DNA from: Terracidiphilus sp.
Lineage (GTDB): Bacteria > Acidobacteriota > Terriglobia > Terriglobales > Acidobacteriaceae
Reading direction: 5' to 3'
NCBI GenBank assembly: GCA_035263625.1
Contig: DATFRB010000033.1
Coordinates: 53,539-117,538 of the forward strand
DNA length: 64,000 nucleotides
Shown here: piece after piece, positions 1 to 64,000 of the stretch
How positions within the stretch are numbered: the first letter of the stretch is position 1
Layout of the letters: every line of letters begins with the position of its first letter
Made by a program: the position numbers and the translations under genes
The notes under the pieces: model-generated
Told to the model about the DNA's origin: nothing
Seen by the model: only the letters and a program-made list of their open reading frames with translations
The model's database searches: none

Positions 1-204
1 TTTGGTCCACTCATCGCCAGAAGCTTTGTAAGTTAGAACGAGTCAGGCTATGCGCTCAAGCCTTGGCCCTAGTCCGCTATTTTAACGGTCACGGCGCGAG
101 TGGGGGCGGATTGTCGCGCAACCGGAAGTTACCCAAGTGTTCGAGTACCGGGTTGATCATCATGGCAGAGGACAATGATCAGTGTTCGGCGGTCACGGCG
201 GCCA

Positions 205-2424
205 TTAGCTGTTCGCAGGCGCTTCGTCGAGGGCTTTGAGGAGGGATTCGGCGTCGGTGACGGGGGGCAGGCAGGTGCGGTGGCGGCAGACGATGGCCCA
301 CGCCGCGGCGCCGCTGGGCACGGGGACGGAGAGGAGCGTTTCGGCCAATGCTTCGGGGATGCTTCCGGGGACGATGTGAGACGCGTCCAGGCGCACGACC
401 GTTTTTTGCACGCCGAAGCGGGCGACGGCGGTGGCTTCTAGACGCGCGGCTTCGGGGCCGGAGCCGACGACAATTACCTGGACGGGATCCTGAAGAAAGC
501 GTTCGAGGGCGAGGCCGTAGCTGCCTGCGTAGAGGCCGAAATGCTCGACGATGCCGGCGAATGAGCCGAGCGTGTCTTCGGCGATCTCGCGGTACTCCTG
601 CTTTCCTGAGAGCGTTTCGAGGCGTAGCAAAGCGGACGCGGCGGTGGGATTGCCGGCCGGGGTGGGGGTGTCCTGAAGGGGCTTGCGACGGGCCGTAAGT
701 GCGCCGATCTGAGATTCTGAATGATCGGCCGATGTGTCGTAGAAAGCCCCCGCGGTTCGATCGTAGAAGCGGGCGATCATGGCGTCGGCGAGGGTGACGG
801 CGGCCTGGTAGAACTCCCTGCGGCCGCTCGAGAACCATCCGTCGACGCAGGCGTGAATGGTGAAGGCGTAGTCGTCGAGCGTGCCGGGGATGCGGGCGGG
901 CGCGTCACTTCCATGCTCGCCCCGTGTTTCCCGTGCTTCTGGTGCGTCCGGGTACGCGATGACGTGGTGGAGCAGGCCGGCGCCGGACCATGCGTCGGAG
1001 AGGAGGCGGCGGAGCGTGAGAAGAGCAAAGTTGCGCGCGGCATCGTTGCGCAGGACGGTCGCCGCCTCAAGGTAAGCGGTGATGGCCATCGCGTTCCAGC
1101 CGGTGTAGAGCGTGCGGTCGATGAAGGGTGTTGGGCGCTGGGCGCGTGCTGCGAGAAGCTTGCGACGCGCCGATGCGAGCAGGCGGTTGAAATCTTCAAG
1201 CGGAACGCCGGTCTGCGCGGCCGCCTGCTCGCGCGTGAGTTTTACGTGGAGGACATTTTTCGCCGGGTTGTGGTGCATGTCGCCGAGCTCGCCGATGTCG
1301 TAGTAGAGCGACGCGACCTCGAGCTCTTCGTGGGTGAGCACGGCGCGGGCTTCTTCGAGCGTCCAGGTGAAATAGTCGCCGTCGTCGTCGAGATTGATGT
1401 CGGCGTCCTGCGAGGCGTAGAAGCCGCCGTGCTCGCGATCGGTCATGGTCGAGTCGAGCCATGCGATGATCTCTTCGGCTACGGTCTTGAAGTCCTCGCG
1501 CTCGTAGCTCTGAAAGGCGTGCACGTAGTTGCGCAGGAGCTCGGTGTTGTCGTAGAGCATCTTCTCGAAGTGCGGAACGATCCACTGCTCATCGACCGAG
1601 TAGCGGTGGAATCCGCCGGCGAGCTGGTCGTAGACGCCGCCGCGGGCCATTTTTTCGAGCGTGACGAGAAACGCATTGCCGGCCTGCTCGTTGTTGCGGT
1701 GCATGGCGATCTGAAGCAGCAGGTCGAGTGCGGCTGGATGCGGGAACTTGGGCTGCGAGCCGAAGCCGCCGTTGCGGGGGTCGAACTGCGAGAGCGCGGA
1801 GCCGGCGATCTTGTCCGCGAGCGAAAGCGTGAGTTCGCCGCCGCGGCCCGAGAAGCTCTCGTTGTGCTCGATGGCTGCCATGACGCTGGAGGCGGAATCG
1901 AGGGCTTCGTTCTTGCGGTCGCGCCACACCTGCGCCATGGTCAGCAGGACGCGGCCGAAGCCGGGGCGGCCGTATCGGTCATCGCGCGGGAAATATGTTC
2001 CGCCGAAGTAGGGGCGGCCGTCGGGCGTGAGGAACGCGGTGAGGGGCCATCCGCCCTGACCGCTGATGGCCTGCACGGCGGCCTGGTAGCGGGTGTCGAC
2101 GTCGGGGCGCTCGTCGCGGTCCACTTTTACGGGCACGAAGTGGTCGTTGATGATGCGCGCCATCTCGGCGTCTTCGTAGGATTCGCGGTCCATGACGTGG
2201 CACCAGTGGCACCAGACCGCGCCGATGTCGAGAAGGATGGGCTTGTCCTCAGCCTGCGCGCGCGCGAATGCCTGCGGACTCCACGGCTGCCACTGCACGG
2301 GCTGATGCCGCGCCGAGCGCAGATAGGATGATGACGAATGTTCGAGCTGATTGGCGGCGCCGGCGGACGTGGAATCCTCTTGGTGCATGGCCCGAGAATA
2401 AATTGTCGAAGGGTGAGGCGTCAC
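205..2424 (-). CDS. Thioredoxin-domain protein, YyaL/SPATA20 (DUF255 + alpha/alpha-barrel) family
   Basis: 739-aa ORF with NQLEHSSSSYLRSARHQPVQW, the WCHWCHVM thioredoxin motif, GGWPLT and HFEKMLYDN. The GTG start overlaps the stop of the upstream peroxidase (GTGA); an alternative ATG lies at 2388. Confidence 0.9.
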   Translation of the reverse strand: MTPHPSTIYSRAMHQEDSTSAGAANQLEHSSSSYLRSARHQPVQWQPWSPQAFARAQAEDKPILLDIGAVWCHWCHVMDRESYEDAEMARIINDHFVPVKVDRDERPDVDTRYQAAVQAISGQGGWPLTAFLTPDGRPYFGGTYFPRDDRYGRPGFGRVLLTMAQVWRDRKNEALDSASSVMAAIEHNESFSGRGGELTLSLADKIAGSALSQFDPRNGGFGSQPKFPHPAALDLLLQIAMHRNNEQAGNAFLVTLEKMARGGVYDQLAGGFHRYSVDEQWIVPHFEKMLYDNTELLRNYVHAFQSYEREDFKTVAEEIIAWLDSTMTDREHGGFYASQDADINLDDDGDYFTWTLEEARAVLTHEELEVASLYYDIGELGDMHHNPAKNVLHVKLTREQAAAQTGVPLEDFNRLLASARRKLLAARAQRPTPFIDRTLYTGWNAMAITAYLEAATVLRNDAARNFALLTLRRLLSDAWSGAGLLHHVIAYPDAPEARETRGEHGSDAPARIPGTLDDYAFTIHACVDGWFSSGRREFYQAAVTLADAMIARFYDRTAGAFYDTSADHSESQIGALTARRKPLQDTPTPAGNPTAASALLRLETLSGKQEYREIAEDTLGSFAGIVEHFGLYAGSYGLALERFLQDPVQVIVVGSGPEAARLEATAVARFGVQKTVVRLDASHIVPGSIPEALAETLLSVPVPSGAAAWAIVCRHRTCLPPVTDAESLLKALDEAPANS

Positions 2425-2981
2425 TCTCCGTCGTCAGCGAGTTCGGCCTCGATGGCCTCGGTGAGGCGCGGATCGAAGGGCTGCGTGTCGGGTGCGAATC
2501 GCGCGGCGATTTCACCGTCGCGCGCGACGAGGAACTTTTCGAAGTTCCACAGGATCTCGGGCTCGGCGTTGGGATGGATGCCGTATTTGCGGAGGTCGTC
2601 GGCAAAGGGCTTTTCGCCGGTGCTGATGGCGCGGGGCTCAGCGGCTATGAGCGCGGCGTAGAGGGGATGTTTTTGCGGGCCGACAACGGGGATCTTTTCG
2701 AACATGGGAAAGTCGACGCCGTAATTTGTGGCGCAGAAATTCCGGATGTCGTCGGAGGTGCCGGGTTCCTGGCCTAAGAAGTCGTTGGAGGGAAATCCGG
2801 CGATGACGAAACCGCGTTCGCGGTAGTGCGCGTAGAGGCGCTCGAGGCCTTCGTACTGCGGCGTGAGGCCGCACTTTGAAGCCACGTTGACAATGAGGAG
2901 CACCTTGCCCTTGAACGGCGCGAGGGATGATTGCTGGCCGGAGAGCGTGTGCACAGGGATGTCGTAGATGGATACGGTCAT
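2421..2981 (-). CDS. Glutathione/thioredoxin peroxidase (Cys-type GPx, BtuE-like)
   Basis: Motifs NVASKCGLTPQY, GFPSNDF and WNFEKFLV. Confidence 0.93.
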   Translation of the reverse strand: MTVSIYDIPVHTLSGQQSSLAPFKGKVLLIVNVASKCGLTPQYEGLERLYAHYRERGFVIAGFPSNDFLGQEPGTSDDIRNFCATNYGVDFPMFEKIPVVGPQKHPLYAALIAAEPRAISTGEKPFADDLRKYGIHPNAEPEILWNFEKFLVARDGEIAARFAPDTQPFDPRLTEAIEAELADDGE

Positions 2982-3007
2982 ATGCGATGTTTGCCTGATC
3001 TCATGAT

Positions 3008-3045
3008 AAGCGGCGGATGCGGAGATGAACTGCGATCCGCCGCTT
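3008..3045. terminator. 11-bp stem-loop downstream of asnB
   Basis: aagcggcggat (3008-3018) pairs with atccgccgctt (3035-3045), just after the asnB stop. The U-tract is weak. Confidence 0.45.
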
Positions 3046-3050
3046 CAGTG

Positions 3051-5024
3051 TCAGAGAGCGGCCACCTCTTCGGCGGCGACAGTGGCTGCTTCGCGGCTGG
3101 ATGAAATGCCGAAGCGGTCGTGAAGCACGCACAGGCTGAGGATGTACATGAGGATCTGGTCGTTGGCCGTGCGCGCTCCCGTGTCCATGGAGGGCAGGCG
3201 GTCGAGCAATTCGACTACACGCTTCTGATCGAAGAAGGGCATGTCGCGCAGTGTTGCGCCACGCAGCGTGTCCTGCACGAAGACCTGGAACGTGCCGTCA
3301 GGGTGCTGCGTTGCAGGCGGGCTCAGAAAGGGATGCTTCTGGCGGCGGTAGACCGTGTCGGTGATGACGTCTTTCACCGCTTCGCGGAGAACGAACTTCT
3401 CGGTCATGCCGCGGACCTTCATGTTGACGGGCTGCGAAGCGAGCAGTTCGACGACCTTGTGATCGAGGAACGGGACGCGGCCTTCGATGGAGTGGCCCAT
3501 CTCCATGCGGTCGCCCAGCATGGTGAGGATGTAGCCGGCCATGACGGTTTTGGCCCAGAGATAGAGCGACTGGTTGAGCGGATCACGGCCGGTGAGCTGG
3601 CGGCGCACGTCTGTATCGTCCAAGATCGCGAAGTCTCCTTCGAGATGGCCGTAGCGCGAGTGGAAATCTGGCGCGAGAAGCGGGCGAAGCTTGACCATGC
3701 GCGACGAAAACGTTTCGATCCACGAGGGCACGTAGCCGAGGACGCGCTTGACGCCTTCGAGATTGCCGATTTCGCCGTCGGGCAGAAGGAGCCCGCGGGA
3801 GACGGAGTTGTGCTCCTCGAGCCACGTGAGCAGTTGCTGAATCGCTTCAGGGTCCTGGCCTTCGCGGTTGTAGAGCAGCATGTCGCGACGGAAGTGCGGA
3901 TAGCCGCCGAGGATCTCGTCGGAACCTTCGCCGGTGATGACGACCTTGTAGCCCGCGTCGCGCACGGCGCGGCTAAGGAGATACTTGGCCACTCCATGCG
4001 CGTTGACGCAGGTTGTCTCAGACTGGGCAATCGCGTCGGAAAAGGCATCGGCCAGGTCGCGCTGCGCGATGGGAATGGCGTTGAACTCGGCTCCGGCTTT
4101 GGCGGCCATTTCGCGGGCGATCGGGCCTTCGTCGTAGTCCGCGTCTTCGAATGTGAGGGTGAACGCGCGGATCGGGTCGGGATGGTGTCGCGCGGCGAGG
4201 CCGAGCACGGAGCACGAATCGAGGCCTCCGCTGAGATACACGCCGACGGGGACGTCTGCGCGAAGACGGATGCGGACTGCTTCTTCGAAGACCTCGCGGA
4301 ACTCGGCGGCGTAGTCGGCGTCGGAGCGCGCGGGAGAGGACTGCGCTGCCGACGGGTAGTTGAAGTCCCAGTACTGGTTGAGCTGAACGTGTTTTTCAGT
4401 TGCCAGCATGTAGTAGCCGGGCGGCACCTGGAACACGCCGTCGTAGATGGTGCGAACCTGGTGGCCGCCGAACGACATGGAGTGATAGACGGCCTCCTCA
4501 TCCCATCGCGCGGGGACGCCCGCGGCGAAGAGAGCTTTTGCTTCAGATGCGAGATAGAGCGTGTCGCCGAGCCATGCGTAGAAGAGCGGCTTGATGCCAA
4601 AGCGGTCGCGAGCCGCGAAGAGGCGCCGGCGGTTTTCGTCCCACAGCACGAGGGCGAACTCGCCGCGCAGGTGATGCAGGCACTGGGTGCCGAAGTCCTC
4701 ATAGAGGTGCACGGCGATCTCGCTGTCGGTGCGCGTGCGCAGGTGGTGGCCGCGGTCCTGGAGCTCGCGGCGAATCGCTTCGTAGCCGTAGAACTCGCCG
4801 TTCACGACGATGTGCGTGCGGCCGTCTTCGCTGGAGATGGGCTGGTCGCCGGTGGTGAGGTCGATGATGCTGAGGCGCGCGTGGCCGAGGCCGACTCTGC
4901 GGTCAGAGGAGATCCAATTGCGTTGGCCGTCGGGGCCGCGGTGATAGAGGGTTCGTGTTGCGCGCTCGATTGTTGACGGCGAGACAGGTTCGCGGCGCGA
5001 GAAGACGGCGACGATTCCGCACAT
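3051..5024 (-). CDS. asnB: Asparagine synthase (glutamine-hydrolysing)
   Basis: N-terminal MCGI nucleophile, HRGPD, RLSIID, NGEFY, RDRFGIKPLF, LSGGLDS, SGE-like TGEGSDE and EGRVPFLD. Confidence 0.93.
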   Translation of the reverse strand: MCGIVAVFSRREPVSPSTIERATRTLYHRGPDGQRNWISSDRRVGLGHARLSIIDLTTGDQPISSEDGRTHIVVNGEFYGYEAIRRELQDRGHHLRTRTDSEIAVHLYEDFGTQCLHHLRGEFALVLWDENRRRLFAARDRFGIKPLFYAWLGDTLYLASEAKALFAAGVPARWDEEAVYHSMSFGGHQVRTIYDGVFQVPPGYYMLATEKHVQLNQYWDFNYPSAAQSSPARSDADYAAEFREVFEEAVRIRLRADVPVGVYLSGGLDSCSVLGLAARHHPDPIRAFTLTFEDADYDEGPIAREMAAKAGAEFNAIPIAQRDLADAFSDAIAQSETTCVNAHGVAKYLLSRAVRDAGYKVVITGEGSDEILGGYPHFRRDMLLYNREGQDPEAIQQLLTWLEEHNSVSRGLLLPDGEIGNLEGVKRVLGYVPSWIETFSSRMVKLRPLLAPDFHSRYGHLEGDFAILDDTDVRRQLTGRDPLNQSLYLWAKTVMAGYILTMLGDRMEMGHSIEGRVPFLDHKVVELLASQPVNMKVRGMTEKFVLREAVKDVITDTVYRRQKHPFLSPPATQHPDGTFQVFVQDTLRGATLRDMPFFDQKRVVELLDRLPSMDTGARTANDQILMYILSLCVLHDRFGISSSREAATVAAEEVAAL

Positions 5025-5161
5025 GGCTTGTCCTTTGCAGATTTCCCCAGGGAAAATACGCGCTGATTCAGAAGAACGCGTGAAATGTGGATCGATTATT
5101 CCATCCGAAGAGCGGGACGAGCCAGAGAATTCTTTTCAGGCGGGGCTGATGCGGCACGTGC

Positions 5162-6190
5162 TCAGGAGAGCAGCTCCTTTGCGACGCGAACGTAGAGATC
5201 GACGGCTTCGAGCAGTTCCCTCTTCGCGATCTTCTCGCCGGGCGTGTGCGCTACGTGAATCGAACCGGGCCCGAGCAGCAGCGGCTCACCCCAGTTGGAA
5301 AGCCATGGAATATCGGTGGTGAACTTGGCGATCATGGTGGGGAGGCCGGGAACGGAGCGGAGGCGCACGAAGGGAATCTCGAGCGTGAAGTCGACGTCGG
5401 CAAGGCCTGCGCACGCTTCGAGGATCGCGGCGCGGACGGGAGCGGAGTCACCCACAAGGCGCGTGAGGACCTGGGCCTCAGCGGCATCGGCGATGACGTT
5501 GGGCGCGCGGCCTCCGCTGATGAGGCCGATGTTCAGCGTGGATGGGCCGATATCTTCGGTCACCGGGAGGTCGAGTTCGAGCAGGCGGGCGAGAGCCTTC
5601 ACGAGTTTGTGCACCGCGCTGTCGCCGAGCTCGGGATAGGCCGAGTGCGCCATGATCCCGGTCGAACGCAAGATGGCGCGGAGAGTTCCCTTGGTCGCAA
5701 CACCGAGACGGTTGTCGGTCGGCTCGCCATTGATCAGGAAGCGGCTGCCCTTGGGATTCTCATTGGCGACCTTGGCGCCGGCCGAGTCGCGCTCCTCGCC
5801 CGAGACAAAAAGCAGGCCAACGCGGAAGCCTTCAGCACGGAGAGCTTCGGCGGCGGCCACCTGCGCGGCGATGATTCCCTTGGCATCGCACACGCCGCGG
5901 CCGTGGAGAAACTCGCCGTCGTCGCGGAAGGGCAGGTGCGGCGGGACGGTGTCCATGTGGGTTGAGAAAACAAGATCCGGTGTCCCGGGCGGCCCGGCAT
6001 AGACATTCCAGCGGGGGCCGGTGGGTGCACTGTCGGTCGGAGGGGGGACCTGCATCTTTTCCACTTCCCAGCCGCGCTCCGCCAGGAATGTGGCGAGGAA
6101 GTCGCCCACCGCGCCCTCGTGGTAGGTAACGGATTCGATTTCAACCAGTTCGCGCGTCAGGCGGATGGGATCGAGCGGCGCTTGGGACAT
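5162..6190 (-). CDS. M20 family metallo-hydrolase (ArgE/DapE-like deacylase)
   Basis: Motifs STHMDTVP, GRGVCDAKG, GEE, NGEPT, AHSAYPELG and HTPGE. Start set at the ATG at 6190 (MSQAP). Confidence 0.9.
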   Translation of the reverse strand: MSQAPLDPIRLTRELVEIESVTYHEGAVGDFLATFLAERGWEVEKMQVPPPTDSAPTGPRWNVYAGPPGTPDLVFSTHMDTVPPHLPFRDDGEFLHGRGVCDAKGIIAAQVAAAEALRAEGFRVGLLFVSGEERDSAGAKVANENPKGSRFLINGEPTDNRLGVATKGTLRAILRSTGIMAHSAYPELGDSAVHKLVKALARLLELDLPVTEDIGPSTLNIGLISGGRAPNVIADAAEAQVLTRLVGDSAPVRAAILEACAGLADVDFTLEIPFVRLRSVPGLPTMIAKFTTDIPWLSNWGEPLLLGPGSIHVAHTPGEKIAKRELLEAVDLYVRVAKELLS

Positions 6191-6262
6191 GATGGAGCAA
6201 GGATAACGCAGCGGCGGCAAGGCCCCGGCGGATGGCGCGGCGGCAACCGGAACAGCGATACA

Positions 6263-6970
6263 ATGATGGATGGAATGATCCCCCGTTTGTTAGTCGATTT
6301 ACCCTCCGAACCGCCGCAAGCCCCGCGGGTGAGGAGCATCGATTTGCGGGGTCCGGCGGGCCGGCTCGAAGCGATACTCAACGAAGGAATGCCCGAGGCG
6401 CGGTTTGCTGCAGTTGTCTGCCACCCGCACCCGATGGGCGGCGGAACCCTCCACAATAAGGTGGTGTACCACGCGATGAAGGCGCTGAATGCGCCGGAGC
6501 GAGGCCTGGGCTGGCCGGTGCTGCGCTTCAACTTCCGCGGCACAGGATTGAGCGAGGGCGAGCATGACGGACATGCGGAGGCCGGCGACGTGCTTGCCGC
6601 GCTGGACTGGCTTGCGGCTACATATCGGCTGCCGATGGTTCTGGCGGGTTTCAGCTTTGGCGCTGCAATGGCTCTTGGAGCTCTAATGGAAGGCCGGCAC
6701 AATGTGAGGGCCGTTGCGGCGCTTGGGCTGCCCACACTTGCCGGAGGGCGTTCATACCGTTATTCATTTTTGAAGGACCTCAGGATCCCGAAGCTGTTTT
6801 TGAGCGGCGACAGCGACCAGTTTGCGCCTCGCGCGGAGCTGGAGCGCGTTGCCGCGGAGGCATCGGATCCGAAACAGATCGTCTTTATCCCCGGCGCCGA
6901 TCATTTTTTTACCGGCCGGCTTGAGCCGATGCAGGATGCATTGGTGAGCTGGCTGAAGGAGCAAGTCTGA
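6263..6970 (+). CDS. Alpha/beta-fold hydrolase
   Basis: Motifs CHPHPMGGGTLHNKVV, RFNFRGTG, GFSFG nucleophile elbow, GDSDQF and GADHFF. The start is uncertain (6263, 6266 or 6275). Confidence 0.88.
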   Translation: MMDGMIPRLLVDLPSEPPQAPRVRSIDLRGPAGRLEAILNEGMPEARFAAVVCHPHPMGGGTLHNKVVYHAMKALNAPERGLGWPVLRFNFRGTGLSEGEHDGHAEAGDVLAALDWLAATYRLPMVLAGFSFGAAMALGALMEGRHNVRAVAALGLPTLAGGRSYRYSFLKDLRIPKLFLSGDSDQFAPRAELERVAAEASDPKQIVFIPGADHFFTGRLEPMQDALVSWLKEQV

Positions 6971-8418
6971 TGACTCCCGTGAGCGATCTGGCGCTTGAGA
7001 CATTGCATACTACGACGAAGGAAATCTTCAATGGCGCGCTCGCAGCGTGCAGCATTGAATCGGCGTTCGACCGCCGCCTGCGGTTCAACGGCAATTGGCT
7101 GCACAGGCTGATGCCTGACGGCAGCGGCCCGGAGACGATTGATCTTTCCGGCTACAGGCGAGTGTTTGTGATTGCGATCGGCAAGGCGGCGGGGCCGATG
7201 CTCGAGGTACTGCTGGACCGCATGAAGCGGCGCAAGGGACTGCGGGGCATCTGCTGTTCCAACGTGCTGCCGAAGAAACGCAACTGGCGGTTCCGCTACT
7301 TTGAGGGCGGGCACCCCCTGCCGAATGAGGAATCGTTTGCCGCCGCGCGCGCAGCGGTGGCGCTGCTTAAAAAGGCGAGGAGAGACACGCTCGTTGTGTT
7401 CCTCATCTCCGGAGGCGGATCGGCGATCTTTGATCTGCCGATCGACGCAAATATCAGCCTCGGGGACTCGAGGGAATTCCACCAGGCGCTGCTGGCCTCG
7501 GGCGCGCCCATCAACGAGATCAACACGCTGCGCAAGCACTACTCGCAGGTGAAGGGCGGGCGGCTTGCGATGCTGGCGCCGGAATCCATGAAGGTGTCGC
7601 TCCTGCTGCCCGATGTGCCGCTGCGGAGCCTTGACGCGCTCTCTTCGGGACCGACATCGCCCGATCACTCGACGGTCGAGGACGTAAAGGCGATCATCGC
7701 GCGCTACAATCTGGCGGGCAAATTCCCTGCCCCCGTGCGCGCGTTCTTTGAGCGGGACGACATGCCCGAGTCGCCGGGCAATAAAAGCTGGCGGCCTCCG
7801 TTCCTGCCGAAGATTGCGGGCGCGGTGATGGCGAGGCGCATCACCGCCGCGACGTCGATGAAGGGCGAGGACGAGGCCTTCCGCGACTCGGTGTTCGAGA
7901 TTCTGCTCTCGAGCCACGACCTGGTGGAGAATGCGCGGACGCTGGCCGAGAAGGCCGGGTACTATGTCGCCGTGGATAACAGTTGCGATGACTGGGACTA
8001 CGCCGATGCGGCCCGGTACCTGCTGGCGCGTTTTCACACGCTGCGCGAGGCGCATCCGCGGCTGTGCCTGATCTCAGCGGGCGAAGTCACCGTTAACCTG
8101 ACGCGCACGCCGGGAGCGGGCGGGCGCAATCAGCAGTTTGCCCTCGCATGTGCCCTGGAACTCTCGAATCACCATGCGGCGCCGCTGACGGTGCTTAGCG
8201 CGGGCACCGACGGGATCGACGGAAACACGCGGGCAGCCGGGGCGATCGCCGACCCCACGACAGTTGCACGAGCGCAAGCGTTTGCATTCAATCCCGAGGC
8301 GTCGCTGGCGGAATTCAACGCCTGCCCGCTGTTCACGGCTCTGGGCGACTCGGTCGTTACAGGGCCCACGGGCCACAACCTGCGCGACCTGCGATTGCTT
8401 GTCGCCGCGGGCGGGTGA
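6970..8418 (+). CDS. Glycerate kinase type 2 / hydroxypyruvate reductase (DUF4147 + MOFRL)
   Basis: Motifs IGKAAGPM, GGHPLP, LISGGGSA, SQVKGGRLA, GGRNQQ, GTDGIDG and TGHNLRDL. ATG overlaps the upstream TGA. Confidence 0.9.
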   Translation: MTPVSDLALETLHTTTKEIFNGALAACSIESAFDRRLRFNGNWLHRLMPDGSGPETIDLSGYRRVFVIAIGKAAGPMLEVLLDRMKRRKGLRGICCSNVLPKKRNWRFRYFEGGHPLPNEESFAAARAAVALLKKARRDTLVVFLISGGGSAIFDLPIDANISLGDSREFHQALLASGAPINEINTLRKHYSQVKGGRLAMLAPESMKVSLLLPDVPLRSLDALSSGPTSPDHSTVEDVKAIIARYNLAGKFPAPVRAFFERDDMPESPGNKSWRPPFLPKIAGAVMARRITAATSMKGEDEAFRDSVFEILLSSHDLVENARTLAEKAGYYVAVDNSCDDWDYADAARYLLARFHTLREAHPRLCLISAGEVTVNLTRTPGAGGRNQQFALACALELSNHHAAPLTVLSAGTDGIDGNTRAAGAIADPTTVARAQAFAFNPEASLAEFNACPLFTALGDSVVTGPTGHNLRDLRLLVAAGG

Positions 8419-8505
8419 CCGGCGACGGACGGCATTTCGGGACCCGATGCAAGGGACGTGGAAACTTTGCTTTCACATTCCGGCCAACTGCTTTAGCATG
8501 AATGC

Positions 8506-9555
8506 GTGCCCCGTAAAGGAACTCGAAAGACCGTCGCGAAAGCGGCGGATATTCGGACTGTAGCCGCGCTTGCAAAGGTTTCCATCGCCACGGTGTCGAG
8601 AACGATCAATGGGTCACCGGCGGTGAGCGAGCGCTTGACGAAGCGTGTCTGGCAGGCGATCGAGCAGCTCAACTATTTTCCAAACACGCACGCGCGCAGC
8701 CTCGTCTCGGGACGCAGCCGCCTGTTCGGCATCATCGTCGAAAATATCACCAATCCGTTCTTTCCCGAGCTGATCCAGAGCTTCGAAGAAGTCGCCGTCA
8801 AGAATGGATACGAAATCCTCGTGAGCTCTTCGAACAGCGATCCCGCGATCCTCACGACGTGCGTGCGCCGCATGCTCGAGCGCAAGGTGGAAGGCGTCGC
8901 GGTGATGACGTTCGGCGAAGAAGAGCCGGTCCTCGATCACCTTGCCACGCACGACGTTCCGATGGTGCTGGCCGAGTTCAAGCTCGCCGATCCCAAGAGC
9001 AGCACGATTTTGCTGGATTACTCGACCGGCATCCGCGAGGCGGTGAATCACCTGGCCGGGCTGGGCCACAGGAACATTGGATTCCTGGCAGGGCCGCACA
9101 CGCTGCACTCCGCCATAACGCGCGAGAACGACTTTCGCGCAGCGATGCAGTCGGCGGGGCTCACAGTGGATCCGGCGTGGGTGATTATCTGCGATCACAC
9201 GCTGCGCGGCGGCGTAGCCGGATTCGACCGCATGCAGGCGCTGCCCCACCGCCCCACGGCGGTGATCTGCTCGAATGACATGACGGCCATCGGCGTACTT
9301 CGCGCGGCCTACATGAAGGGGCTGCGGGTTCCGCAGGATTTGTCCGTCATCGGGCTCGACGATATCGACTTCGACGAGTTCACGCTGCCGCCGCTCACGA
9401 CGATCCGGCTTTCGCGCAGCGATCTCGCTTTCGCCGCATTCGAGGCGCTGCGGCAGCAGGCTGAAGCCACACCGGGTGACAAAGTCCAGCGCGAGTTCCT
9501 TGTTTCGACCAGCCTCGTGGTCCGCGGGTCGACGGCGCATCCCGGTGGCGCTTAA
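8506..9555 (+). CDS. LacI family transcriptional regulator
   Basis: HTH IRTVAALAKVSIATVSRTIN and hinge YFPNTHARSL, followed by a periplasmic-binding-protein-like domain (NDMTAIG, PPLTTI). Confidence 0.95.
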   Translation: MPRKGTRKTVAKAADIRTVAALAKVSIATVSRTINGSPAVSERLTKRVWQAIEQLNYFPNTHARSLVSGRSRLFGIIVENITNPFFPELIQSFEEVAVKNGYEILVSSSNSDPAILTTCVRRMLERKVEGVAVMTFGEEEPVLDHLATHDVPMVLAEFKLADPKSSTILLDYSTGIREAVNHLAGLGHRNIGFLAGPHTLHSAITRENDFRAAMQSAGLTVDPAWVIICDHTLRGGVAGFDRMQALPHRPTAVICSNDMTAIGVLRAAYMKGLRVPQDLSVIGLDDIDFDEFTLPPLTTIRLSRSDLAFAAFEALRQQAEATPGDKVQREFLVSTSLVVRGSTAHPGGA

Positions 9556-9590
9556 CGCGTTGCGACTAGATTCACAACTGAGATAGAAAA

Positions 9591-9619
9591 CCGAGGCCCG
9601 CCATCATGGCGGGCCTCGG
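9591..9619. terminator. Intrinsic terminator between the convergent lacI-type and xylanase genes
   Basis: 13-bp perfect stem ccgaggcccgcca-tca-tggcgggcctcgg, preceded by aaaa (a U-tract on the minus strand). Confidence 0.75.
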
Positions 9620-9645
9620 CGATTGTGCGGCGAATGTGCGGATGT

Positions 9646-12606
9646 TTAGTGTCCGCCGTTGCCGCGGTTGAAGTCAGTCTGGAACGTGTAGGTTCCATTC
9701 TCGTAGGTGTTCGCGACCCACGGCACTGTGACCTGCCACTGCGCGTTGGGATTGCAACCCACAATGCTCAAGGTCACGCTCGTTGTTGCCGACGCGCTGG
9801 CAGCCATGTCGCCCAACAACACCGGGAAGCTCGCCGGCGACTGAATCTGCGGCGTGCACGATGGCCCAGAGAGCTGCGTAAGCGTTATGCCGCTGAGTTG
9901 CATTGCATACGCCGTTCCCACGTTGCCGTTGGTTGCGGTGAGAGTGATGATCCGCCTGTCCTGCGTGGTTGCGCCGACAGAGGACGTAATCGCCATGCCG
10001 TAGCCCGGCAGCTGGGTTTCATCCACGATGCCCCAGTAAGCGGGCTTGGCCTGTAGGCCGTGATCAAACGGCAGTGGGTAGTCTGTGCGGTTGATTGGGA
10101 AGCTGTCCAGCCATGTATCGTCGTCGGCCATGCCCCAGATCGTTACGCGGTCGATTTTGCCTGCCAGGCTCTTGAATGCGGTGAAGGTGTCGAAGTAGAG
10201 CCAGCCCTGTTCGGCCAGCACCGACGGCGGAAGGTTATTCCCGTAATCGGAGTGGTTGTCACCCGCGTTGTACACGCTCTCGTCGTATTCGGTTACCTGC
10301 TGATCGATGCCCGGGAAGTCCTCGGCGATCGTGTTGACCGCGTTGACCATTCCGGCCACCGACGGATAGTTGATGGCATTGTGGAACTCGTGGCCCACGC
10401 CGTCCAGCGGAATGCCGCGCGTTTGCAGGTCGTTGACCACCTGCACGAGGCACGCGAGCCGGTTGGGATCGGCCGTCGAGTAGTCGTTGATGAACAGCTT
10501 TGTGCCGGCGGGCGCGTACTGCCGCGCGGCCTGCAAAGCCACGTCGATGTAGCTCTTGCCCAACACCTTGTAGAACGGGCCGTGGACAAGGCAATCGGGC
10601 TGGTTGGGATCGAGTGGCTCGTTGACCACGTCCCACACCGTGACCTTTTTGCCGAAGTGCGTTACCTCGTTCTGGATGTGCTCCTGAATATTCGCGACCA
10701 CGGTTGCCTGGTTTGCGGGCGAGTTGCTGCCATCCCCGGTAGCGTACGACGGAGTCTGCGCGCCCGTAGCCCAAACAAGATTGTGTCCGCGCACCAGCAT
10801 GTCGTGGCACACGGCCACGCCAACTTGTGCATCGGCATTGGTGTAGTTGAAGTTGCCCTTTGTGTTCTCCACCGAGCTCCACTTCATGTCGTTGCCCGAT
10901 GTCATGCTGTTGAAGTGCTTGGTCATCAGCTGTTCGTGCGGGCCAGTGAGGTCCGACGGATCCACGGCCATGCCCACCGGGAAGTACGGCGACAGAGTCT
11001 GGAAGATCGACGGAATGTCGGCCTGGATGGTGGGAGGCGCCACGTACGAGAGCTGGAAGTCGTCAATGTAGAACGACGCCAGATCAGTGCCCGAAGGCGG
11101 CACCGTCTGGAAGTAGACGAATGCCTGGCCCTGGTCGTACGCATTGGCCATGTTGAAGCCCATCACGTTGATGTGGTGCCACTGACCGTCATCCGGAACG
11201 GTAACGCCCGGATATCCGGTGATCGACGGGAAACTCGTGTTTCCGCTGAGCGTGACCTGGAGGCTCATGTTGATGACGTGGGTCGCGCTGTCTTGCGGCA
11301 CCATCATCACCCATGCGCTCAGGTTGTACACCGAGCCCTGGTACATCTTGTTGTTGACGCTGATCTGCGGCCCGTCATAGTTGGCGACGCGGCCGGTGGT
11401 CAGCAGGCTGTGCGTGCCACCATGCGCCACGACCGTCGAGTTCGTCACGGACGATGAACCGGTACGAGAGGTCCATCCATCGGTGCCGCCATCCTCAAAG
11501 TCGGTGCTGATGCCGCTGTTGTCCTGCTGGCTCGGGTCGGGCGGCGGCGGGGCAATTTCACCGATGCGCACGTTGCTGATGTAGAACGAATCGGTCGCGC
11601 TGTTCGACTGGAAGTAGAGGTCGAGTGAGCTTGGCGGACCGGGCTGGTTGCTGAAGCTGAATGTGCCCGTCACGAGCGTCCATGCGGTGTTCGATAACAC
11701 GCCCGACGTGGCAAGGTTGCTGAATGCCCCCGAAGTCGCGCAGTCAGCGAGCTTGGTTGACATCGTGACCGTTGGACTGTCGCTGTAGGGTTGGGCCATC
11801 ATCACATACGCGCTGACCTGGTATGTGGCCCCGGCTACAACGTTGGGCACGGTGAGCAGATTGAGCGCCGGACCCATGAACGTCGCGGTGCGGCCCGTGG
11901 TGAGCAGGCTGTTCACGTTGCCCTTCGGATCGAGAACCGGCGGCGGGACAGCCTGAAGCGTCGGGCTGCCGAACGGGAACCAGCCGTCAAGCCCGCCATC
12001 GGCCCACGTGTAGGTCGCAATGGTTGTGCCGCCCGGCGGGGGCGCGGTCTGCGTGATGACAACGTCGTCAAGGTAGAACGACTGAACGCTCGTGGGGCCG
12101 ACAAGCTGCGCATAGAGAAGAAGCCCGGTCTCCGTGGTCGGAACGGTGTATGATCCGCCGATCTGGGCCCAGCCCGAGGAGGTTACCGCCACCTTGAAGT
12201 TGCCGACGGTGTCAAAGCAGGTACACCCGGTGCCGCCGGTCCGCAGGATGGTGAAGTTGGCGTTGGTCGCTGCTTCTCCTGGAGTGAGCTGCACCCAGCC
12301 CGTAATCGTGTATTTCGCGCCCGGCTGCAACACGCTGCTCAAGGAGATCGACGGCCCGCTGGAAGCGCCGCTTGAGTTGGTGGTTGTAAGCAGGCTGGAG
12401 TTGCCTGAGAAAGCGGCGGCTGTGGTCGAGGCAGGGGCACTTGCTCCGTTGAAGGAACCCCAGCCATCGGCATTGCCGTTTTCAAAATCATAAGTTTGAA
12501 TGACCTGCGCGTGCAGCGCTACGCCGCTAAACAGCAAGAGCGCAAGTATCGGGTAAAGGGCACGAAACACTCGTGTTGCGCACGAGGCCGGGTGGCGACG
12601 AAGCAT
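9646..12606 (-). CDS. Multimodular endo-1,4-beta-xylanase (signal peptide, three CBM4/9-like modules, GH10 domain, C-terminal beta domain)
   Basis: GH10 motifs NDMKW, RGHNLVW, WDVVNE, FINDY and VTEYD. Three repeated FEDG/GW..F..Y.DD modules precede the catalytic domain. An AGGAGG RBS lies before the ATG at 12606. Confidence 0.9.
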   Translation of the reverse strand: MLRRHPASCATRVFRALYPILALLLFSGVALHAQVIQTYDFENGNADGWGSFNGASAPASTTAAAFSGNSSLLTTTNSSGASSGPSISLSSVLQPGAKYTITGWVQLTPGEAATNANFTILRTGGTGCTCFDTVGNFKVAVTSSGWAQIGGSYTVPTTETGLLLYAQLVGPTSVQSFYLDDVVITQTAPPPGGTTIATYTWADGGLDGWFPFGSPTLQAVPPPVLDPKGNVNSLLTTGRTATFMGPALNLLTVPNVVAGATYQVSAYVMMAQPYSDSPTVTMSTKLADCATSGAFSNLATSGVLSNTAWTLVTGTFSFSNQPGPPSSLDLYFQSNSATDSFYISNVRIGEIAPPPPDPSQQDNSGISTDFEDGGTDGWTSRTGSSSVTNSTVVAHGGTHSLLTTGRVANYDGPQISVNNKMYQGSVYNLSAWVMMVPQDSATHVINMSLQVTLSGNTSFPSITGYPGVTVPDDGQWHHINVMGFNMANAYDQGQAFVYFQTVPPSGTDLASFYIDDFQLSYVAPPTIQADIPSIFQTLSPYFPVGMAVDPSDLTGPHEQLMTKHFNSMTSGNDMKWSSVENTKGNFNYTNADAQVGVAVCHDMLVRGHNLVWATGAQTPSYATGDGSNSPANQATVVANIQEHIQNEVTHFGKKVTVWDVVNEPLDPNQPDCLVHGPFYKVLGKSYIDVALQAARQYAPAGTKLFINDYSTADPNRLACLVQVVNDLQTRGIPLDGVGHEFHNAINYPSVAGMVNAVNTIAEDFPGIDQQVTEYDESVYNAGDNHSDYGNNLPPSVLAEQGWLYFDTFTAFKSLAGKIDRVTIWGMADDDTWLDSFPINRTDYPLPFDHGLQAKPAYWGIVDETQLPGYGMAITSSVGATTQDRRIITLTATNGNVGTAYAMQLSGITLTQLSGPSCTPQIQSPASFPVLLGDMAASASATTSVTLSIVGCNPNAQWQVTVPWVANTYENGTYTFQTDFNRGNGGH

Positions 12607-12687
12607 GACAAACCTCCTGAATTGAACCGAGGCAGAGGGGAAAAACCCGGAGAGAGGCCGGGTAAAACCAGGTACAGCAATCACTTC

Positions 12688-12745
12688 GAGTAATTCGATT
12701 TACTCAGCGCATCGGAGTATATTCAGGTCGAAAATTAATTGTCAA
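12688..12745 (-). promoter_or_regulatory. Sigma70 promoter and palindromic operator of the xylanase gene
   Basis: Minus strand TTGACA (12745-12740), 18 nt, TATACT (12721-12716). Palindrome GAGTAATTCGATTTACTC at 12688-12705. Confidence 0.7.
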
Positions 12746-12867
12746 GGATCAGATTGTAAAATTTCGCGACGGGACGAATTGGGACGTTCACACCGTCATC
12801 GGGAGCGGTAAATCCGTCCCTGGCTCCCCTGAAATGAGAGCCGCGAGGATCTCAAAAAGCGAGCCTT

Positions 12868-13632
12868 TCAACGGCCGGCTCGCATCTCTTCCGCTGCCGG
12901 CGCTTGCCCGGCGACCAGGCGCATCGCGGCGACCTCGCTGTGAGCAGCAGTGGCCGCTGTTCTCCGGTCAGGATACGTGCGCGGATCCGCGAACCTGACC
13001 TCTGCCGTGACGTGCCGTGTGCCGAGCACTTTCCAAAGATTGGGTAGAAAAGCCTCATCGCCGAACCAACTGAGAGCGCTCTCCGGCACGCTTTCTGCCG
13101 AGTACCACACCGCCGCGGCGGTGACGGGCGCGCCTGCATTCACAACGGGCTGAAACAAGGCGGAGTGGAAGCGCATCACCTGGGAGCCATCCGTGCTCGT
13201 CCCCTCGGGAAACAAGAGGACGGGCACGGGCAAGTTCAGCCGCGCAGACATTTCGCTTGCGGCAGCAGCGGCGCTTGCGCGGCTGGCGCGATCAAGAAAT
13301 ATGGTTCCGCCGGCGCGCGCCGCCATACCGAAGTAAGGCCAGCGGCGCACTTCCGCTTTCGACACGAAGACGCAGGGCATGACCGCGCTATAGACGCCGA
13401 TATCGAGATAGCTCAGGTGATTGGAGACTACGAGGCCATGCGATGGAACCGCGCCTGCAACGCGCCACTTTACGCCGATGCTTGAAAGCACACCTCGACA
13501 AGCGGACTGGAGCCAAAGAGCGCGACGCACCGGAGTGAGCGGCCCCCGCGCGCGCGCGAGCGCCAAGCGCGCCATACACATGATGAGCGCCCAGGCCAGC
13601 GCCACAGCGCGCCGGCATTTGCGGAAGGTCAC
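12868..13632 (-). CDS. Lysophospholipid acyltransferase (PlsC/OlsA-like)
   Basis: Motifs SNHLSYLD, FVSKAE, FLDR and FPEGTS. The GTG start at 13632 overlaps the upstream TGA. Confidence 0.9.
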   Translation of the reverse strand: MTFRKCRRAVALAWALIMCMARLALARARGPLTPVRRALWLQSACRGVLSSIGVKWRVAGAVPSHGLVVSNHLSYLDIGVYSAVMPCVFVSKAEVRRWPYFGMAARAGGTIFLDRASRASAAAAASEMSARLNLPVPVLLFPEGTSTDGSQVMRFHSALFQPVVNAGAPVTAAAVWYSAESVPESALSWFGDEAFLPNLWKVLGTRHVTAEVRFADPRTYPDRRTAATAAHSEVAAMRLVAGQAPAAEEMRAGR

Positions 13633-14531
13633 TGCGTCAGGGGGGCCAGAAACCTGTTGCGCGCGGCCGAGGAAAGCAGCTTCAGATCGAGCACGGTGAG
13701 GAAATCGATGGTGCCGAAGGCGCGGTCCCACGCGGGCGGAGCGGCGATGCGAGCGCCGATCGCCAGGTAGGTCTTAAGCAGCTTGGGCACCTTGACTCCC
13801 TGGCTTGCGGAGTTGTTCGATTCCGGGGTTGACGGCTGTGCGTCGATCCGTTGCGGCTCGGTGGGGCAGGCAAACGCGGCTGTCGGCATCGTTTCGAATT
13901 CCGGGCAGACCCGGTAGTGCTCAAGCTGGCGGTACAGCTGCCAGCCCTCGGCCGGATTGTTGGAGTTGAGCGACGAACAGCCAACCAGGTAGCGAAGCCC
14001 CATGTCATGAGCATACTGCGCGATTCCTCGCCACAAGAGCGTGAGCACCTCGGGCGTGCGGTGGTCGCGATCGATGGAGGCGCGGCCAAGCTCGAGGATC
14101 CCCGGCCTCAGCGGCTCGTAGGGCGCGAAGTTGAATTCCTGTTCGGAGTAGTACCCCAGGTTGTGAGCGGCGGTAGCGCCCGACTGCATCCGGTAGGTTC
14201 CCACGATGCGCCGCGACGGATTTTCCTGCTGCCGGTCCTCGACCAGAAGGTGCTCGCAGAAGGCATCGAACCGGTCCGTGTCGAGGCCCGTTTCGTAGGA
14301 GCTTTCGAGCCCCTCGCCTAGCTCAATGTTGAACACCTTGAAGCGCAGGCGACACACGGCCACGCGGTCTTCCGCGCTTTCTGCAAGGCGAACGCGGTAG
14401 CGCCCCACTTCGGCGTGGATGCGAGGCTTCGCAGTTGAGATTTCAGGGACGAGGATTGAAAAGGAAGGATCCAGAAGCGCGGATCCGGCGGTTTGGTTCA
14501 GCGGGACATTCTGCCCAGTGCGCGGAATCAC
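13629..14531 (-). CDS. GNAT N-acyltransferase, OlsB-like (Acetyltransf_5)
   Basis: Motifs RLRFKVFNIELG, DTDRFD..C.HL, VGTYR, YYSEQEF, LELGR, LWRGI and PKLLKTYL typical of the OlsB family. Confidence 0.85.
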   Translation of the reverse strand: MIPRTGQNVPLNQTAGSALLDPSFSILVPEISTAKPRIHAEVGRYRVRLAESAEDRVAVCRLRFKVFNIELGEGLESSYETGLDTDRFDAFCEHLLVEDRQQENPSRRIVGTYRMQSGATAAHNLGYYSEQEFNFAPYEPLRPGILELGRASIDRDHRTPEVLTLLWRGIAQYAHDMGLRYLVGCSSLNSNNPAEGWQLYRQLEHYRVCPEFETMPTAAFACPTEPQRIDAQPSTPESNNSASQGVKVPKLLKTYLAIGARIAAPPAWDRAFGTIDFLTVLDLKLLSSAARNRFLAPLTQ

Positions 14532-14645
14532 GGGAGTAGTATCCGGCGGGGTCTGTAAGAGAAGGATGAACCCGATGCAAATGGATCACGAAAATCGTGT
14601 TGCCGGAATGTAACGATCCTCTATCCGCGGAGGACTTTTATTTTT

Positions 14646-14686
14646 CGCAAATTTACCTTGCATTGCAAATTACTTTGCAGTATAAA
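14646..14686 (+). promoter_or_regulatory. Sigma70 promoter with inverted-repeat operators
   Basis: TTGCAT (14658-14663), 17 nt, TATAAA (14681-14686). TGCAAA-TTAC-TTTGCA fills the spacer, with a degenerate copy at 14646-14662. Confidence 0.65.
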
Positions 14687-14693
14687 GTATGCC

Positions 14694-15077
14694 ATGAAAA
14701 CGAGCCGCCGATTTCTCGCCGCCGCAGAACTTGTCCTCATCTTTCCGGCCGCGCTCTTTATGAGCGCCCTGTTCGTGCGCAACCTGCAGCCTCAGCAATA
14801 CGAGCCGGCCCGCACCGCCGAGCGCATCGTGGAGATGTATGCCGGCAGCACGCACGTCGGGCTGTGGCTGCTGATGATGGCGCTTCCGTTTGTGGTGCTG
14901 GTGGTCGGGTGTATCTCGCTGGCGCACTCGTGGCGCGCCGACGCGGGACTCCGCGAGGCCGCGCACCAGGCTGTGGCTGCTCTGCGCTCGCACTTCGCCA
15001 CATTCCTCGTTGCGTGCGCGACGCTGGTATCGTTTGCGATCCTCGCCATCGTTGCATTGCACGTGATTACGGACTGA
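14694..15077 (+). CDS. Small hypothetical membrane protein (about 3 TM helices)
   Basis: 127-aa ORF with three hydrophobic segments, 7 nt downstream of a -10 box. Confidence 0.75.
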   Translation: MKTSRRFLAAAELVLIFPAALFMSALFVRNLQPQQYEPARTAERIVEMYAGSTHVGLWLLMMALPFVVLVVGCISLAHSWRADAGLREAAHQAVAALRSHFATFLVACATLVSFAILAIVALHVITD

Positions 15078-15158
15078 TTCGCGGCAGAAGGGTGTGATGG
15101 AGCAACGGAATTCCTGCCGGCTGCTATACTCGCTGTAATTTTCCACGGAGCCGATGGC

Positions 15159-15893
15159 ATGAACCGCCCCTTCGCATTTCGCGTAACGAGCTGTTTTTGT
15201 GTCTGCATCCTTTTCGTGCTTTGCCATTCAACCGCGGCGCAGAATAGCAACAGTCCCGATGCGGCGCAGCAACAACCCACAATCGTGCGCGTGGGGGCCG
15301 TTTCCATCGCAATTCCGTCGCCCACTAATGGCCTGGTCGAACCGGGACCGGATTATCGGGTGCTTTTCGAGCCCCTCGCCGGAGCAGCCAACAGGCTCGT
15401 TGCTGCCTTCGTGCCGCAGGACCAGATGGAGGCTATTCATGCAGGCAAAGCGCCTCCGATGAATGAATACGCCCTCGTCGAGATCGGTCGCCGTGTGGAG
15501 TTCACCCGCATCGACCCCTCAACCTTCCAGCAGATTTCGGAGGTTATGGCAAAACAGCTTGGCGGGGATATAAAAGACGTCCAAACACAAAGCCAGGACG
15601 AACTGAACCAGAAATTGAAGAGCCTAGGCAGCTCGGCAAACGTGACAATGGATAAACCGATCCAATTGGGGGCCTTCTTCGCAAAGACCGACTCCATCGG
15701 ATTTGGGATGATCATGCCGTACAACGTGAACGGTACGATAACGCGGATGGCGGGATGCCTGGCCGAAGTGCGCGTGCGAGATCGCGTCCTCTCCGTATTT
15801 ACCTATGCAGCGTACAAGGATGAGGGGACGGTCAAATGGGTGAAAACGACCGCCGAACAATGGGCCGACGCGATTCTCAAGGCGAACCAGTAG
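15159..15893 (+). CDS. Hypothetical exported protein
   Basis: 244-aa ORF with a signal-peptide-like N-terminus and protein-like composition. No family recognised. Confidence 0.75.
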   Translation: MNRPFAFRVTSCFCVCILFVLCHSTAAQNSNSPDAAQQQPTIVRVGAVSIAIPSPTNGLVEPGPDYRVLFEPLAGAANRLVAAFVPQDQMEAIHAGKAPPMNEYALVEIGRRVEFTRIDPSTFQQISEVMAKQLGGDIKDVQTQSQDELNQKLKSLGSSANVTMDKPIQLGAFFAKTDSIGFGMIMPYNVNGTITRMAGCLAEVRVRDRVLSVFTYAAYKDEGTVKWVKTTAEQWADAILKANQ

Positions 15894-16053
15894 AGAGAGT
15901 TCCGGCCGGATCGATCGAGAGCGAACTCTCCCCATCCCGGCTGCCGGCATACTGCACGTGATTTCGGACTGATCGCGGTTCAAACGAGGCTCATGAATCG
16001 CAGTGGCAGCGGGAATGTGAGCACCCCACCCATGGGTGACATTGCCAGATAAG

Positions 16054-16644
16054 CTACTTCGAGCCGGGCGGAACAATGCCATTCATGCGCAGGTACTCCA
16101 CCATCTGGCCGTAGTGGTCGTACCCGTGAGCGGCGATAAAGGAAGCGAGAGTCGCTCGCGTGTGAATGCCGTCAAGGCCGTCGAAGGCAACATAAGCGTT
16201 TTCCGACGTAATGGTCGCGATCGACTGGTGTGCGTACACAAACGAATCTGCCGCGGCCTTTACCAGGTCATCTTTCGTGGTGAGCTTTGAAATGTCCCGC
16301 GCTTCGGCCGGCATCTTTTCGCCGCGTATCTTCGAGCCGAAGAAGTAGTTCGCTTGTGAGACGTGGGCAACCTGCTGGGCGAAGGTACGAACTCCGTCAA
16401 ATTTCGCTCCCTGCGCGGGCGCAAAGTTCGACGCTGAGGGAGCGAAGCTGTACTTATCGGCAGGCATCGCCTTCGCGACCGCCATGAACTCTTGTTCGAA
16501 GAGATTCAAGAGTTCATCCTGCGCTTGCATAGGTGGCGTCTGTGCACCAGGAGCCACTTTTGCAGCCGTCGAAGCCGTTTGCGCGAAAATCGCCGGTACA
16601 CAACCGCTCAGAATCACTACGGCACAAAGATCCCGAAGACGCAT
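16054..16644 (-). CDS. DinB/YfiT family protein, exported
   Basis: Signal peptide, AMPADKYSFAP, RTFAQQVAHV and H.YDHYGQMVEYLRMNGIVPP metal-binding His pattern. Confidence 0.88.
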   Translation of the reverse strand: MRLRDLCAVVILSGCVPAIFAQTASTAAKVAPGAQTPPMQAQDELLNLFEQEFMAVAKAMPADKYSFAPSASNFAPAQGAKFDGVRTFAQQVAHVSQANYFFGSKIRGEKMPAEARDISKLTTKDDLVKAAADSFVYAHQSIATITSENAYVAFDGLDGIHTRATLASFIAAHGYDHYGQMVEYLRMNGIVPPGSK

Positions 16645-16906
16645 ACATCACCTCCAACCCAGGTATGCAATGCAAACAGACTAGCAAACCCCAATCGCAA
16701 GTGGCCAAAGGCTCTGCGCTTTTAACCCCTGTCGATGAAAACATCGGCTGGCCGGTTGAGATGTCGTCCGTACACGCCCGGGATCCATTTTGCCCGCAAA
16801 TGCTATGCAGCCTCCCTTCGCTGTGATTCAGAATCGACCGGCTCGGGCAATAAAAGCATTCGTCACCGCATGTTGACAGCTTTGGTGAAGTGGCGGGCGA
16901 ATGACA

Positions 16907-16933
16907 GAAGGCTCCTCGCGAGGAGGAGCCTTC
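16907..16933 (-). terminator. Stem-loop downstream of the MoaD-like gene
   Basis: 11-bp perfect stem gaaggctcctc-gcgag-gaggagccttc. Confidence 0.55.
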
Positions 16934-16958
16934 GTTCTGATACCCTCTCGATTCGCGG

Positions 16959-17240
16959 TCAGCAGCATCCGCCGGCGATGGACGGAATCACGAGCACCTC
17001 GTCGCCTTCCTTGAAGCTGTACTTCTCGTTGCCGAGGAAGCGGATGTCTTCTTCATTGACATAGAAGTTGATGAAGCGGCGGATCTGGCCGTCTTCGCCG
17101 CGAAGGTGCGGCCGCAGTGCTGGGAAGCGCCCCTCAATGTCATTGACAAGCTCGGGCAGGTTCGCGGCGCCGCTCGATATCTCGCGCACGTTGTTGGTGT
17201 GTTTCTGAAATGCGTTGGGCAACAGGACTCGTACTGCCAT
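16959..17240 (-). CDS. MoaD/ThiS/CysO-type ubiquitin-like sulfur carrier ending IAGGCC
   Basis: 93 aa with RRFINFYVNEEDIRF, GDEVLVIPSIAGG and then Cys-Cys-stop (ATC GCC GGC GGA TGC TGC TGA). Confidence 0.9.
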   Translation of the reverse strand: MAVRVLLPNAFQKHTNNVREISSGAANLPELVNDIEGRFPALRPHLRGEDGQIRRFINFYVNEEDIRFLGNEKYSFKEGDEVLVIPSIAGGCC

Positions 17241-17245
17241 TTTCC

Positions 17246-18505
17246 TTATTTCTCCGCCAGGGCAAATTCCTGGTTGGTTGTCTGTTCGTCTACGAAGGAT
17301 TCGAAGTCGGTGAGCCGAGGACGGATGGTCCGGCCCTGGTCGTACGCGCCCTGAAGCACATCGGTAGTCTTCAGGCCGTTTCCGGTGATGCACGTAACGG
17401 TCAGATCATCGGGCTTGATGCGTCCGTGCGCGTAGAGACGGGCGGTTACCGCGGTGGTGACGCCGCCGGCCGTCTCGGTAAAGATGCCCTCGGTTTCAGC
17501 AAGTTCCTGGATGGCCGATACGATTTCTACGTCCGACACATCCTCGGCCCAGCCGCCCGTGTCGCGGATGGCGCGCGCTGCGTAGATTCCATCGGCCGGG
17601 TTGCCGATTGCCAGAGAACGCGCGATGGTATGCGGGCGCTGCGGCTCGATGATGTCTGTGCCGCCCTTGACGGCTTTTGCGATGGGCGAGCAGCCGGTGG
17701 CCTGCGCGCCGAAGAAGCGCACCGGCTTCTCTTCGACCAGGCCGAGCTCGATGAGTTCGTTGAATGCCTTGCGGATCTTGGTGATGAGCGAGCCGCCGGC
17801 CATGGGCACGACCACGTTGTCGGGCAGGCGCCAGCCTAGCTGTTCGGCGATCTCAAAGCCGACAGTCTTCGACCCCTCTGCGTAATATGGCCGCAGGTTC
17901 ACGTTCACGAAGCCCCAGTTGTAGCGGTCGGCGATCTGCGAGCTCAGGCGGTTGCAGTGATCGTAGTTCCCTTCTACGCGCACCAGCGTTGCGCCGTAGA
18001 CCTGCGTGTTGAGAATCTTTGCGGGCTCGAGATCCGCGGGGACGAGGATGAACGTCTTCAATCCCAGGCGCGCGGCCTGCGCGGCCACAGCGTTGGCCAG
18101 GTTGCCGGTGGACGAGCAGCCCACGGTGTCGAATCCGAATGCCTGCGCATTCGCCAGCGCAACGGCCACCACGCGATCCTTGAAGCTCAGCGTGGGCATG
18201 CATACCGCGTCATTCTTGAGGTAGAGATTGCGCGCGCCGATGTGCGCTCCGAGCCGCGGAGCAGCAACCAGCGGCGTGAGCCCGGCGGGCGTGCCCAGCT
18301 CGTGGCCTTCCGGGATCGGCAGCATCGCCTTGTAGCGGCCGATGTTCAGCGGGCCTTCGGAGATCTTCTGGCGGGTGAAGCGGGTGCGAGCATAGTCGAG
18401 GTCGTACTTCACCTCGAGAGGGGAAAAACATTCATCGCAGATCGATAGCGGCTGAACTCCGTAGCTCTTGCCGCATTCCCGACATCGCAATTCGTAAGCA
18501 GACAT
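17246..18505 (-). CDS. Threonine-synthase-family PLP enzyme (possible O-phosphohomoserine sulfhydrylase)
   Basis: N-terminal CxxC..CxxC, PLP-lysine motif SFKDR, SSTGNLA, NVNLRPYY.EGSKT and TGNGLKT. Confidence 0.88.
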   Translation of the reverse strand: MSAYELRCRECGKSYGVQPLSICDECFSPLEVKYDLDYARTRFTRQKISEGPLNIGRYKAMLPIPEGHELGTPAGLTPLVAAPRLGAHIGARNLYLKNDAVCMPTLSFKDRVVAVALANAQAFGFDTVGCSSTGNLANAVAAQAARLGLKTFILVPADLEPAKILNTQVYGATLVRVEGNYDHCNRLSSQIADRYNWGFVNVNLRPYYAEGSKTVGFEIAEQLGWRLPDNVVVPMAGGSLITKIRKAFNELIELGLVEEKPVRFFGAQATGCSPIAKAVKGGTDIIEPQRPHTIARSLAIGNPADGIYAARAIRDTGGWAEDVSDVEIVSAIQELAETEGIFTETAGGVTTAVTARLYAHGRIKPDDLTVTCITGNGLKTTDVLQGAYDQGRTIRPRLTDFESFVDEQTTNQEFALAEK

Positions 18506-18633
18506 CAGCGGTCCCTCGCAGTATGCGAGCGACTGCAGGTATGCGGGCGCGTGACCGGCTCAATGAAGAGCGAACGTATGTTGACTCGAAACCGCTTGCG
18601 AAGCCGCTTCAGAGTACTAAAGCGACCCCCGAA

Positions 18634-18745
18634 TCTCATGTTCCTGGGATTTTCACCCAGCGAGAGTTGACACCATACTCCTGGATTGCCCAGGCAGGTT
18701 GTCGTGGCGTCACAGGGCCCGTCCCTCAGCCACTCTGCATGAAAC
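18634..18745 (-). ncRNA. SAM-I (S-box) riboswitch
   Basis: Minus strand TTCATGCAGAG-TGGCT-GAGGGACGGGCCCTGTGACGCCACGACAACC...GGTGTCAACTC...GAACATGAG matches the S-box landmarks (AUC/AUGCAGAG, GAGGGA..GGCCC kink-turn/pseudoknot, CAACC, GGUG, AUGAG). It lies about 130 nt upstream of the PLP enzyme. Confidence 0.85.
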
Positions 18746-18925
18746 TCAGGCTTGCCCTTTGGGGGCAAACTTGAATGTTCTACTTTTATCACAGGGTCGG
18801 GGTGAGCGCAAGCGCGATTGCAGCAAATTGCGAACTTCGGGGGCCAAAGCGTTATTCGCGCGGGCCGATCTGGGATTTTTTGAGCGGACGGGCGCATTTG
18901 CTGATCCGGATGCCGAGCGCTGAAA

Positions 18926-19201
18926 TCAAGCCCGAGGTGACTGAAACTCCGCCCAGAACTCCGCCGATGACAGCACCGGGATCACTTCGAAGTCCACCAG
19001 ATCGTTCCATCTGCGCGTCCATGGCGTCAGCGATTCTGCGTCCGGGGCTTCCATCAACTGAAAGCAGCGCAGCCCGGCGGGGTCAATCCAACTGCCCAGA
19101 TATTTCACATCATCCGGCAGCATTCGTCCCTGGCTCGTGAACCGCTCGCGTATGAGGGTGGTATGGTCGCGGGGGAATCGTTCGATCACCATGAGCAGCA
19201 T
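18926..19201 (-). CDS. DUF3303-like small protein
   Basis: Motifs MVIERF, GRMLPDDVKYLGSWI, RCFQLME, W.RRWNDLVDFEVIPV. Confidence 0.8.
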   Translation of the reverse strand: MLLMVIERFPRDHTTLIRERFTSQGRMLPDDVKYLGSWIDPAGLRCFQLMEAPDAESLTPWTRRWNDLVDFEVIPVLSSAEFWAEFQSPRA

Positions 19202-19270
19202 GAAAGCAAGTGTACTGCCCCAGCAGACTGCGGGCCTGTGATGCTGCCAGACTGCGGGTGCAATCGAGCT

Positions 19271-20098
19271 TCAACCGATAACGGTGACTTCCGCGCGAGG
19301 CTGGTTCAGCGCTTCTCTTGCGCGTGCGGTCCTGCTGATTGAGTCCGACACAACCCATGCGGCTCCGGCGATCGCAAGGTCGATGCCGTTGCCCGCCCAG
19401 TTGAAATGCACACGCGGCGCTGCGATGAGCATCGGAAGCCAGAGGAGGATCTCGAAACCGACGATCTCGGCGGTAAGCAGGCGAGCAGCAAGGGGGGCCA
19501 TGATGCCGGTGAGGATGGCGGCCGCGGCGAGGAAAAAGCTGATCGTGGTCGCGTATGCCCAGAACAACTGTCCCGGCGGGATCCATTTGGGAACAAAGCT
19601 CGCGATACCCCTCATGGTGTCGAAGATGTGTACGATGCCGAACGAGACCGGGCAGAGGCCGAAGATGCGCGCGAAGAGGCGCTCGCGCCGTGCAACGAAC
19701 GATTCGGGTGGAAACAAGATCGCGCACAGAACAAGACCGCCGCAGACCATCGAGAACTCTTCAAATACGTTGCCCATTGCATCGTATTCGGGCTTGAAGA
19801 TATCGACCAGAGCCTTGGGCAGCCAGAGGAGCGTGAAGATTGAGTAGACGATCGTAAGCGTGACAGCGCCGATGCGGGCGGCGCGAGGCTGAATACGATT
19901 CAGGATGAGCGCGATGCCCGCGGTCAGCTCGATGATTGCGGTGAGATAGGCCAGCGGCACGCGGAACGGAACGCCTGGGCCGACGTGCTGCCAGCCGACC
20001 GCGAAGTCGCCGGACACGAGACCCAGCAGGCCAAGGAAGATGGCGGCTCCGCCGTACACGAAAATGCCGAGGTTCGATGCGAGGCTGCGGTTTTGCAT
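19271..20098 (-). CDS. DoxX-like integral membrane protein
   Basis: 275 aa with multiple TM helices. Two similar halves (VP....P...AYLT / VPKWIPPGQLFWAYAT). Confidence 0.75.
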   Translation of the reverse strand: MQNRSLASNLGIFVYGGAAIFLGLLGLVSGDFAVGWQHVGPGVPFRVPLAYLTAIIELTAGIALILNRIQPRAARIGAVTLTIVYSIFTLLWLPKALVDIFKPEYDAMGNVFEEFSMVCGGLVLCAILFPPESFVARRERLFARIFGLCPVSFGIVHIFDTMRGIASFVPKWIPPGQLFWAYATTISFFLAAAAILTGIMAPLAARLLTAEIVGFEILLWLPMLIAAPRVHFNWAGNGIDLAIAGAAWVVSDSISRTARAREALNQPRAEVTVIG

Positions 20099-20270
20099 GG
20101 CTTTTCTTCCTGTCGAGATTTCCGCGACAAACGACTCGCTGAAGCCAAGCGCAGTCTAGCGCGGCTGGCGCGCGCCGATGCGCCTCAGTTGCGGGAGGGA
20201 AGATGAAGGCCGTGGGATGGAACAAAACCTGAATCAAGCGGCGAGCCGGAAGGGGCCGCTCGGTTCCTCG

Positions 20271-21416
20271 TCAGTTGCTGTAAATCCGCACGTAATCCAC
20301 GCTCATGTCCGATGGGAATACTGTCGTCTTGTCCGGGCTTCCGGGCCAGTCGCCGCCGACCGCGAGGTTGAGAATGATGAACTGCGGTCCAGCGTCAAAG
20401 GGCCACGGACTCGATGTCCACGCCGAGTCGGTGGACTTGAATGTTGCGTACACATTGGTCGGCGAATCCACGTAGAACTGGATCTGGCCTTTCGTCCAGA
20501 TCATTCCGTAGGTGTGCCAGTCGGCGGCGGAGAATCCGTTGGGGTGGTATTGCTGCGTGCCGTTGGCTTCGCTCGCAGAGGTGCCGCCGTGCACCGAACC
20601 GGCGATCCAGTCGTAGCCCGGAAGCGGGCCGCCGACATATGGCGCCGGATTGCTTCCGTTGATGTGCTCCATGATGTCGAGCTCGCCACATGCCGGCCAC
20701 CCGATGGTGGCAATGTTGTTGCCGAGCAGCCAGAACGCGGGCCACATTCCCTGCGACTCCGGCAGTTTCATGCGCGCCTCAATGCGGCCGTACATGAAGC
20801 TGAAGAGACCCTGCGATTTGAGCCGCGCCGAGGTGTAGACGCCGGCTGATGGGTTTTGCGCCATAACGTGCAGATAGCCGTCGGTTCCCAGGTATGCGTT
20901 CGGATTCGATGGATTGCATGGCCCGGCTGTGGAGCCCCACGCGCAATAGGTTTCGAGTTCATTATTGCCGCAGCAATTGGTTCCCACGTCGTACGTCCAC
21001 ACGTTTGCATTGGGCTGGCTGTTGCTGTTGCCCGACGCCGAAAACTCATCGCTCCATATGAGCGTTCCGGAACCGATGTTCGGAGTGAACGCCTGCGTCG
21101 CCACCGCGCTGTCAGCGTATGCCGGCGGATTCGCCGCCATGGCGTTCACCGTCAGGTTCGACGCCACCAGGAACGGCGCCTGATAAATCTGCGATGTCTC
21201 CTTCGGCGCGCTGCCGTCGAGCGTGTAGTAGATCTTTGCGCCGTTTGTGCCGTCGGCGAGGGTCACGATCATCGCGCCGTTCTGCGCCGGCGCCGTGGCG
21301 ATCGTCGGCTTCGCTGCCTGCTGCGCAGTTGGAGGCGGCGTGGTTGTTGTGGTTGAACCGTTGCCGCCGCCGCATGCGCATATAGTTGCGGCCGATAGTA
21401 GCAACACCGTCAGCAT
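20271..21416 (-). CDS. GH16 glycoside hydrolase (laminarinase-like) lipoprotein with an N-terminal Fn3-associated/chitobiase-C domain
   Basis: Lipobox-like ICAC-GGG, IYYTLDGS.P module, WSDEF, NNELETY, WPAFWLLG and catalytic GELDIME. An AGGAGG RBS precedes the ATG at 21416. Confidence 0.9.
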   Translation of the reverse strand: MLTVLLLSAATICACGGGNGSTTTTTPPPTAQQAAKPTIATAPAQNGAMIVTLADGTNGAKIYYTLDGSAPKETSQIYQAPFLVASNLTVNAMAANPPAYADSAVATQAFTPNIGSGTLIWSDEFSASGNSNSQPNANVWTYDVGTNCCGNNELETYCAWGSTAGPCNPSNPNAYLGTDGYLHVMAQNPSAGVYTSARLKSQGLFSFMYGRIEARMKLPESQGMWPAFWLLGNNIATIGWPACGELDIMEHINGSNPAPYVGGPLPGYDWIAGSVHGGTSASEANGTQQYHPNGFSAADWHTYGMIWTKGQIQFYVDSPTNVYATFKSTDSAWTSSPWPFDAGPQFIILNLAVGGDWPGSPDKTTVFPSDMSVDYVRIYSN

Positions 21417-21517
21417 TGTTCCTCCTGCGCTCAAGTGCGTCTCACCATCCCCAAACCAGATTCATTGTCTCTTGTTTGCCGGACTCCATCAGAGCATGTG
21501 AACGGGCAATGCGCAAG

Positions 21518-22507
21518 TCAGCGCGGTGGCGGGAAATGCTCGTCGAACGCCTTCTTCAGGCGAGGGCTCCCGGTACTCTCGACCGCCCGGTCGATGCGTG
21601 ACCGGACATCATCGCAGGGAGCGGATTTCGCAAGCGATTCGATGGACAGAGAAGCCTCGCGATCTTCCTCTTCGATCAGTCCGATGAGGTAGTCGAAGGC
21701 TTGCGGAAGGCGGGTGAGTGCAATCGCGCTGAGCAGCACGCCGGCGAACCACGGCTCGCCGGCCGCCGGATTTGGATGGCTGCGCAGATCGAGAAGAAGC
21801 GCGAGAGCCGCCGGGCTTCTGGTCTCGGCCAATGCGAATGCTGCCTCAGCCGCGGCATCGTCCGCGGCGGCGAGAAACTGCGCCACGAATGGAATGGACG
21901 CATCGCGATCGATGCTCAAGAGCGCGGCCATGCACGTGCCGAGAACCTCAGGCTCTTCTCCCGGAATGAGCGCGCGCAATCGCAACAGCGGCACCGCCGG
22001 ATCGCCGATTTGCGCGATGGCTCGGATCGCTTCGACGCGAACGCTCTTGTCCGCGTCGACGAGAAGGTCGAGGAGAAGCAACAGCAGTTCGTGGTTTGCG
22101 ATCCCCTCGCAGGCCGCAAGCGCGTGCGCGCAATTGGCGCGCAGCGAGCCGGCCGAGTCCGACCGGCCGCCCCAAACCGGCTCCATCTGATGGTGGTGGA
22201 GTCCGCGCAGATAGACATCCTTGTCGCGGCATTCGAGCCGTGGAAGCGCGCGGCTCAAGGCGTTCTTGGCCCAGCACTGCGGATCGGTCTTCTCCGGGTT
22301 CTCGAAAAAGCGCTTGAATGCGGCGAGAAGGTCGGGAACGAGGGCGGTCAATTGATTGTCTTCGGCCAGGCGCGCCGCCTTCGCGACGAGGAGATTGCTT
22401 CGATGCGCGAGAGTTTTTTTCACAAACCCGATCTGCTCCGCATCGAGTTGCCGGTCCTTCATGGCATCGAGGGCCTGCATGTGATCGTCAAACCCGCGAT
22501 GCGCCAT
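21518..22507 (-). CDS. HEAT-repeat protein
   Basis: Alpha-helical repeats such as LLVDADKSVRVEAIRAIAQIG and DAAAEAAFALAE. A GGAGG RBS precedes the ATG at 22507. Confidence 0.8.
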   Translation of the reverse strand: MAHRGFDDHMQALDAMKDRQLDAEQIGFVKKTLAHRSNLLVAKAARLAEDNQLTALVPDLLAAFKRFFENPEKTDPQCWAKNALSRALPRLECRDKDVYLRGLHHHQMEPVWGGRSDSAGSLRANCAHALAACEGIANHELLLLLLDLLVDADKSVRVEAIRAIAQIGDPAVPLLRLRALIPGEEPEVLGTCMAALLSIDRDASIPFVAQFLAAADDAAAEAAFALAETRSPAALALLLDLRSHPNPAAGEPWFAGVLLSAIALTRLPQAFDYLIGLIEEEDREASLSIESLAKSAPCDDVRSRIDRAVESTGSPRLKKAFDEHFPPPR

Positions 22508-22727
22508 GGTTGCTCCTCCGGGCCATCTTAGTCCATGCGCGCAAAAGGCCTGCGCTGTTCCAGGCATTGCGATGAATGAACAAGAGCGAGAAGCCGCCGA
22601 AGCGAAAGCGGGCAGATCCAGTTGCATCGCGGAGGTGACCAGGGCATTGCAATGTGGTCAGAACGCACAACCGCCGGAGTCGCAAGCGGCTCCGGCGGAA
22701 GAATCAGATCGAATTGAAGGTTCGGAA

Positions 22728-23588
22728 CTAGCGGCTAGCGGTGGTGGCGTACAGGCCCCAGCCGAGCGCGCCAAGTGCAGCGCCGCCCTCGATGATGCCT
22801 GCCGTCAGGTCAGCTCCGGTCCAGCCATTCGAGCCGCCACCGGCTGCGCCGGCCATTGCGCCAGTGGTCTTATTCACGTTGGAGACGTCGATCACATTCA
22901 CGGCGCCGCCCGTTGCGGCCGCAGCCGTGTCGATGGAACCGCTGATCGTGACAGTCTTACCGACCCACTTATCGAATCCCTTGTTGACGGTCTCCTGATC
23001 GGCATCCTTGCCGATAAACTCATGGATCGCGCCGTTGGAATCGGTAACATAGTAGTGGCCGTTTACGCGCGAAACCTTTCCGGTTACGCTGACGGACCCG
23101 GCACCTTCATCGGCAAAGGACTTCGGGGTTCCCGGCACAACCTTGCCCATCACCTTCCCGCTGCCGTTCGTGACCTGGAAGGAGCCGTTCAGAGCTGCCA
23201 CTTCAATGTTGCCCAAGCCGCTGACCGCGACCACGCCGCGGGCACCCGGTTGCGTGGGAACGACATGGAAACCGCCGGCATCCATCTGGAAGCGATCGGA
23301 GGTAGCCATTTCGCTCTTTCCATGCTGCAGGACCATGTGGTCGCGGTAGAGGGTTCCGAGCGAGCCACCGGCCATTTTAATTTCAGTTCCTTTATCCAGC
23401 CGCAGGGTCGCGGTGGCCACATTGGTTTGGATCGCGCTGCCATCGAACAAGGTCGCATTGCCCACGATGGAGTAGCCGTCGACGCGGAGGTCACCCCGCG
23501 CACTCGCCGTGCCAATGGCAGTCGAAGCAAGAGCAAGGGGGGATGCTGCGAGGAACAGACCGGCTGCCAGGTACGCCTTCGAGATCAT
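22728..23588 (-). CDS. Hypothetical exported beta-rich protein with a C-terminal hydrophobic anchor
   Basis: Signal peptide MISKAYLAAGLFLAASPLALA, Gly/Thr-rich beta strands and a C-terminal Gly/Ala-rich hydrophobic tail. Confidence 0.78.
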   Translation of the reverse strand: MISKAYLAAGLFLAASPLALASTAIGTASARGDLRVDGYSIVGNATLFDGSAIQTNVATATLRLDKGTEIKMAGGSLGTLYRDHMVLQHGKSEMATSDRFQMDAGGFHVVPTQPGARGVVAVSGLGNIEVAALNGSFQVTNGSGKVMGKVVPGTPKSFADEGAGSVSVTGKVSRVNGHYYVTDSNGAIHEFIGKDADQETVNKGFDKWVGKTVTISGSIDTAAAATGGAVNVIDVSNVNKTTGAMAGAAGGGSNGWTGADLTAGIIEGGAALGALGWGLYATTASR

Positions 23589-24041
23589 GACTTGCCTCCA
23601 ATAGGGAAGGTATTACCTCCCTTTGTCTTATAACCGCGACAGGCGAAGTTTGCAAGTGAAAAGTACTAAATTTCAGCAACTTGCGTCGCACGTCTGTCAT
23701 ACGGGAGAGGGTTTGTAATACGAGCGCCGGAGAGCTTCCGCAGCGCCCGATTGAGCCGCCAGGAAGTGCCCGGGGAGGCGGCTGACGCCATTGTTGCATA
23801 CCCGGGCGCGGAGTGGAATGCAAGAAGAATGTGAACCAGCGATTTCGCGATATTTTCCGCGGAATTTCTGGACGGTTCATCACCCGCAGCCCTGACCCGA
23901 TTGGGCCGCGCGCCAGCGGGGGAAGTAGACTTTGCGTGACCAGATGCTGATTCGCTGACAGAAAAGCGCTACGCAAGGGAATATTTGCGGAGGATATCGA
24001 CGAATTCGTGAACGCGTGGAATGATCGGGGCCCCATGGCGC

Positions 24042-24069
24042 TTGACATAACTTGCCTGCGACCAATAAT
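24042..24069 (+). promoter_or_regulatory. Candidate sigma70 promoter for the M16 peptidase
   Basis: TTGACA, 16 nt, AATAAT, about 150 nt upstream of the ATG at 24223. Confidence 0.4.
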
Positions 24070-24222
24070 GAGCATGCAGCGTCGAACCAGCGTCTACTCT
24101 TCACCAGTACCCTGTGAGCTATGGCCGAGTTATGGGCCGGATCGCTTTGCCTGGATGCCGTGTTTTGCCGTCGCTAACTTGTCTTACCAGTTCTTGCCAT
24201 TCGAATCCGGAGGGAATCTCGC

Positions 24223-26985
24223 ATGAAATCCCGATTGCTTGTGTTTGTTGCGTTACTTATTTCCGGCGCCGCGGTTGTTGCTCAATCCGCGCTGCCGAAC
24301 GGCGTCACCAGGGTTACTTCAGTAGAAGGGATCACGGAGTACAAACTGGCCAACGGGCTGGAACTGCTGGTGTTTCCCGACGCGTCGAAGCCGAATATCA
24401 CGGTGAACATTACTTACCTGGTGGGGTCGCGGTTTGAAGGGCCGGGCGAGGCGGGAATGGCGCACCTGCTGGAACACATGCTGTTCAAGGGCAGCCCGAA
24501 GCACACCAATATTCCGCAGGAGCTGACGGAGCACGGCGCGCGGCCCAATGGGACGACCTCGTGGGACCGGACGAATTACTTCGAGACGTTCAAGTCATCC
24601 GACGAGAACTTGAAATGGGCGCTGGACCTCGAGTCGGACCGGATGGTGAATTCGTTTATCCGCAAGGAGGACCTGGACAAGGAGTTTTCGGTAGTCCGCA
24701 ACGAATTCGAAGCGGGCGAGAATAACCCGTTCAGCGTGCTGTTCGAGCACACGATGTCGGCTGCGTACCTGTGGCATAGCTACGGGCGGTCGGTGATCGG
24801 GAATCGCAGCGATATCGAGCGCGTGCCGATCCAGAACCTTCAGGCTTTCTACCACAAGTTCTATCAACCGGATAACGCGGTGCTGATGGTGGCGGGCAAC
24901 GTGGACGAGGCACATGCGGTGGCGCTGGTGAACGACTATTTCGGCAAGATTCCGAAGCCGGCGCGGGTGCTGCCCACGACCTACACCACGGAGCCGGCGC
25001 AGGACGGGGAGCGCGAGACTACGGTCCACCGGGTGGGTGACATCCAGGCGATTATCGCGATGTACCACATTCCCGATGGGGCGAGCGCGGATTATCCGCC
25101 GCTGGAGGTGCTGTCGTCCGTGCTCGGCGAAGAGGTGTCGGGGCGGCTCTACAAGGCGCTCGTCGATACGAAGAAGGCCAGTGAAGTTTTCTCCGAGGCG
25201 ATGGAGATGAATGAGCCCGGTGTGTTCTACAACGGGGCTCTGCTGCGCAAGACGGACTCGCTGGACGACGACAGGAAGATCATGTTCGATACCGTGAACG
25301 ACCTGGCCACGAATCCGCCGACCGCGGAGGAGGTGGAGCGCGCGCGGACGCGGCTGCTGAAGGGGATCGACCTGAACCTGCGCGACTCCGAGCGGATCGG
25401 ACTGTTCATCAGCTCTTACATTGCGGTGGGAGACTGGCGGCTGCTGTTTGTGGACCGCGACCGGATCAAGAAGGTGACGCCGGACGATGTGAAGCGTGTG
25501 GCGATCGCTTACCTGAAGCCCTCGAACCTGACGGTCGGCGTGTTCATTCCGGAGGCGGCGCCGGTGCGCGCGGAGATTCCCGCGAAGAGCGACGTGGCCT
25601 CGCTGGTGAAGGACTACAAGGGGACGGAAACGGTGCAGGCGGGAGAGGCGTTCGATCCGTCGCCGGCGAATATCGAGGCGCGCACGGTTCGCTTCACGCT
25701 GCCGGATGGAATGAAGGTGGCGCTGCTGAGCAAGAAGACGCGCGGCGCATCGGTGCACGCGGCGATTTCGCTGCACTTCGGCGACGTCGAGTCGCTGAAG
25801 GATAAGGACACGGCCGCGGGCCTTGCGGGGGCGACGCTGATCAAGGGCACGGAAGGCAAGGACCGCCAGCAGATCCAGGACGCGATCGACAAGCTCAAGT
25901 CGCGGATGAACGTCTTCGGCGGCGCGCGCGGGGCGAGCGTGTCGATTGAATCGAACAAGGACAACCTGGCTGGGATTCTTGAGCTGGCCGCCGAGGTATT
26001 GGAGCACGCTACGCTGCCGGACGCGGAGATCGAGAATGCCCGCAAAGAGGCGATCACCTCGCGCGAATACAGCAAGTCCGAGCCGCAGACGCAGGCCTAC
26101 GTTGCGCTCGAGCGCACGCTGTATCCGTTCCCGAAGGGAGACGTGCGCTATACCTCGACTCCGGATGAGGGAATAGAGGATCTGAAGGCGGCGAAGGCTG
26201 ACGACGCGCGGGCGTTCTACAAGGCGTTCTACGGCGCATCGAACGGCGAATTGTCGATTGTGGGTGACTTCGATCCGGCGCAGATCCGGCCGCTGGTGAC
26301 GAAGCTGTTCGGGGACTGGAAGAGCCCGGCGCACTTTGAGCGCGTCAAGGTCGGGTTCCAGAAGATGGGCCCGGCGGAGCAGACGCTGGAGACTCCGGAC
26401 AAGGCGAATGCCGTTTTCATTGCTGCCGAGCGGATGAACCTGAGCGACTCGTCGGCGGATTATCCGGCAATGCTGTTCGGGAACTACATGCTCGGCGGCG
26501 GGTTCCTGAATTCGCGGCTGGCGCAGCGGATCCGCGTGAAGGACGGGCTGAGCTACGGGATCGGATCGCAGTTCTCCGCTGCGCCGCACGAACCGGACGC
26601 AACGATCATGACATTCGCAATTGCCGCACCACAGAACGTGACGAAGGTGGAGTCGGCGTTCAAGGAAGAGGTGGAGCGCGCGCTGCGGGATGGCTTTACG
26701 CAAAAGGAGCTGGACGCGGACCGCGACGGCTGGCTGCAGTCGCAGCAGGTGAGCAGGGCCGAGGACGCGGCGCTGTGCGGGATGCTCAATGGCCACGAGT
26801 TCAACGGGCGCACGTTCGCGTGGGACCAGACGCTCGAGGACAAGGTGAAGGCGCTGAAACCGGATGATGTGGCGCAGGCGATGAAGAGGAATATCGATCC
26901 TGCGGACTTTACGATCGTCAAGGCCGGCGACTTCAAGAAGGCGGCGGCGACGCAGGCTGCTCCGGCGGCTCCGGCGGCGAAGTAA
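24223..26985 (+). CDS. M16 family zinc peptidase (pitrilysin/PqqL-like), exported
   Basis: Signal peptide, inverted zinc motif HLLEH, NGTTSWDRTNY, VVRNE and second-half RVKDGLSYG. Confidence 0.93.
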   Translation: MKSRLLVFVALLISGAAVVAQSALPNGVTRVTSVEGITEYKLANGLELLVFPDASKPNITVNITYLVGSRFEGPGEAGMAHLLEHMLFKGSPKHTNIPQELTEHGARPNGTTSWDRTNYFETFKSSDENLKWALDLESDRMVNSFIRKEDLDKEFSVVRNEFEAGENNPFSVLFEHTMSAAYLWHSYGRSVIGNRSDIERVPIQNLQAFYHKFYQPDNAVLMVAGNVDEAHAVALVNDYFGKIPKPARVLPTTYTTEPAQDGERETTVHRVGDIQAIIAMYHIPDGASADYPPLEVLSSVLGEEVSGRLYKALVDTKKASEVFSEAMEMNEPGVFYNGALLRKTDSLDDDRKIMFDTVNDLATNPPTAEEVERARTRLLKGIDLNLRDSERIGLFISSYIAVGDWRLLFVDRDRIKKVTPDDVKRVAIAYLKPSNLTVGVFIPEAAPVRAEIPAKSDVASLVKDYKGTETVQAGEAFDPSPANIEARTVRFTLPDGMKVALLSKKTRGASVHAAISLHFGDVESLKDKDTAAGLAGATLIKGTEGKDRQQIQDAIDKLKSRMNVFGGARGASVSIESNKDNLAGILELAAEVLEHATLPDAEIENARKEAITSREYSKSEPQTQAYVALERTLYPFPKGDVRYTSTPDEGIEDLKAAKADDARAFYKAFYGASNGELSIVGDFDPAQIRPLVTKLFGDWKSPAHFERVKVGFQKMGPAEQTLETPDKANAVFIAAERMNLSDSSADYPAMLFGNYMLGGGFLNSRLAQRIRVKDGLSYGIGSQFSAAPHEPDATIMTFAIAAPQNVTKVESAFKEEVERALRDGFTQKELDADRDGWLQSQQVSRAEDAALCGMLNGHEFNGRTFAWDQTLEDKVKALKPDDVAQAMKRNIDPADFTIVKAGDFKKAAATQAAPAAPAAK

Positions 26986-27321
26986 GGGTTTGCCTGCTCG
27001 ACGGCGTTTACCAACCAGTAATAGTGGCTTGTCAGCCGGCGTCTCCGGTTCAGTCCGGAGACGCCGATTTCCCGGGTTCGGGCATGAAATAGAGGTTGAC
27101 AGACTTCGTCTGTTAAATGGTTGAAATAATTGGTTTTCATTGGAAATATTGCGGATAAAACGGCAATAAATTGGTGGCAAATAAATTTTTTAAGGGGGGG
27201 GAGGGGGGTATTATTTTTCTGGTTAACAGAGGCGATTGCTGCGAATCGCCATCTTCGTCACGATCGAATCGATAGCGACGGGTCTTGTCACTTCCATAAA
27301 CCGGCCATGTTCGGGTGTTTA

Positions 27322-27399
<78 letters not shown>

Positions 27400-27460
27400 G
27401 GCAACATGTTTGAGTGTATCAGAAAGGACTGGGGGAAAGCGTGTGGGCGTTTGAGGATTT

Positions 27461-27687
27461 CCCACCCATGCGCGATGAGGCTGCGCATGGATGGGGCACC
27501 CTGTTTCGGTGAGGATACCGACTCCCCTAAATACCGGTGGCGCGAGCTGTGGTGGGTTCCCGGGTCCCCAAATCGGGACCCGGGGCACCCTTTGTGGTGG
27601 GAGAACTGGCTTCGCGAAGGCCTGTGGTGTGGCCTTGGAGTGATAGCCCACCCATCTCGCGGTGAGGCTGCGAGATGGATGGGGCAC
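27461..27687. repeat. Cluster of REP-like palindromes (three hairpins ending GGGGCAC)
   Basis: cccacccatgcgc..gcgcatggatggggcaccc (27461-27501), cccgggtccc-caaatc-gggacccggggcaccc (27559-27590) and cccacccatctcgc..gcgagatggatggggcac (27647-27687). Confidence 0.8.
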
Positions 27688-27702
27688 ATAGCTGTTGCGC
27701 GT

Positions 27703-30700
27703 CTACTGGACTACCAGGGTTACGGTGGCGGTGGGCGCCGGGTTGATGGCTGGGCTGCCGGTGCCGGTGACGCTGAAGGTGTAGGTTCCCTTGGTGGTGC
27801 CGGGATCGGCCTGGCCTCCGCCGCCTCCGCCTCCGCCGTTGCCGCCGCCTCCGCCGCTGCAGGCCGCGAGGCTGCCGAGAGCGGCGACCAGGATGAGCAG
27901 GCCGAGCATGTTACGCCAGCCGCAGCGCCGCGCGGGGATGCCGAGGAAGACGAGCAGGGCGAGGGCCGTTCCGCCGCCTGCTCCGAGCCAACCGGGAAGG
28001 CCATTACGCTGAAGGCTAGCGGACTTGGCGGGAGTGGTCGTCATCGTGATGGTGGCAGATCCCGTGGTTGCGGTGGGGCTAAATGAGACTGGAGAACCTG
28101 CGGTGACAGAACAACCGGGAGAATCGTTGGCGCCAGTTGGCCCGTTCATCAGCATGCAAGTGAGCGTGACGCTGCCCGTGTAGACGCCGTCGGACTTGAG
28201 GGTGACCTGGGCGGTGGTGTTGCTGCCCTGGCTCACGGTGACGCTCGACGAGGGTCCGGACATGGAGTACGGCGGGTTGATTACGAGGCTAATTGTATCG
28301 GCGCCCTTGATGTAGTTGCCGTCCCCGCCATACTGGGCGCTTACACTGACGGTGCCGAAGTTGTTGAAAGAGTTGGCTGGAATGTTGAAGGTGGCGGAAC
28401 CGGTGCTGCCGAGAGGGACCTGTGGGGAGTTGTAGTTTCCGGCCGTGAGGTTCACATTGCCAGTCGGTGTGGGTTTGTTGACAGGTCCGGTCACTTGGAC
28501 AGTCACGGGCACAATCTGGTCGGACGTGACGGTCGCAGTGGGCGTGCTGACGGTTATGCCCGGCGTAAGCCTCGTCTCGGTGACGGTCACGACAACCGTT
28601 CCGGATGCAGGGGCGTAGTTGTTGTCGCCGGTGTAGTTGGCGGTGAGGGTGACAGAGCCGGCCGAGAGGTCGCCGGCTGGAATGGTAAAGGTGCCCACGC
28701 CGCTGCTGTTGAGTGCTATGGCCGGAGTGTTGAGCCCGCCGCCCGAGAGGGTAACCGATCCGGTGGGAGTGCCGATGCTGGCCGATCCCGCGACCGTGAT
28801 GGTGATCTGGTCACTCTGCTGCGTAGTGATGCTTGCCGACGCCGGGCTGACGGTGACGGTGGCGATGCCTGAGCCGAAGCCGCTTCCGCCGGTCCATGCC
28901 TGGAGGAGGAGGTTGGCGTCGACGCTGCCGATGCCGGTGGCGAGGTCGTAGCCGACGGTGGTGTCGTAGCCGGTGAGGAAGTTGTTGTTGGGGGAGTAGT
29001 TCTGGCAGTTCGGGGTGCCCGGCAAACACGGCACGGAGTTGTTGCCGAGGGTGATGTCGTGGAATGAGGCTGAAGCGCCCGCGTTGTTGTTGTTGAACAT
29101 GTCGTAGAGGGTCTGGGGCACGCTGTTGCCGAGACGGTGGCCGACCTTCTGCTGCACGAGGGCGAGGATTCCGGCAAATGCCGGAGCGGCTGCCGATGTG
29201 CCGCCGTAGCCCTCGAAGTAGAAGCCGTACGAAGAGGAACTCTGGCTGCTGCAATCGTTATAGAGCGTGGGTTGTCCCTGCGGCTGGAAGCGGTCGCTGC
29301 AGACGAGCCATGTGGCGCCGTAGAAGCCGTTGCCGGCCATGAGCGAGACGTCGGGGACATCGCGGTGGCTGTCGTTGGGCACTCCGGGGCCGCGCTGCCA
29401 GGAGGGCTTGGCATAGCCGCTGTTGCATTTGATGGTGGGCTGCTGCTGCGCGTTGAACGTTGTGCTGTTGTTGGAGCACGTGCTCGCCCCGCCGGTGCCG
29501 CTGGTTATGCTGCTGCTGCCCTGCCTGTTGAGGTACGTCACGTTGCTGGCGAGCGGGCCTATGTTTGTCGTGGTGTCATTCCACGGGGTTTCGGGAATAT
29601 AGCCTTTGGCGGAGCGGTAACTATTGGAGGAACTGGCGTTGCCGTTGACGTAGGTTGAGAAACCGGGGCCGCTGGGGTTGATGAGACCGAAGAAGTCGGT
29701 GCCTCCGACCGCGATGTTGTAGGGGGTGGATGAAAAGCCGTTGACGGCGAGCCCATAGGAAGCGGTTGTCACGTTGTTCGGGTTGTCGCAACCCGCCGAG
29801 CCGCTGTCGCCGGTGGAGACAGTGACGGCGATTCCCGCGGCGGACGCCTGTTGCCACCAGCCATTGATCGTCGTGTTCTGGGTGTTGCTGAGGAAGTCTT
29901 CGCAAAGGCCGAAGCTGACGCTGAGGATATCGATTTTCGGGTCCGCGATCGCGTTTTCAATGGCGGTTTGCAGACCGCCCTGGCTGCTACCCGCAGTGTA
30001 GAAGTGGATGGTGGCGCCGGGCGCCATGCCACCGGCGATTTCGGTGTCGAGGTAGGCTTCATCGGAGTCGCCGCCGAGGACGGCGCCGTTGTTGGAGACG
30101 GTTGGAGCGGTCGTGTCGCCGTTGAGAAAGCGCTGGCGGTAGTTGACCACGACCTGGGGCGTGATGGCCGCGTCGCCCGCGATGCCGATGGTGACGCCTG
30201 TGCCGTTGTAGCTGACGCTGGAGGACCAGTTGCCGTTGTAGGAGTTGGGAGTGTCGTAGATGGTGGCCGCGTCTGAGGGAACCATGTAAAGGAACTGATT
30301 CGGAGCGGTGCCGACGGTGAATTCAGGCGATGGGCGCAAGTTTTCCGGGGCCTGCTCTACGAATTGCTGGAGCTGGGGGTCGTATTGACCGGAGGGGCCG
30401 CGGGCTAGGTGCGAGCGGGGCTGAAACGTGGTGAGGCCGGTGACGCCCATGACGACGGGGGCTAGTGCGGAGGGAATCTGCGGCTCCGTAACGTTTCCGA
30501 AGTACTGCTGGCCGTCGTGCTGGAAGGTGTGGATCGATGTGCCGAAGGCTGACTCGATCTGGCTGACGGAGCCGGTAAAGGCAATTGAGGTGCGTCCGCT
30601 CGAGACCTGGACGGCGGTGAAGCCGCGCGACTGGAGCCAGCCGGTGATGGCGGCGATGTCGGAGTCGGACGGGCCGTAGAGATGCGCGAACTGATCCGGA

Positions 30701-31008
30701 GTGAGCCAGTGGAGATAGTTCGGCGAGCTGGGATCGAGCTGCTCGGCCATGAACTTTTCGAGCGCGGCCTCCTGGGCCTGGGATCGGGTGAGGACGAGGC
30801 GCATGAATGGGATGACGGCGGACGGGGACGCGGCTCCGCGGTCGAATTCCGAGCGGTTCAGAGCAGACATGCTGCCGTTGAGCGTGACGCGGGCGGAGTC
30901 GTCGACCGAGGCGACGATGCGCGAGGCCGGGGCCTGGGCTTTGAGGGACGGAGCACAGAGGAGAGAAACCAAGGCAACGAGACAACAGATGGGATACAAA
31001 CGGCGCAT
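27703..31008 (-). CDS. S53 (sedolisin/kumamolisin) serine protease with pro-domain, Ig-like repeats and a C-terminal membrane segment
   Basis: Pro-kumamolisin domain (LEKFMAEQLDPSSPNYLHWLTP), catalytic EAYLD, GDSG and GGTSAAAP, and repeated Big_3-like A.Y.GD.NY modules. ATG at 31008. Confidence 0.9.
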   Translation of the reverse strand: MRRLYPICCLVALVSLLCAPSLKAQAPASRIVASVDDSARVTLNGSMSALNRSEFDRGAASPSAVIPFMRLVLTRSQAQEAALEKFMAEQLDPSSPNYLHWLTPDQFAHLYGPSDSDIAAITGWLQSRGFTAVQVSSGRTSIAFTGSVSQIESAFGTSIHTFQHDGQQYFGNVTEPQIPSALAPVVMGVTGLTTFQPRSHLARGPSGQYDPQLQQFVEQAPENLRPSPEFTVGTAPNQFLYMVPSDAATIYDTPNSYNGNWSSSVSYNGTGVTIGIAGDAAITPQVVVNYRQRFLNGDTTAPTVSNNGAVLGGDSDEAYLDTEIAGGMAPGATIHFYTAGSSQGGLQTAIENAIADPKIDILSVSFGLCEDFLSNTQNTTINGWWQQASAAGIAVTVSTGDSGSAGCDNPNNVTTASYGLAVNGFSSTPYNIAVGGTDFFGLINPSGPGFSTYVNGNASSSNSYRSAKGYIPETPWNDTTTNIGPLASNVTYLNRQGSSSITSGTGGASTCSNNSTTFNAQQQPTIKCNSGYAKPSWQRGPGVPNDSHRDVPDVSLMAGNGFYGATWLVCSDRFQPQGQPTLYNDCSSQSSSSYGFYFEGYGGTSAAAPAFAGILALVQQKVGHRLGNSVPQTLYDMFNNNNAGASASFHDITLGNNSVPCLPGTPNCQNYSPNNNFLTGYDTTVGYDLATGIGSVDANLLLQAWTGGSGFGSGIATVTVSPASASITTQQSDQITITVAGSASIGTPTGSVTLSGGGLNTPAIALNSSGVGTFTIPAGDLSAGSVTLTANYTGDNNYAPASGTVVVTVTETRLTPGITVSTPTATVTSDQIVPVTVQVTGPVNKPTPTGNVNLTAGNYNSPQVPLGSTGSATFNIPANSFNNFGTVSVSAQYGGDGNYIKGADTISLVINPPYSMSGPSSSVTVSQGSNTTAQVTLKSDGVYTGSVTLTCMLMNGPTGANDSPGCSVTAGSPVSFSPTATTGSATITMTTTPAKSASLQRNGLPGWLGAGGGTALALLVFLGIPARRCGWRNMLGLLILVAALGSLAACSGGGGGNGGGGGGGGQADPGTTKGTYTFSVTGTGSPAINPAPTATVTLVVQ

Positions 31009-31299
31009 ATGGCTTTCCTTTGCCTTTCGTGGGCGAGCCGGGGCGGGTGCTCGATGGTGCAATCCAAGGGAGCCAAGGAGATCCGTGGGCCCAGTATTTA
31101 ATTGAATCGGCTGACGGAGATGATATACGCGATTGTCAATAGAAGAGAATGAAAATCGGAATTCACGTTGGAACTGAAGTCACGGAACGAGAGCACGTTT
31201 GACCGGATTGGGAAAACCGATGGGCGTGGCGGTGCGCGAGGGGCGTGCGCGATGATAGGGATGCCGGGCCGGCGAGGGCGCGGCAGGATAGGACTGGAG

Positions 31300-32508
31300 A
31301 TGGACGGAAAGCCGGGAGGCGGGGATTCGGCGGCGATGGAACGCGCAGTGAAGGCGCTGGACGGGTTCCGGATCGAGATTCCTTCGTGGGGATTTGCGAA
31401 CACCGGGACGCGGTTCGGGAAGTTTGCGCAGGCGGCGGCGGCGACGACAATCGAGGAGAAATTTGCCGATGCCGGCGAGGTGAACCGGCTGACCGGGGCG
31501 ACTCCGACGATGGCTCTGCATGTTCTTTGGGACCTGCCGGGCGGGGGCGCGCACGACGTAGCCGAGGTTCGCAGGCTGGAGAAGCGCTACGGGGTGCGGG
31601 CAGGGTCGGTGAATCCGAATTTGTTTCAGGACCAGGAGTACAAGTTCGGATCGCTCTGCAACCCGGATGCGGAGGTGAGGGAGCGGGCGCTGGCGCACGT
31701 GGTGAAGTCGATTGAGCTGGCGCAGCAACTGGGGTCGCGGGACGTGTCGCTGTGGCTCGCGGACGGGTCGAATTACCCGGGGACGCAGAGCATGAGGCGG
31801 CGGATCGGGTGGCTGGCGGAGGCGCTCGAGGAGGCGCACGGGCACCTTTCTCCGGAGCAGCGGCTGCTGGTGGAGTACAAGCCGTTCGAGCCGGCGTTTT
31901 ATCACACGGATCTTGCGGACTGGGGCATGGCGGCGGAGATGGCCCGGAGGGCGGGCCCTCAGTCGCTGGTGCTGGTGGATACGGGGCACCACTACGCGGG
32001 GCAGAACATCGAGCAGATTGTCGCGTGGCTGCTCGAGACCGAGATGCTGGGCGGGTTCCACTTTAATGACCGGCGGTATGCGGACGACGATTTGACCATG
32101 GGGTCGATCGATCCCTACCAGGTGTTCCGGATCTTCCACGAGATTCATGCGGCGGAGGATGACGGGGTGGAGATGGATGTGGCTTACATGATCGACCAGA
32201 GCCACAACCTTAAAGGAAAGGTTGAAGCAACGGTGCAGACCGTGATGACAGCGCAGGAGTTATGGGTGAAGGCTGCACTGGTGGATCGCGGGGAGTTGCG
32301 ACGGATGCAGGATGCGTGCTCGCTGGTGGAGGCGGAGGAGCTGTTCCGCGGGGCGTTCTGGCGGGATGTGCGGCCCATGGTGGCGGCTTGGCGGGAGAAG
32401 CGCGGAGCGGCGGCGGATCCGCTGGCGGCGTTGAGGGAGAGCGGATATGTGGAGCGGTGCGCGCGGGAACGGGGAGCGAGGGTGGGGGCGGTGAGTAGTT
32501 ACGCGTAA
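31300..32508 (+). CDS. rhaI: L-rhamnose isomerase (RhaI type, TIM barrel)
   Basis: Motifs IEIPSWGFANTGTRF, LW.ADGSNYPG, EYKPFEPAFY, DTGHH, GGFHFND, DDDL and MIDQSHN. Confidence 0.88.
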   Translation: MDGKPGGGDSAAMERAVKALDGFRIEIPSWGFANTGTRFGKFAQAAAATTIEEKFADAGEVNRLTGATPTMALHVLWDLPGGGAHDVAEVRRLEKRYGVRAGSVNPNLFQDQEYKFGSLCNPDAEVRERALAHVVKSIELAQQLGSRDVSLWLADGSNYPGTQSMRRRIGWLAEALEEAHGHLSPEQRLLVEYKPFEPAFYHTDLADWGMAAEMARRAGPQSLVLVDTGHHYAGQNIEQIVAWLLETEMLGGFHFNDRRYADDDLTMGSIDPYQVFRIFHEIHAAEDDGVEMDVAYMIDQSHNLKGKVEATVQTVMTAQELWVKAALVDRGELRRMQDACSLVEAEELFRGAFWRDVRPMVAAWREKRGAAADPLAALRESGYVERCARERGARVGAVSSYA

Positions 32509-32512
32509 AAGC

Positions 32513-32547
32513 AGTGGTTAGTGATTAGTGGTTAGTGGTTAGTGGTC
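32513..32547 (+). repeat. Five tandem 7-bp units (AGTGGTT)
   Basis: agtggtt agtgatt agtggtt agtggtt agtggtc in the rhaI-rhaD spacer. Confidence 0.85.
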
Positions 32548-32570
32548 AGGCGCTGAGATTGAGGTGAGGG

Positions 32571-34784
32571 ATGAGTGAGGCTGGTGTGGCTGCGTTGAAG
32601 TTCCTGGAAGACAAGTGGGATGACAAGGTGGCGGCGGGGCTGGATGAGCCGGAGCTGCTGCGATACCGGTCGAACCTGCTGGGGTCGGATTTGCGGATTA
32701 CGAACTTTGCGGGCGGGAACACGAGCTCGAAGGTGCGGGAGGTGGATCCGCTGACGGGCGAGCGTGTGGAGGTGCTGTGGGTGAAGGGGTCGGGCGGCGA
32801 CCTGGGCAGCATCAAGCGGGCGGGGTTCGCGACCCTTTACCAGGAGAAGCTGCTGGCGCTGATTGCAAGTTACAAGGGCGTGGACGCGGAAGACGACATG
32901 GTGGGAATGTATCCGCTGTGCACGTTCCGGAATAATCCGACGGCGGCTTCGATCGATACGCCTCTGCATGGGTTTCTTCCCTTCCCTCACGTGGATCATC
33001 TGCACCCGGATTGGGGGATTGCACTGGCGGCGGCGGGGAATGGGAAGAGCAAGATGGAGGAGTTCAACCGGGAGTTCGGGCACAGGCTGGTTTGGGTGCC
33101 GTGGCTGCGGCCGGGGTTCGAGCTGGGGCTGCGGATGAAGAAGACGGTGGAGGCGAATCCGGAGTGCGACGGGATCGTGCTGGGCGGGCATGGGCTGTTC
33201 ACCTGGGGCGAGACGCAGCGCGAGTGCTATCTGAACACGATCACAATAATCGACCAGATCGGGCAGTTTATCGAGCGGCATGGGAAGTCTAAGGGACCGG
33301 CGCGGTTCGGCGGCACGGCGGTTGCGGCGCGGGAGGAGCGGACGAAGCTGGCGGTGGCGATTGCCCCTTATCTGCGCGGGCGGGTGAGCGCACAGGTGCG
33401 GTATGTTGCGAGCTTCAGCGATGCGGAGGACGTGCTCGAGTTTGTGAATGCTAAGGACGCGAAGGAACTGTCGTTCCTTGGGACGAGCTGCCCGGATCAC
33501 TTTATCAGGACGAAGATTCGGCCGCTGTTTGTGCCGTGGGCGGGGGAGGAATCGCTCGAAGATTTGAAGCGGCGGATCGATGAGGGGCTCACGGAGTATC
33601 GGCGGCTTTACCGGGAGTACTACCACTCGTTCGCTGTGGCGGATTCGCCGGCGCTGCGGGATACGAGTCCGACGGTGGTGCTGATTCAGGGGCTGGGGAT
33701 GTTCAGCTTTGGGAAGAACAGGACCGAGGCTCGGATCGTGGGCGAGTTTTACACGAACGCGATTCACGTGATGGAGGGCGCGAGCCTGCTGGCCGAGGGA
33801 GAGGTGAAGGGCGTGGTGCCGCAGTGCGGCGAGGGGATGGATCCGACCCGCTTCAAGACGTTTTCGAATTACGTGGCGCTGCCGGCGCTGGAGGCGTTCA
33901 AGATCGAGTACTGGCAGATGGAGGAGGCGAAGCTTCGGCGGCAGCCTCCGGAGAAGGAATTGAGCCGGCGGATCGCGCTGGTTGTCGGCGGAGGAAGCGG
34001 GATTGGGCGCGAGGTTGCGCTGAAGGCTGCGCAGCGCGGGGCGCACGTGATGGTGGCGGATCGCGACCAGGCGGCGGCGCAGCGCGTGGCGGACGAGTGC
34101 GCTGACGCGGCGGCGAAGGAGTTTGTGGGCGCGACGGCGCTTGATATTCGGAGCCGGGAGGCGATACGGGCGGCGCTGGAGGCGACGGTGGCGGCGTTCG
34201 GCGGCGTGGACATGCTGATCAACACGGCGGCGCTGTTTCCCTCGTCGCCGGACGGGGTGGTGAGCGATGCGATGTGGGGCACGACGCTTGAGATCAATGT
34301 GACGGCGAATTATCTATTGGCGGAAGAGGCGGGAAAGATTTTCGCGGAGCAGGGGCTGGACGGGGCCCTGGTGCTTACGAGTTCTGCAAATGCGGTGGTG
34401 CCGAAGCGCGGCAGCGAAGCGTACGACGTGAGCAAGGCCGCGGTGTCGCACCTGGTGCGCGAGCTGGCGGTGAGCATGGCTCCGAACGTGCGCGTGAACG
34501 GCGTGAGCCCGGCGACGGTGGTGAAGGGATCGACGATGTTTCCGCGGGACCGGGTGAAGGCGTCGCTCGCGAAGTACGGGATTGCGTTCGAGGAATCGAT
34601 GAGCGATGACGAATTGCGCGGGCTGCTGGCGAATTTTTACGCGCAAAGGACGCTGACGCATCAGCCGATTGAGCCGGGTGATTGCGCGGAGGCGATGCTG
34701 TACCTGGCAAGCCCAAAGGCGCGGTGCACTACGGGGCATCTGATTCCGGTGGATGGGGGGCTGGCGGAGGCGTTTTTGCGGTGA
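32571..34784 (+). CDS. rhaD: Bifunctional rhamnulose-1-phosphate aldolase / short-chain dehydrogenase
   Basis: Aldolase half with YRSNLLGSD, GGNTSSK, KGSGGD, SIDTPLH, DHLHPD and SCPDHF. SDR half with GGGSGIG and YDVSK. Confidence 0.9.
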   Translation: MSEAGVAALKFLEDKWDDKVAAGLDEPELLRYRSNLLGSDLRITNFAGGNTSSKVREVDPLTGERVEVLWVKGSGGDLGSIKRAGFATLYQEKLLALIASYKGVDAEDDMVGMYPLCTFRNNPTAASIDTPLHGFLPFPHVDHLHPDWGIALAAAGNGKSKMEEFNREFGHRLVWVPWLRPGFELGLRMKKTVEANPECDGIVLGGHGLFTWGETQRECYLNTITIIDQIGQFIERHGKSKGPARFGGTAVAAREERTKLAVAIAPYLRGRVSAQVRYVASFSDAEDVLEFVNAKDAKELSFLGTSCPDHFIRTKIRPLFVPWAGEESLEDLKRRIDEGLTEYRRLYREYYHSFAVADSPALRDTSPTVVLIQGLGMFSFGKNRTEARIVGEFYTNAIHVMEGASLLAEGEVKGVVPQCGEGMDPTRFKTFSNYVALPALEAFKIEYWQMEEAKLRRQPPEKELSRRIALVVGGGSGIGREVALKAAQRGAHVMVADRDQAAAQRVADECADAAAKEFVGATALDIRSREAIRAALEATVAAFGGVDMLINTAALFPSSPDGVVSDAMWGTTLEINVTANYLLAEEAGKIFAEQGLDGALVLTSSANAVVPKRGSEAYDVSKAAVSHLVRELAVSMAPNVRVNGVSPATVVKGSTMFPRDRVKASLAKYGIAFEESMSDDELRGLLANFYAQRTLTHQPIEPGDCAEAMLYLASPKARCTTGHLIPVDGGLAEAFLR

Positions 34785-35731
34785 GGCAGCATGGCTGCGT
34801 GGACACCATTGACTGGCTGATTGAGTCCGATTCGGCGATTGCGTGGCAGGCGATGCGGTATTTGACGGACGCTTCGCCAGCAGAGGTCGCCGCGATGTGG
34901 GCGCGGGTTGCGCGCGAGGGGATTGGCGCGGAGATTCTTGCGCGGCAGGAGGCGGACGGGGCGTGGCGGCGGGATGGCGCGCCTGGGTGGCTGACTACGC
35001 TCTTCACCATGCAACTGTTGCGTGCGACGGGCGTGGATCGTGCGGATGCTGCTGTCGAAGCTGCGGTGTCGCGGCTTGAGACGAACCTGCGTTGGAGTAA
35101 TCGGCCGAACTGGGATTTGCGCGCGGCGGAATTGGGCGGGAACCCGTTCTTTGAGGGCGAGGTGGAGCCTTGCATCAATGGTGGCGTGCTGGCGTTGGGT
35201 GGATATTTCGGACGGCCCGCGGAAGAACTTGCGAATAGGCTGGTGAGCGAGCAGCTTGAGGACGGCGGGTGGAACTGCGAGGCGCCGAAGAGCGTGCGGT
35301 CTTCGTTCCACACTACGATCTGTGTGCTGGAGGGGCTTCTCGAATATGAGGGGGCCGTCGGTTCCGCGCCGTGGGTGGCTGAGGCGCGGCGCAGGGGCGA
35401 GGAGTATCTGCTGAAGCGGTCGCTGTTTCGGCGGCTTTCCACGGGCGAGGTGGCGAATGCGGAGTTTCTCAGGTTGGCGTGGCCGCCGCGGTATCACTAC
35501 GACGTGCTGCGGGGGCTTGATTATTTCAGGGCTGTGGGCGCGAAGCCTGATGCGCGGATGGATGAGGCTGTGCGGGCGGTCGAGAGCAAGGGGCAGGCTG
35601 ACGGGCGATGGCTGCTCGACGTTTCCTATGACGAGGCGCTTGGGGTCACAATCGGCGGCGACCGAGTGGGCGAACCTAGCCGGTGGAATACGCTGCGGGC
35701 GATGCGCGTTTTGCGATGGTATAGGCGGTGA
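34781..35731 (+). CDS. Hypothetical alpha/alpha-barrel protein with prenyltransferase/squalene-cyclase-like QxxDGxW repeats
   Basis: ARQEADGAW, SEQLEDGGWNC and SKGQADGRW repeats, plus YHYDVLRGLDY and SRWNTLRAMRVL. GTG overlaps the rhaD TGA; the start is uncertain. Confidence 0.75.
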   Translation: MRQHGCVDTIDWLIESDSAIAWQAMRYLTDASPAEVAAMWARVAREGIGAEILARQEADGAWRRDGAPGWLTTLFTMQLLRATGVDRADAAVEAAVSRLETNLRWSNRPNWDLRAAELGGNPFFEGEVEPCINGGVLALGGYFGRPAEELANRLVSEQLEDGGWNCEAPKSVRSSFHTTICVLEGLLEYEGAVGSAPWVAEARRRGEEYLLKRSLFRRLSTGEVANAEFLRLAWPPRYHYDVLRGLDYFRAVGAKPDARMDEAVRAVESKGQADGRWLLDVSYDEALGVTIGGDRVGEPSRWNTLRAMRVLRWYRR

Positions 35732-35889
35732 GCAAGCTGGTCTATTGATGCGAAAGGCGAGCCCTTGCATATCTTTGTCAAGACTTGCATACTTCTGGTT
35801 TTAGCAGCATCATTGTGAGTACGATGAATCGCGCTCGTTCAAAGTCGACTACCCCTGTTCGTCACCGCAAGCCTGGACACAGCCATGCG

Positions 35890-36216
35890 ATGGAGACTGC
35901 GGTGCGCACCACGATTACCTTGTCTCCGGCGGCTCACGAGATTGTGGAACGATTCAAGAATGCGAACGGTACTTCAACGAGCGCTGCAATTGATGAGATT
36001 ATTCAGCGGAGCGAGCCGAAGCCCTCGCGGCTGAGGAAGGTCAATGGTCTGCTTGTGCTGAGCGATCCTCCCTCCAATCCTGATGACCTCTTCCACATCA
36101 CGGTAGAGGAATTTAAGGACCTGGAAGACCGGATGGACAGGGAAGCCATGGAACGGGTCCTTAAAGGCAATCGAGGAACGGTTCGCGGCGCGCGGAAGAA
36201 CGAAGCAGGGCGATGA
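35890..36216 (+). CDS. Putative antitoxin (ribbon-helix-helix-like, VapB type)
   Basis: RTTITL beta strand followed by helices and RLRKVNGLLV. The stop overlaps the PIN gene start (ATGA). An alternative start lies at 35824. Confidence 0.7.
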   Translation: METAVRTTITLSPAAHEIVERFKNANGTSTSAAIDEIIQRSEPKPSRLRKVNGLLVLSDPPSNPDDLFHITVEEFKDLEDRMDREAMERVLKGNRGTVRGARKNEAGR

Positions 36217-36644
36217 CATTTCTCCTGGACGTGAACTTACTCTTCGTGCTGCATCAGCCACGGGAAGCGTATTTCCCGATCGTGCATCGATGGTTTTCCC
36301 GCATAAGACGCGATCGGTTCGCAACGTGTCCGATCACACAGGCGGGGATGGTGCGCACGCTGATGCAAGGATTTCCCAACGGCGACCGGTTTCAAATGGC
36401 TGAAGCCCGGGAAGCACTCCGAATCTTCGTTGAACTGCCCGGACACGAGTTCTGGCCGGATGAGCCTTCGTATCTCGATGCCGCGTTGCCCTTGTTCAAG
36501 CGGATGCAGGGATATCGCCAGATCACAGATGCTTATCTGCTGGGGCTCGCTAGGCATCGCGGCGGAAAACTCGCCACTCTGGACAAAGCGATTCCGAGCC
36601 TCGCCGGCCCTGAACTGGCTGATGCAGTAGAGCTGATCGCCTAG
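36213..36644 (+). CDS. vapC: PIN-domain toxin (VapC family)
   Basis: Motifs FLLDVNLL, ATCPITQAG, QITDAYLLGLA and LATLD typical of mycobacterial-type PIN toxins. Confidence 0.88.
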   Translation: MTFLLDVNLLFVLHQPREAYFPIVHRWFSRIRRDRFATCPITQAGMVRTLMQGFPNGDRFQMAEAREALRIFVELPGHEFWPDEPSYLDAALPLFKRMQGYRQITDAYLLGLARHRGGKLATLDKAIPSLAGPELADAVELIA

Positions 36645-36654
36645 CTTCAGATCC

Positions 36655-39600
36655 TTAGACGGGTTGGACGGAGCCTTTACCTACTAACTCTTCCACGCGC
36701 TCGATCCAGCCTTTGTCGGCTGCCACAGACATCTGCTCGGGCTCGAGGATTACGGCGTATGCGCCCTTCTTTTCCAAGTGCAGCATGACTTTGCCAGGGC
36801 CGGGGGCTGCTTCTGCGGCGGAGCGGAGGCCGGTGAACATTTCTTCGGTGGCTCGCTCCAAGTTGATGCGGATGCGCACGCCGGAGGGGAGCTTGACCTG
36901 CACGTCGTCGAGGGCCTGGATGGAGTTGATGGAAAGCTTGGGAGCGGAGTCTTCTTCACCCATCAACGTGCCGCGGATGAGGACGGGCGCCTGGATCTTG
37001 AGCTGCTCCGCGAGGCGCTCGTATTCGCGCGCGAAGCAGATCACTTCCATTTTGCCGGTAGCGTCTTCAATGAAGCCCTGCGCGTAGAGCTTGCCTTCGC
37101 GCTTGCTTTTGCGCGCGGCGCCGGTGCCGTGGAGCATGCCCGCGACCTGGAGCTCGTCGGCGGGATCGGACTGGCGGCCCCAGGTGCGCTCGGGGGGCTT
37201 GCGCTCGAGGGCTTCGGAGATGGGGATAACGCCCGGAAGGTTGCGGAGCTTTTCGGCGTACTTGTCGAGCGGGTGGCCGGAGACGAAGAAGCCGAGGACT
37301 TCTTTCTCGTTGGCGAGTCGCTCGCTCTCCTCCCAATCTGCCGCGTGAGGCAGATCGTCGCTTCGGCGGCCGGGCGCGGGGGTTTCGTCGAAGAGGCCGA
37401 AGAGGCCGGTCTGGCCCTGGGCGGCGTCTTTCTGCGACTTCTGAGCCCGCTCCATCGCCTTGTCGACGGCAGCGAAGAGCTGGCCGCGTTTGCCGAGAGA
37501 GTCGAGCGCGCCGGCCTTGATCAACGACTCGATGACGCGCTTGTTCATCAGGCGCAGATCAACTTTCTCGCAGAACTGCCAGAAGCTGGCAAAGCGACCG
37601 CCGAGCTCGGTGCGCGCAGCGATGATGGATTCGATGGCGTTGCCGCCGACATTCTTTACTGCGGCGAGGCCGAAGCGGATGGCTTTGCCCTCCGGCGTGT
37701 CGTACGGCGTAAACTGCGCGCCGGAGATCTGCACGTCGGGAGGGAGGACCTGTATGTTCAGCTCCTTGCATTCGCCGATGTATTTCACGACATTTTCGGG
37801 CTTTGAGGTTTCAGCCGTGAGCAGGGCGGCCATGAACTCGACGGGATAGTGAGTCTTGAGATAGGCGGTCTGGTAGGCTACCCAGGCATAAGCGGCGGAG
37901 TGCGATTTATTGAAGCCGTAGCCGGAGAACTTCGCCATCTGCTCGAAGATCTCTTCGACGGGCGCCTTGGCGTAGCCCTGCGCCGCGGCGCCGCTGGTGA
38001 AGCGCTCGCGCTGCTTCGCCATGGCGGCGGGATCTTTCTTTCCCATGGCGCGGCGGAGCAGGTCGGCCTCGCCGAGCGAGTAACTGGCGAGCACGTTGGC
38101 GATGCGCATGACCTGTTCCTGGTAGACGATGACGCCGAGCGAGTCCCTGAGGATCTCCTCGAGCGGCGGGAGCAGGTATTCCACTTTTTTGCGCTTCCAC
38201 TTGCGCTCGATGAAGTCGTCGATCATGTCCATGGGGCCGGGGCGGAAGAGCGCGTTCAACTGCGTCAGTTCTTCGACGGTGTCGGGCTTGTAGCGGCGGA
38301 GAATGTCGCGCATGCCGCCGGACTCAAACTGGAAGACGCCCGAAGTGAGCGCGGTGTGAAACACCCGCTTGAATGTCTCCGGATCATCCATGGGAATCAT
38401 TTCGATGTCGAGCTTTTCGCCGCGGGTCTGTTCGATGAGCTTGACCGCGTTGTCGATGACGGTGAGCGTGGCCAGGCCGAGGAAGTCCATCTTCAGCAGG
38501 CCCATTTTTTCGACAGCCTTCATGTCGTAAGCGGTGACGATTTCGTCGTTCTTGGTGCGGTTGAGGGGAACGAGCTCCGTGAGCGGGCGGGGCGCGATGA
38601 CCACAGCGGATGCGTGGACGCCGGCGCCGCGGGAGAGGCCTTCAAGTTTTTTCGCGGTGTCGATCAGTTCCCGGATCTGCTTGTCGCTCTCATACACCTT
38701 GGCCAGCTCGGGCGACTCTTCGAGCGCCTTGTCCAGAGTCATGCCCACGGTGGCGGGGACGAGCTTGGCGATGCGGGCCACGTCGGTGAAGGGCATGTCC
38801 ATGGCGCGGCCGCAGTCCTTGATGGAGGCCTTGGCGGCCATGGTGTTGAAGGTGATGATCTGGGCGACCTGCTCGCGGCCGTACTTGCGGGTGACGTAGT
38901 CGATGACTTCGCCGCGGCGGTTCATGCAGAAGTCGACGTCGACGTCGGGCATGGTGACGCGTTCGGGATTGAGGAAGCGCTCGAAGAGGAGCACGTTCTG
39001 CATGGGATCGATGTTGGTGATCTCCATTGCGTAGGCGACGAGCGACCCGGTGGCGGAACCGCGGCCGGGGCCGACTGGGATGCCGTGATCGCGAGCGTAC
39101 TTGATGAAGTCCCAGACGATGAGGAAGTAGCCGGAGTACTTCATCTGCTTGATGATGCCTATCTCGTATGAGAGGCGCGATTCGTATTCCTCGGGCGTGG
39201 ACCGGCGCACGCCGCGCAACTCGAGCTGACGGACGGATGTGTCGAGGCGCTTCTTGAGGCCCTCGCGGCAGACTTCTTCGAAGTAGCTGTCGATGGTGTG
39301 TCCTGCGGGGACGGCGAACTCGGGGAAGGGATTGTCGACGGGGTTGAGCTTGAAGTAGCAGCGCTCGGCGATCTCCATGGTGCGGGAGAGGAGGGCGGGC
39401 GAGTCGGGGAAGAGGCGCGCCATTTCGTCGGCGCTCTTGACGTAGAACTGATCGGAGTCGAACTTGAAGCGGTCAGCGTCGTGGATCTTGGCACCGGTCT
39501 GGACGCAGAGCATGACGTCGTGCGCGTGGGAGTCTTCGCCGCAGAGGTAGTGGGAGTCGTTGGTGGCGATGAGCGGGATTTCGAGCTCGCGCTCGAGGCG

Positions 39601-40176
39601 GAAGAGGTCGTTCTGGATCTTGCGCTCTTCGGCGAGGCCCTGGTCCTGGATTTCGAGGAAGAAGTTGTTGCGGCCGAAGATGTCCTGGTACTCGAGGGCG
39701 ACGGCTTTGGCGCGGTCGTAGTTGCCGGCGACGAGTTCTTCGCAGAGCTCGCCGGAGAGGCAGCCGGAGGTTCCGATCAAGCCCTTGGCGTGTTCGGCGA
39801 GAAAGCGCTTGGAGACGCGGGGCTTGCGGTAGAAGCCGTGGAGAGAGGCCTCGGAAGTGATGCGGATCAGGTTGCGGTAGCCTTCTTCGTTTTCGGCGAG
39901 GACGAGGAGATGGTTGTACTCGTTCTTAGTGTCGACCGGGGTGCCGCAGTGGTCCTCGGATTTGGAGACGTAGAGCTCGCAGCCGAGGATGGGTCGGATG
40001 CCTTTTTCCTTGGCGGCGTTGAAGAAGTGGACGGCGCCGTAGATGTTGCCGTGGTCGGTCATGGCGACGGACTTCTGGCCGAGGGAGGCGACGCGGTCGA
40101 CGAGTTTGTGGAGGTCGCATGCGCCGTCGAGGAGGGAGTATTCGGTGTGGAGATGGAGGTGGGTGAATTCGGGCAT
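36655..40176 (-). CDS. dnaE: DNA polymerase III alpha subunit
   Basis: PHP domain HLHLHTEYSLLDG, GPGRGSATGS, PDVDVDF, GLLKMDFLGL, FNKSHSAAY and a C-terminal OB fold. No intein seen. Confidence 0.98.
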   Translation of the reverse strand: MPEFTHLHLHTEYSLLDGACDLHKLVDRVASLGQKSVAMTDHGNIYGAVHFFNAAKEKGIRPILGCELYVSKSEDHCGTPVDTKNEYNHLLVLAENEEGYRNLIRITSEASLHGFYRKPRVSKRFLAEHAKGLIGTSGCLSGELCEELVAGNYDRAKAVALEYQDIFGRNNFFLEIQDQGLAEERKIQNDLFRLERELEIPLIATNDSHYLCGEDSHAHDVMLCVQTGAKIHDADRFKFDSDQFYVKSADEMARLFPDSPALLSRTMEIAERCYFKLNPVDNPFPEFAVPAGHTIDSYFEEVCREGLKKRLDTSVRQLELRGVRRSTPEEYESRLSYEIGIIKQMKYSGYFLIVWDFIKYARDHGIPVGPGRGSATGSLVAYAMEITNIDPMQNVLLFERFLNPERVTMPDVDVDFCMNRRGEVIDYVTRKYGREQVAQIITFNTMAAKASIKDCGRAMDMPFTDVARIAKLVPATVGMTLDKALEESPELAKVYESDKQIRELIDTAKKLEGLSRGAGVHASAVVIAPRPLTELVPLNRTKNDEIVTAYDMKAVEKMGLLKMDFLGLATLTVIDNAVKLIEQTRGEKLDIEMIPMDDPETFKRVFHTALTSGVFQFESGGMRDILRRYKPDTVEELTQLNALFRPGPMDMIDDFIERKWKRKKVEYLLPPLEEILRDSLGVIVYQEQVMRIANVLASYSLGEADLLRRAMGKKDPAAMAKQRERFTSGAAAQGYAKAPVEEIFEQMAKFSGYGFNKSHSAAYAWVAYQTAYLKTHYPVEFMAALLTAETSKPENVVKYIGECKELNIQVLPPDVQISGAQFTPYDTPEGKAIRFGLAAVKNVGGNAIESIIAARTELGGRFASFWQFCEKVDLRLMNKRVIESLIKAGALDSLGKRGQLFAAVDKAMERAQKSQKDAAQGQTGLFGLFDETPAPGRRSDDLPHAADWEESERLANEKEVLGFFVSGHPLDKYAEKLRNLPGVIPISEALERKPPERTWGRQSDPADELQVAGMLHGTGAARKSKREGKLYAQGFIEDATGKMEVICFAREYERLAEQLKIQAPVLIRGTLMGEEDSAPKLSINSIQALDDVQVKLPSGVRIRINLERATEEMFTGLRSAAEAAPGPGKVMLHLEKKGAYAVILEPEQMSVAADKGWIERVEELVGKGSVQPV

Positions 40177-40462
40177 GGTCTAGGTAAATTTTAGTCGCGG
40201 ATCGGGTGCGATGATCCGAAGGTTGGAACAGCGGGGAACGCATTTCTGAGGAAAACCAGGGAGAAATGGTTTTCTCGCGGGCAGGAATTTGCATCTGAAC
40301 GATGCACTGAGGCTGCAGGAGTTAGGGCGTCCTCTTCCCGGAAAATGAGATTTCTCGCATTACTCCGGATATGCCTGACGCTTTTCCGTGATTGCCTGGG
40401 GCGGGAATTTCGGGCATTGTGGGAGCAGGGCCAGGTTTCTTGTTGAGCGGGGTGCTGGGGAA

Positions 40463-41683
40463 TTGAAGACAAAGGGCTATCTATATACAGGTGTGGTGGT
40501 GGGTGTGCTGGCCGGGATGGCAGCGGCGGCGTATTCGCAGGAGACACCGGACGCGGCGGGCGAGGCGCAAAGAGTGCATCAGGCGCTGCCTGCGATGCTG
40601 ATGCCGGCGCAGACGCAGGGGCCGGCGGCTCCTGCAACACCGGCACAGGCACCGAAGCTGCCGGTGATCGCGATTCCGCAGACGGTTCCGGGGGGCGCAA
40701 CGGGCGCGAGCGCTCAGGCGACTGGGACTGTGCAGACAGCCGGTCCGGTAATGCAGGCGGCGGATGCGGCTAAGCGAGCGACGGCGGCGACGAGTGTGGA
40801 TGCACCAGCGATCGAGGTGCCTTCTTCGGCGTTGAGCGCTTCGGCGCGGACGTTGATGGAGTTCAAGGCGTCGGATGCGAAGTTCAAGGTCGATGACCTG
40901 ATGGATATTTTGCGCGACAAGCGGCACGAAGGGTGGGTGCTTGCCGCGTATCCGGACCCGAAGACTGCGCAGCCATTGATTGGGGCGGGGTTCAGCCTGG
41001 ATTTGCCTGAGCGCGAGCACGTGCAGCGGGACCCGTTGAATCCTCACCTGTTCCTGGAGCCCTCGTCGGCGGATCTGTGGCTGGCGGCGGGGCTGGATCC
41101 GGCGAAGCTGCAGCGGATTCTGGAGGAGTTTTACGCACGGCGGGACGAGTGGAGCAGGAGGACGTTCCGGCGGCAGATTTACAAGCTGGATCCGCAGATT
41201 ACTGACGATGAGGCGGATGCGCTGCTGCGGATCGGGATCGTGCAGTCGATTGACAACGCGAAGGCGTATTGCCGGAATTTTGACCGGCTGAGCGCGAGCC
41301 AGCAGATGGCGATGACGCAGCTTGTATACCAGATGGGCGTAAACCTCGAGGAGTTTTCGAGCTTTCTGACGCTGCTCAACCAGGACAACGGGAACGGGGC
41401 GGACACGGCGGCGCTTGCCAACGCGGACGCGGAGTACTGGCGGAACGTGCAGTTGAGCCTGGTGCACAGCCAGTGGGCGCGGCTCTACCGGGCGCGGGCC
41501 ACGGCGGTGATTGCAATGCTGGATCCGCAGTACGGGGACGACCCGGCGGGGGCGGAGCATTCGATCGGGGTGATCCTGCATCCCGCGCGGAGGCATGCGA
41601 GCCATGCGACGGTGCGGACGGCGGGATACACGCGGCACCGGGCTGCCGCTAAGAAGCGGGCAGCGCGGGCACGGAAGGAATAA
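40463..41683 (+). CDS. Secreted T4-lysozyme-fold (GH24-like) protein with an Ala/Pro/Gln-rich linker
   Basis: [43 protein letters not shown] and [15 protein letters not shown] align by eye to T4 lysozyme landmarks. TTG start with a signal peptide. Confidence 0.75.
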   Translation: [406 protein letters not shown]

Positions 41684-41787
41684 GCTCCCTGCATCTCTCC
41701 AGTTGAATGATGTTTGTGACGCCTACGGCCCAGTGCGTCGGCCACGTTCGCGGATAACGCCGCGACCTGTTCTATACTTGGCGCGCG

Positions 41788-43041
41788 ATGAAAGCTCATA
41801 AGTTCACTTCTTTTTTCTCTCTCTGCTTCCCTGCCCTTCTCGTTCTTCTGTTGGCGGCAGTTTCCATTCAAATTCAGGCGCTGGCCCAGGCGCAGCGCGG
41901 GTTTGTGCATGCGCGCGGGGCGGTCCTGGTGGACGGCCAGGGGAAGCCGCTGATGCTGCGCGGAATCAACCTGGGAAACTGGTTTGAGCCCGAAGGCTAC
42001 ATGTTTCACTTCGACGGCGGCCCGCAGTCGCCGCGGGAGATCGAGGACCTGACAACGGAGCTGATCGGGCCGGAGAAGGCTGCGGCGTTCTGGAAGCAGT
42101 GGCGGGAGACGTACATCACCGAGGCCGACATCGACCGGCTGAAGGCGATGGGGTTCAACTCGGTTCGGGTGCCGATCCACTGGAAGTTCTTTGACGGCGA
42201 TGACGCCGAAGGGTTCCGGCTGATGGACCGGCTGGTGGCGTGGGCGCGGAAGGATGGAATCTACGTCATTATCGACCTACACTGCGCTCCGGGCGGACAG
42301 ACGGGCACGAACATCGACGACAGCTACGGATATCCGTGGCTGTATTCGGACGTGAATGAGCAGACCCGAACCTACAATGTGTGGTGGCGGATTGCGAATC
42401 ACTATGAAAACGAGCCGATAGTGCTGGGGTACGACCTGCTGAACGAGCCGATTCCGCACTTCCCGCAACTGCAGCGGTACAACAAGGACCTGGAGCCGTT
42501 GTACCGGCGAATCGGCGCGGCGATTCGCGATGCGGATCGCAATCACGTGCTGATCCTGGGCGGCGCGCAGTGGGATTCGAACTTCAAGGTATTCGGCCCG
42601 CCGTTCGATAAGAACACGATGTACACGTTCCACAAATACTGGACGGCGACGGACGCGAGCGTGATCCAGGAGTATCTGGACTACCGCGACAAGTATCATG
42701 CGCCGATCTGGCTGGGCGAGTCGGGCGAGAACAAGGACGAGTGGATTGCGGCATTTGTAAAGACGCTCGAGGACAACCACGTGGGCTGGTGCTTCTGGCC
42801 GTACAAAAAGATGGATGCTACTTCGAGCGTGGTAACTTTTGACCGGCCGGAGCACTGGGATCAGGTGGTGAAGCTGGCGGCGATGGCGCCGGGCACGGGG
42901 AACGCAGAGAAGAGGATCGCGGCGCGGCCGTCGCCCGAAGAGGCGCAGGCGATCTTCGACGATTTGCTGAAGAAGGCGCAGTTCGGGAGCGAGCGGGTGA
43001 ATGAGGGGTATGTGAAGGCGCTGGGGATGAAGGCGAAGTAA
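41788..43041 (+). CDS. GH5 family glycoside hydrolase, exported
   Basis: Motifs RGINLGNW, GFNSVRVP, IIDLH, YDLLNEP (acid/base), YTFHKY, WLGESGE (nucleophile) and GWCFWPYK. Confidence 0.92.
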   Translation: MKAHKFTSFFSLCFPALLVLLLAAVSIQIQALAQAQRGFVHARGAVLVDGQGKPLMLRGINLGNWFEPEGYMFHFDGGPQSPREIEDLTTELIGPEKAAAFWKQWRETYITEADIDRLKAMGFNSVRVPIHWKFFDGDDAEGFRLMDRLVAWARKDGIYVIIDLHCAPGGQTGTNIDDSYGYPWLYSDVNEQTRTYNVWWRIANHYENEPIVLGYDLLNEPIPHFPQLQRYNKDLEPLYRRIGAAIRDADRNHVLILGGAQWDSNFKVFGPPFDKNTMYTFHKYWTATDASVIQEYLDYRDKYHAPIWLGESGENKDEWIAAFVKTLEDNHVGWCFWPYKKMDATSSVVTFDRPEHWDQVVKLAAMAPGTGNAEKRIAARPSPEEAQAIFDDLLKKAQFGSERVNEGYVKALGMKAK

Positions 43042-43213
43042 TCGGTCACTCCACCCGCGTTCATGAATGGGGATCCAGACAGATCATCTTTAATTGACAG
43101 TCCTTGACTGACGGTTGAGGGTGTGGGAAGCTTTTGTCCTCACCTGTCCCGCGGCAACAGGGCCGACCCAGGTTCCATTGGGCTCAAGCCAATATCCCCC
43201 GAGGCGAAATCCG

Positions 43214-44257
43214 ATGGACGATCTTGCATGGGCCGTCGTGCCTCCGTTCGATCCACCTGAAGTTGAAGCGTGGGTTGCAAATTCGATCTCCCAGGCGATG
43301 CTTCTGGAGCCTCACCGCCGCGCCTACCTGTGGGCGAACTGGCTGCTGAAGAAGGCGTCGGCGGATCAACTTTCGGTAGTGAATTTAGCCGTACACGACG
43401 CCTTCAAGGGGTCGTACGAAATCAGTGACATTACGGCGGGTTTCATTCCGGTGGCGCCGCAATCGAAGCAGGACTCCTACCTTGCCTTGATGACGCGCCA
43501 GGAGCGCCGGACTCACTACACGGATACGAGTGGGCTCTTCTGGACGTTCGGGCTAGTGGTTGGGGTACAGGAGAGTCCTCCGGGGCAGCTACTGACTCCA
43601 ACGCCCGGAATCAGCCAATTGCGGGACTATGACGGATTCCCGGTGATGTGCGAGCAACGGGTCGATGCCGATCCTCATGAGAAGGCCACGGTCTTCCACG
43701 CGCCGCCGCATGTGACTGGAGCGACTTCGACATGCTTCGTGCGGCCGGCCGCAGGGAAACGCTATTACAGCAGGCAGTGGTCGGAGGGGGTTCTTATTGC
43801 CCGCCATGTGCTGCGCAACCAGGCCTACGCCGGCGCGCAGGTGTCTTTGGAGCCGAACGGGACGCGGCAGGTTGTGGACATCGACGAGAGTGCGACGACG
43901 ATCGACGCGGCGATCCTCGACGCAGGGATTGGCTCGATAGCGGCGGGGACGCGCCAGGTCGGCGTGCATCCAGCGATCGCGCCGGGAATTGACGTGAACG
44001 TTTCGGGCGCGCGAACGCAATTCTCCGCGAAGGTCCTGCGCGTGATGGACGATCCATTTTGCGGGAATATGTTGGCGCACCGGGGAGTTCTGGACGGTCA
44101 CGGCATTGCAGGCGACAGCGGTGCGCTAGTGACCGAGCAACTCACCGGCCAGGCCGTCGGCCTGTACATCGGCATGATCCCGGGCACGCCTGCTTTGGGA
44201 TTGGTTCAACTGATGCGGCAGGTGACAACCTATTTTGAGGTTGAACTCTATCAATGA
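43214..44257 (+). CDS. Cytoplasmic trypsin-fold serine protease with an uncharacterised N-terminal domain
   Basis: Catalytic triad motifs LIARH, IDAAIL and GDSG in the correct order. No signal peptide. Start set at the ATG at 43214. Confidence 0.75.
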   Translation: MDDLAWAVVPPFDPPEVEAWVANSISQAMLLEPHRRAYLWANWLLKKASADQLSVVNLAVHDAFKGSYEISDITAGFIPVAPQSKQDSYLALMTRQERRTHYTDTSGLFWTFGLVVGVQESPPGQLLTPTPGISQLRDYDGFPVMCEQRVDADPHEKATVFHAPPHVTGATSTCFVRPAAGKRYYSRQWSEGVLIARHVLRNQAYAGAQVSLEPNGTRQVVDIDESATTIDAAILDAGIGSIAAGTRQVGVHPAIAPGIDVNVSGARTQFSAKVLRVMDDPFCGNMLAHRGVLDGHGIAGDSGALVTEQLTGQAVGLYIGMIPGTPALGLVQLMRQVTTYFEVELYQ

Positions 44258-44269
44258 AGGAGGGACGCC

Positions 44270-44623
44270 TTGAACGGTTCTGACAAGTTGAAGATCATTG
44301 TGCCGGTGCGCCGCGCGGAGGTTCAGGCACCCATTCAGCGGGACCGGCAAGGCGGGGAACAACACAGCGCCGAGATCATCTCGCTGAACCTGAGCAGGTA
44401 CGAAGCGACCCCGGTCGAGACGGCATCGTTCCTCGACAAGCTGATGGGGCCGATCGACAAGGCGATGCGCGCGATCGAGCGATCGTTCAAGGATTTCAGC
44501 CTGCACGAGATTAAGATCTCGCTTGCCGTTACCGCCGAAGGGGACATCGGGATCGCCAGCGCCGGCGTTGAATCATCGATTGAAGTGACCTTTCAGCGAA
44601 GGGAGCCGGTTGTACCGGCTTAG
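44270..44623 (+). CDS. Small Pepco/Trypco-like (peptidase co-occurring) protein
   Basis: AGGAGG RBS and TTG start. The C-terminal pattern FSLHEIKISLAVTAEGDIGIASAGVESSIEVTFQR resembles the Pepco/Trypco1 beta hairpin as recalled. Confidence 0.65.
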   Translation: MNGSDKLKIIVPVRRAEVQAPIQRDRQGGEQHSAEIISLNLSRYEATPVETASFLDKLMGPIDKAMRAIERSFKDFSLHEIKISLAVTAEGDIGIASAGVESSIEVTFQRREPVVPA

Positions 44624-44671
44624 CCATCGGCGAAGGCGCCTGCAACGGCGGTCTATACTCGTTGCAAGCCT

Positions 44672-46003
44672 ATGAGAGCCCGACTCCTGATTTCCACGCT
44701 GCTCGTTTGCCTTCCCGCGCTTGTTGGCGCACAGACTCCTGAACAGAAATCCACGGACAATTCCTCACAGACGATGAAGCAGAAACTTTCTCCGCAGGCG
44801 GTGCACGATTCCGCCATTGTGATCGACACGCATGCTGATACTACGCAGCGGTTTGTCGATGAGAACTTTGACATGAGCGACCCGCTGAAGGGCGGGAATT
44901 TGAATTTGGAGTCCGCGAAGAAGGGAAACCTGGGCGCGGAGTTCTTTTCGATCTGGGTGGAGCCGAATTTGTACAAGGGGCACTACGCGAAGCGGACGCT
45001 GGTGCTGATTGACGCGGTGAGGCAGCAGGTGGCGAGGCATCCGGGGCAGATGATGCTGGCGGTGAGCCCGGAGGACATCGAGAAGGCGCACCGCGAGCAC
45101 AAGCTGGCGGCGCTGATGGGGATCGAGGGCGGGCACTCGATCGAGGATTCGCTGGCGCTGCTGAGGGATTATTACGCGCTGGGCGTTCGGTACATGACGC
45201 TGACGTGGTCGAACTCGAACGGGTGGGCGGACAGCTCGGGCGACGACAAGGACGAATCGGTGCCGCACACGAAGGACGGGCTGAGCGAGTTCGGCAAGGA
45301 CGTGGTGTACGAGATGAACCGGCTGGGGATGATGGTGGACATCTCGCACGTCTCGGACAAGACGTTCTTCTACACGACGCGCATCACGCGAGCACCCCTG
45401 ATCGCGTCGCACTCGTCGGCGCGGGCGCTCGACGATGCACCGCGCAACATGACGGACAACATGCTGCTGGCTGTGGCGCGGTCTGGCGGGCCGGATTCGA
45501 AGGGCGGCGTGGTGCAGGTGAATTACTACTCGGCGTTTATCTCGCCGGCGTACCGCGATGCGCAGAGGGCACAGAAGGCCGAAGTGGACAAGGCCGTTCA
45601 GGCGCTGAAGGACAAGGCCAAGGCCGAAGGGCACGAGGTGAACTACGAGGAGATTTCGAAGGTGCAACGCCAGTATGCGGATCGGATTCCGCGGCCGCCG
45701 CTGTCGATGCTGATCGACCACATCGACCACATCGCGAAGGTTGCGGGCGTGGATCATGTCGGGCTGGGGTCGGACTTCGATGGCGTGGACGGGCAGACGC
45801 CGGAGGGAATGGACTCGGCTGCGGATTTGCCGAAGATTACGGCGGCGCTGATGGCGCGGGGCTACTCGGCGGAAGATTGCCGGAAGATCCTGGGCGGGAA
45901 TTTGCTGCGGGTGTTCCGCGAGGTGCAGGAAGTGAGCAAGCAGTTGCAGTCGGAGGAACGGCCTCGGATTACGGAGAAGCAGCCGTTTGATAAGCCGCAG
46001 TAG
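44672..46003 (+). CDS. M19 membrane dipeptidase, exported
   Basis: Motifs VIDTHADT, MGIEGGH, RYMTLTW, MMVDISH, IASHS, HIDHI and VGLGSDFDG. Confidence 0.93.
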   Translation: MRARLLISTLLVCLPALVGAQTPEQKSTDNSSQTMKQKLSPQAVHDSAIVIDTHADTTQRFVDENFDMSDPLKGGNLNLESAKKGNLGAEFFSIWVEPNLYKGHYAKRTLVLIDAVRQQVARHPGQMMLAVSPEDIEKAHREHKLAALMGIEGGHSIEDSLALLRDYYALGVRYMTLTWSNSNGWADSSGDDKDESVPHTKDGLSEFGKDVVYEMNRLGMMVDISHVSDKTFFYTTRITRAPLIASHSSARALDDAPRNMTDNMLLAVARSGGPDSKGGVVQVNYYSAFISPAYRDAQRAQKAEVDKAVQALKDKAKAEGHEVNYEEISKVQRQYADRIPRPPLSMLIDHIDHIAKVAGVDHVGLGSDFDGVDGQTPEGMDSAADLPKITAALMARGYSAEDCRKILGGNLLRVFREVQEVSKQLQSEERPRITEKQPFDKPQ

Positions 46004-46005
46004 CA

Positions 46006-46050
46006 GGGGCAAAGGGACATTGGGACACAGGGACATAGGGACAAAGGGAG
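46006..46050 (+). repeat. Five tandem 8-bp units (a.agggac) giving six G-tracts
   Basis: gggg-c-aaagggac-attgggac-acagggac-atagggac-aaagggag. Confidence 0.85.
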
Positions 46051-46051
46051 A

Positions 46052-47545
46052 GTGCGACGCGTGAAGTTTCTACTTATTGCGATGGCGGCATGTGCACTCT
46101 CAGTCGCTGCCCAAGACCGGAAGGATGAGCCCATTCGGCTCGATCCGGGCAATCCGCACTACTTCCTCTATAACGGCAAGACGATTGCGCTGGTCACGAG
46201 CGGTGAGCACTACGGCTCGGTGATCAATGCGGACTTCGACTATCACATTTATCTGAAGACGCTCGAGGCGGACGGGCTGAACTACACGCGGATCTTCGGC
46301 GGGAGCACCGTGGAGGTGCCGGGGATTTCATTCGGCATCAAGCGCAACACGCTGGCTCCGGCGGCCGAGCGGCTGATTTTGCCTTGGGCGCGGAGCGCTG
46401 AGCCGGGGTACGCGGGCGGAGGAAACAAGTTCGACCTGGAGAAGTGGGACCCGGAATACTTCAGGCGGTTGCGCGATTTCCTGGGCGAGGCGCAAAGACG
46501 CGGCGTGGTGGTGGAGATTTCGCTGTTCTCGTCGCAGTACACAGAATCGGAGTGGAAGGCGAGCCCGTTCAACGACGCGAACAACGTGAACCAGACCGAC
46601 GTGACCGACTTCAAGAAGGTGAACACGCCGGATAACGGGAATGTGCTCGCGCTGCAGGAGCGGTATGTGCGGAAGCTGGTGGATGAGGCGAATGCATTTC
46701 CGAACGTGATCTTCGAGATACAGAACGAGCCGTGGTCGGATCATCCGGTGCTGACGGATGTGGTGAACCCTTATCTGCGGCCGCCGGCGCGGGATATGTA
46801 TCCGAACTCGGTTGAGGTGGCGGACGAGGCGTCGATTGCATGGCAGACGCGCGTGGCGGAGTGGATCACGAGCGAGGAGGCAAAGCTCAAAAACAAGCAC
46901 CTGATTGCGCAGTGCTATTCGAATTTCCGGTCGCCGGTGCGGGCGCTCATCGCGGGCGTGAGCGTGGTGAATTTTCACTATGCGTACCCGGAGGCCGTGG
47001 CGTGGAACTATGGGCTCGGCAACGCGATCGGGTACGACGAGACGGGGTTCCTCGGGCGCAGCGATGACGTATACCGGCGGCAGGCGTGGAACTTCATGCT
47101 TTCGGGCGGGAGCACGTTCGACGCGCTGGATTACTCGTTTTCGACTCAGCATCCGGATGGGACGGATGCGGAGCCGAATGGGCCGGGCGGCGGAAGCGTG
47201 GCACTGCGGAAGCAATTGGGGATTCTGCAAAAGTTTCTGACGGCGCTGCCGTTGGCCGAGATGACGCCGGATCAGACCGCGGTGCAGCACGCGGAGGGAG
47301 TGGTGACGCATGCGATGTCGAGCAAGCGCGGCGTGTATGCGGTTTATCTGGATGGCAGCGGCCCGAGCCGGTTGACTCTGCGGCTGTCGAAGGGCAGGTA
47401 TCGCGGGGAGTGGGTGAACACGGTGAGCGGCGAGACGACAGCGGTGGCGGAGTTTGCGAGCGATGGTGGCGAGGGCCTGATTATATCCCCGGCGTTTGAG
47501 AATGGGATCGCGCTGCGGGTTAGCAGGGTCGGGAGTTCACAGTAA
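46052..47545 (+). CDS. Exported clan-A-like glycoside hydrolase (GH5-like TIM barrel) with a C-terminal beta domain
   Basis: Signal peptide, GLNYTRIF, FEIQNEP, VNFHYA and GYDETG. The C-terminal YAVYL..LSKGRYRGEWVNT module resembles the putative collagen-binding domain. Confidence 0.7.
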   Translation: MRRVKFLLIAMAACALSVAAQDRKDEPIRLDPGNPHYFLYNGKTIALVTSGEHYGSVINADFDYHIYLKTLEADGLNYTRIFGGSTVEVPGISFGIKRNTLAPAAERLILPWARSAEPGYAGGGNKFDLEKWDPEYFRRLRDFLGEAQRRGVVVEISLFSSQYTESEWKASPFNDANNVNQTDVTDFKKVNTPDNGNVLALQERYVRKLVDEANAFPNVIFEIQNEPWSDHPVLTDVVNPYLRPPARDMYPNSVEVADEASIAWQTRVAEWITSEEAKLKNKHLIAQCYSNFRSPVRALIAGVSVVNFHYAYPEAVAWNYGLGNAIGYDETGFLGRSDDVYRRQAWNFMLSGGSTFDALDYSFSTQHPDGTDAEPNGPGGGSVALRKQLGILQKFLTALPLAEMTPDQTAVQHAEGVVTHAMSSKRGVYAVYLDGSGPSRLTLRLSKGRYRGEWVNTVSGETTAVAEFASDGGEGLIISPAFENGIALRVSRVGSSQ

Positions 47546-47611
47546 TTCCAGGCAAGAAAGCGAGATTGCGGCTTCGGGCCCAACGATACGCGCGATCGGG
47601 GCTTCCTTGCA

Positions 47612-47700
47612 GCGTCCCTACGGGACTACGTGGCACCTTCCTGGAATTCCCTTTCCCCACGCTAAAGCGCGGGGCTAACAAACCTTGCGCCTCCGGCGCG
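47612..47700. repeat. REP-like triple-hairpin element
   Basis: gtccc-tac-gggac, cccc-acgctaaagcgc-gggg-cta and gcgcc-tcc-ggcgc. Confidence 0.6.
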
Positions 47701-47852
47701 CTTGCCAGCGCAGTTCCCATGCCGCTCTCAATTGAGTACCCAGGAGTGCTGATACGACGCCCTATGCGGTAATCTCGAAGTTTCTGTGCGCGGCGTCTTA
47801 TACTGAGCTTCACGGTTTGCCTCCTTTCCAATTCAATATTTTTGGAGATTGA

Positions 47853-49481
47853 TTGATGCGACGTTCCGCACGTTTGTTTGCAGCTTTGCTTGCTCTCGCG
47901 TTTGTGGTTCCTTCGATTGCGCGAAGCGATGACGATAAAACGAAGACCGACAACAAGCCTGCGGAGAAGCCGGCGGCGCAGGCGGACGTGACGACGCAGG
48001 GCTCGGTGGATGCGGGCGGGCAGCACATCCTATACAACGCGATTGCGGGAACTATCACGGTGGGCGCGACGGATGTGCAGGACGCGCAGTTGGGGCTCGA
48101 TGGGAAGCCGGAGCCGGGAAGCCAGCTTGCGCTGGACGCGCCGAAGGAAGAGAAGGACGCGGCGCCGACGGCGCGGATGTCGTTCTTTGCGTATTTTAAG
48201 AAGGACGTCAAAGCAGAGGACCGGCCGATCACGTTTTTCTACAACGGAGGGCCGGGAAGCTCGACGGTGTGGCTGCACATGGGGTCGCTGGGGCCGAAGC
48301 ACGTGGTGACGTCAACCGACGAGCACTTGCCGGCGGCTCCGTACAAGATGGTGGACAACGCGAACTCGCTGCTTGACGTGAGCGACATTGTGTTCGTGGA
48401 CATGCCAGGGACGGGATTCGGGCGGCTGATGGGCAAGGACCCGGAGAAGGCGTTCTGGGGCGTGGATGAGGACGCGAATGCGTTTGCGCGGTTCATTGCG
48501 CGGTTCATCACCAAGTACAGCCGGTGGAATTCGCCGAAGTACATCTTCGGAGAGAGCTACGGGACGACGCGGTCGGCGGTGCTGGCGGACGTGCTGGAGA
48601 ACAACAAGAGCATCGACCTGAACGGCGTGATCCTGCTGTCGCAGATTTTCAACTTCACAACGGATATCGACGGGCCGCAGGGGAACCCGGGCGTGGATCT
48701 GCCGTACGTGCTGGCGCTGCCGACATACGCTGCGACGGCGTGGTACCACAAGAAGCTGCCCACACAGCCGGCGGCGCTGGAACCGTTCCTGAAGGAAGTG
48801 GAGGAATTTGCCATGGGCGCGTATACGCACGCGCTGGCGCAGGGGACGGATCTTTCGACGGAGGAGAAGCAGGCCACGGCGGAGAAGCTGCACCAGTACA
48901 CCGGACTGCCGACGGCGTACATTCTGAAGGCCGACCTGCGCGTGAATGGCGGCGAGTTCTCGAAGAGCCTGCAGGATGATGAGAACCTGACGACTGGGCG
49001 ACTGGATACGCGGTTCTCTGGGCCGACGATCGATCCGCTGAGCCAGTCTGCGGACTACGATCCGCAAAGCTCGGCGATTTCGTCGGCGTATGTGTCGCTG
49101 TTCAACGATTACGTGCGCAAGGAACTGAAGTACGGAGAGGGGCAGACGTATCTGCCGGAGGCGCTGTTCGGGTCGAGCCAGTGGGACATGGTGCACCACG
49201 GGAACCCGGTGAGCCTGAACGTGGCGCCGGACCTGGCCGAGGCGATGAAGACGAATCCGCGGCTGAAGGTGATGGTGAACGGCGGGTACTACGATTTGGC
49301 CACGCCGTTTTTCGCCGCGCAGTACGAGGAGAAGCACCTGCCGATTCCGAAGTCGCTGGCGAAGAACATCGAGTATGACTGGTACGAGTCGGGGCACATG
49401 GTATACGTGCGCGACGAGAGCCTGAAGCAGCTGCACGACCGCGTGGCTGCGTTTATTACGAAGACGGACGCGGGGAAGTGA
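47853..49481 (+). CDS. S10 family serine carboxypeptidase, exported
   Basis: Motifs FFYNGGPGSS, GTGF, GESYGTTR, NGGYYDLATP and YESGHM. Confidence 0.93.
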   Translation: MMRRSARLFAALLALAFVVPSIARSDDDKTKTDNKPAEKPAAQADVTTQGSVDAGGQHILYNAIAGTITVGATDVQDAQLGLDGKPEPGSQLALDAPKEEKDAAPTARMSFFAYFKKDVKAEDRPITFFYNGGPGSSTVWLHMGSLGPKHVVTSTDEHLPAAPYKMVDNANSLLDVSDIVFVDMPGTGFGRLMGKDPEKAFWGVDEDANAFARFIARFITKYSRWNSPKYIFGESYGTTRSAVLADVLENNKSIDLNGVILLSQIFNFTTDIDGPQGNPGVDLPYVLALPTYAATAWYHKKLPTQPAALEPFLKEVEEFAMGAYTHALAQGTDLSTEEKQATAEKLHQYTGLPTAYILKADLRVNGGEFSKSLQDDENLTTGRLDTRFSGPTIDPLSQSADYDPQSSAISSAYVSLFNDYVRKELKYGEGQTYLPEALFGSSQWDMVHHGNPVSLNVAPDLAEAMKTNPRLKVMVNGGYYDLATPFFAAQYEEKHLPIPKSLAKNIEYDWYESGHMVYVRDESLKQLHDRVAAFITKTDAGK

Positions 49482-49521
49482 GATCAAGCGGCAACGTGTT
49501 CCCGCACGCTGCCGCCTTATT

Positions 49522-51216
49522 TCATTTCAAAGACTCCAGAGTGCGCTCGGAGTTGGAATTCGCCAAGTTGAGCTGCTGCGCGCGGTCGAGAGCAGCCTGC
49601 ACATTGGGCATGATGTTCTCGCGGCCCACGTGATCGAGAAAACGCGGATTCGCGAGGAGCCTGCTCGGCTGATTCATGGCTCCGCAGAGTATGAGCGCGC
49701 GGCCAGAAGAGTTGAGGCGCCTCGCGAACGATTCGATTGCATGGATTCCGGTCTGGTCGATTGCGGTCATGTTGCGCAGCCGCAGGATTACGACCTGGTT
49801 GAATGCTTCCAGGTTGGCGGTTGCATCGACAAGTTTTTCGGTAGTGCCAAATAGAAACGGACCGTGGATGCGCAGCAACGTGACGTAGGGAGGAATGATG
49901 CGCCCCTGCAGCGTGTGCGGCAGGCCGTCGCGAATGTAGTCGTCGTCCACCGGGCTCACGGTGGTCGTTTCGGCAATGCGGTAGATATAAAGAAGGGCGG
50001 CGAGCGTGAGGCCTACTCCGACAGCGATGGTGAGGTCTGCAAAGACAGTCAAGCCGAACGTTACCAGCCACACGGAGATCGCCGCGAAATCGAGTTGAAA
50101 CACGGCGCCGATCTCATGCCACTCGCCCATGTTGTAGGCCACCATGAACAATACGCCGGCGAGGGTCGCCAATGGGATATAGCTTGCAAGCGGCGCCGCG
50201 GCAAGGAGGATAACGAGCAGCGTTATCGCGTGGATCATGCCGGCAATGGGAGAGCGAGCTCCGGCGCGAATGTTAGTAGCTGTGCGGGCGATTGCACCAG
50301 TGGCCGGAATTCCACCGAACACGGGAGAAGCGAGGTTTGCGATGCCCTGGGCGACGAGTTCGACGTTTGAGTTGTGACGGTCGCCTGTCATGCCGTCTGC
50401 AACCACAGCGGACAGCATGCTTTCAAGCGCGCCCAGCATCGCGACTGTGAATGCAGAAGGCAGTAGCGGAAGGATGTGCTCGGAGTGAAAGCTGGGGATT
50501 GCAAACGGCGGCAAACCACGCGGGATTCCTCCGAACTTCGTACCGATGGTTTCGACCGGCAGGTGGAGGACTGCGCACGCAACCGTGCAGACCAATACGG
50601 CGACGATTGACGCAGGAACGCGGCGAGTGAACCGCGGAAGAACGATGAGAATCGCAAGTGTCGAGAGCCCGATGCCCAAGGCAGCCCAGTTGACCGTAGT
50701 CGCATGCGCTGCCAGCAGTTTCATGCGAGGCAGGAACTCGCTGGGCACAGGTCCGGTGCGCAGGCCGAAGAAGTCTTTTATCTGTGTAGAAGCGATCAGG
50801 ACGGCAATGCCGTTGGTGAACCCGATTACTACGCCGCGCGGGATGAACCGAACTGCGGCGCCGAGACCGGTCAGGCCCATAACGATCAGAATGACTCCGG
50901 CCATGAGCGTGACCAATGCCAGGCCGCTCATTCCGAAGTGCGCCACGATTCCGGCAACGATGACAACGAATGCGCCGGTGGGGCCGCCGATCTGAGCACG
51001 CGAGCCACCCAGCGCGGAGATGAGGAATCCCGCAATGACGGCCGTGTACAGGCCCGCCTGCGGAGTTACGCCGGACGCAATGCCGAATGCCATTGCGAGG
51101 GGAAGCGCGACGAGACCAACTGTGACACCAGCTAATAGATCGTGAAGAAACGACTGCGCGTTATAGGTCCGAAGAGCGAGCACGGACTTGGGCAGACTTG
51201 GATTGCTTGCAGACAT
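49522..51216 (-). CDS. SulP family anion permease with STAS domain
   Basis: Motifs DLLAGVTVGLVALPLAMAF, QIGGPTGAF, ESMLSAVVAD, TGAIARTATN and STAS GPFLFG. ATG at 51216. Confidence 0.93.
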   Translation of the reverse strand: MSASNPSLPKSVLALRTYNAQSFLHDLLAGVTVGLVALPLAMAFGIASGVTPQAGLYTAVIAGFLISALGGSRAQIGGPTGAFVVIVAGIVAHFGMSGLALVTLMAGVILIVMGLTGLGAAVRFIPRGVVIGFTNGIAVLIASTQIKDFFGLRTGPVPSEFLPRMKLLAAHATTVNWAALGIGLSTLAILIVLPRFTRRVPASIVAVLVCTVACAVLHLPVETIGTKFGGIPRGLPPFAIPSFHSEHILPLLPSAFTVAMLGALESMLSAVVADGMTGDRHNSNVELVAQGIANLASPVFGGIPATGAIARTATNIRAGARSPIAGMIHAITLLVILLAAAPLASYIPLATLAGVLFMVAYNMGEWHEIGAVFQLDFAAISVWLVTFGLTVFADLTIAVGVGLTLAALLYIYRIAETTTVSPVDDDYIRDGLPHTLQGRIIPPYVTLLRIHGPFLFGTTEKLVDATANLEAFNQVVILRLRNMTAIDQTGIHAIESFARRLNSSGRALILCGAMNQPSRLLANPRFLDHVGRENIMPNVQAALDRAQQLNLANSNSERTLESLK

Positions 51217-51284
51217 GAAAGCTGCTTCTATTTTACCCGCGAAGACATTCGCATCCGGATAGGGCGGGCAGCCAGAGCGTGACG

Positions 51285-51641
51285 CTACTCGCCGGTGTAG
51301 ATGCAGCCGGTGGTGCAGGTTTCGCGGACTACGATTTTGCTGAGAGCGGGAAGCGCGGGCTGGAGGCGGGTCCAGATCCAGCGGGCGAGGTTTTCGCTGG
51401 TGGGGTTTTCGAGGCCTTCGATGTCGTTGAGACAGCGGTGATCGAGCTGGTCCTCGATGGGAGTAAAGGCCTCTTTGATCTCGGCGAAGTCCATGACCCA
51501 GCCGAGCTTCGGATCGACAGGGCCCTCGGCGTAGATCTCGATGCGAAAGCTGTGGCCGTGCATTCGGTGGCACTTGTGGCCTTCAGGGACGTTCGGCAGC
51601 CAGTGCGCCGCTTCGATCGAGAATTTCTTGAAGATTTCCAT
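51285..51641 (-). CDS. queD: 6-carboxytetrahydropterin synthase
   Basis: Motifs [33 protein letters not shown] and NPTSENLA. Confidence 0.95.
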
Positions 51642-51650
51642 AAACAATCC

Positions 51651-52289
51651 CTACGGAATACCAACAATCTTATGCGTTTGCAGGCTGAGACGCCACGCTG
51701 GGTGGTCCATGCAATAGCGGACGGCTGCGCCGGTGTTGGCTTCGCGGTCGGGGCCGTCCATCGGCTGAAGGAAGAAGTGGCGGAAGGCGAATTTTTCGCA
51801 GTCGGCGGGGTCGATTCCCTGCTGCGGGAAGACGAGTTTGAGCTCGTCGCCGGAGCGCTGGACGAGATTTGCGCCCGCTTTGGGGCTGACGCAGATCCAG
51901 TCGAGAGAAGTCGGAGCGGGAATCGTGCCGTTGGTTTCGACCGCCACTTCAAAGCCGCGCGCGTGCAGGGCGTCGATCAGTTCGGCGTCGAGCTGAAGCA
52001 GAGGCTCGCCGCCGGTGCAGACGACCAAGGGTTTTCCACGGGCAGTGCGAGCGGGCCAGGCATTCGCGATGGCATCGGCCAGTTCGCGGGCAGTGGCGAA
52101 TTTGCCGCCGCCTGGGCCGTCAGTGCCGAAGAAATCGGTGTCGCAGAATTTGCAGACGGCGGAGGCGCGGCCGTCTTCGCGGCCGGTCCAGAGGTTGCAG
52201 CCGGAGAAGCGGCAGAAGACGGCGGCGCGGCCGGATTGCGCGCCTTCACCCTGGAGGGTGTAAAAGATCTCCTTGACTGTGTACGTCAT
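51651..52289 (-). CDS. queE: 7-carboxy-7-deazaguanine synthase (radical SAM, CX14CX2C type)
   Basis: Motifs [45 protein letters not shown] and [11 protein letters not shown] at 52289 overlaps the queC stop. Confidence 0.95.
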
Positions 52290-53008
52290 AGTACGGCCTG
52301 TGCGGGCGCGGCGGGATAATGCAGCGGATCGCTGATGCCGTTTTCCGCGAAGCCCTTGCGGCGCAGGATGCAGGAGTCGCATTCGCCGCATGGGGTGCCA
52401 TCTGGAGCGGGGTCGTAGCAGCTGCTGGTGAGGCTGTAGTCGACGCCGAGGTCGAGGCCGGCGCGAATGATCTGAGCCTTGGTCATCGCGACAAGCGGGG
52501 CGTGAATGACGAGGTGCTGGCGGCCTTCGACACCGGCTTTGGTGGCGAGGTTGGCCATCTGCTCGAAGGCGCGGACGAACTCGGGGCGGCAGTCGGGATA
52601 GCCGGAGTAGTCGAGCGCGTTGACGCCGATGAAGATGTCGCTCGAGCCGAGGACTTCCGCCCATGCCAGGGCGAAGGACAGGAAGATGGTATTGCGGGCG
52701 GGCACGTAGGTGATGGGGATACCGTGGCTCATCTCGGCGGCGCCACGGCCCTTGGGAACGGCGATGTCGGAGGTGAGGGCCGAGCCTCCGAATGCGCGTA
52801 GGTCGATGGCAGCGACGCGATGATCCGCGGCTCCTCCGGCTTCGGCAACGCGGCGCGCGGCGAGCAGTTCGAAGCGATGGCGCTGGCCGTAGTCGAAGGA
52901 GAGCGCGTGCGCGGCGTAGCCTTCGCTGCGCGCGATGGCGAGCACGGTGGCCGAGTCGAGACCGCCGCTGAGGAGCACTACTGCCGGCTTTTTTGCTCCC
53001 TGGTCCAT
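52286..53008 (-). CDS. queC: 7-cyano-7-deazaguanine synthase
   Basis: Motifs [28 protein letters not shown] and SCY..CGECDSC. Confidence 0.97.
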
Positions 53009-53101
53009 TTCTTTAATGGTAGAGCAAGAGCGGAGACTCTACAGGGACACAGGATTGTGATGGAAGCGCGGGAACAGGAACTTGGTGGCGGGGGTGGATT
53101 C

Positions 53102-55063
53102 CTAGAGGCTGGGGGTGGGAGCGTGGGTGGTGGACTCCATATCGTCGGCAGAGTCATCGACGGAGTAGTCGGCGGGGACGGGGACTCTGACTCGAATTGT
53201 GGTGCCGTAGCCGAGTTTTGAATCCACCTCGAACTCGCCATGCACGAGGCGCATGCGTTCGCGCATGCTTATGAGGCCGAGGCCGTGGTGGCCGTTGAGG
53301 CTGTGAGGATCGAACCCGGCGCCGTGATCGACGATGGTCAGGCGGGCTTCATCCTTGTCTCCGGCAAGTTCTACGCAGAAGGCGCGCACGCCGCTGTACT
53401 TGATCGCGTTCTGAAGAGCTTCCTGGAGGACGCGATAGAGGGCGAGAGAGATGTCCTTCGGCAGGTGGGGCAGGTTGGGATCGGACTTGAAGTTGACCTG
53501 GACTTCCTGCTGCTCACTCACTTCCCTGCAGAGCGCCGCGGCTGCCGTTCCAAGGCCAAGATATTCGAGGTGCGAGGAGTGCAACCGGCGCGAAATGGCC
53601 TGGATGTCGTTGGCGAGGTTTCGAAGCTGGGTGACCGAGGTGGCCACGGCGCTGCGGATGGCCGGATCTGAGCCGTTTGCCTTTTGGGTCGCGGAGGAAA
53701 GTTGCCAGGTGAGCACGGCGATGCGCTGATTGATGTCGTCGTGGAGCTCGCGGGCGATGCGGGAGCGCTCCTCCTCCTGGGCTTCGAGCACCTTGCGGTG
53801 CAGGATGGCGAGCGCCTCCTCGGCCAGCTTGTGATCGGTGACATCGACAACCGATCCGATGTATCCGGCGAACACGCCATCGACGAAGCGCGGAACGCCA
53901 TTGTCGACCATCCAGCGGTACTCTCCGTCGTGGCGCCGCAGCCGGTATTGCAAATGAGTAGGCTGCCGGCGGTTCCATTGGTCTGTCAGGGTGGACATGC
54001 ATCCCACGAGGTCTTCGGGATGGAGGCCTTCGGTCCAGCCTCTGCCGAGTTCCTGCTCGAGGGAGCGGCCGCGGAACTTGAGCCACCGCTCGTTGACGTA
54101 GGTGCATTGCCGGTCGGGACCCGTCACCCAAATCTTGACGGGCGCGGAGTTTGCGGCAAGGCGGAAGCGCCTTTCGCTGTCGCGGAGAGCGACGTCTTCG
54201 CGCTCGAGATCAAACGCCGTGAGAGCGAGCGCCACGATCAGGCACAGGGTGACGACGCCGCCGGCCATCGCAGAGGTAAAGCCGAATTCCCAGCGGTAAT
54301 ACTTTTGCAAATCGACCACCGCAAGGCCGAGAACCAGTGTGGCGGCGATGGATGCGGGAAGCAAGCGCCGAAGCATGGCGCCGCCGGGGTTGCTGGCGTG
54401 AAGAATGCGAACAAACCCCTCGGCCGAATGGGCGTAGAGCACGCCGATGCCACCGAGCATGAAACAGATAGCGGTAGGGACGGACACGTTCCTGTGCGGG
54501 CCGATCAGCACGTCCGAGGGAAAATTGAAGGCATACGTGACAAGGACGATCCCGCCCCATAGCGCCGTCAAGATAGCGAAGGCGTGCGACAGAGCCCGCA
54601 GCAGGCGGGGGCGGGCCTTCATGAACAGGAGCGAAACCGCCAGCCCCAGGAATCCCTCGCTGGTGAACTGCGACATGCGGCCGGGAAAGGTGTGGAAATG
54701 GGTGTCGCGGAAGAGGAGCTGGTCGATTCCGAGATCCGGAGTCCAGTAATACTGGGCGAGCGTGAGCAGGGCGAGAAGGGACGCGAGAGATGCGTAGATG
54801 TAGCGGTCGCGATGGTCGCGGCGAAGGAGAGCAACCGCCGCCAGGATTGCGCAGACGGCCGAGTTGGCCTTCATGGAGAGGGAGACTGGAAGAAAGTACT
54901 GGAGCGGCCTGAGGTTGAACACCCAACCAGCCAACACGACGGCAGAGAGCAGAATTATTGCCCACGCCGCGACTGAGGCTACCTTCGAAATTCCGGCTGG
55001 ATTTGCCGCTTCCGGCCCTGATTGCGTCATATAATCCCGCGCCACCCACGGGAGAAGTGGCAT
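53102..55063 (-). CDS. Membrane PAS-domain sensor histidine kinase (HisKA_3/NarX-like)
   Basis: About seven TM segments, PAS/PAC (WTEGLHPED..YRLRRHDGEYRW), EERSRIARELHDD, EALQNAIKYSG, DHGAGF and GLGLISMRER. Confidence 0.92.
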   Translation of the reverse strand: MPLLPWVARDYMTQSGPEAANPAGISKVASVAAWAIILLSAVVLAGWVFNLRPLQYFLPVSLSMKANSAVCAILAAVALLRRDHRDRYIYASLASLLALLTLAQYYWTPDLGIDQLLFRDTHFHTFPGRMSQFTSEGFLGLAVSLLFMKARPRLLRALSHAFAILTALWGGIVLVTYAFNFPSDVLIGPHRNVSVPTAICFMLGGIGVLYAHSAEGFVRILHASNPGGAMLRRLLPASIAATLVLGLAVVDLQKYYRWEFGFTSAMAGGVVTLCLIVALALTAFDLEREDVALRDSERRFRLAANSAPVKIWVTGPDRQCTYVNERWLKFRGRSLEQELGRGWTEGLHPEDLVGCMSTLTDQWNRRQPTHLQYRLRRHDGEYRWMVDNGVPRFVDGVFAGYIGSVVDVTDHKLAEEALAILHRKVLEAQEEERSRIARELHDDINQRIAVLTWQLSSATQKANGSDPAIRSAVATSVTQLRNLANDIQAISRRLHSSHLEYLGLGTAAAALCREVSEQQEVQVNFKSDPNLPHLPKDISLALYRVLQEALQNAIKYSGVRAFCVELAGDKDEARLTIVDHGAGFDPHSLNGHHGLGLISMRERMRLVHGEFEVDSKLGYGTTIRVRVPVPADYSVDDSADDMESTTHAPTPSL

Positions 55064-55651
55064 AGGTTACAGAGGCCCGGTGGAGTTATTGTCGCGATTC
55101 CCTACCGAATCAGGATCGCTTTTTGTGAACCGACCAACCTAAGGAGCAATGGTTACGGGAAAGCTTACACCCTTTTGCAATGGTGCGTCGGTTAATTCCG
55201 ACCGAATGGGTCGCTTTTATCACGATGTGGGACAATTTCGGATAATTTGATACGAATTTAGGCGAACAAATGTGATTTTCCAGCGGGCATTTGCGCGTTC
55301 TCTGGTATTTTTAGCTGTTTTTAAGTCTGAGCGCAATTATGGATTGTTATGCGAGGGCACAGAAAAGTCGTCCGGGGATGGAAGCGTCGGAATTTCGGGG
55401 ATTGGAAATAACCTTACGGTTTCCTTATATTTCCGGCGGTGCTTTGCGGGTAGAGTATCGGTAACGGGCGGGGCTGAGGGCCGGGTCTTTCGAGATCCGT
55501 TGAGACGCGGCTTAATTGGCGCCCTCCTGACAAGACCTCTCCGGGTTTTGAGTCTTCCCAGGCACATGAGGTCGCAGCTGCTTATAGAGTTTCTTTCCCT
55601 CAAAGTTTGCCCTGGCCAGACGCGTGCGTTGTCCCTGGAGACGGACTGAAA

Positions 55652-56626
55652 ATGGGATTCTTCGACACCCTGGAAGCCGGAACGCAAGTGGACTGGTATC
55701 GCATCGACGCGCCCGTGGCAACGAGCGGGATGGCTTCGATCTACCGCGCCGTGGACACGCGCGACAACAAGGTGGTGGCGCTGAAGTTTCCGCACCCGGA
55801 CCTGGAGGCCGATCCGGTGCTCTTCGACCGGTTCCAGCGCGAGGCGAAAATCGGGGAGCGGCTGAACCACCCCGGCGTGATGAAGGTGTACGGAGGCGAG
55901 CCGAGGACGCGCGTTTACATGGTGATGGAGTGGTGCGAAGGGCGGTTGCTGCGGACCATTCTTGGGGACGGCCGGATGCGGCAGGAGCGCGCGCTTCACA
56001 TCGCTGTAGAGACGCTTGCGGCACTGAAGTACATCCATGAAAATGGCGTGATTCACCGCGACCTGAAGCCCGAGAACATCATGGTGGACGGCCGGGACAA
56101 CGTGAAGCTGATCGACTTTGGGATTGCGGGCGACTCAGCGGCGAAGCGGCTGACGTATGCCAACCTGACGGCTGCGCTGGGCAGCCCGAATTACATTTCG
56201 CCGGAGCAGGCAAAGGGCAAGCGCGGCGATGCGCGGACCGACATCTATGCGATGGGGATCATCCTGTACGAGATGCTGACGGGAACGCTGCCTTTCCAGG
56301 GGGCGAACCCGATGCAGGTGATCAACGACCGGCTGATCAATTACCCGATTCCACCGCGTGTGGCGAACCCGGCGGTTTCGCCGGCGCTGCAGGAAGTGAT
56401 CTACCGGGCGATGGAGCGGGACCCGAAGAACCGGTATGTATCGGCGGCAGAGTTTGCGCGCGACCTGGAGCACCTGGACCAGGTGGGTGTGGAAGACCGG
56501 GTCGAAATTCGCGAGTGGCAGAAGCGGAAATCGCCGACGCTGCGGAGGTTTCTTTACTATGGCGCGCTGGCGCTGATACCGGTGGTTGTGCTGTTGATCA
56601 TGTTCCTGGTGGCAAAGTCGAAGTAG
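55652..56626 (+). CDS. Hanks-type Ser/Thr protein kinase with a C-terminal TM helix
   Basis: Motifs VALK, RFQRE, HRDLKPEN, DFG, YISPEQ and DIYAMG. The TM helix is followed by only about 4 residues. Confidence 0.93.
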   Translation: MGFFDTLEAGTQVDWYRIDAPVATSGMASIYRAVDTRDNKVVALKFPHPDLEADPVLFDRFQREAKIGERLNHPGVMKVYGGEPRTRVYMVMEWCEGRLLRTILGDGRMRQERALHIAVETLAALKYIHENGVIHRDLKPENIMVDGRDNVKLIDFGIAGDSAAKRLTYANLTAALGSPNYISPEQAKGKRGDARTDIYAMGIILYEMLTGTLPFQGANPMQVINDRLINYPIPPRVANPAVSPALQEVIYRAMERDPKNRYVSAAEFARDLEHLDQVGVEDRVEIREWQKRKSPTLRRFLYYGALALIPVVVLLIMFLVAKSK

Positions 56627-56729
56627 ATTACAAGCGTTTCAGATTGTGGATGAAATCCTCACGGGGTCTTTATGGGTGGTGCCCTAGGATGCAGGTACAT
56701 AAAAAAACACCTGCCTCCCAAGGAGACCC

Positions 56730-57758
56730 ATGGCGAAATACAAACTGGAGTACATCTGGCTGGACGGCAAAACGCCCATCCCTGAACTGCGCGGCAAAAC
56801 GACGATCAAGTCGTTCGACGCGACGCCCACCCTTGCCGATCTGCCCCTGTGGGGATTTGACGGCAGCTCGACGATGCAGGCCGAAGGCAAGAGCAGCGAT
56901 TGCATTCTGAAGCCAGTGGCGCTGTATCCCGATGGCAGCCGCAAGAGCGCGTACCTGGTGCTTTGCGAAGTAAACCACCCGGACGGAACGCCCCACGCGA
57001 GCAACATGCGCGCGACAGCCGAGGACGATCCGGACCTGTGGTTCGGATTCGAGCAGGAGTACTTCCTTTACAAGGACGGGCGGCCGCTGGGATTTCCGAC
57101 GGAGGGCTTCCCTGCCCCGCAGGGTCCGTACTACTGCGGCGTGGGATACAAGTACATGGGGTCAATTGCGCGGACGATCGTTGACGAGCATCTCGACCTG
57201 TGCCTGCATGCGGGGATCAACCACGAGGGCATCAACGCGGAAGTGGCGAAGGGGCAGTGGGAGTTCCAGATCTTCGGGAAGGGATCGCACAAGGCTGCCG
57301 ACGATTTGTGGATCGCGCGCTACCTGATGATGCGGCTCTGCGAGAAGTACGAAGTGGACGTGATGTGGCACTGCAAGCCGATCAGGGGCGATTGGAACGG
57401 GTCGGGGATGCATACGAACTTCTCGACAAAGTGCCTGCGCGAGGTCGGCGGCAAGGAGTACTTCGAGTCGCTGATGGAGGCGTTCGAGGACAACATTGCG
57501 GCGCACATCGAGGTGTACGGGCCCGATAACCACCTGCGGCTGACGGGACACCATGAGACGCAGTCGATCGACAAGTTTTCGTATGGGTTGTCGGACAGGG
57601 GCGCTTCGATCCGGCTGCCGGTGAACTTTATCCGCAACGGATACCGCGGGTACCTCGAAGACCGGCGGCCGAATTCCGAGGCGGATCCGTACCAGATCGT
57701 TTCGCGGATTCTGAAGACGGTGAGCAACGTTTCGCTGCCGGAGCTGGAGTTGGCATAG
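56730..57758 (+). CDS. glnII: Glutamine synthetase type II
   Basis: 342 aa with KLEYIWLDG, WGFDGSST, WFGFEQEY, GINAEV.KGQWEFQI, DWNGSGMHTN, RLTGHHET, RGASIR and YLEDRRP. Confidence 0.95.
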   Translation: MAKYKLEYIWLDGKTPIPELRGKTTIKSFDATPTLADLPLWGFDGSSTMQAEGKSSDCILKPVALYPDGSRKSAYLVLCEVNHPDGTPHASNMRATAEDDPDLWFGFEQEYFLYKDGRPLGFPTEGFPAPQGPYYCGVGYKYMGSIARTIVDEHLDLCLHAGINHEGINAEVAKGQWEFQIFGKGSHKAADDLWIARYLMMRLCEKYEVDVMWHCKPIRGDWNGSGMHTNFSTKCLREVGGKEYFESLMEAFEDNIAAHIEVYGPDNHLRLTGHHETQSIDKFSYGLSDRGASIRLPVNFIRNGYRGYLEDRRPNSEADPYQIVSRILKTVSNVSLPELELA

Positions 57759-57865
57759 GGGCTTGATCGCGCCGGCGCGCGCGTACGGGCTGGTCTAACT
57801 GCCTCAAGTCTGCGAGGCACGCATGGAAGCACAGCGCAGTAGAACATGGACGCGGCAAATACTGG

Positions 57866-57920
57866 CCGGGCATGAGCCGGAACGAGGGTGGTGCGCACCT
57901 TCGTTCCGGCTCATGCCCGG
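57866..57920. other. 25-bp inverted repeat between glnII and glnA
   Basis: ccgggcatgagccggaacgagggtg-gtgcg-caccttcgttccggctcatgcccgg, with a single G:T pair. Confidence 0.9.
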
Positions 57921-58033
57921 TGTTGCTTTTCACGGAGTTTCACATTTCGCCGTAGACCGCGGTTCGGCAGCAGCCCGATAAGCCGACACCTCAACAGCGA
58001 ATCGCAGCAGGCACTGAAAGGAGAAGGACCTCG

Positions 58034-59452
58034 ATGGCACGCACGCCTGATGACGTAAGAAAGATTGCGAAGGATGCCGGCATAAAGATCGTCGACCTGA
58101 GGTTCATCGATCTGCCGGGGATGTGGCAGCATTTTTCGATTCCGGTGGAAGACCTGGATGACTCGCTGTTCAGCGACGGAATTGGATTCGATGGATCGAG
58201 CATTCGCGGGTTCCAGCACATCCACGAGAGCGACATGCTGCTGATTGCGGACGCGAACACGGCGGTGGTGGATCCGGTGCTGCAGGTGCCGACGCTGAAC
58301 CTGATCTGCAACGTGTTCGACCCGCTGAGCCGCGAAGCGTATACGCGAGATCCGCGATACGTGGCGCAGAAGGCCGAGGCGTATCTGAAGACGACCGGCA
58401 TTGCGGATATCAGCTACTGGGGACCGGAGGCGGAGTTCTACCTCTTCGACCACGTGCGCTACGACCAGACGGCGAACAGCGGCTACTACCACGTGGACTC
58501 GCGCGAGGGCGTGTGGAACACGGGCGAGGAAGAGTCGAACCTTGGCTACAAGCTGCGGCACAAGGAGGGGTACTTCCCGGTGCCGCCGTCGGACCAGCTG
58601 CAGGACATCCGGTCGGAGATCATCCTGGCGCTGAAGGATATGGGCGTGAAGGTCGAGGTGCACCATCACGAAGTGGGAACCGCGGGGCAGTGCGAGATCG
58701 ACATGCGGTTCAACACGCTGACGACGATGGCCGACAACCTGCTCACCTACAAGTACGTCATCCGCATGATCGCGAAGAAGCATGGGATGTCGGCGACGTT
58801 CATGCCGAAGCCGCTGTTTGGCGACAACGGTTCGGGGATGCACGTGCACCAGAGCTTGTGGAAGGGCGACACGAACGTCTTCTACGACAAGGACGGATAT
58901 GCGCTGCTGAGCCAGACGGCGAAGTACTACATTGGCGGGCTGCTGAAGCATGCGCCAGCGCTGCTGGCGATTGCGGCTCCGACGACGAACTCCTACAGGC
59001 GACTGGTGCCGGGTTACGAGGCGCCGGTGAACCTGGCGTATTCGAAGCGGAACAGGTCTGCGGCTTGCAGGATCCCGGTGTATTCGACGAGCCCGAAGGC
59101 CAAGCGCATCGAGTTCAGGTGCCCCGACCCCTCGACGAATCCATATCTGTGCTTCCCGGCGCTGCTGATGGCAGGGCTGGACGGGATCAGGAACAAGATC
59201 GATCCCGGCGAGCCGCTGGACAAGGACCTCTACGAACTCGGGCCGGAGGAGGCGTCGAAGATCAAGAGCACGCCGGGCTCGCTCGGCGAGGTGCTGAATG
59301 CGCTTGAACAGGATCATGCGTTCCTGCTGGAAGGCGGGGTGTTCACGCCGGATTTGATCGAGACGTGGATCAGCTACAAGAGGGAGCGCGAACTGGCGCA
59401 GGTGAATCTGCGGCCGGTGCCGTACGAGTTCTTCCTTTATTACGATCTGTGA
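58034..59452 (+). CDS. glnA: Glutamine synthetase type I-beta
   Basis: Motifs [43 protein letters not shown] and the adenylylation-loop Tyr in DKDLYEL. Confidence 0.97.
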
Positions 59453-59467
59453 GGGCATCGGGGATGG

Positions 59468-59501
59468 AAACGGCCGGCGCGGTGAATGCCGGCCGTTTTC
59501 A
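59468..59501 (+). terminator. Intrinsic terminator after glnA
   Basis: aaacggccggc (59468-59478) pairs with gccggccgttt (59488-59498), followed by tcattt. Confidence 0.7.
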
Positions 59502-59697
59502 TTTGGCGCTGGTTGAAGTATGGCAGCTGCGCCTTCCGGCAGGGCGTTTAGAATAGGGGAAACGCCGATGTTTCCCGGATTCGCACGTCCGAGTCGAGAC
59601 AGGATCGTGCTGCTCTGACCTCAACGTCTGCCTGGCCCCGCCGCAGCGAATCGCTGTGTGGCCGCGAATCAACATACTTCGCCCCAAAAGGAGATCC

Positions 59698-61125
59698 ATG
59701 TCGACCGATTACCGGAACTTTCTGGCCCTTTCGTATGAGGAGCTGGAGGAGAAGAACCTTCAAGCCAAGGCAGAACGCCTGAGCCGCATGCCCGCGGACA
59801 AGGTCCGCGAAGAGCGGTTGAAGTACCTGACCGATGAGAAGCGGATCAAGGCCGTGACGGTGCTGTTTTCGGATCTCGAGGGGCGGCTGCACCTGCTCGA
59901 CTACGACAAGAAGTTTCTGCTCGGCTCATACGAGAATCTGACGTTCGACGGCTCGTCGATTCGCGGGTTTACGGCACAGAAGGAGAGCGACCTTCGGCTG
60001 GGCATCGACTGGAGCGCGTTCTACTGGGTGCCGGCCGACGTGTTCGGCAACGGCAAGGTGCTGGTGTTCGGCGACGTGATCGACAAGGATGGGACCCAGT
60101 ATGCGGGCGACATCCGCGGCGTGCTGAAGAACTACGCCGAGAAGCTGTATGCGGAGAAGAAGCTCACGCTGAACGCTGCGACGGAGATCGAAGGCTTTCT
60201 TTTCGCGGGCCGTGACACGGAACGGAAGTTCCACGAGACGGGCAAGTTCGAATTTATCAACACGGGCGGCTACTACCACGTTCTGCCGCTCGATCCGCTG
60301 CGGCAGTTTATCGACACTTCGGCGGAAGTGCAGCGCGCAATGGGCTTCCAGAACGAGAAGGACCACCCGGAAGTCGCGCCGAGCCAGTTCGAAATTAATT
60401 TCGGGTACAGCGAAGTGGTTGCCGCTGCTGACCAGATCCAGCTTTACAAGCTGCTGTGCCGGCAGATTGCGAACAACAACGGCTACACGGCGTGCTTTAT
60501 GCCGAAGCCGGTGGTGGGCGTGAACGGAAGCGGAATGCACTCGAATGTTTCGGTGAGCGAGGGCAAGAAGAATCTGTTCTGGGACGAGAAGGGCGAGGAG
60601 AAGCTCTCGAAGTTCGGATGGGATTTCCTGGATCGCATTCTGAATAAGGCGCTGGACCTTTGCCTTATATTCAACTCGAGCGTGAACGCGTACCGGCGGC
60701 TCGATCCGCACTTTGAAGCGCCTAACCAGATACGCGCGTCGGCGACGGACCGCGGGGCGATGATCCGCGTGCCGATCGGCAATTCGCGCTCGATGCGCAC
60801 CGAAGTTCGCGCTGTGGCGCCGGATGCGAATCCGTATCTCTCGATGTACGGGATCTTCAAGACGGGCATCGATGGGAACATCTCGAAGGAGAACCTGCGC
60901 GGAGGCGGGAAGTTTCTGCCGGACAACATCTACACGGCGATTGATGACTTCAAGACGTCGAAGTGGATTGCCGAGATATTGGGAGCGGACGTGCAGACGC
61001 GGTATGCGGAGCTGAAGCAGGCCGCGGCAGACCGTTGCCCGCGCGTGCTGGGGACGTTTGTGAAGGCTTCCGAGGTGCAGTTCCATCACGAGGTGTATAA
61101 CCAGTCGCTTTGGAATTTGTTCTAG
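59698..61125 (+). CDS. Third glutamine synthetase family protein (GSI-alpha-like, N-terminal extension)
   Basis: Motifs [46 protein letters not shown] and EVR. No DLYEL adenylylation loop. Confidence 0.88.
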   Translation: MSTDYRNFLALSYEELEEKNLQAKAERLSRMPADKVREERLKYLTDEKRIKAVTVLFSDLEGRLHLLDYDKKFLLGSYENLTFDGSSIRGFTAQKESDLRLGIDWSAFYWVPADVFGNGKVLVFGDVIDKDGTQYAGDIRGVLKNYAEKLYAEKKLTLNAATEIEGFLFAGRDTERKFHETGKFEFINTGGYYHVLPLDPLRQFIDTSAEVQRAMGFQNEKDHPEVAPSQFEINFGYSEVVAAADQIQLYKLLCRQIANNNGYTACFMPKPVVGVNGSGMHSNVSVSEGKKNLFWDEKGEEKLSKFGWDFLDRILNKALDLCLIFNSSVNAYRRLDPHFEAPNQIRASATDRGAMIRVPIGNSRSMRTEVRAVAPDANPYLSMYGIFKTGIDGNISKENLRGGGKFLPDNIYTAIDDFKTSKWIAEILGADVQTRYAELKQAAADRCPRVLGTFVKASEVQFHHEVYNQSLWNLF

Positions 61126-61247
61126 GGCGCGAATGTGGGTTGATCCAGGGCGGCGGACCGGGAACGGTGCGCCGCCCTTGGTGCGTCAGGGGCGCCCGTC
61201 ATCGTGTTGATGGTGGGAAGGCGGCGGATCTCTAAACTCCGTGAGCC

Positions 61248-61298
61248 GTGCGCGGGTCTGGGGACCCACGAGACAGCCGGTCAGGAGACCGGCGGTAC
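61248..61298. repeat. Double-hairpin REP-like element
   Basis: gcgggtct-ggg-gacccac and gccggtc-agga-gaccggc-ggtac. Confidence 0.5.
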
Positions 61299-61417
61299 TG
61301 AGTTGGGCCAGGGCGGCGATTGACGGTATACAATTTCGATTTGTGTTTCCCACCAATTGACCGTCGTGCTTCCCAGCCACGGATGGTGAACCGCGCGACG
61401 GAAAAGGAATCCAGCGA

Positions 61418-63823
61418 ATGTATATGAAGCACTTTGGAGCAAGGGCAGGGACCATAGTGGCCATCGCGCTGTGCGGCGTCGCGGCGTTGGCGCAGCAGCC
61501 GAGGCAGTACACCGATGCTGATTATGCGGCGGCGGAGAAGTTCATGTCGTATAACGTGAACCCGCTGGCGTACAAGGGCGAGGTGAAGGCAAACTGGCTC
61601 GACGACAACCGCTTCTGGTACAGGGCGGTGGATGACACGGGCATCTCGTATGTGATGGTGGATCCGGCAACGGGAACGCGCGAGCCGGTTTTCGACCAGG
61701 CGAAGCTGGCGGGGATGCTGAGCGCGGCGTCGAAGGGGCGCATTCGCAACGACGCACGGCACCTGAATCTGTCGGATCTCGAGTTCTCGGACAACGACCG
61801 CGTTCTGAAGCTAGTTTCGCGCGCGTCGGTGTACCGGTGCGACATGGAGGCGGGCAAGTGCGCGCGGGTGGGCGGAACGAGCGGTGGACCGCCGGGGATG
61901 GATGAGCATGACTCGGAGGCTCCGCTTACGATGTCGCCGGATGGAAAGCTGGGGGCTTTCGTCCGCGACTGGAACCTGTGGGTGAAGGACCTGGCGACTG
62001 GCGCGGAGACGCAGCTGACAACCGACGGCGTGAAGGACTTCGGGTACGCGACGGACAACGCGGGGTGGAAGTCGTCGGATGCGGCGATTCTGCTGTGGTC
62101 GCCGGACTCGACGAAGATCGCGACGTTCCAGCAGGACCAACGCAAGGTGGGCGAGAACTATTTGGTGTCGGTGACGAACACGCACCCGGAGCTGAAGGCG
62201 TGGAAGTACCCGATGGTGGGCGACAAGATCGTGACGATGATCGAGCGGGTGATCATCGACGTGAAGACGAAGAACATGGTGCGGCTGAAGATGCCGCCGG
62301 ACCAGCACCGGTCCACGCTTTGCGACGACGTGGCGTGCGAAGGGACGACGTGGTCGGACGTGGAGTGGAGCCCGGATGGCGCGCACCTGGCGTTTGTTTC
62401 GACTTCGCGGGATCACAAACAGGAATGGCTGCGCGTGGCGGACACCGCGACGGGCGACGTACGCGAGGTGATGGGCGAAACGGCGCCGAAGTTCTACGAG
62501 AGCGGCAACGGCAGGATCAACTGGCACTACCTGCCGAAGTCGAACGAGATTCTGTGGTTCAGCGAGCGGGACAACTGGGGGAATCTCTACCTGTATGACC
62601 TTGAGACCGGGAAGCTGAAGAACCAGGTCACGCATGGGCCGGGCAATGTGACGCAGGTGCTGTATGTGGACCAGGACACGCGAGTCATTTACTTCATTGG
62701 CGTGGGCAAGGAAGAGGGACGCGATCCTTATTATCAGCACTTTTACAGCGTGCGCTTTGACGGGACTGGTCTAAAGCTGCTGACGCCGGAGAATGCCGAC
62801 CACGCAGTAAAGATTTCTCCGAACGGAAAGTATTTTGTGGATACCTACTCCACTCCGACGAAGCCGGAAGTGACGGTGGTGCGCGACCACGACGGCAAGC
62901 AGGTAATGGAGGTGGCGAAGCAGGATATTGCGCCGCTGATCGCGGCCGGATGGCAGCCGCCGACGATGATCACAGTGAAGGGGCGCGACGGGACTACGGA
63001 TCTTTATGGGTTCATGTTCAAGCCGACCCACTTTGACGCCTCGAAGAAATATCCGATTGTGAATTACGTGTATCCGGGGCCGCAGATCGGGTCGTGCGGG
63101 AACCGCGAGTTCAGGGCGTCGCATGGCGATTTGCAGTCGCTGGCGGAGCTGGGGTTTGTGGTGGTGTGCATCGACGGAATGGGGACGCCTTTCAGGTCGA
63201 AGAGCTTTCACGAGGCGTACTACGCGAACCTTGGCGACAACACGATTCCAGACCAGGTGGCCGGGATGAAGGACCTGGCGCGGCAGTACCCGTTTATCGA
63301 CCTGGACCGCGTGGGGATGTTCGGGCACTCGGGCGGCGGGAATGCGACGGCTGCGGCGATGTTCCACTACCCGGATTTCTTCAAGGTGGGGATTGCGGAG
63401 AGCGGCAACCACGACCAGCGCGACTACGAGGATGACTGGGCGGAGAAGTGGTCAGGGCTAGAAGTGAAGAATCCTGACGGGACGAGCAACTACGATTCGC
63501 AGGCGAACCAGAACTTCGCGAAGAACCTGAAGGGGCACCTGCTGCTGGCGCACGGGACGATGGACAACAACGTTCCACCCGACAACACGCTGCTGGTGGT
63601 GGACGCGCTGATTAAGGCGAACAAGGACTTCGACCTGCTGATGATTCCCAATGTGCCGCACGGATATGGGCCGGCGTCGCCTTACATGATGCGGAGGCGG
63701 TGGGATTATTTTGTGCGGTACCTCGCTGGCGATATTCCGCCGAACGAATACAAGATGAAGTCGTATTCTGCGACGCAGGCGGTGATGCGGGGCGGGCCAG
63801 ACGCGGGGGATGAGGAACCTTAG
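61418..63823 (+). CDS. S9B dipeptidyl-peptidase IV family protein, exported
   Basis: DPPIV_N beta-propeller, YPGPQ, GHSGGG nucleophile, HGTMDNNV and VPHGY. Confidence 0.95.
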   Translation: MYMKHFGARAGTIVAIALCGVAALAQQPRQYTDADYAAAEKFMSYNVNPLAYKGEVKANWLDDNRFWYRAVDDTGISYVMVDPATGTREPVFDQAKLAGMLSAASKGRIRNDARHLNLSDLEFSDNDRVLKLVSRASVYRCDMEAGKCARVGGTSGGPPGMDEHDSEAPLTMSPDGKLGAFVRDWNLWVKDLATGAETQLTTDGVKDFGYATDNAGWKSSDAAILLWSPDSTKIATFQQDQRKVGENYLVSVTNTHPELKAWKYPMVGDKIVTMIERVIIDVKTKNMVRLKMPPDQHRSTLCDDVACEGTTWSDVEWSPDGAHLAFVSTSRDHKQEWLRVADTATGDVREVMGETAPKFYESGNGRINWHYLPKSNEILWFSERDNWGNLYLYDLETGKLKNQVTHGPGNVTQVLYVDQDTRVIYFIGVGKEEGRDPYYQHFYSVRFDGTGLKLLTPENADHAVKISPNGKYFVDTYSTPTKPEVTVVRDHDGKQVMEVAKQDIAPLIAAGWQPPTMITVKGRDGTTDLYGFMFKPTHFDASKKYPIVNYVYPGPQIGSCGNREFRASHGDLQSLAELGFVVVCIDGMGTPFRSKSFHEAYYANLGDNTIPDQVAGMKDLARQYPFIDLDRVGMFGHSGGGNATAAAMFHYPDFFKVGIAESGNHDQRDYEDDWAEKWSGLEVKNPDGTSNYDSQANQNFAKNLKGHLLLAHGTMDNNVPPDNTLLVVDALIKANKDFDLLMIPNVPHGYGPASPYMMRRRWDYFVRYLAGDIPPNEYKMKSYSATQAVMRGGPDAGDEEP

Positions 63824-63867
63824 TTTACGGATTCCTGCAAGGCCTGTGGTGCGGGTTTGCGTGGTTT

Positions 63868-63904
63868 CCCATCCATCGCGCGATAAAACTGCGCGATGGA
63901 TGGG
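63868..63904. repeat. REP-like palindrome, same family as 27461 and 27647
   Basis: cccatccatcgcgc-gataaaact-gcgcgatggatggg. Confidence 0.8.
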
Positions 63905-63918
63905 AGAGCTGGCACACT

Positions 63919-64000
63919 TACTTCGATTCGTAGTGCGCTTGCGCGGTTATGGGACGTAGCAATGTTCGCGGCCGCCGGTCCGGTGGCACAGGCCGCGGTG
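63919..64000 (-). CDS. Possible 3' end of a gene running off the right edge
   Basis: An open minus-strand frame ends ...RTLLRPITAQAHYESK* next to the REP hairpin. It is too short to identify. Confidence 0.3.

Follow-up and report, generated by a model that had tools for sequence, protein, structure and literature searches.

Organisation of the locus

The minus strand of the 64-kb stretch of Terracidiphilus sp. DNA analysed here (hereafter, the window) carries, in order, a riboswitch, a gene for a ThrC-family enzyme and a gene for a small sulfur carrier. A preliminary description, which named no strand, had reported a SAM-I riboswitch, a ThrC-family PLP gene and a MoaD/CysO-like gene, and all three were found at the limits it gave:

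18633..18745, minus strand: SAM-I riboswitch aptamer (S-box, RF00162), by Rfam match
18506..18632, minus strand: leader / expression platform, 127 nt, by sequence inspection
17246..18505, minus strand: metM-like gene, 419-aa ThrC-family PLP enzyme, by PALP and TIGR00260
18428..18484, minus strand: N-terminal CxxC...CxxC zinc-ribbon-like segment of the enzyme (C8, C11, C23, C26), by sequence inspection
18179..18181, minus strand: codon of the predicted PLP Schiff-base lysine K109 (SFKDR), by alignment with solved ThrCs
16959..17240, minus strand: metO-like gene, 93-aa ThiS/MoaD/CysO-type sulfur carrier, by Pfam ThiS and solved carriers
16907..16933, minus strand: GC-rich 11-bp hairpin, 26 nt past the metO stop codon, by folding

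The carrier gene had been placed 5 nt downstream of the enzyme gene, and this spacing is exact: the enzyme gene ends with TAA at 17248-17246 and the carrier gene begins with ATG at 17240. This ATG has AAGGA just upstream and agrees with the starts of 76 homologues; the GTG of the ORF 16959..17393, which overlaps the end of the enzyme gene, was rejected as the carrier start. The same two genes were called by gene callers on three public contigs. The operon is flanked by DUF3303, DoxX and DinB genes rather than by genes of the threonine pathway, and Mec, MoeZ, thrB and metE/metH were found neither in the window nor within 10 kb. A sequence search for RNA evidence gave matches in soil DNA runs only.

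SAM riboswitch, leader and possible transcript end

The aptamer at 18745..18633 matched RF00162 over its full length (model positions 1-108 of 108) with 80.5 bits (E 2.3e-17), well above the gathering score of 44.4, which bears out the assignment as a SAM-I riboswitch; it was the sole riboswitch in the window. The Shine-Dalgarno sequence GAGGGA of the enzyme gene, at 18517-18512, lies within a local hairpin, and in the minimum-free-energy fold it occupies the 3' arm of the hairpin CUCGCA...UGCGAG. A terminator scan found no intrinsic terminator in the leader, and constraint folding with P1 forbidden gave no consistent change in Shine-Dalgarno accessibility in the window and six close relatives. 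In sister lineages the leaders contain hairpins followed by T runs, resembling terminators; the sequences in an alignment of 23 leaders were too divergent for modelling. The hairpin 3' of metO (GAAGGCUCCUC/GAGGAGCCUUC) is a possible transcript end: the 73 nt around it have a folding energy of -27.6 kcal/mol (z -2.1), its U-tract is weak and it was absent from the output of the consensus scan.

The enzyme groups with MetM-type proteins of Streptomyces

The enzyme matched Pfam PALP (1.5e-68) and the NCBIfam thrC equivalog TIGR00260 (278.9 bits, cutoff 167), and the predicted Schiff-base lysine K109 in SFKDR aligned with the lysine of solved ThrCs, as in a fold-type II PLP enzyme. However, a match to TIGR00260 cannot separate ThrC from MetM, because a riboswitch-linked MetM-type orthologue from Streptomyces passes equally well (275.5 bits, also above the cutoff). 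The protein does not belong to the CysM family: among cysteine synthase models the top score was 34.9 bits (cutoff 387). Cysteate synthase TIGR03844 matched weakly (51 bits, cutoff 325). PRK08197, considered as a hidden MetM model, was rejected, since the proteins of the window, Streptomyces and Micromonospora all fell below its cutoff.

Identity of the enzyme to some 20 Streptomyces genes is 52-53%, as against 35-37% to solved canonical ThrCs (1uim, 2zsj, 6cgq and 2d1f among them) and 33% to an acidobacterial canonical ThrC. It shares with the Streptomyces genes the motifs PTLSFKDRVV, STGNLAN, VNVNLRPYYAEGSKT, PMAGGS and ETAGGVT, and the canonical ThrC motifs PTGSFKDRGM, STGNT(S/A), N-S-x-N-P-x-R and PVGNAGN are missing from it. 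Across the clade, STGNT is changed to STGNL, N-S-V-N-P-x-R to N-V-N-L-R-P-Y-Y and GNAGN to A-G/S-G-S. In T. thermophilus ThrC, residues at these positions reportedly make contacts with the phosphate of the substrate and with that of PLP (Omi 2003, Murakawa 2011).

The preliminary description had called for a phylogeny against ThrC and MetM. In a neighbour-joining tree, the window protein grouped with the Streptomyces genes to the exclusion of five solved ThrCs in 100/100 bootstraps, other Streptomyces species standing in for S. albulus. The Streptomyces loci (about 20 species) came from a codon-biased pattern scan that did not have the S. albulus locus among its matches, and orthology to the characterised S. 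albulus MetM is thus inferred through other species of the same architecture.

The zinc-ribbon-like segment keeps its four Cys across the clade, and the solved short ThrCs, whose alignment begins at residue 54-55, have no such segment. It was nevertheless rejected as a marker of MetM, because the canonical ThrC of an Acidiferrales metagenome-assembled genome (MAG), L075, has one too.

The carrier and its fusion to homoserine kinase

The 93-aa protein matched Pfam ThiS (4e-10). Among solved sulfur carriers it matched 4n6e_B (1.3e-16), from a structure reported to include a thiosugar synthase as partner, as well as M. tuberculosis CysO (3dwg_C, 1.3e-14), a proven thiocarboxylate carrier. Its C-terminus reads ...SIAGG followed by CC. 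As C92-C93 come after G90-G91, the protein appears to be a precursor that needs trimming to expose Gly-Gly. The Gly-Gly motif is strictly conserved among the carriers, and residues beyond it are present in 63 of 75 Acidobacteriota-type carriers, most of which would be precursors. Actinobacterial carriers end at Gly-Gly in 43 of 58 cases; some Streptomyces carriers have one Cys beyond it, as would be expected from the Mec maturation step in GapMind's version of the pathway.

Two independent Acidiferrales MAGs (L075 and L320) encode the carrier as an in-frame fusion with a homoserine kinase (TIGR00191, 230 bits, cutoff 168). Since this kinase produces O-phosphohomoserine, the fusion points independently to that compound. 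The operon of both MAGs adjoins aspartokinase, canonical thrC and asd genes, so that MetM-like and canonical ThrC paralogues coexist there at a single locus. Such co-occurrence was seen for L075 and L320 only: when Acidobacteriaceae genomes with the operon were searched for a canonical thrC as well, with the L075 ThrC as query, only other Terriglobia matched.

Conservation of the operon

In 76 of 80 Acidobacteriota-type loci the enzyme gene is immediately followed by the carrier gene. In most of them the stop codon of the former and the start codon of the latter overlap or are no more than a few nucleotides apart, and the two genes are often translationally coupled. An Rfam scan of 44 related loci placed a riboswitch upstream of the enzyme gene in 40. 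The 44 loci made up three samples (9/11, 15/15 and 16/18 loci) spanning Acidobacteriota, Actinomycetota, Verrucomicrobiia, Binatota, Eremiobacterota and Dehalococcoidia. In all seven Streptomyces loci scanned with Rfam, the enzyme gene is preceded by a SAM riboswitch and followed by a metO-like gene. Homologues from Micromonosporaceae, Frankia and Geodermatophilaceae (Blastococcus) have kept the riboswitch and have no adjacent metO. No linked Mec or MoeZ emerged when the ORFs lying up to 4.5 kb from the enzyme gene were all clustered for 160 loci, and a motif scan found no JAMM motif in any fetched locus or in the window.

Proposed pathway

From these results, the operon is very probably a SAM-repressed metM-metO pair serving the synthesis of homocysteine from O-phosphohomoserine with sulfur from the carrier. 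This reading, put forward in the preliminary description, is supported at the level of sequence by membership of the Streptomyces clade, by the conserved architecture and by the fusion of the carrier to homoserine kinase. The MetM/MetO route from O-phosphohomoserine that is named there for Streptomyces has indeed been described (Hasebe et al. 2024, AEM 90:e01247-24): as cited in PMC12172450 and the GapMind 2026 preprint, S. albulus metM/metO has a SAM riboswitch upstream and metO adjoins the enzyme gene. GapMind 2026 lists MetM, MetO, Mec and MoeZ as the components of the pathway. The route itself is already published and is annotated in generic form by GapMind, and the Acidobacteriota operon is an extension of it to another lineage.

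We infer the substrates, the thiocarboxylate chemistry, the trimming of the tail and the OFF logic from the Streptomyces work and from CysM/CysO chemistry, and the following sequence of events may be proposed. When SAM is plentiful, it would bind the S-box aptamer in the leader and the expression of both genes would fall; when it is scarce, both proteins would be made. MetO, a predicted ubiquitin-like beta-grasp carrier, would be produced as a Gly-Gly-Cys-Cys precursor, the tail of which would be trimmed by a Mec/JAMM-type peptidase encoded elsewhere; a MoeZ-type E1-like/rhodanese enzyme, likewise encoded elsewhere, would adenylate the terminal glycine and convert it to the thiocarboxylate. 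MetM, as a threonine-synthase paralogue with PLP on K109, would take O-phospho-L-homoserine and eliminate phosphate, and the MetO thiocarboxylate, in place of water, would attack the gamma carbon. An acyl shift and hydrolysis would free homocysteine and regenerate MetO, and methionine synthase would convert homocysteine to methionine.

Comparison with known systems

The locus resembles Streptomyces MetM/MetO in its SAM-I leader, in the ThrC-homologous PLP enzyme with the shared clade motifs and the level of identity given above, and in the adjacent Gly-Gly carrier of the ThiS/MoaD type. It differs in phylum (Acidobacteriota, Acidobacteriaceae) and in a carrier that is only 30-34% identical to those of Streptomyces and ends in a Cys-Cys tail.

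The CysM pathway of M. tuberculosis combines a protein-thiocarboxylate sulfur donor with a PLP enzyme whose substrate is an O-phospho amino acid. Compared with CysM/CysO/Mec/MoeZ (3dwg, 3dwm), the carrier belongs to the same subfamily, and an unlinked E1-like activator and a JAMM peptidase would likewise be needed; in contrast, the partner here is of the ThrC family and under SAM control, the predicted acceptor is O-phosphohomoserine and the predicted product homocysteine. Wolinella succinogenes reportedly makes homocysteine with HcyS/HcyF/HcyD and MetY by means of a thiocarboxylated ubiquitin-like carrier, which is said, in the work of Krishnamoorthy and Begley, to be made with a C-terminal extension that a metalloprotease cuts off. 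A ubiquitin-like carrier with a C-terminal extension and, as predicted here, a homocysteine product are common to both systems, whereas the Wolinella PLP enzyme is an O-acetylhomoserine sulfhydrylase of fold type I using an acyl-homoserine, and the enzyme of the window is a ThrC paralogue of fold type II presumably using O-phosphohomoserine. Canonical ThrC shares with it the fold, the PLP lysine motif, the presumed substrate and a TIGR00260 score above the cutoff, but the level of identity, the altered phosphate-site and PLP-phosphate motifs, the separate clade, the SAM control, the linkage to a carrier gene and the coexistence with canonical thrC in L075 and L320 set the two apart.

Alternative explanations

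The enzyme might be a genuine second threonine synthase. In that case the SAM riboswitch would only adjust how O-phosphohomoserine is shared between threonine and methionine, and the small gene would be an unrelated MoaD-like neighbour. Plant threonine synthase is itself SAM-regulated, the protein passes the TIGR00260 cutoff, and its close homologues are all annotated in public databases as threonine synthase. Moreover, a cyanobacterial homologue 51.6% identical to MetM was reported to have threonine synthase as well as threonine deaminase activity in vitro, and to leave methionine levels no higher in vivo. In view of these activities, members of the clade may keep ThrC-type chemistry when no thiocarboxylate is supplied. 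The TIGR00260 score is, however, matched by the Streptomyces orthologue, the signature motifs of ThrC are replaced clade-wide, and the carrier gene is linked and often translationally coupled to the enzyme gene. The Acidiferrales cluster, with a canonical thrC besides the metM-like gene and a homoserine kinase fused to the carrier, also argues against a second threonine synthase, which we therefore consider highly improbable.

It is just as improbable that the enzyme of this lineage makes homocysteine from O-phosphohomoserine with sulfur from free sulfide or a different small donor, MetO being dispensable or otherwise employed. Many members of the clade, namely those of Micromonosporaceae, Frankia and Blastococcus, would fit such a scheme, since their enzyme gene follows a riboswitch but has no carrier gene beside it. 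The lack of linked Mec and MoeZ among the loci scanned would fit it too. Nevertheless, the actinobacterial enzymes could draw on unlinked carriers such as CysO, and the carrier gene is very seldom missing from Acidobacteriota-type loci, with its start overlapping or near the enzyme stop in most of them and with the Gly-Gly of its product strictly kept.

A cysteine-forming (CysM/CysO-like) or other thio-metabolite system with O-phosphoserine or another acceptor in place of O-phosphohomoserine is suggested by the carrier, whose best solved relatives are CysO proteins, among them 4n6e, reportedly solved together with a thiosugar synthase, as well as by the existence of O-phosphoserine-using ThrC paralogues and the weak cysteate synthase match, yet it has very little chance of being correct, given that the partner belongs to the ThrC family and not to CysM on the scores above, that SAM control points to methionine, that related MAGs fuse homoserine kinase to the carrier and that the clade includes Streptomyces genes assigned to homocysteine synthesis.

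With synthesis of homocysteine from O-phosphohomoserine and carrier-borne sulfur as the preferred reading, the thiocarboxylate route to methionine would not be peculiar to Streptomyces: the SAM-controlled operon is conserved in abundant soil Acidobacteriota and several other phyla. It would also expose a systematic misannotation, as MetM-type proteins are named threonine synthase because the curated thrC equivalog model accepts them, and this would distort both the reconstruction of metabolism and the prediction of auxotrophies in uncultured soil bacteria. Frequent misannotation of MetM as threonine synthase is also noted in GapMind 2026. The motif set and the fusion of carrier to homoserine kinase may provide simple sequence rules for separating MetM from ThrC.

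C-terminal tails of Acidobacteriota carriers

Besides the GG-CC ending of the window protein and the fused homoserine kinase, Cys-rich carrier tails of 15-42 residues occur in some Acidobacteriota relatives. It is conceivable, though we think it unlikely, that such extensions are working parts and not disposable caps, the tail Cys perhaps accepting persulfide sulfur or passing it on, or else making carrier activation dependent on redox or metal state. If this were true, the extensions would represent a variant of carrier-thiocarboxylate activation not described for MetO, CysO or HcyS.

Organization of the operon

A SAM-I riboswitch, a ThrC-family enzyme gene and a carrier gene were all found where the preliminary description had placed them. 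All three are on the minus strand, with the ATG of the carrier gene lying 5 nt past the TAA of the enzyme gene. The host is an uncultured member of the Acidobacteriaceae from soil, close to Terracidiphilus, and the sequencing runs in which the sequence was found are all of soil DNA.

Features of the operon
18745..18633, minus strand: SAM-I riboswitch (RF00162; Rfam 80.5 bits, gathering score 44.4, whole model covered)
127 nt between riboswitch and enzyme ORF, minus strand: leader
18505..17246, minus strand: metM-like ORF, 419 aa (Pfam PALP, 1.5e-68; NCBIfam TIGR00260, thrC equivalog, 278.9 bits)
17240 (ATG)..16959 (end), minus strand: metO-like ORF, 93 aa (AAGGA before the ATG; Pfam ThiS match)

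The riboswitch is the sole one detected by the Rfam scan of the 64-kb window, and both gene limits match the public gene calls on three contigs with an identical enzyme. The closest solved relatives of the carrier are the sulfur carriers 4n6e_B (E 1e-16) and Mycobacterium tuberculosis CysO (3dwg_C, 1e-14). Its C-terminus reads SIAGG-CC, i.e. Gly-Gly followed by two cysteines. No gene for the carrier-trimming hydrolase Mec or the sulfur-loading activator MoeZ, no thrB, no second thrC and no other met gene was found in the window or up to 10 kb beyond it; a JAMM motif linked to the operon was absent from all fetched loci, and a search for canonical thrC aimed at the same Acidobacteriaceae genomes gave matches only in other Terriglobia.

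The enzyme groups with MetM-type proteins

The TIGR00260 match of the window enzyme is uninformative, because the Streptomyces MetM-type protein of a riboswitch-enzyme-carrier locus (L187:1954-3231) passes the same model equally, with 275.5 bits against a cutoff of 167; as the model accepts such proteins, all public sources label them threonine synthase. In release 20.0, no MetM-specific model matched either protein. Comparison inside the family is informative. Searching with a degenerate DNA pattern, biased towards GC, that encodes the clade motif RPYYAEGSKT yielded 120 loci, about 20 Streptomyces species among them. The window enzyme is 52-53% identical to the Streptomyces ThrC-like proteins of this set, 35-37% identical to four solved bacterial ThrCs and 33% identical to one canonical Acidobacteriota ThrC. 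Where complete, the Streptomyces loci carry a gene for a 91-92-aa carrier ending in AVAGG or AVAGGC after the enzyme gene, and the riboswitch lies directly upstream in all seven that were scanned with Rfam. The same layout is reported for metM/metO of Streptomyces albulus (PMC12172450).

A multiple alignment of 117 sequences revealed six motifs that are common to the window enzyme and all riboswitch-linked homologues and are not found in canonical ThrC.

Motifs of the MetM-type clade and their canonical ThrC counterparts
PLP-lysine motif: PT(L/H)SFKDRVV; canonical PTGSFKDRGM
STGNLA(N/G); canonical STGNT(S/A)A
VNVN(L/V)RPYYAEGSKT; canonical VNS-VNPxRxEGQKT
P(M/I)A(G/S)GS; canonical PVGNAGN
IGNPADG; canonical IGNPASW
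ETAGGVT; canonical EPASAAS

The changes map to T88, N154-R160 and the GNAGN loop in Thermus thermophilus ThrC numbering, positions which we take to hold the phosphates of the substrate and of PLP. The phylogeny against ThrC and MetM that had been proposed as a check favoured the MetM assignment: a neighbour-joining tree built on 330 shared columns grouped the window enzyme with the remaining Acidobacteriota-type proteins and every actinobacterial one, including those of Streptomyces, in a single clade, and in 100 of 100 bootstraps the five solved ThrCs fell outside it.

Distribution of the operon

The 80 closest genome loci (the Acidobacteriota-type set) come from Acidobacteriaceae, other Terriglobia and single Verrucomicrobiia, Binatus, Methylomirabilota and Aquilonibacter MAGs. 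The carrier gene lies directly 3' of the enzyme gene in 76 of them, and in most of these its start overlaps the enzyme stop or is within a few nucleotides of it. Upstream of the enzyme gene, Rfam detected the riboswitch in 9 of 11 diverse Acidobacteriota-type loci, in 15/15 loci of Micromonosporaceae, Frankia, Geodermatophilaceae and relatives, and in 16/18 loci of a third set that includes Solirubrobacterales, Thermoleophilaceae and one Dehalococcoidia MAG (one of the two loci without a hit lacks upstream sequence). The recurrence of the riboswitch across the sampled Acidobacteriota, actinobacterial and other-phylum loci makes control by SAM an ancient and widespread trait of this ThrC paralogue. 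The loci L084-L161 (Micromonosporaceae, Geodermatophilaceae, Frankia, Jatrophihabitans) have the riboswitch and the MetM-type gene and no carrier gene within the locus; these organisms may use an unlinked carrier or a different sulfur donor.

Capped carriers and a carrier-kinase fusion

Residues follow Gly-Gly in 63 of 75 Acidobacteriota-type MetO proteins (L001-L080), most commonly two, the first being usually A, S or C; the Cys-Cys tail is common to the window carrier and its close relatives. Among actinobacterial MetO proteins (L164-L283), 43 of 58 stop exactly at Gly-Gly. Separately, MetO of six Acidobacteriaceae MAGs (L006:7253-7627, L007, L008, L009, L013, L018) bears a Cys-rich tail of 15-42 residues past Gly-Gly. 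The motif CCSYCG(Q/R)EEC-x-CG is conserved at the end of the tail, and Pfam found nothing besides ThiS in these proteins.

In a Candidatus Acidiferrales MAG (L075:7247-8473), the carrier ORF runs in frame, with no stop codon, past SIAGG-TPTATVS into a complete homoserine kinase (Pfam GHMP_kinases_N and C; TIGR00191 thrB, 230 bits, cutoff 168). This MetO::ThrB fusion is not an assembly error, since it is equally uninterrupted in a second, independently assembled MAG (L320:310-1533), whose kinase part is 89% identical. In both, the gene order is riboswitch, metM, metO::thrB, aspartokinase, canonical thrC with ThrC motifs, and asd; the metM-like gene and canonical thrC are thus distinct coexisting paralogues. 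The fusion physically ties the carrier to the maker of O-phosphohomoserine, an independent pointer to that substrate, and by analogy with ubiquitin fusion proteins it implies cleavage after Gly-Gly. The capped carriers and the fusion are more unusual than the operon itself.

Leader and expression platform

No consensus terminator was found in the window leader. The Shine-Dalgarno sequence GAGGGA (18517-18512) lies in the 3' arm of a predicted local hairpin, which recurs in close relatives, and forbidding the riboswitch helix P1 in silico produced no consistent change in its accessibility. Sister lineages (L047:1724-1741, L073:177-196) have a terminator-like hairpin followed by a T run 3' of the riboswitch, which is absent from the window and its closest relatives; hence expression platforms differ within the family, and the platform has changed.

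Proposed mechanism and relation to known systems

Binding of SAM to a SAM-I aptamer usually lowers expression. At high SAM the aptamer would be bound and expression of the operon reduced, and at low SAM both enzyme and carrier would be produced. The Cys-Cys tail of the carrier would be removed before use; according to the GapMind 2026 preprint, Mec is needed for MetO maturation and MoeZ is the sulfur-loading enzyme. MetM would then form a PLP-bound intermediate from O-phosphohomoserine, with the carrier thiocarboxylate acting as the nucleophile in place of water to give homocysteine. We infer this thiocarboxylate chemistry from the Streptomyces and CysM/CysO precedents. Residual ThrC chemistry may persist in clade members, because a cyanobacterial one is described in PMC12172450 as showing threonine synthase/deaminase activity in vitro without a thiocarboxylate donor.

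By its parts, clade membership and context, all observed directly, the window operon has every sequence-testable feature of the Streptomyces MetM/MetO system and probably works likewise. Its carrier is like that of CysM/CysO, and Wolinella HcyS likewise has a capped carrier; the PLP enzyme is unlike that of either system. The MetM/MetO pathway was published in 2024 (Hasebe et al. 2024, as cited in PMC12172450 and the GapMind 2026 preprint) and is already part of GapMind 2026. The literature searched beyond the primary 2024 paper names homologues in Streptomyces and cyanobacteria, with no mention of Acidobacteriota. The practical value of the operon lies in annotation.

Other features of the window

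About 30 kb from the operon, and with no evident link to it, lie queC-queE-queD (7-cyano-7-deazaguanine synthesis) and, after them, a gene of the SulP/STAS sulfate transporter family (49522-53008, minus strand). Three tandem glutamine synthetase-family genes (Gln-synt_N and Gln-synt_C; 342, 472 and 475-489 aa) occupy 56730-61125 on the plus strand, and one tRNA gene, scoring 75.1 bits with the Rfam tRNA model, lies at 27325-27398 on the minus strand. Beside the gene for the DNA polymerase III alpha subunit (36655-40176, minus strand), Pfam on the source contig detected a small PIN-domain gene with a 108-aa partner (36202-36633 region), possibly a toxin-antitoxin pair.

Follow-up and report, generated by a model that had tools for sequence, protein, structure and literature searches.

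A chromosomal Acidobacteriaceae gene predicted to encode an exported GH24 lysozyme-like protein with leucine at the Thr26 position

The window, i.e. the whole stretch of 64,000 nucleotides that was analysed, contains a gene for a protein homologous to phage T4 lysozyme (T4L). With a probability of about 50%, we propose that it is a vertically inherited chromosomal gene of the Acidobacteriaceae encoding an exported GH24 peptidoglycan glycosidase, not a prophage endolysin, and that turnover of the cell's own wall is its most likely role. The parts of this proposal differ in strength. It is highly probable that the protein has a GH24 fold, is exported and is not of a phage, and, judging from its conserved residues, it is likely to be enzymatically active on peptidoglycan. 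A housekeeping role in periplasmic turnover or remodelling of the self-wall is a tentative assignment, for which we see a little less than an even chance. The gene had been called "domesticated" in the original prediction, and membership of the family makes a phage origin plausible.

The longest open reading frame (ORF) around the gene in the ORF listing spans positions 40388-41683. A start at the TTG at 40463 is supported both by the N-termini of the homologues and by a conserved promoter-like element (40392-40420), so that the frame originally assigned to 40463-41683 was borne out. From the N- to the C-terminus, the protein consists of a signal peptide, a linker of about 100 amino acids (aa), a GH24 domain with an insertion in the N-lobe, and a polycationic tail of 34 aa (Table 1). 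Sequence searches returned more than 2,156 homologues, and the gene is present in one copy in the window and in one copy per locus in the relatives. Automated annotation already labels the family "GH24 lysozyme". No Pfam domain other than PF00959 and no NCBIfam match of meaning was found for the protein, and full-text literature searches retrieved no paper on the Acidobacteriaceae GH24 family. On present evidence, the enzyme family as such is very well known, and the Acidobacteriaceae proteins form an uncharacterised subfamily of it.

Table 1. Features of the lysozyme-like gene, its product and its surroundings in the window
Feature	Positions	Strand	Basis or remarks
dnaE (DNA polymerase III alpha), divergent neighbour	36655..40176	-	Pfam
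ATTAC box, ~28 nt 5' of the -35-like hexamer	40359..40363	+	Alignment of 37 upstream regions
Promoter-like element: TTGCCT (-35-like, 40392-40397), 17-nt spacer with conserved TTT, CATTGT (-10-like, 40415-40420)	40392..40420	+	
Lysozyme-like CDS, 406 aa, TTG start, stop codon included	40463..41683	+	ORF listing, homologue alignment
Predicted Sec signal peptide, residues 1-25, then Q	40463..40537	+	Heuristic: pattern kept across homologues
Low-complexity Ala/Pro/Thr/Gln linker, residues 26-125	40538..40837	+	Composition; length and sequence variable
GH24 / T4-lysozyme-fold domain, residues 126-372	40838..41578	+	AlphaFold, Foldseek, Pfam PF00959, PHROG 7, PDB profile search
Catalytic beta-hairpin motif, residues 154-176	40922..40990	+	Unvarying in 25/25 sequences; hhalign and MAFFT mapping
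E156, equivalent to T4L Glu11	40928-40930	+	hhalign, MAFFT
D165, equivalent to T4L Asp20	40955-40957	+	hhalign, MAFFT
L172, at the T4L Thr26 position	40976-40978	+	hhalign, MAFFT
N-lobe region with a net insertion of ~42 aa, residues 177-243	40991..41191	+	hhalign gap opposite T4L
C-lobe core matched by Pfam Phage_lysozyme, residues 244-315; includes Y289-Q290	41192..41407	+	Pfam, hhalign
Polycationic C-terminal tail, residues 373-406, probably disordered	41579..41680	+	Composition, homologues, pLDDT <55
GH5 gene with signal peptide, co-oriented, downstream	41788..43041	+	Follows the lysozyme gene only in the nearest clade

The homology to T4L is established by Pfam, by a family profile searched against the PDB, and by AlphaFold/Foldseek. 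The PF00959 match (24.4 bits versus a cutoff of 22.3, E=4.1e-5) covers the C-lobe only, and PF00959 is also matched by 24 of 25 homologues. Comparison of the window protein with T4L by hhalign gave E=2e-5, and the profile of the diverse family retrieved T4L from the PDB with E=1.5e-17, in an alignment that covers the catalytic hairpin as well as the C-lobe. A two-lobed alpha+beta fold of the T4-lysozyme type, whose cleft lies between the two lobes, is predicted by the AlphaFold model (pLDDT 86.6, pTM 0.83), which was built from a more diverse alignment of 29 sequences; it replaced a first run with 16 close homologues, in which the mean pLDDT was 70.9 and the catalytic hairpin was below 50. The top Foldseek matches in the PDB are all T4L or T4L fusions (probability 1.0, TM 0.60-0.66 normalised to T4L), showing that the lysozyme-like fold had been anticipated correctly, while the sequence identity to T4L is only ~20%. 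The four T4L matches quoted in the original prediction were reproduced in the HMMER and hhalign alignments.

In GH24 enzymes of the viral type, Glu11 is the general acid, Asp20 the general base, and Thr26 positions the water (PMC2976769 Table 2, PMC8334348); Thr26 has been described as pivotal for catalysis (PMC2976769). According to hhalign and MAFFT, the window protein keeps the equivalents of Glu11 and Asp20 and has Leu at the Thr26 position, as originally stated. The notion of a changed triad is thus right for Thr26, but not for Glu and Asp, which are separated by eight residues and are invariant even in the most distant relatives. Among 299 relatives, the Thr26 position is occupied by Leu in 291, by Thr in seven and by Val in one. 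A few relatives with the same insertion, i.e. P0156 and P0235, keep Thr, so that the presence of Leu or Thr does not mark off a clearly distinct functional class. Seven residues (E156, D165, G174, Q290, W338, R345, and A346) are invariant across the family; for E156, D165, and R345 this extends to relatives that are 25-30% identical. In T4L, Arg145 pairs with Glu11, which lies where the first helix ends. Its equivalent R345, as well as W338 (Trp138) and Y289-Q290 (F104-Q105, a hydrophobic-Asn/Gln substrate-binding motif as defined in PMC8334348), are all invariant. Because Thr26 is absent in nearly every member, activity could be lost or altered; the invariance of the catalytic and substrate-binding residues, together with purifying selection, favours an active enzyme. 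The retention of the general base favours hydrolysis, i.e. a muramidase, over lytic transglycosylation.

The N-terminus follows a pattern that is kept across the homologues (MK, a hydrophobic stretch of 12-19 residues, A-x-[GS], and then Q), which upholds the earlier assignment of a Sec-type signal as a heuristic reading; no lipobox was found in the predicted signal peptide. Distant relatives bear Tat-type RRxFL signals in its place, suggesting that export is a family trait. The Tat-signal branch appears to be rare, since the relative P0156, used as a query, returned only two proteins. The linker (A 27%, P 13%, T 10%, Q 9%) is about 40 aa longer in the window protein than in most homologues and, with omega values of 0.3-0.57, is under relaxed constraint; an Ala/Pro/Gln-rich segment had been correctly recognised, but its length is ~100 aa and not ~120 aa.

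The insertion of roughly 40-50 aa that had been placed after IGAG was recovered by hhalign with a net size of ~41-43 aa, T4L residues 31-57 corresponding to residues 177-244 of the protein. AlphaFold models the region as an ordered loop and three helices (pLDDT 80-98). It contains the invariant polar residues D180, R184, H186, Q188, D190, N193, E199, S201, and S202, and the insertion is common to distant relatives, too. The C-terminal tail is indeed very basic (11 K/R, 4 H and 1 acidic residue among 34 aa, pI 12) and follows an acidic GH24 domain (pI 5.1). A cationic tail is kept in 120 of 120 homologues, with a mean of 12.1 K/R in the last 35 residues, and the family consensus C-terminus is ...A-R-x-R-K-[D/E/N].

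Among the more than 2,000 proteins, the named family members are nearly all from Acidobacteriaceae, and two MAG labels differ. The gene is found in chromosomal settings of at least five kinds, none of them with phage genes, and its neighbours include dnaE, ligA, DedA/VTT, YdjM, MFS, and GNAT genes, and in most loci it lies alone between unrelated genes of the opposite strand. No gene family is shared by the neighbours across contexts, and hence there is no conserved adjacent small gene of the immunity type; secretion-system genes next to the gene were not found either. The divergence from dnaE holds at the window locus, as had been noted. However, this arrangement occurs in 17 of 84 loci and only in the nearest clade, i.e. 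it is not a property of the family, and the dnaE linkage was dropped as a functional clue. In the clade of the window, the lysozyme gene is the first in a co-oriented run of five genes for hydrolases with signal-peptide-like N-termini, together with GH5, M19, DUF6298, and S10. The GH5 linkage was also dropped as a hint of a non-peptidoglycan substrate, GH5 being absent even from Terracidiphilus gabretensis (L016) and likewise from every other context. Between the lysozyme gene and GH5, a weak hairpin resembling a terminator (41748-41765) does not exceed chance expectation.

In agreement with the original prediction, no phage gene was found within ~10 kb on either side of the gene in the window. 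Holin, spanin, integrase, and structural genes were absent from the ~85 loci, every context examined was chromosomal, and no relatives were found in IMG/VR or among GenBank phages, showing that the homologues are not confined to prophages. An origin traceable through extant phage relatives was rejected, also because the matches in the Foldseek viral library, which are lysozymes and endolysins, reflect only the generic lysozyme fold. The omega values of the GH24 domain were 0.09-0.25, compared with 0.06-0.24 for dnaE, GH5, M19, and S10; these values are rough because dS is saturated. As estimated from these sequence comparisons, selection on the GH24 domain is purifying, like that on its housekeeping neighbours.

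A conserved block precedes the gene. When 37 upstream regions, taken from different genomic contexts, are aligned, the ATTAC box forms invariant or near-invariant columns (28-32), and it is possibly an activator or UP-type site. The promoter-like element has a single exact match in the window; it is located 5' of the gene in 52 of 83 distinct loci, with four matches elsewhere in 2.35 Mb. The full arrangement ATTAC-N26-29-TTG-N13-TTT-N4-CATnGT is present in 37 of the 83 loci. An nhmmer profile of the block matched each of the 53 loci listed once, in every case close to the gene on its 5' side. The block (ATTAC...TTGCnn-17 nt-CATnGT), which is described here for the first time, thus appears to travel with the gene through its contexts, and we infer from its motifs that it functions as a promoter. 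A scan for consensus sigma-70 promoters called none. A structured 5' leader or riboswitch was rejected: no Rfam match was found near the gene and RNAalifold gave zero consensus pairs for the block, and the conserved columns were thus read as DNA motifs. A search of sequencing runs found no RNA runs with the gene sequence, which was present in four runs only, labelled "soil metagenome" and guessed to be of the DNA type.

Taken together, we propose the following mode of action. The gene would be transcribed from its own conserved promoter-like element, the Sec pathway would carry the protein over the inner membrane, and cleavage after A-x-S would leave an N-terminal Gln. A flexible Ala/Pro-rich linker would precede the two-lobed lysozyme domain, in which E156 as general acid and D165 as general base would act on the MurNAc-GlcNAc bond, and the substrate would be held by Q290, W338, and R345 in the same way as by Q105, W138, and R145 in T4L. 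With Leu at the Thr26 position, another residue may position the water; T168, which is invariant, and the polar residues of the conserved insertion are among the candidates. The polycationic tail on the acidic domain would probably tether the enzyme to anionic envelope polymers, and the most likely role of the enzyme would be to turn over or remodel the cell's own wall in the periplasm.

It is rather unlikely, but deserves first consideration among the alternatives, that the protein is a secreted antibacterial or foraging lysozyme that leaves the cell, with the tail binding LPS and aiding the crossing of the outer membrane of other bacteria, or that it digests peptidoglycan from necromass. Its partners would then be secreted proteins from neighbouring genes (GH5, M19 dipeptidase, DUF6298, and S10 carboxypeptidase). 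Some Gram-negative endolysins and engineered "Artilysins" cross the outer membrane with the help of cationic C-termini, and a polycationic tail, which here has 11-13 K/R in its last 35 residues, is kept in 120 of 120 homologues and is attached to an acidic domain, is also expected of an antibacterial lysozyme that penetrates this membrane. However, the tail contains hardly any residues other than R, K, H, and A and is not amphipathic. The five-gene array fits extracellular foraging equally well, but it is clade-local, and the gene stands alone in most loci. In addition, neither a conserved immunity gene nor a nearby secretion-system marker was found, though the enzyme would transit the producer's periplasm, and the slow, housekeeping-like evolution differs from that of typical arms-race effectors.

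Two further proposals concern the Leu residue. The wider one, which we regard as unlikely, is that the change from Thr26 to Leu and the polar N-lobe insertion have together rewired GH24 chemistry, either with a new water-positioning residue or towards a non-hydrolytic reaction of the lytic transglycosylase or the transglycosidase type. The protein, derived from phage, would then be a core cleaver of glycan strands in the Acidobacteriaceae envelope under a dedicated promoter kept throughout the lineage, and the tail would be a targeting or autoinhibitory module.

The narrower one is that Leu excludes the catalytic water, so that the enzyme would be a lytic transglycosylase forming 1,6-anhydroMurNAc, or a transglycosidase, instead of a hydrolase; we consider this quite improbable. 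Leu at the water-positioning site is near-universal in the family, and GH24 lysozyme of the lambda type acts as a lytic transglycosylase. Changes at Thr26 of T4L do switch the mechanism: T26H turns the enzyme into a retaining transglycosidase, and in T26E a covalent adduct is trapped (PMC5606550). The lambda type has an active-site configuration of its own, which lacks a general base (PMC2976769 Table 2). Lambda lysozyme R shares with the window protein the CAZy family, a single Glu as general acid and the absence of a T4-type Thr (PMC2976769), but its signature motif is different and an Asp acting as general base is absent, whereas the Acidobacteriaceae family aligns to the T4 type. A transglycosylase would not need a general base, and yet the Asp20 equivalent is invariant in the most distant relatives. 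Furthermore, Thr is retained in P0156 and P0235 next to the same insertion, and GH23 enzymes do hydrolyse although they have no residue that positions the water (PMC2976769 Table 2).

It is very improbable that the protein has lost catalysis altogether and serves as a peptidoglycan binder or scaffold, with the lysozyme cleft kept for binding only. One member of the Glu-Asp-Thr triad is lost, the long linker and the basic tail resemble tethering modules, and the first AlphaFold run was of low confidence around the catalytic hairpin. However, the hairpin is confidently modelled with the more diverse alignment, E156, D165, and R345 are invariant over the whole family, and binding-only derivatives of glycosidases usually lose the general acid.

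The idea that the gene is left over from a decayed prophage and encodes a former endolysin, perhaps one of the signal-arrest-release (SAR) type, could draw on the mainly phage-borne GH24/PF00959 family, on PHROG 7 endolysin as the sole phage-family match, on the Gly/Ala-rich N-terminal hydrophobic stretch of the window protein and on P1 Lyz among the weak Foldseek matches (rank 47), but it is effectively refuted by the lack of phage genes in the ~85 loci and of viral homologues, by purifying selection and a gene-specific promoter-like element kept across genera, and by a linker of 60-100 aa that, unlike in SAR endolysins, parts the hydrophobic segment from the catalytic domain.

Compared with known systems, the proposed exported cell-wall glycosidase shares with T4L (gpe, GH24 viral type, PF00959) the two-lobed fold, a recognisable beta-hairpin signature motif and the equivalents of Glu11, Asp20, Phe/Tyr104-Gln105, Trp138, and Arg145. 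It differs in Leu for Thr26, in the helical N-lobe insertion of ~42 aa, in extra N- and C-terminal helices and in the acidic domain, to which a signal peptide, the linker and the polycationic tail are added; its gene is chromosomal and outside any lysis cassette. SAR endolysins (P1 Lyz, phage 21 R) are also GH24 enzymes and are exported by Sec via an N-terminal hydrophobic segment. In their case, this segment lies within the catalytic domain and controls activation, and the genes reside in phage lysis cassettes. In contrast, the hydrophobic segment of the window protein is ~130 residues away from the catalytic Glu, and the median position of the HEGW motif in the homologues is ~100. Endolysins with natural or engineered polycationic C-termini (e.g. 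LysAB2-type, Artilysins) likewise combine a lysozyme domain with a short cationic peptide; these are phage or engineered proteins that act from the outside, whereas the Acidobacteriaceae tail belongs to a conserved cellular gene.

Salmonella Typhi TtsA and Brucella abortus SagA, which are host-adopted muramidases of the phage type, are encoded chromosomally like the Acidobacteriaceae protein. They are T4L-like two-domain enzymes with a loop of the Glu/Asp/Thr type, and the cell uses them on its own peptidoglycan, as proposed for the Acidobacteriaceae protein (PMC8334348). However, they keep Thr and are devoid of the combination of signal peptide, linker and basic tail. They also serve and adjoin a specific secretion system (typhoid toxin export and a T4SS, respectively), and SagA has the dedicated inhibitor PhiA, whereas the Acidobacteriaceae gene has no such conserved partner. 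TtsA and SagA were absent among the best 50 Foldseek and the best 60 sequence matches listed.

If the proposal is true, the family would provide a clear example of a phage lysozyme fold that has become fixed as a lineage-wide cellular gene, equipped with its own conserved promoter, a signal for export, a spacer, and a cationic tail. It is also an experiment of nature at Thr26, a T4L position at which mutation is known to switch the catalytic mechanism. If active, the protein would be a natural GH24 template without the water-positioning Thr and with a built-in polycationic peptide, which would be of interest for studies of the mechanism as well as for endolysin engineering. Acidobacteriaceae are among the most abundant soil bacteria, and to our knowledge their cell-envelope biology is almost unstudied. 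If the protein is a housekeeping autolysin, it would offer a handle on wall turnover in a phylum that is hard to culture.

The resemblance of the lysozyme-like protein to phage T4 lysozyme (T4L) is real, and several independent tests agree on it. The match to Pfam Phage_lysozyme (PF00959) lies above the gathering score (24.4 vs 22.3 bits, E = 4.1e-5), is limited to the C-lobe (residues 244–315), and is shared by 24 of 25 homologues; phrog_7 "endolysin" is the sole match in PHROGs. A single-sequence search of the PDB yielded weak T4L matches (E about 0.2). Hhalign with a 16-sequence family alignment covered both lobes of T4L (E = 2e-5), and a more diverse profile of 29 sequences, searched against the PDB, aligned the catalytic hairpin and the C-lobe with T4L at E = 1.5e-17. 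Of two AlphaFold models, the first was of middling quality (pLDDT 70.9) and the second, based on a diverse alignment, was good (pLDDT 86.6, pTM 0.83), poor modelling being limited to one loop and the C-terminal ~30 residues. For both models, the best Foldseek matches in the PDB were T4 lysozyme or T4L fusion proteins (probability 1.0, TM 0.60–0.66 normalised to T4L), and a viral structure library returned phage lysozymes and endolysins. The lysozyme fold of the original prediction was thus found by profile and structure comparisons alike, and all four T4L motif pairings quoted there were recovered in the HMMER and hhalign alignments.

Features of the window and of the 406-aa protein, with T4L equivalents of active-site residues
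Feature	Position	Strand	Remarks
SAM riboswitch	18633–18745	−	RF00162, 80.5 bits (Rfam)
tRNA gene	27325–27398	−	Rfam
S53 peptidase	27703–31062	−	1,119 aa, sedolisin/kumamolisin type
dnaE	36655–40176	−	
ATTAC box	40359–40363	+	conserved upstream column set
Longest ORF	40388–41683	+	431 aa from GTG (ORF listing)
Extension in database gene call	40388–40462	+	overlaps the promoter-like element
TTGCCT	40392–40397	+	−35-like
CATTGT	40415–40420	+	−10-like
Lysozyme-like gene	40463–41683	+	TTG start
Five-gene run	40463–49481	+	
Two-gene insertion	43115–44623	+	between GH5 and M19 peptidase
Signal peptide	residues 1–25		heuristic call; K-rich n-region, hydrophobic h-region, A-x-[GS] then Q, kept in homologues
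Linker	residues 26–125		low-complexity; A 27%, P 13%, T 10%, Q 9%
Folded domain	residues 126–372		pI 5.1
Insertion	residues 177–243		vs T4L 31–57, net ~42 aa (hhalign)
C-terminal tail	residues 373–406		11 K/R in 34 residues, 4 H, 1 acidic, pI 12
E156			T4L Glu11
D165			T4L Asp20
L172			T4L Thr26
Y289-Q290			T4L F104-Q105
W338			T4L Trp138
R345			T4L Arg145

Hhalign and MAFFT agreed on the mapping of residues to T4L. Viral-type GH24 enzymes use Glu11 as general acid, Asp20 as general base, and Thr26 to position the water (PMC2976769, Table 2; PMC8334348). The Thr26 position is the one feature in which the protein departs from GH24/PF00959; its sequence and fold, the Glu and Asp, and the binding motifs all conform. 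Among 299 motif-containing relatives, this position is occupied by Leu in 291, Thr in seven, and Val in one. The catalytic triad had been predicted to be changed, with Leu at the Thr26 position and Glu and Asp kept; it is indeed changed at this one position, and Glu and Asp are invariant. Leu is thus a fixed family trait and not a decay mutation. The 23-residue hairpin stretch shows no variation in the family (25 of 25 sequences), and in the alignment with distant relatives only Glu, Asp, and one hairpin Gly of the N-lobe are invariant as far as T4L. Leu is almost always accompanied by IGAG; T4L itself has IGIG. In the hairpin columns of two alignments (A3/A4), residue 26 co-varies with residue 29 (T4L numbering): apart from rare exceptions, IGAG marks the Leu type and IG[IVMC]G the Thr type, a pattern that may reflect structural compensation or mere common ancestry.

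The Sec-type signal is supported by the heuristic call and its conservation in homologues, and a lipobox is absent. The linker is Ala/Pro/Gln-rich as predicted, but it falls short of the roughly 120 aa assigned to it. Its length varies, that of the window protein being ~40 aa longer than in most relatives, and its constraint is weak (omega 0.3–0.57). The insertion after IGAG, expected at roughly 40–50 aa, is confidently modelled by AlphaFold as an ordered loop and three helices, and its invariant polar residues are D180, R184, H186, Q188, D190, N193, E199, S201, and S202. The very basic tail, in contrast to the acidic pI of the folded domain, agrees with the prediction and is kept in 120/120 homologues (mean of 12.1 K/R and 0.7 D/E in the last 35 residues; consensus C-terminus A-R-x-R-K-[D/E/N]). 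For the domain, Nei-Gojobori omega values against nine orthologues are 0.09–0.25, compared with 0.06–0.24 for dnaE, GH5, M19, and S10 in the same genome pairs; these values are rough, as dS is saturated (≥1). Purifying selection clearly acts on the domain, as it does on the housekeeping neighbours.

When the 200 nt 5′ of the start codons were aligned, a conserved non-coding block emerged with the columns ATTAC, ~28 nt, TTG(C), N13, TTT, N4, and CATnGT, i.e. TTGCnn as a −35-like and CATnGT as a −10-like hexamer, separated by a 17-nt spacer. An nhmmer profile of the block gave one match per locus among the 53 listed, on the gene's strand and immediately 5′ of the CDS, including loci of other genomic contexts. 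The motif has its sole exact match in the 64-kb window 5′ of the lysozyme-like gene. TTG-N13-TTT-N4-CAnnGT precedes the gene in 52 of 83 distinct loci, compared with four matches elsewhere in 2.35 Mb. RNAalifold predicted no conserved pairing in the block, Rfam gave no match to it, and no promoter was called there by a generic sigma-70 scan. We read this newly observed block as a putative gene-specific promoter or operator that was kept with the gene through chromosomal rearrangements. The GTG of the longest ORF lies 5′ of the element, and the M-K of homologue N-termini aligns with the TTG; the start is therefore placed at the TTG, as originally predicted. The database gene call for the window protein (P0001, 431 aa) begins 25 codons too early, and the same over-extension affects several homologues that have GTG or TTG starts.

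A word-indexed search returned more than 2,156 related proteins, the best 120 with identities of 55–75%. Named relatives are nearly all from Acidobacteriaceae (Terracidiphilus, Occallatibacter riparius, strain AB60, Silvibacterium); two MAG proteins are labelled Dongiaceae (on a 1.1-kb contig) and Binatia, possibly through binning errors. Many are annotated by JGI as "GH24 family phage-related lysozyme", and one by NCBI as "lysozyme family protein". An exhaustive HMMER search of 1.84 billion cluster representatives gave only 159 clusters at E ≤ 1e-3, with many fragments among them; the family is compact and set apart from mainstream phage GH24. GTDB species genomes contain 271 coding matches, and all of the 80 listed are from Acidobacteriaceae or Terriglobales. 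Rare distant relatives (25–40% identity) contain the insertion and have Tat-type RRxFL signals instead, with Thr retained at position 26 in some. Neither IMG/VR nor a tblastn search of 50,697 GenBank phage records yielded a relative, and the neighbours have no phage function (Pfam for the other contexts), so that homologues are not confined to prophages and the prophage-remnant reading is effectively excluded.

As predicted, the gene and dnaE are divergently oriented, with a 286-bp spacer. The window shares with its nearest relatives a gene order that runs from dnaE (opposite strand) through the lysozyme-like gene, GH5, M19 dipeptidase, and (DUF6298) to S10 carboxypeptidase. Conservation of dnaE synteny across the lineage, proposed as a check, did not hold: the arrangement occurs in only 17 of 84 loci. 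Flanking-ORF clustering revealed at least four further recurrent contexts, including DUF6580, lysozyme-like gene, YdjM (ligA nearby); SpoIIE-type phosphatase, lysozyme-like gene, GNAT acetyltransferase; and MFS transporter, lysozyme-like gene. In these further contexts, the gene usually lies between opposite-strand genes. The contexts share no neighbour family, and therefore no candidate immunity or partner gene emerged. Among the Tat-type relatives, P0156 (locus L085) adjoins polysaccharide deacetylase and NUDIX genes, P0233 (L086) lies within an Opp-like peptide ABC transporter cluster, and P0328 (L087) is directly 3′ of an Asp/Glu racemase gene, a hint, from one case each, at cell-wall metabolism or peptides.

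The five co-oriented genes of the window (lysozyme-like, GH5, M19 dipeptidase, DUF6298-like, S10 carboxypeptidase) all encode products with signal-peptide-like N-termini, and conservation of the run is confined to the nearest clade; this may be a cluster of secreted hydrolases for necromass or cell-wall turnover, or a coincidence. The two-gene insertion encodes first a 380-aa protein that contains a trypsin-like GDSGALV motif and matched neither Pfam nor PHROG, and then a 117-aa protein matching the "trypsin co-occurring" domains Pepco (PF24393, E = 2e-7) and Trypco1 (PF19493, E = 3e-5). The pair looks like a window-specific island, because tblastn with one of its members, the 380-aa ORF, as query gave no counterpart in any of the 17 syntenic loci; the pair is possibly a conflict or defence module. 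The S53 peptidase carries a pro-kumamolisin activation domain and bacterial Ig-like (Big_3_5) repeats. The SAM riboswitch and the tRNA gene are the only gathering-level Rfam matches in the window. GC of the gene region (~0.62) equals that of the remainder. Plus-strand GC skew is positive in all 2-kb bins (0.008–0.31, maximum at 28–36 kb), and cumulative skew climbs monotonically through positions 1–64000.

Host-adopted T4L-like muramidases are known, i.e. Salmonella TtsA and Brucella SagA with its inhibitor PhiA (PMC8334348). Both have the Thr and are linked to a secretion system, whereas the present family has the fixed Leu, the N-lobe insertion, the layout of signal peptide, linker, and cationic tail, vertical inheritance across the lineage, and a promoter-like element travelling with the gene. 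A full-text literature search found no published paper on this family.

The protein is most likely an exported, active GH24 peptidoglycan glycosidase, because the general acid, general base, and substrate-binding residues are invariant, the cleft is confidently modelled, the gene is under purifying selection, and the family as a whole bears export signals (of the Sec type here, of the Tat type in distant relatives). Hydrolysis is favoured since the general base Asp is retained, and the invariant T168 or an insertion residue may replace the lost Thr hydroxyl. The known effects of Thr26 substitutions in T4L (PMC5606550) make a lytic transglycosylase or transglycosidase possible; an inactive binder is less likely. 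As to physiology, the polycationic tail and the secreted-hydrolase array of the window's clade speak for extracellular foraging or antagonism. Turnover of the cell's own wall is preferred to this reading: a single-copy, slowly evolving, stand-alone gene with a dedicated promoter-like element and no immunity gene would fit such a role in these bacteria.
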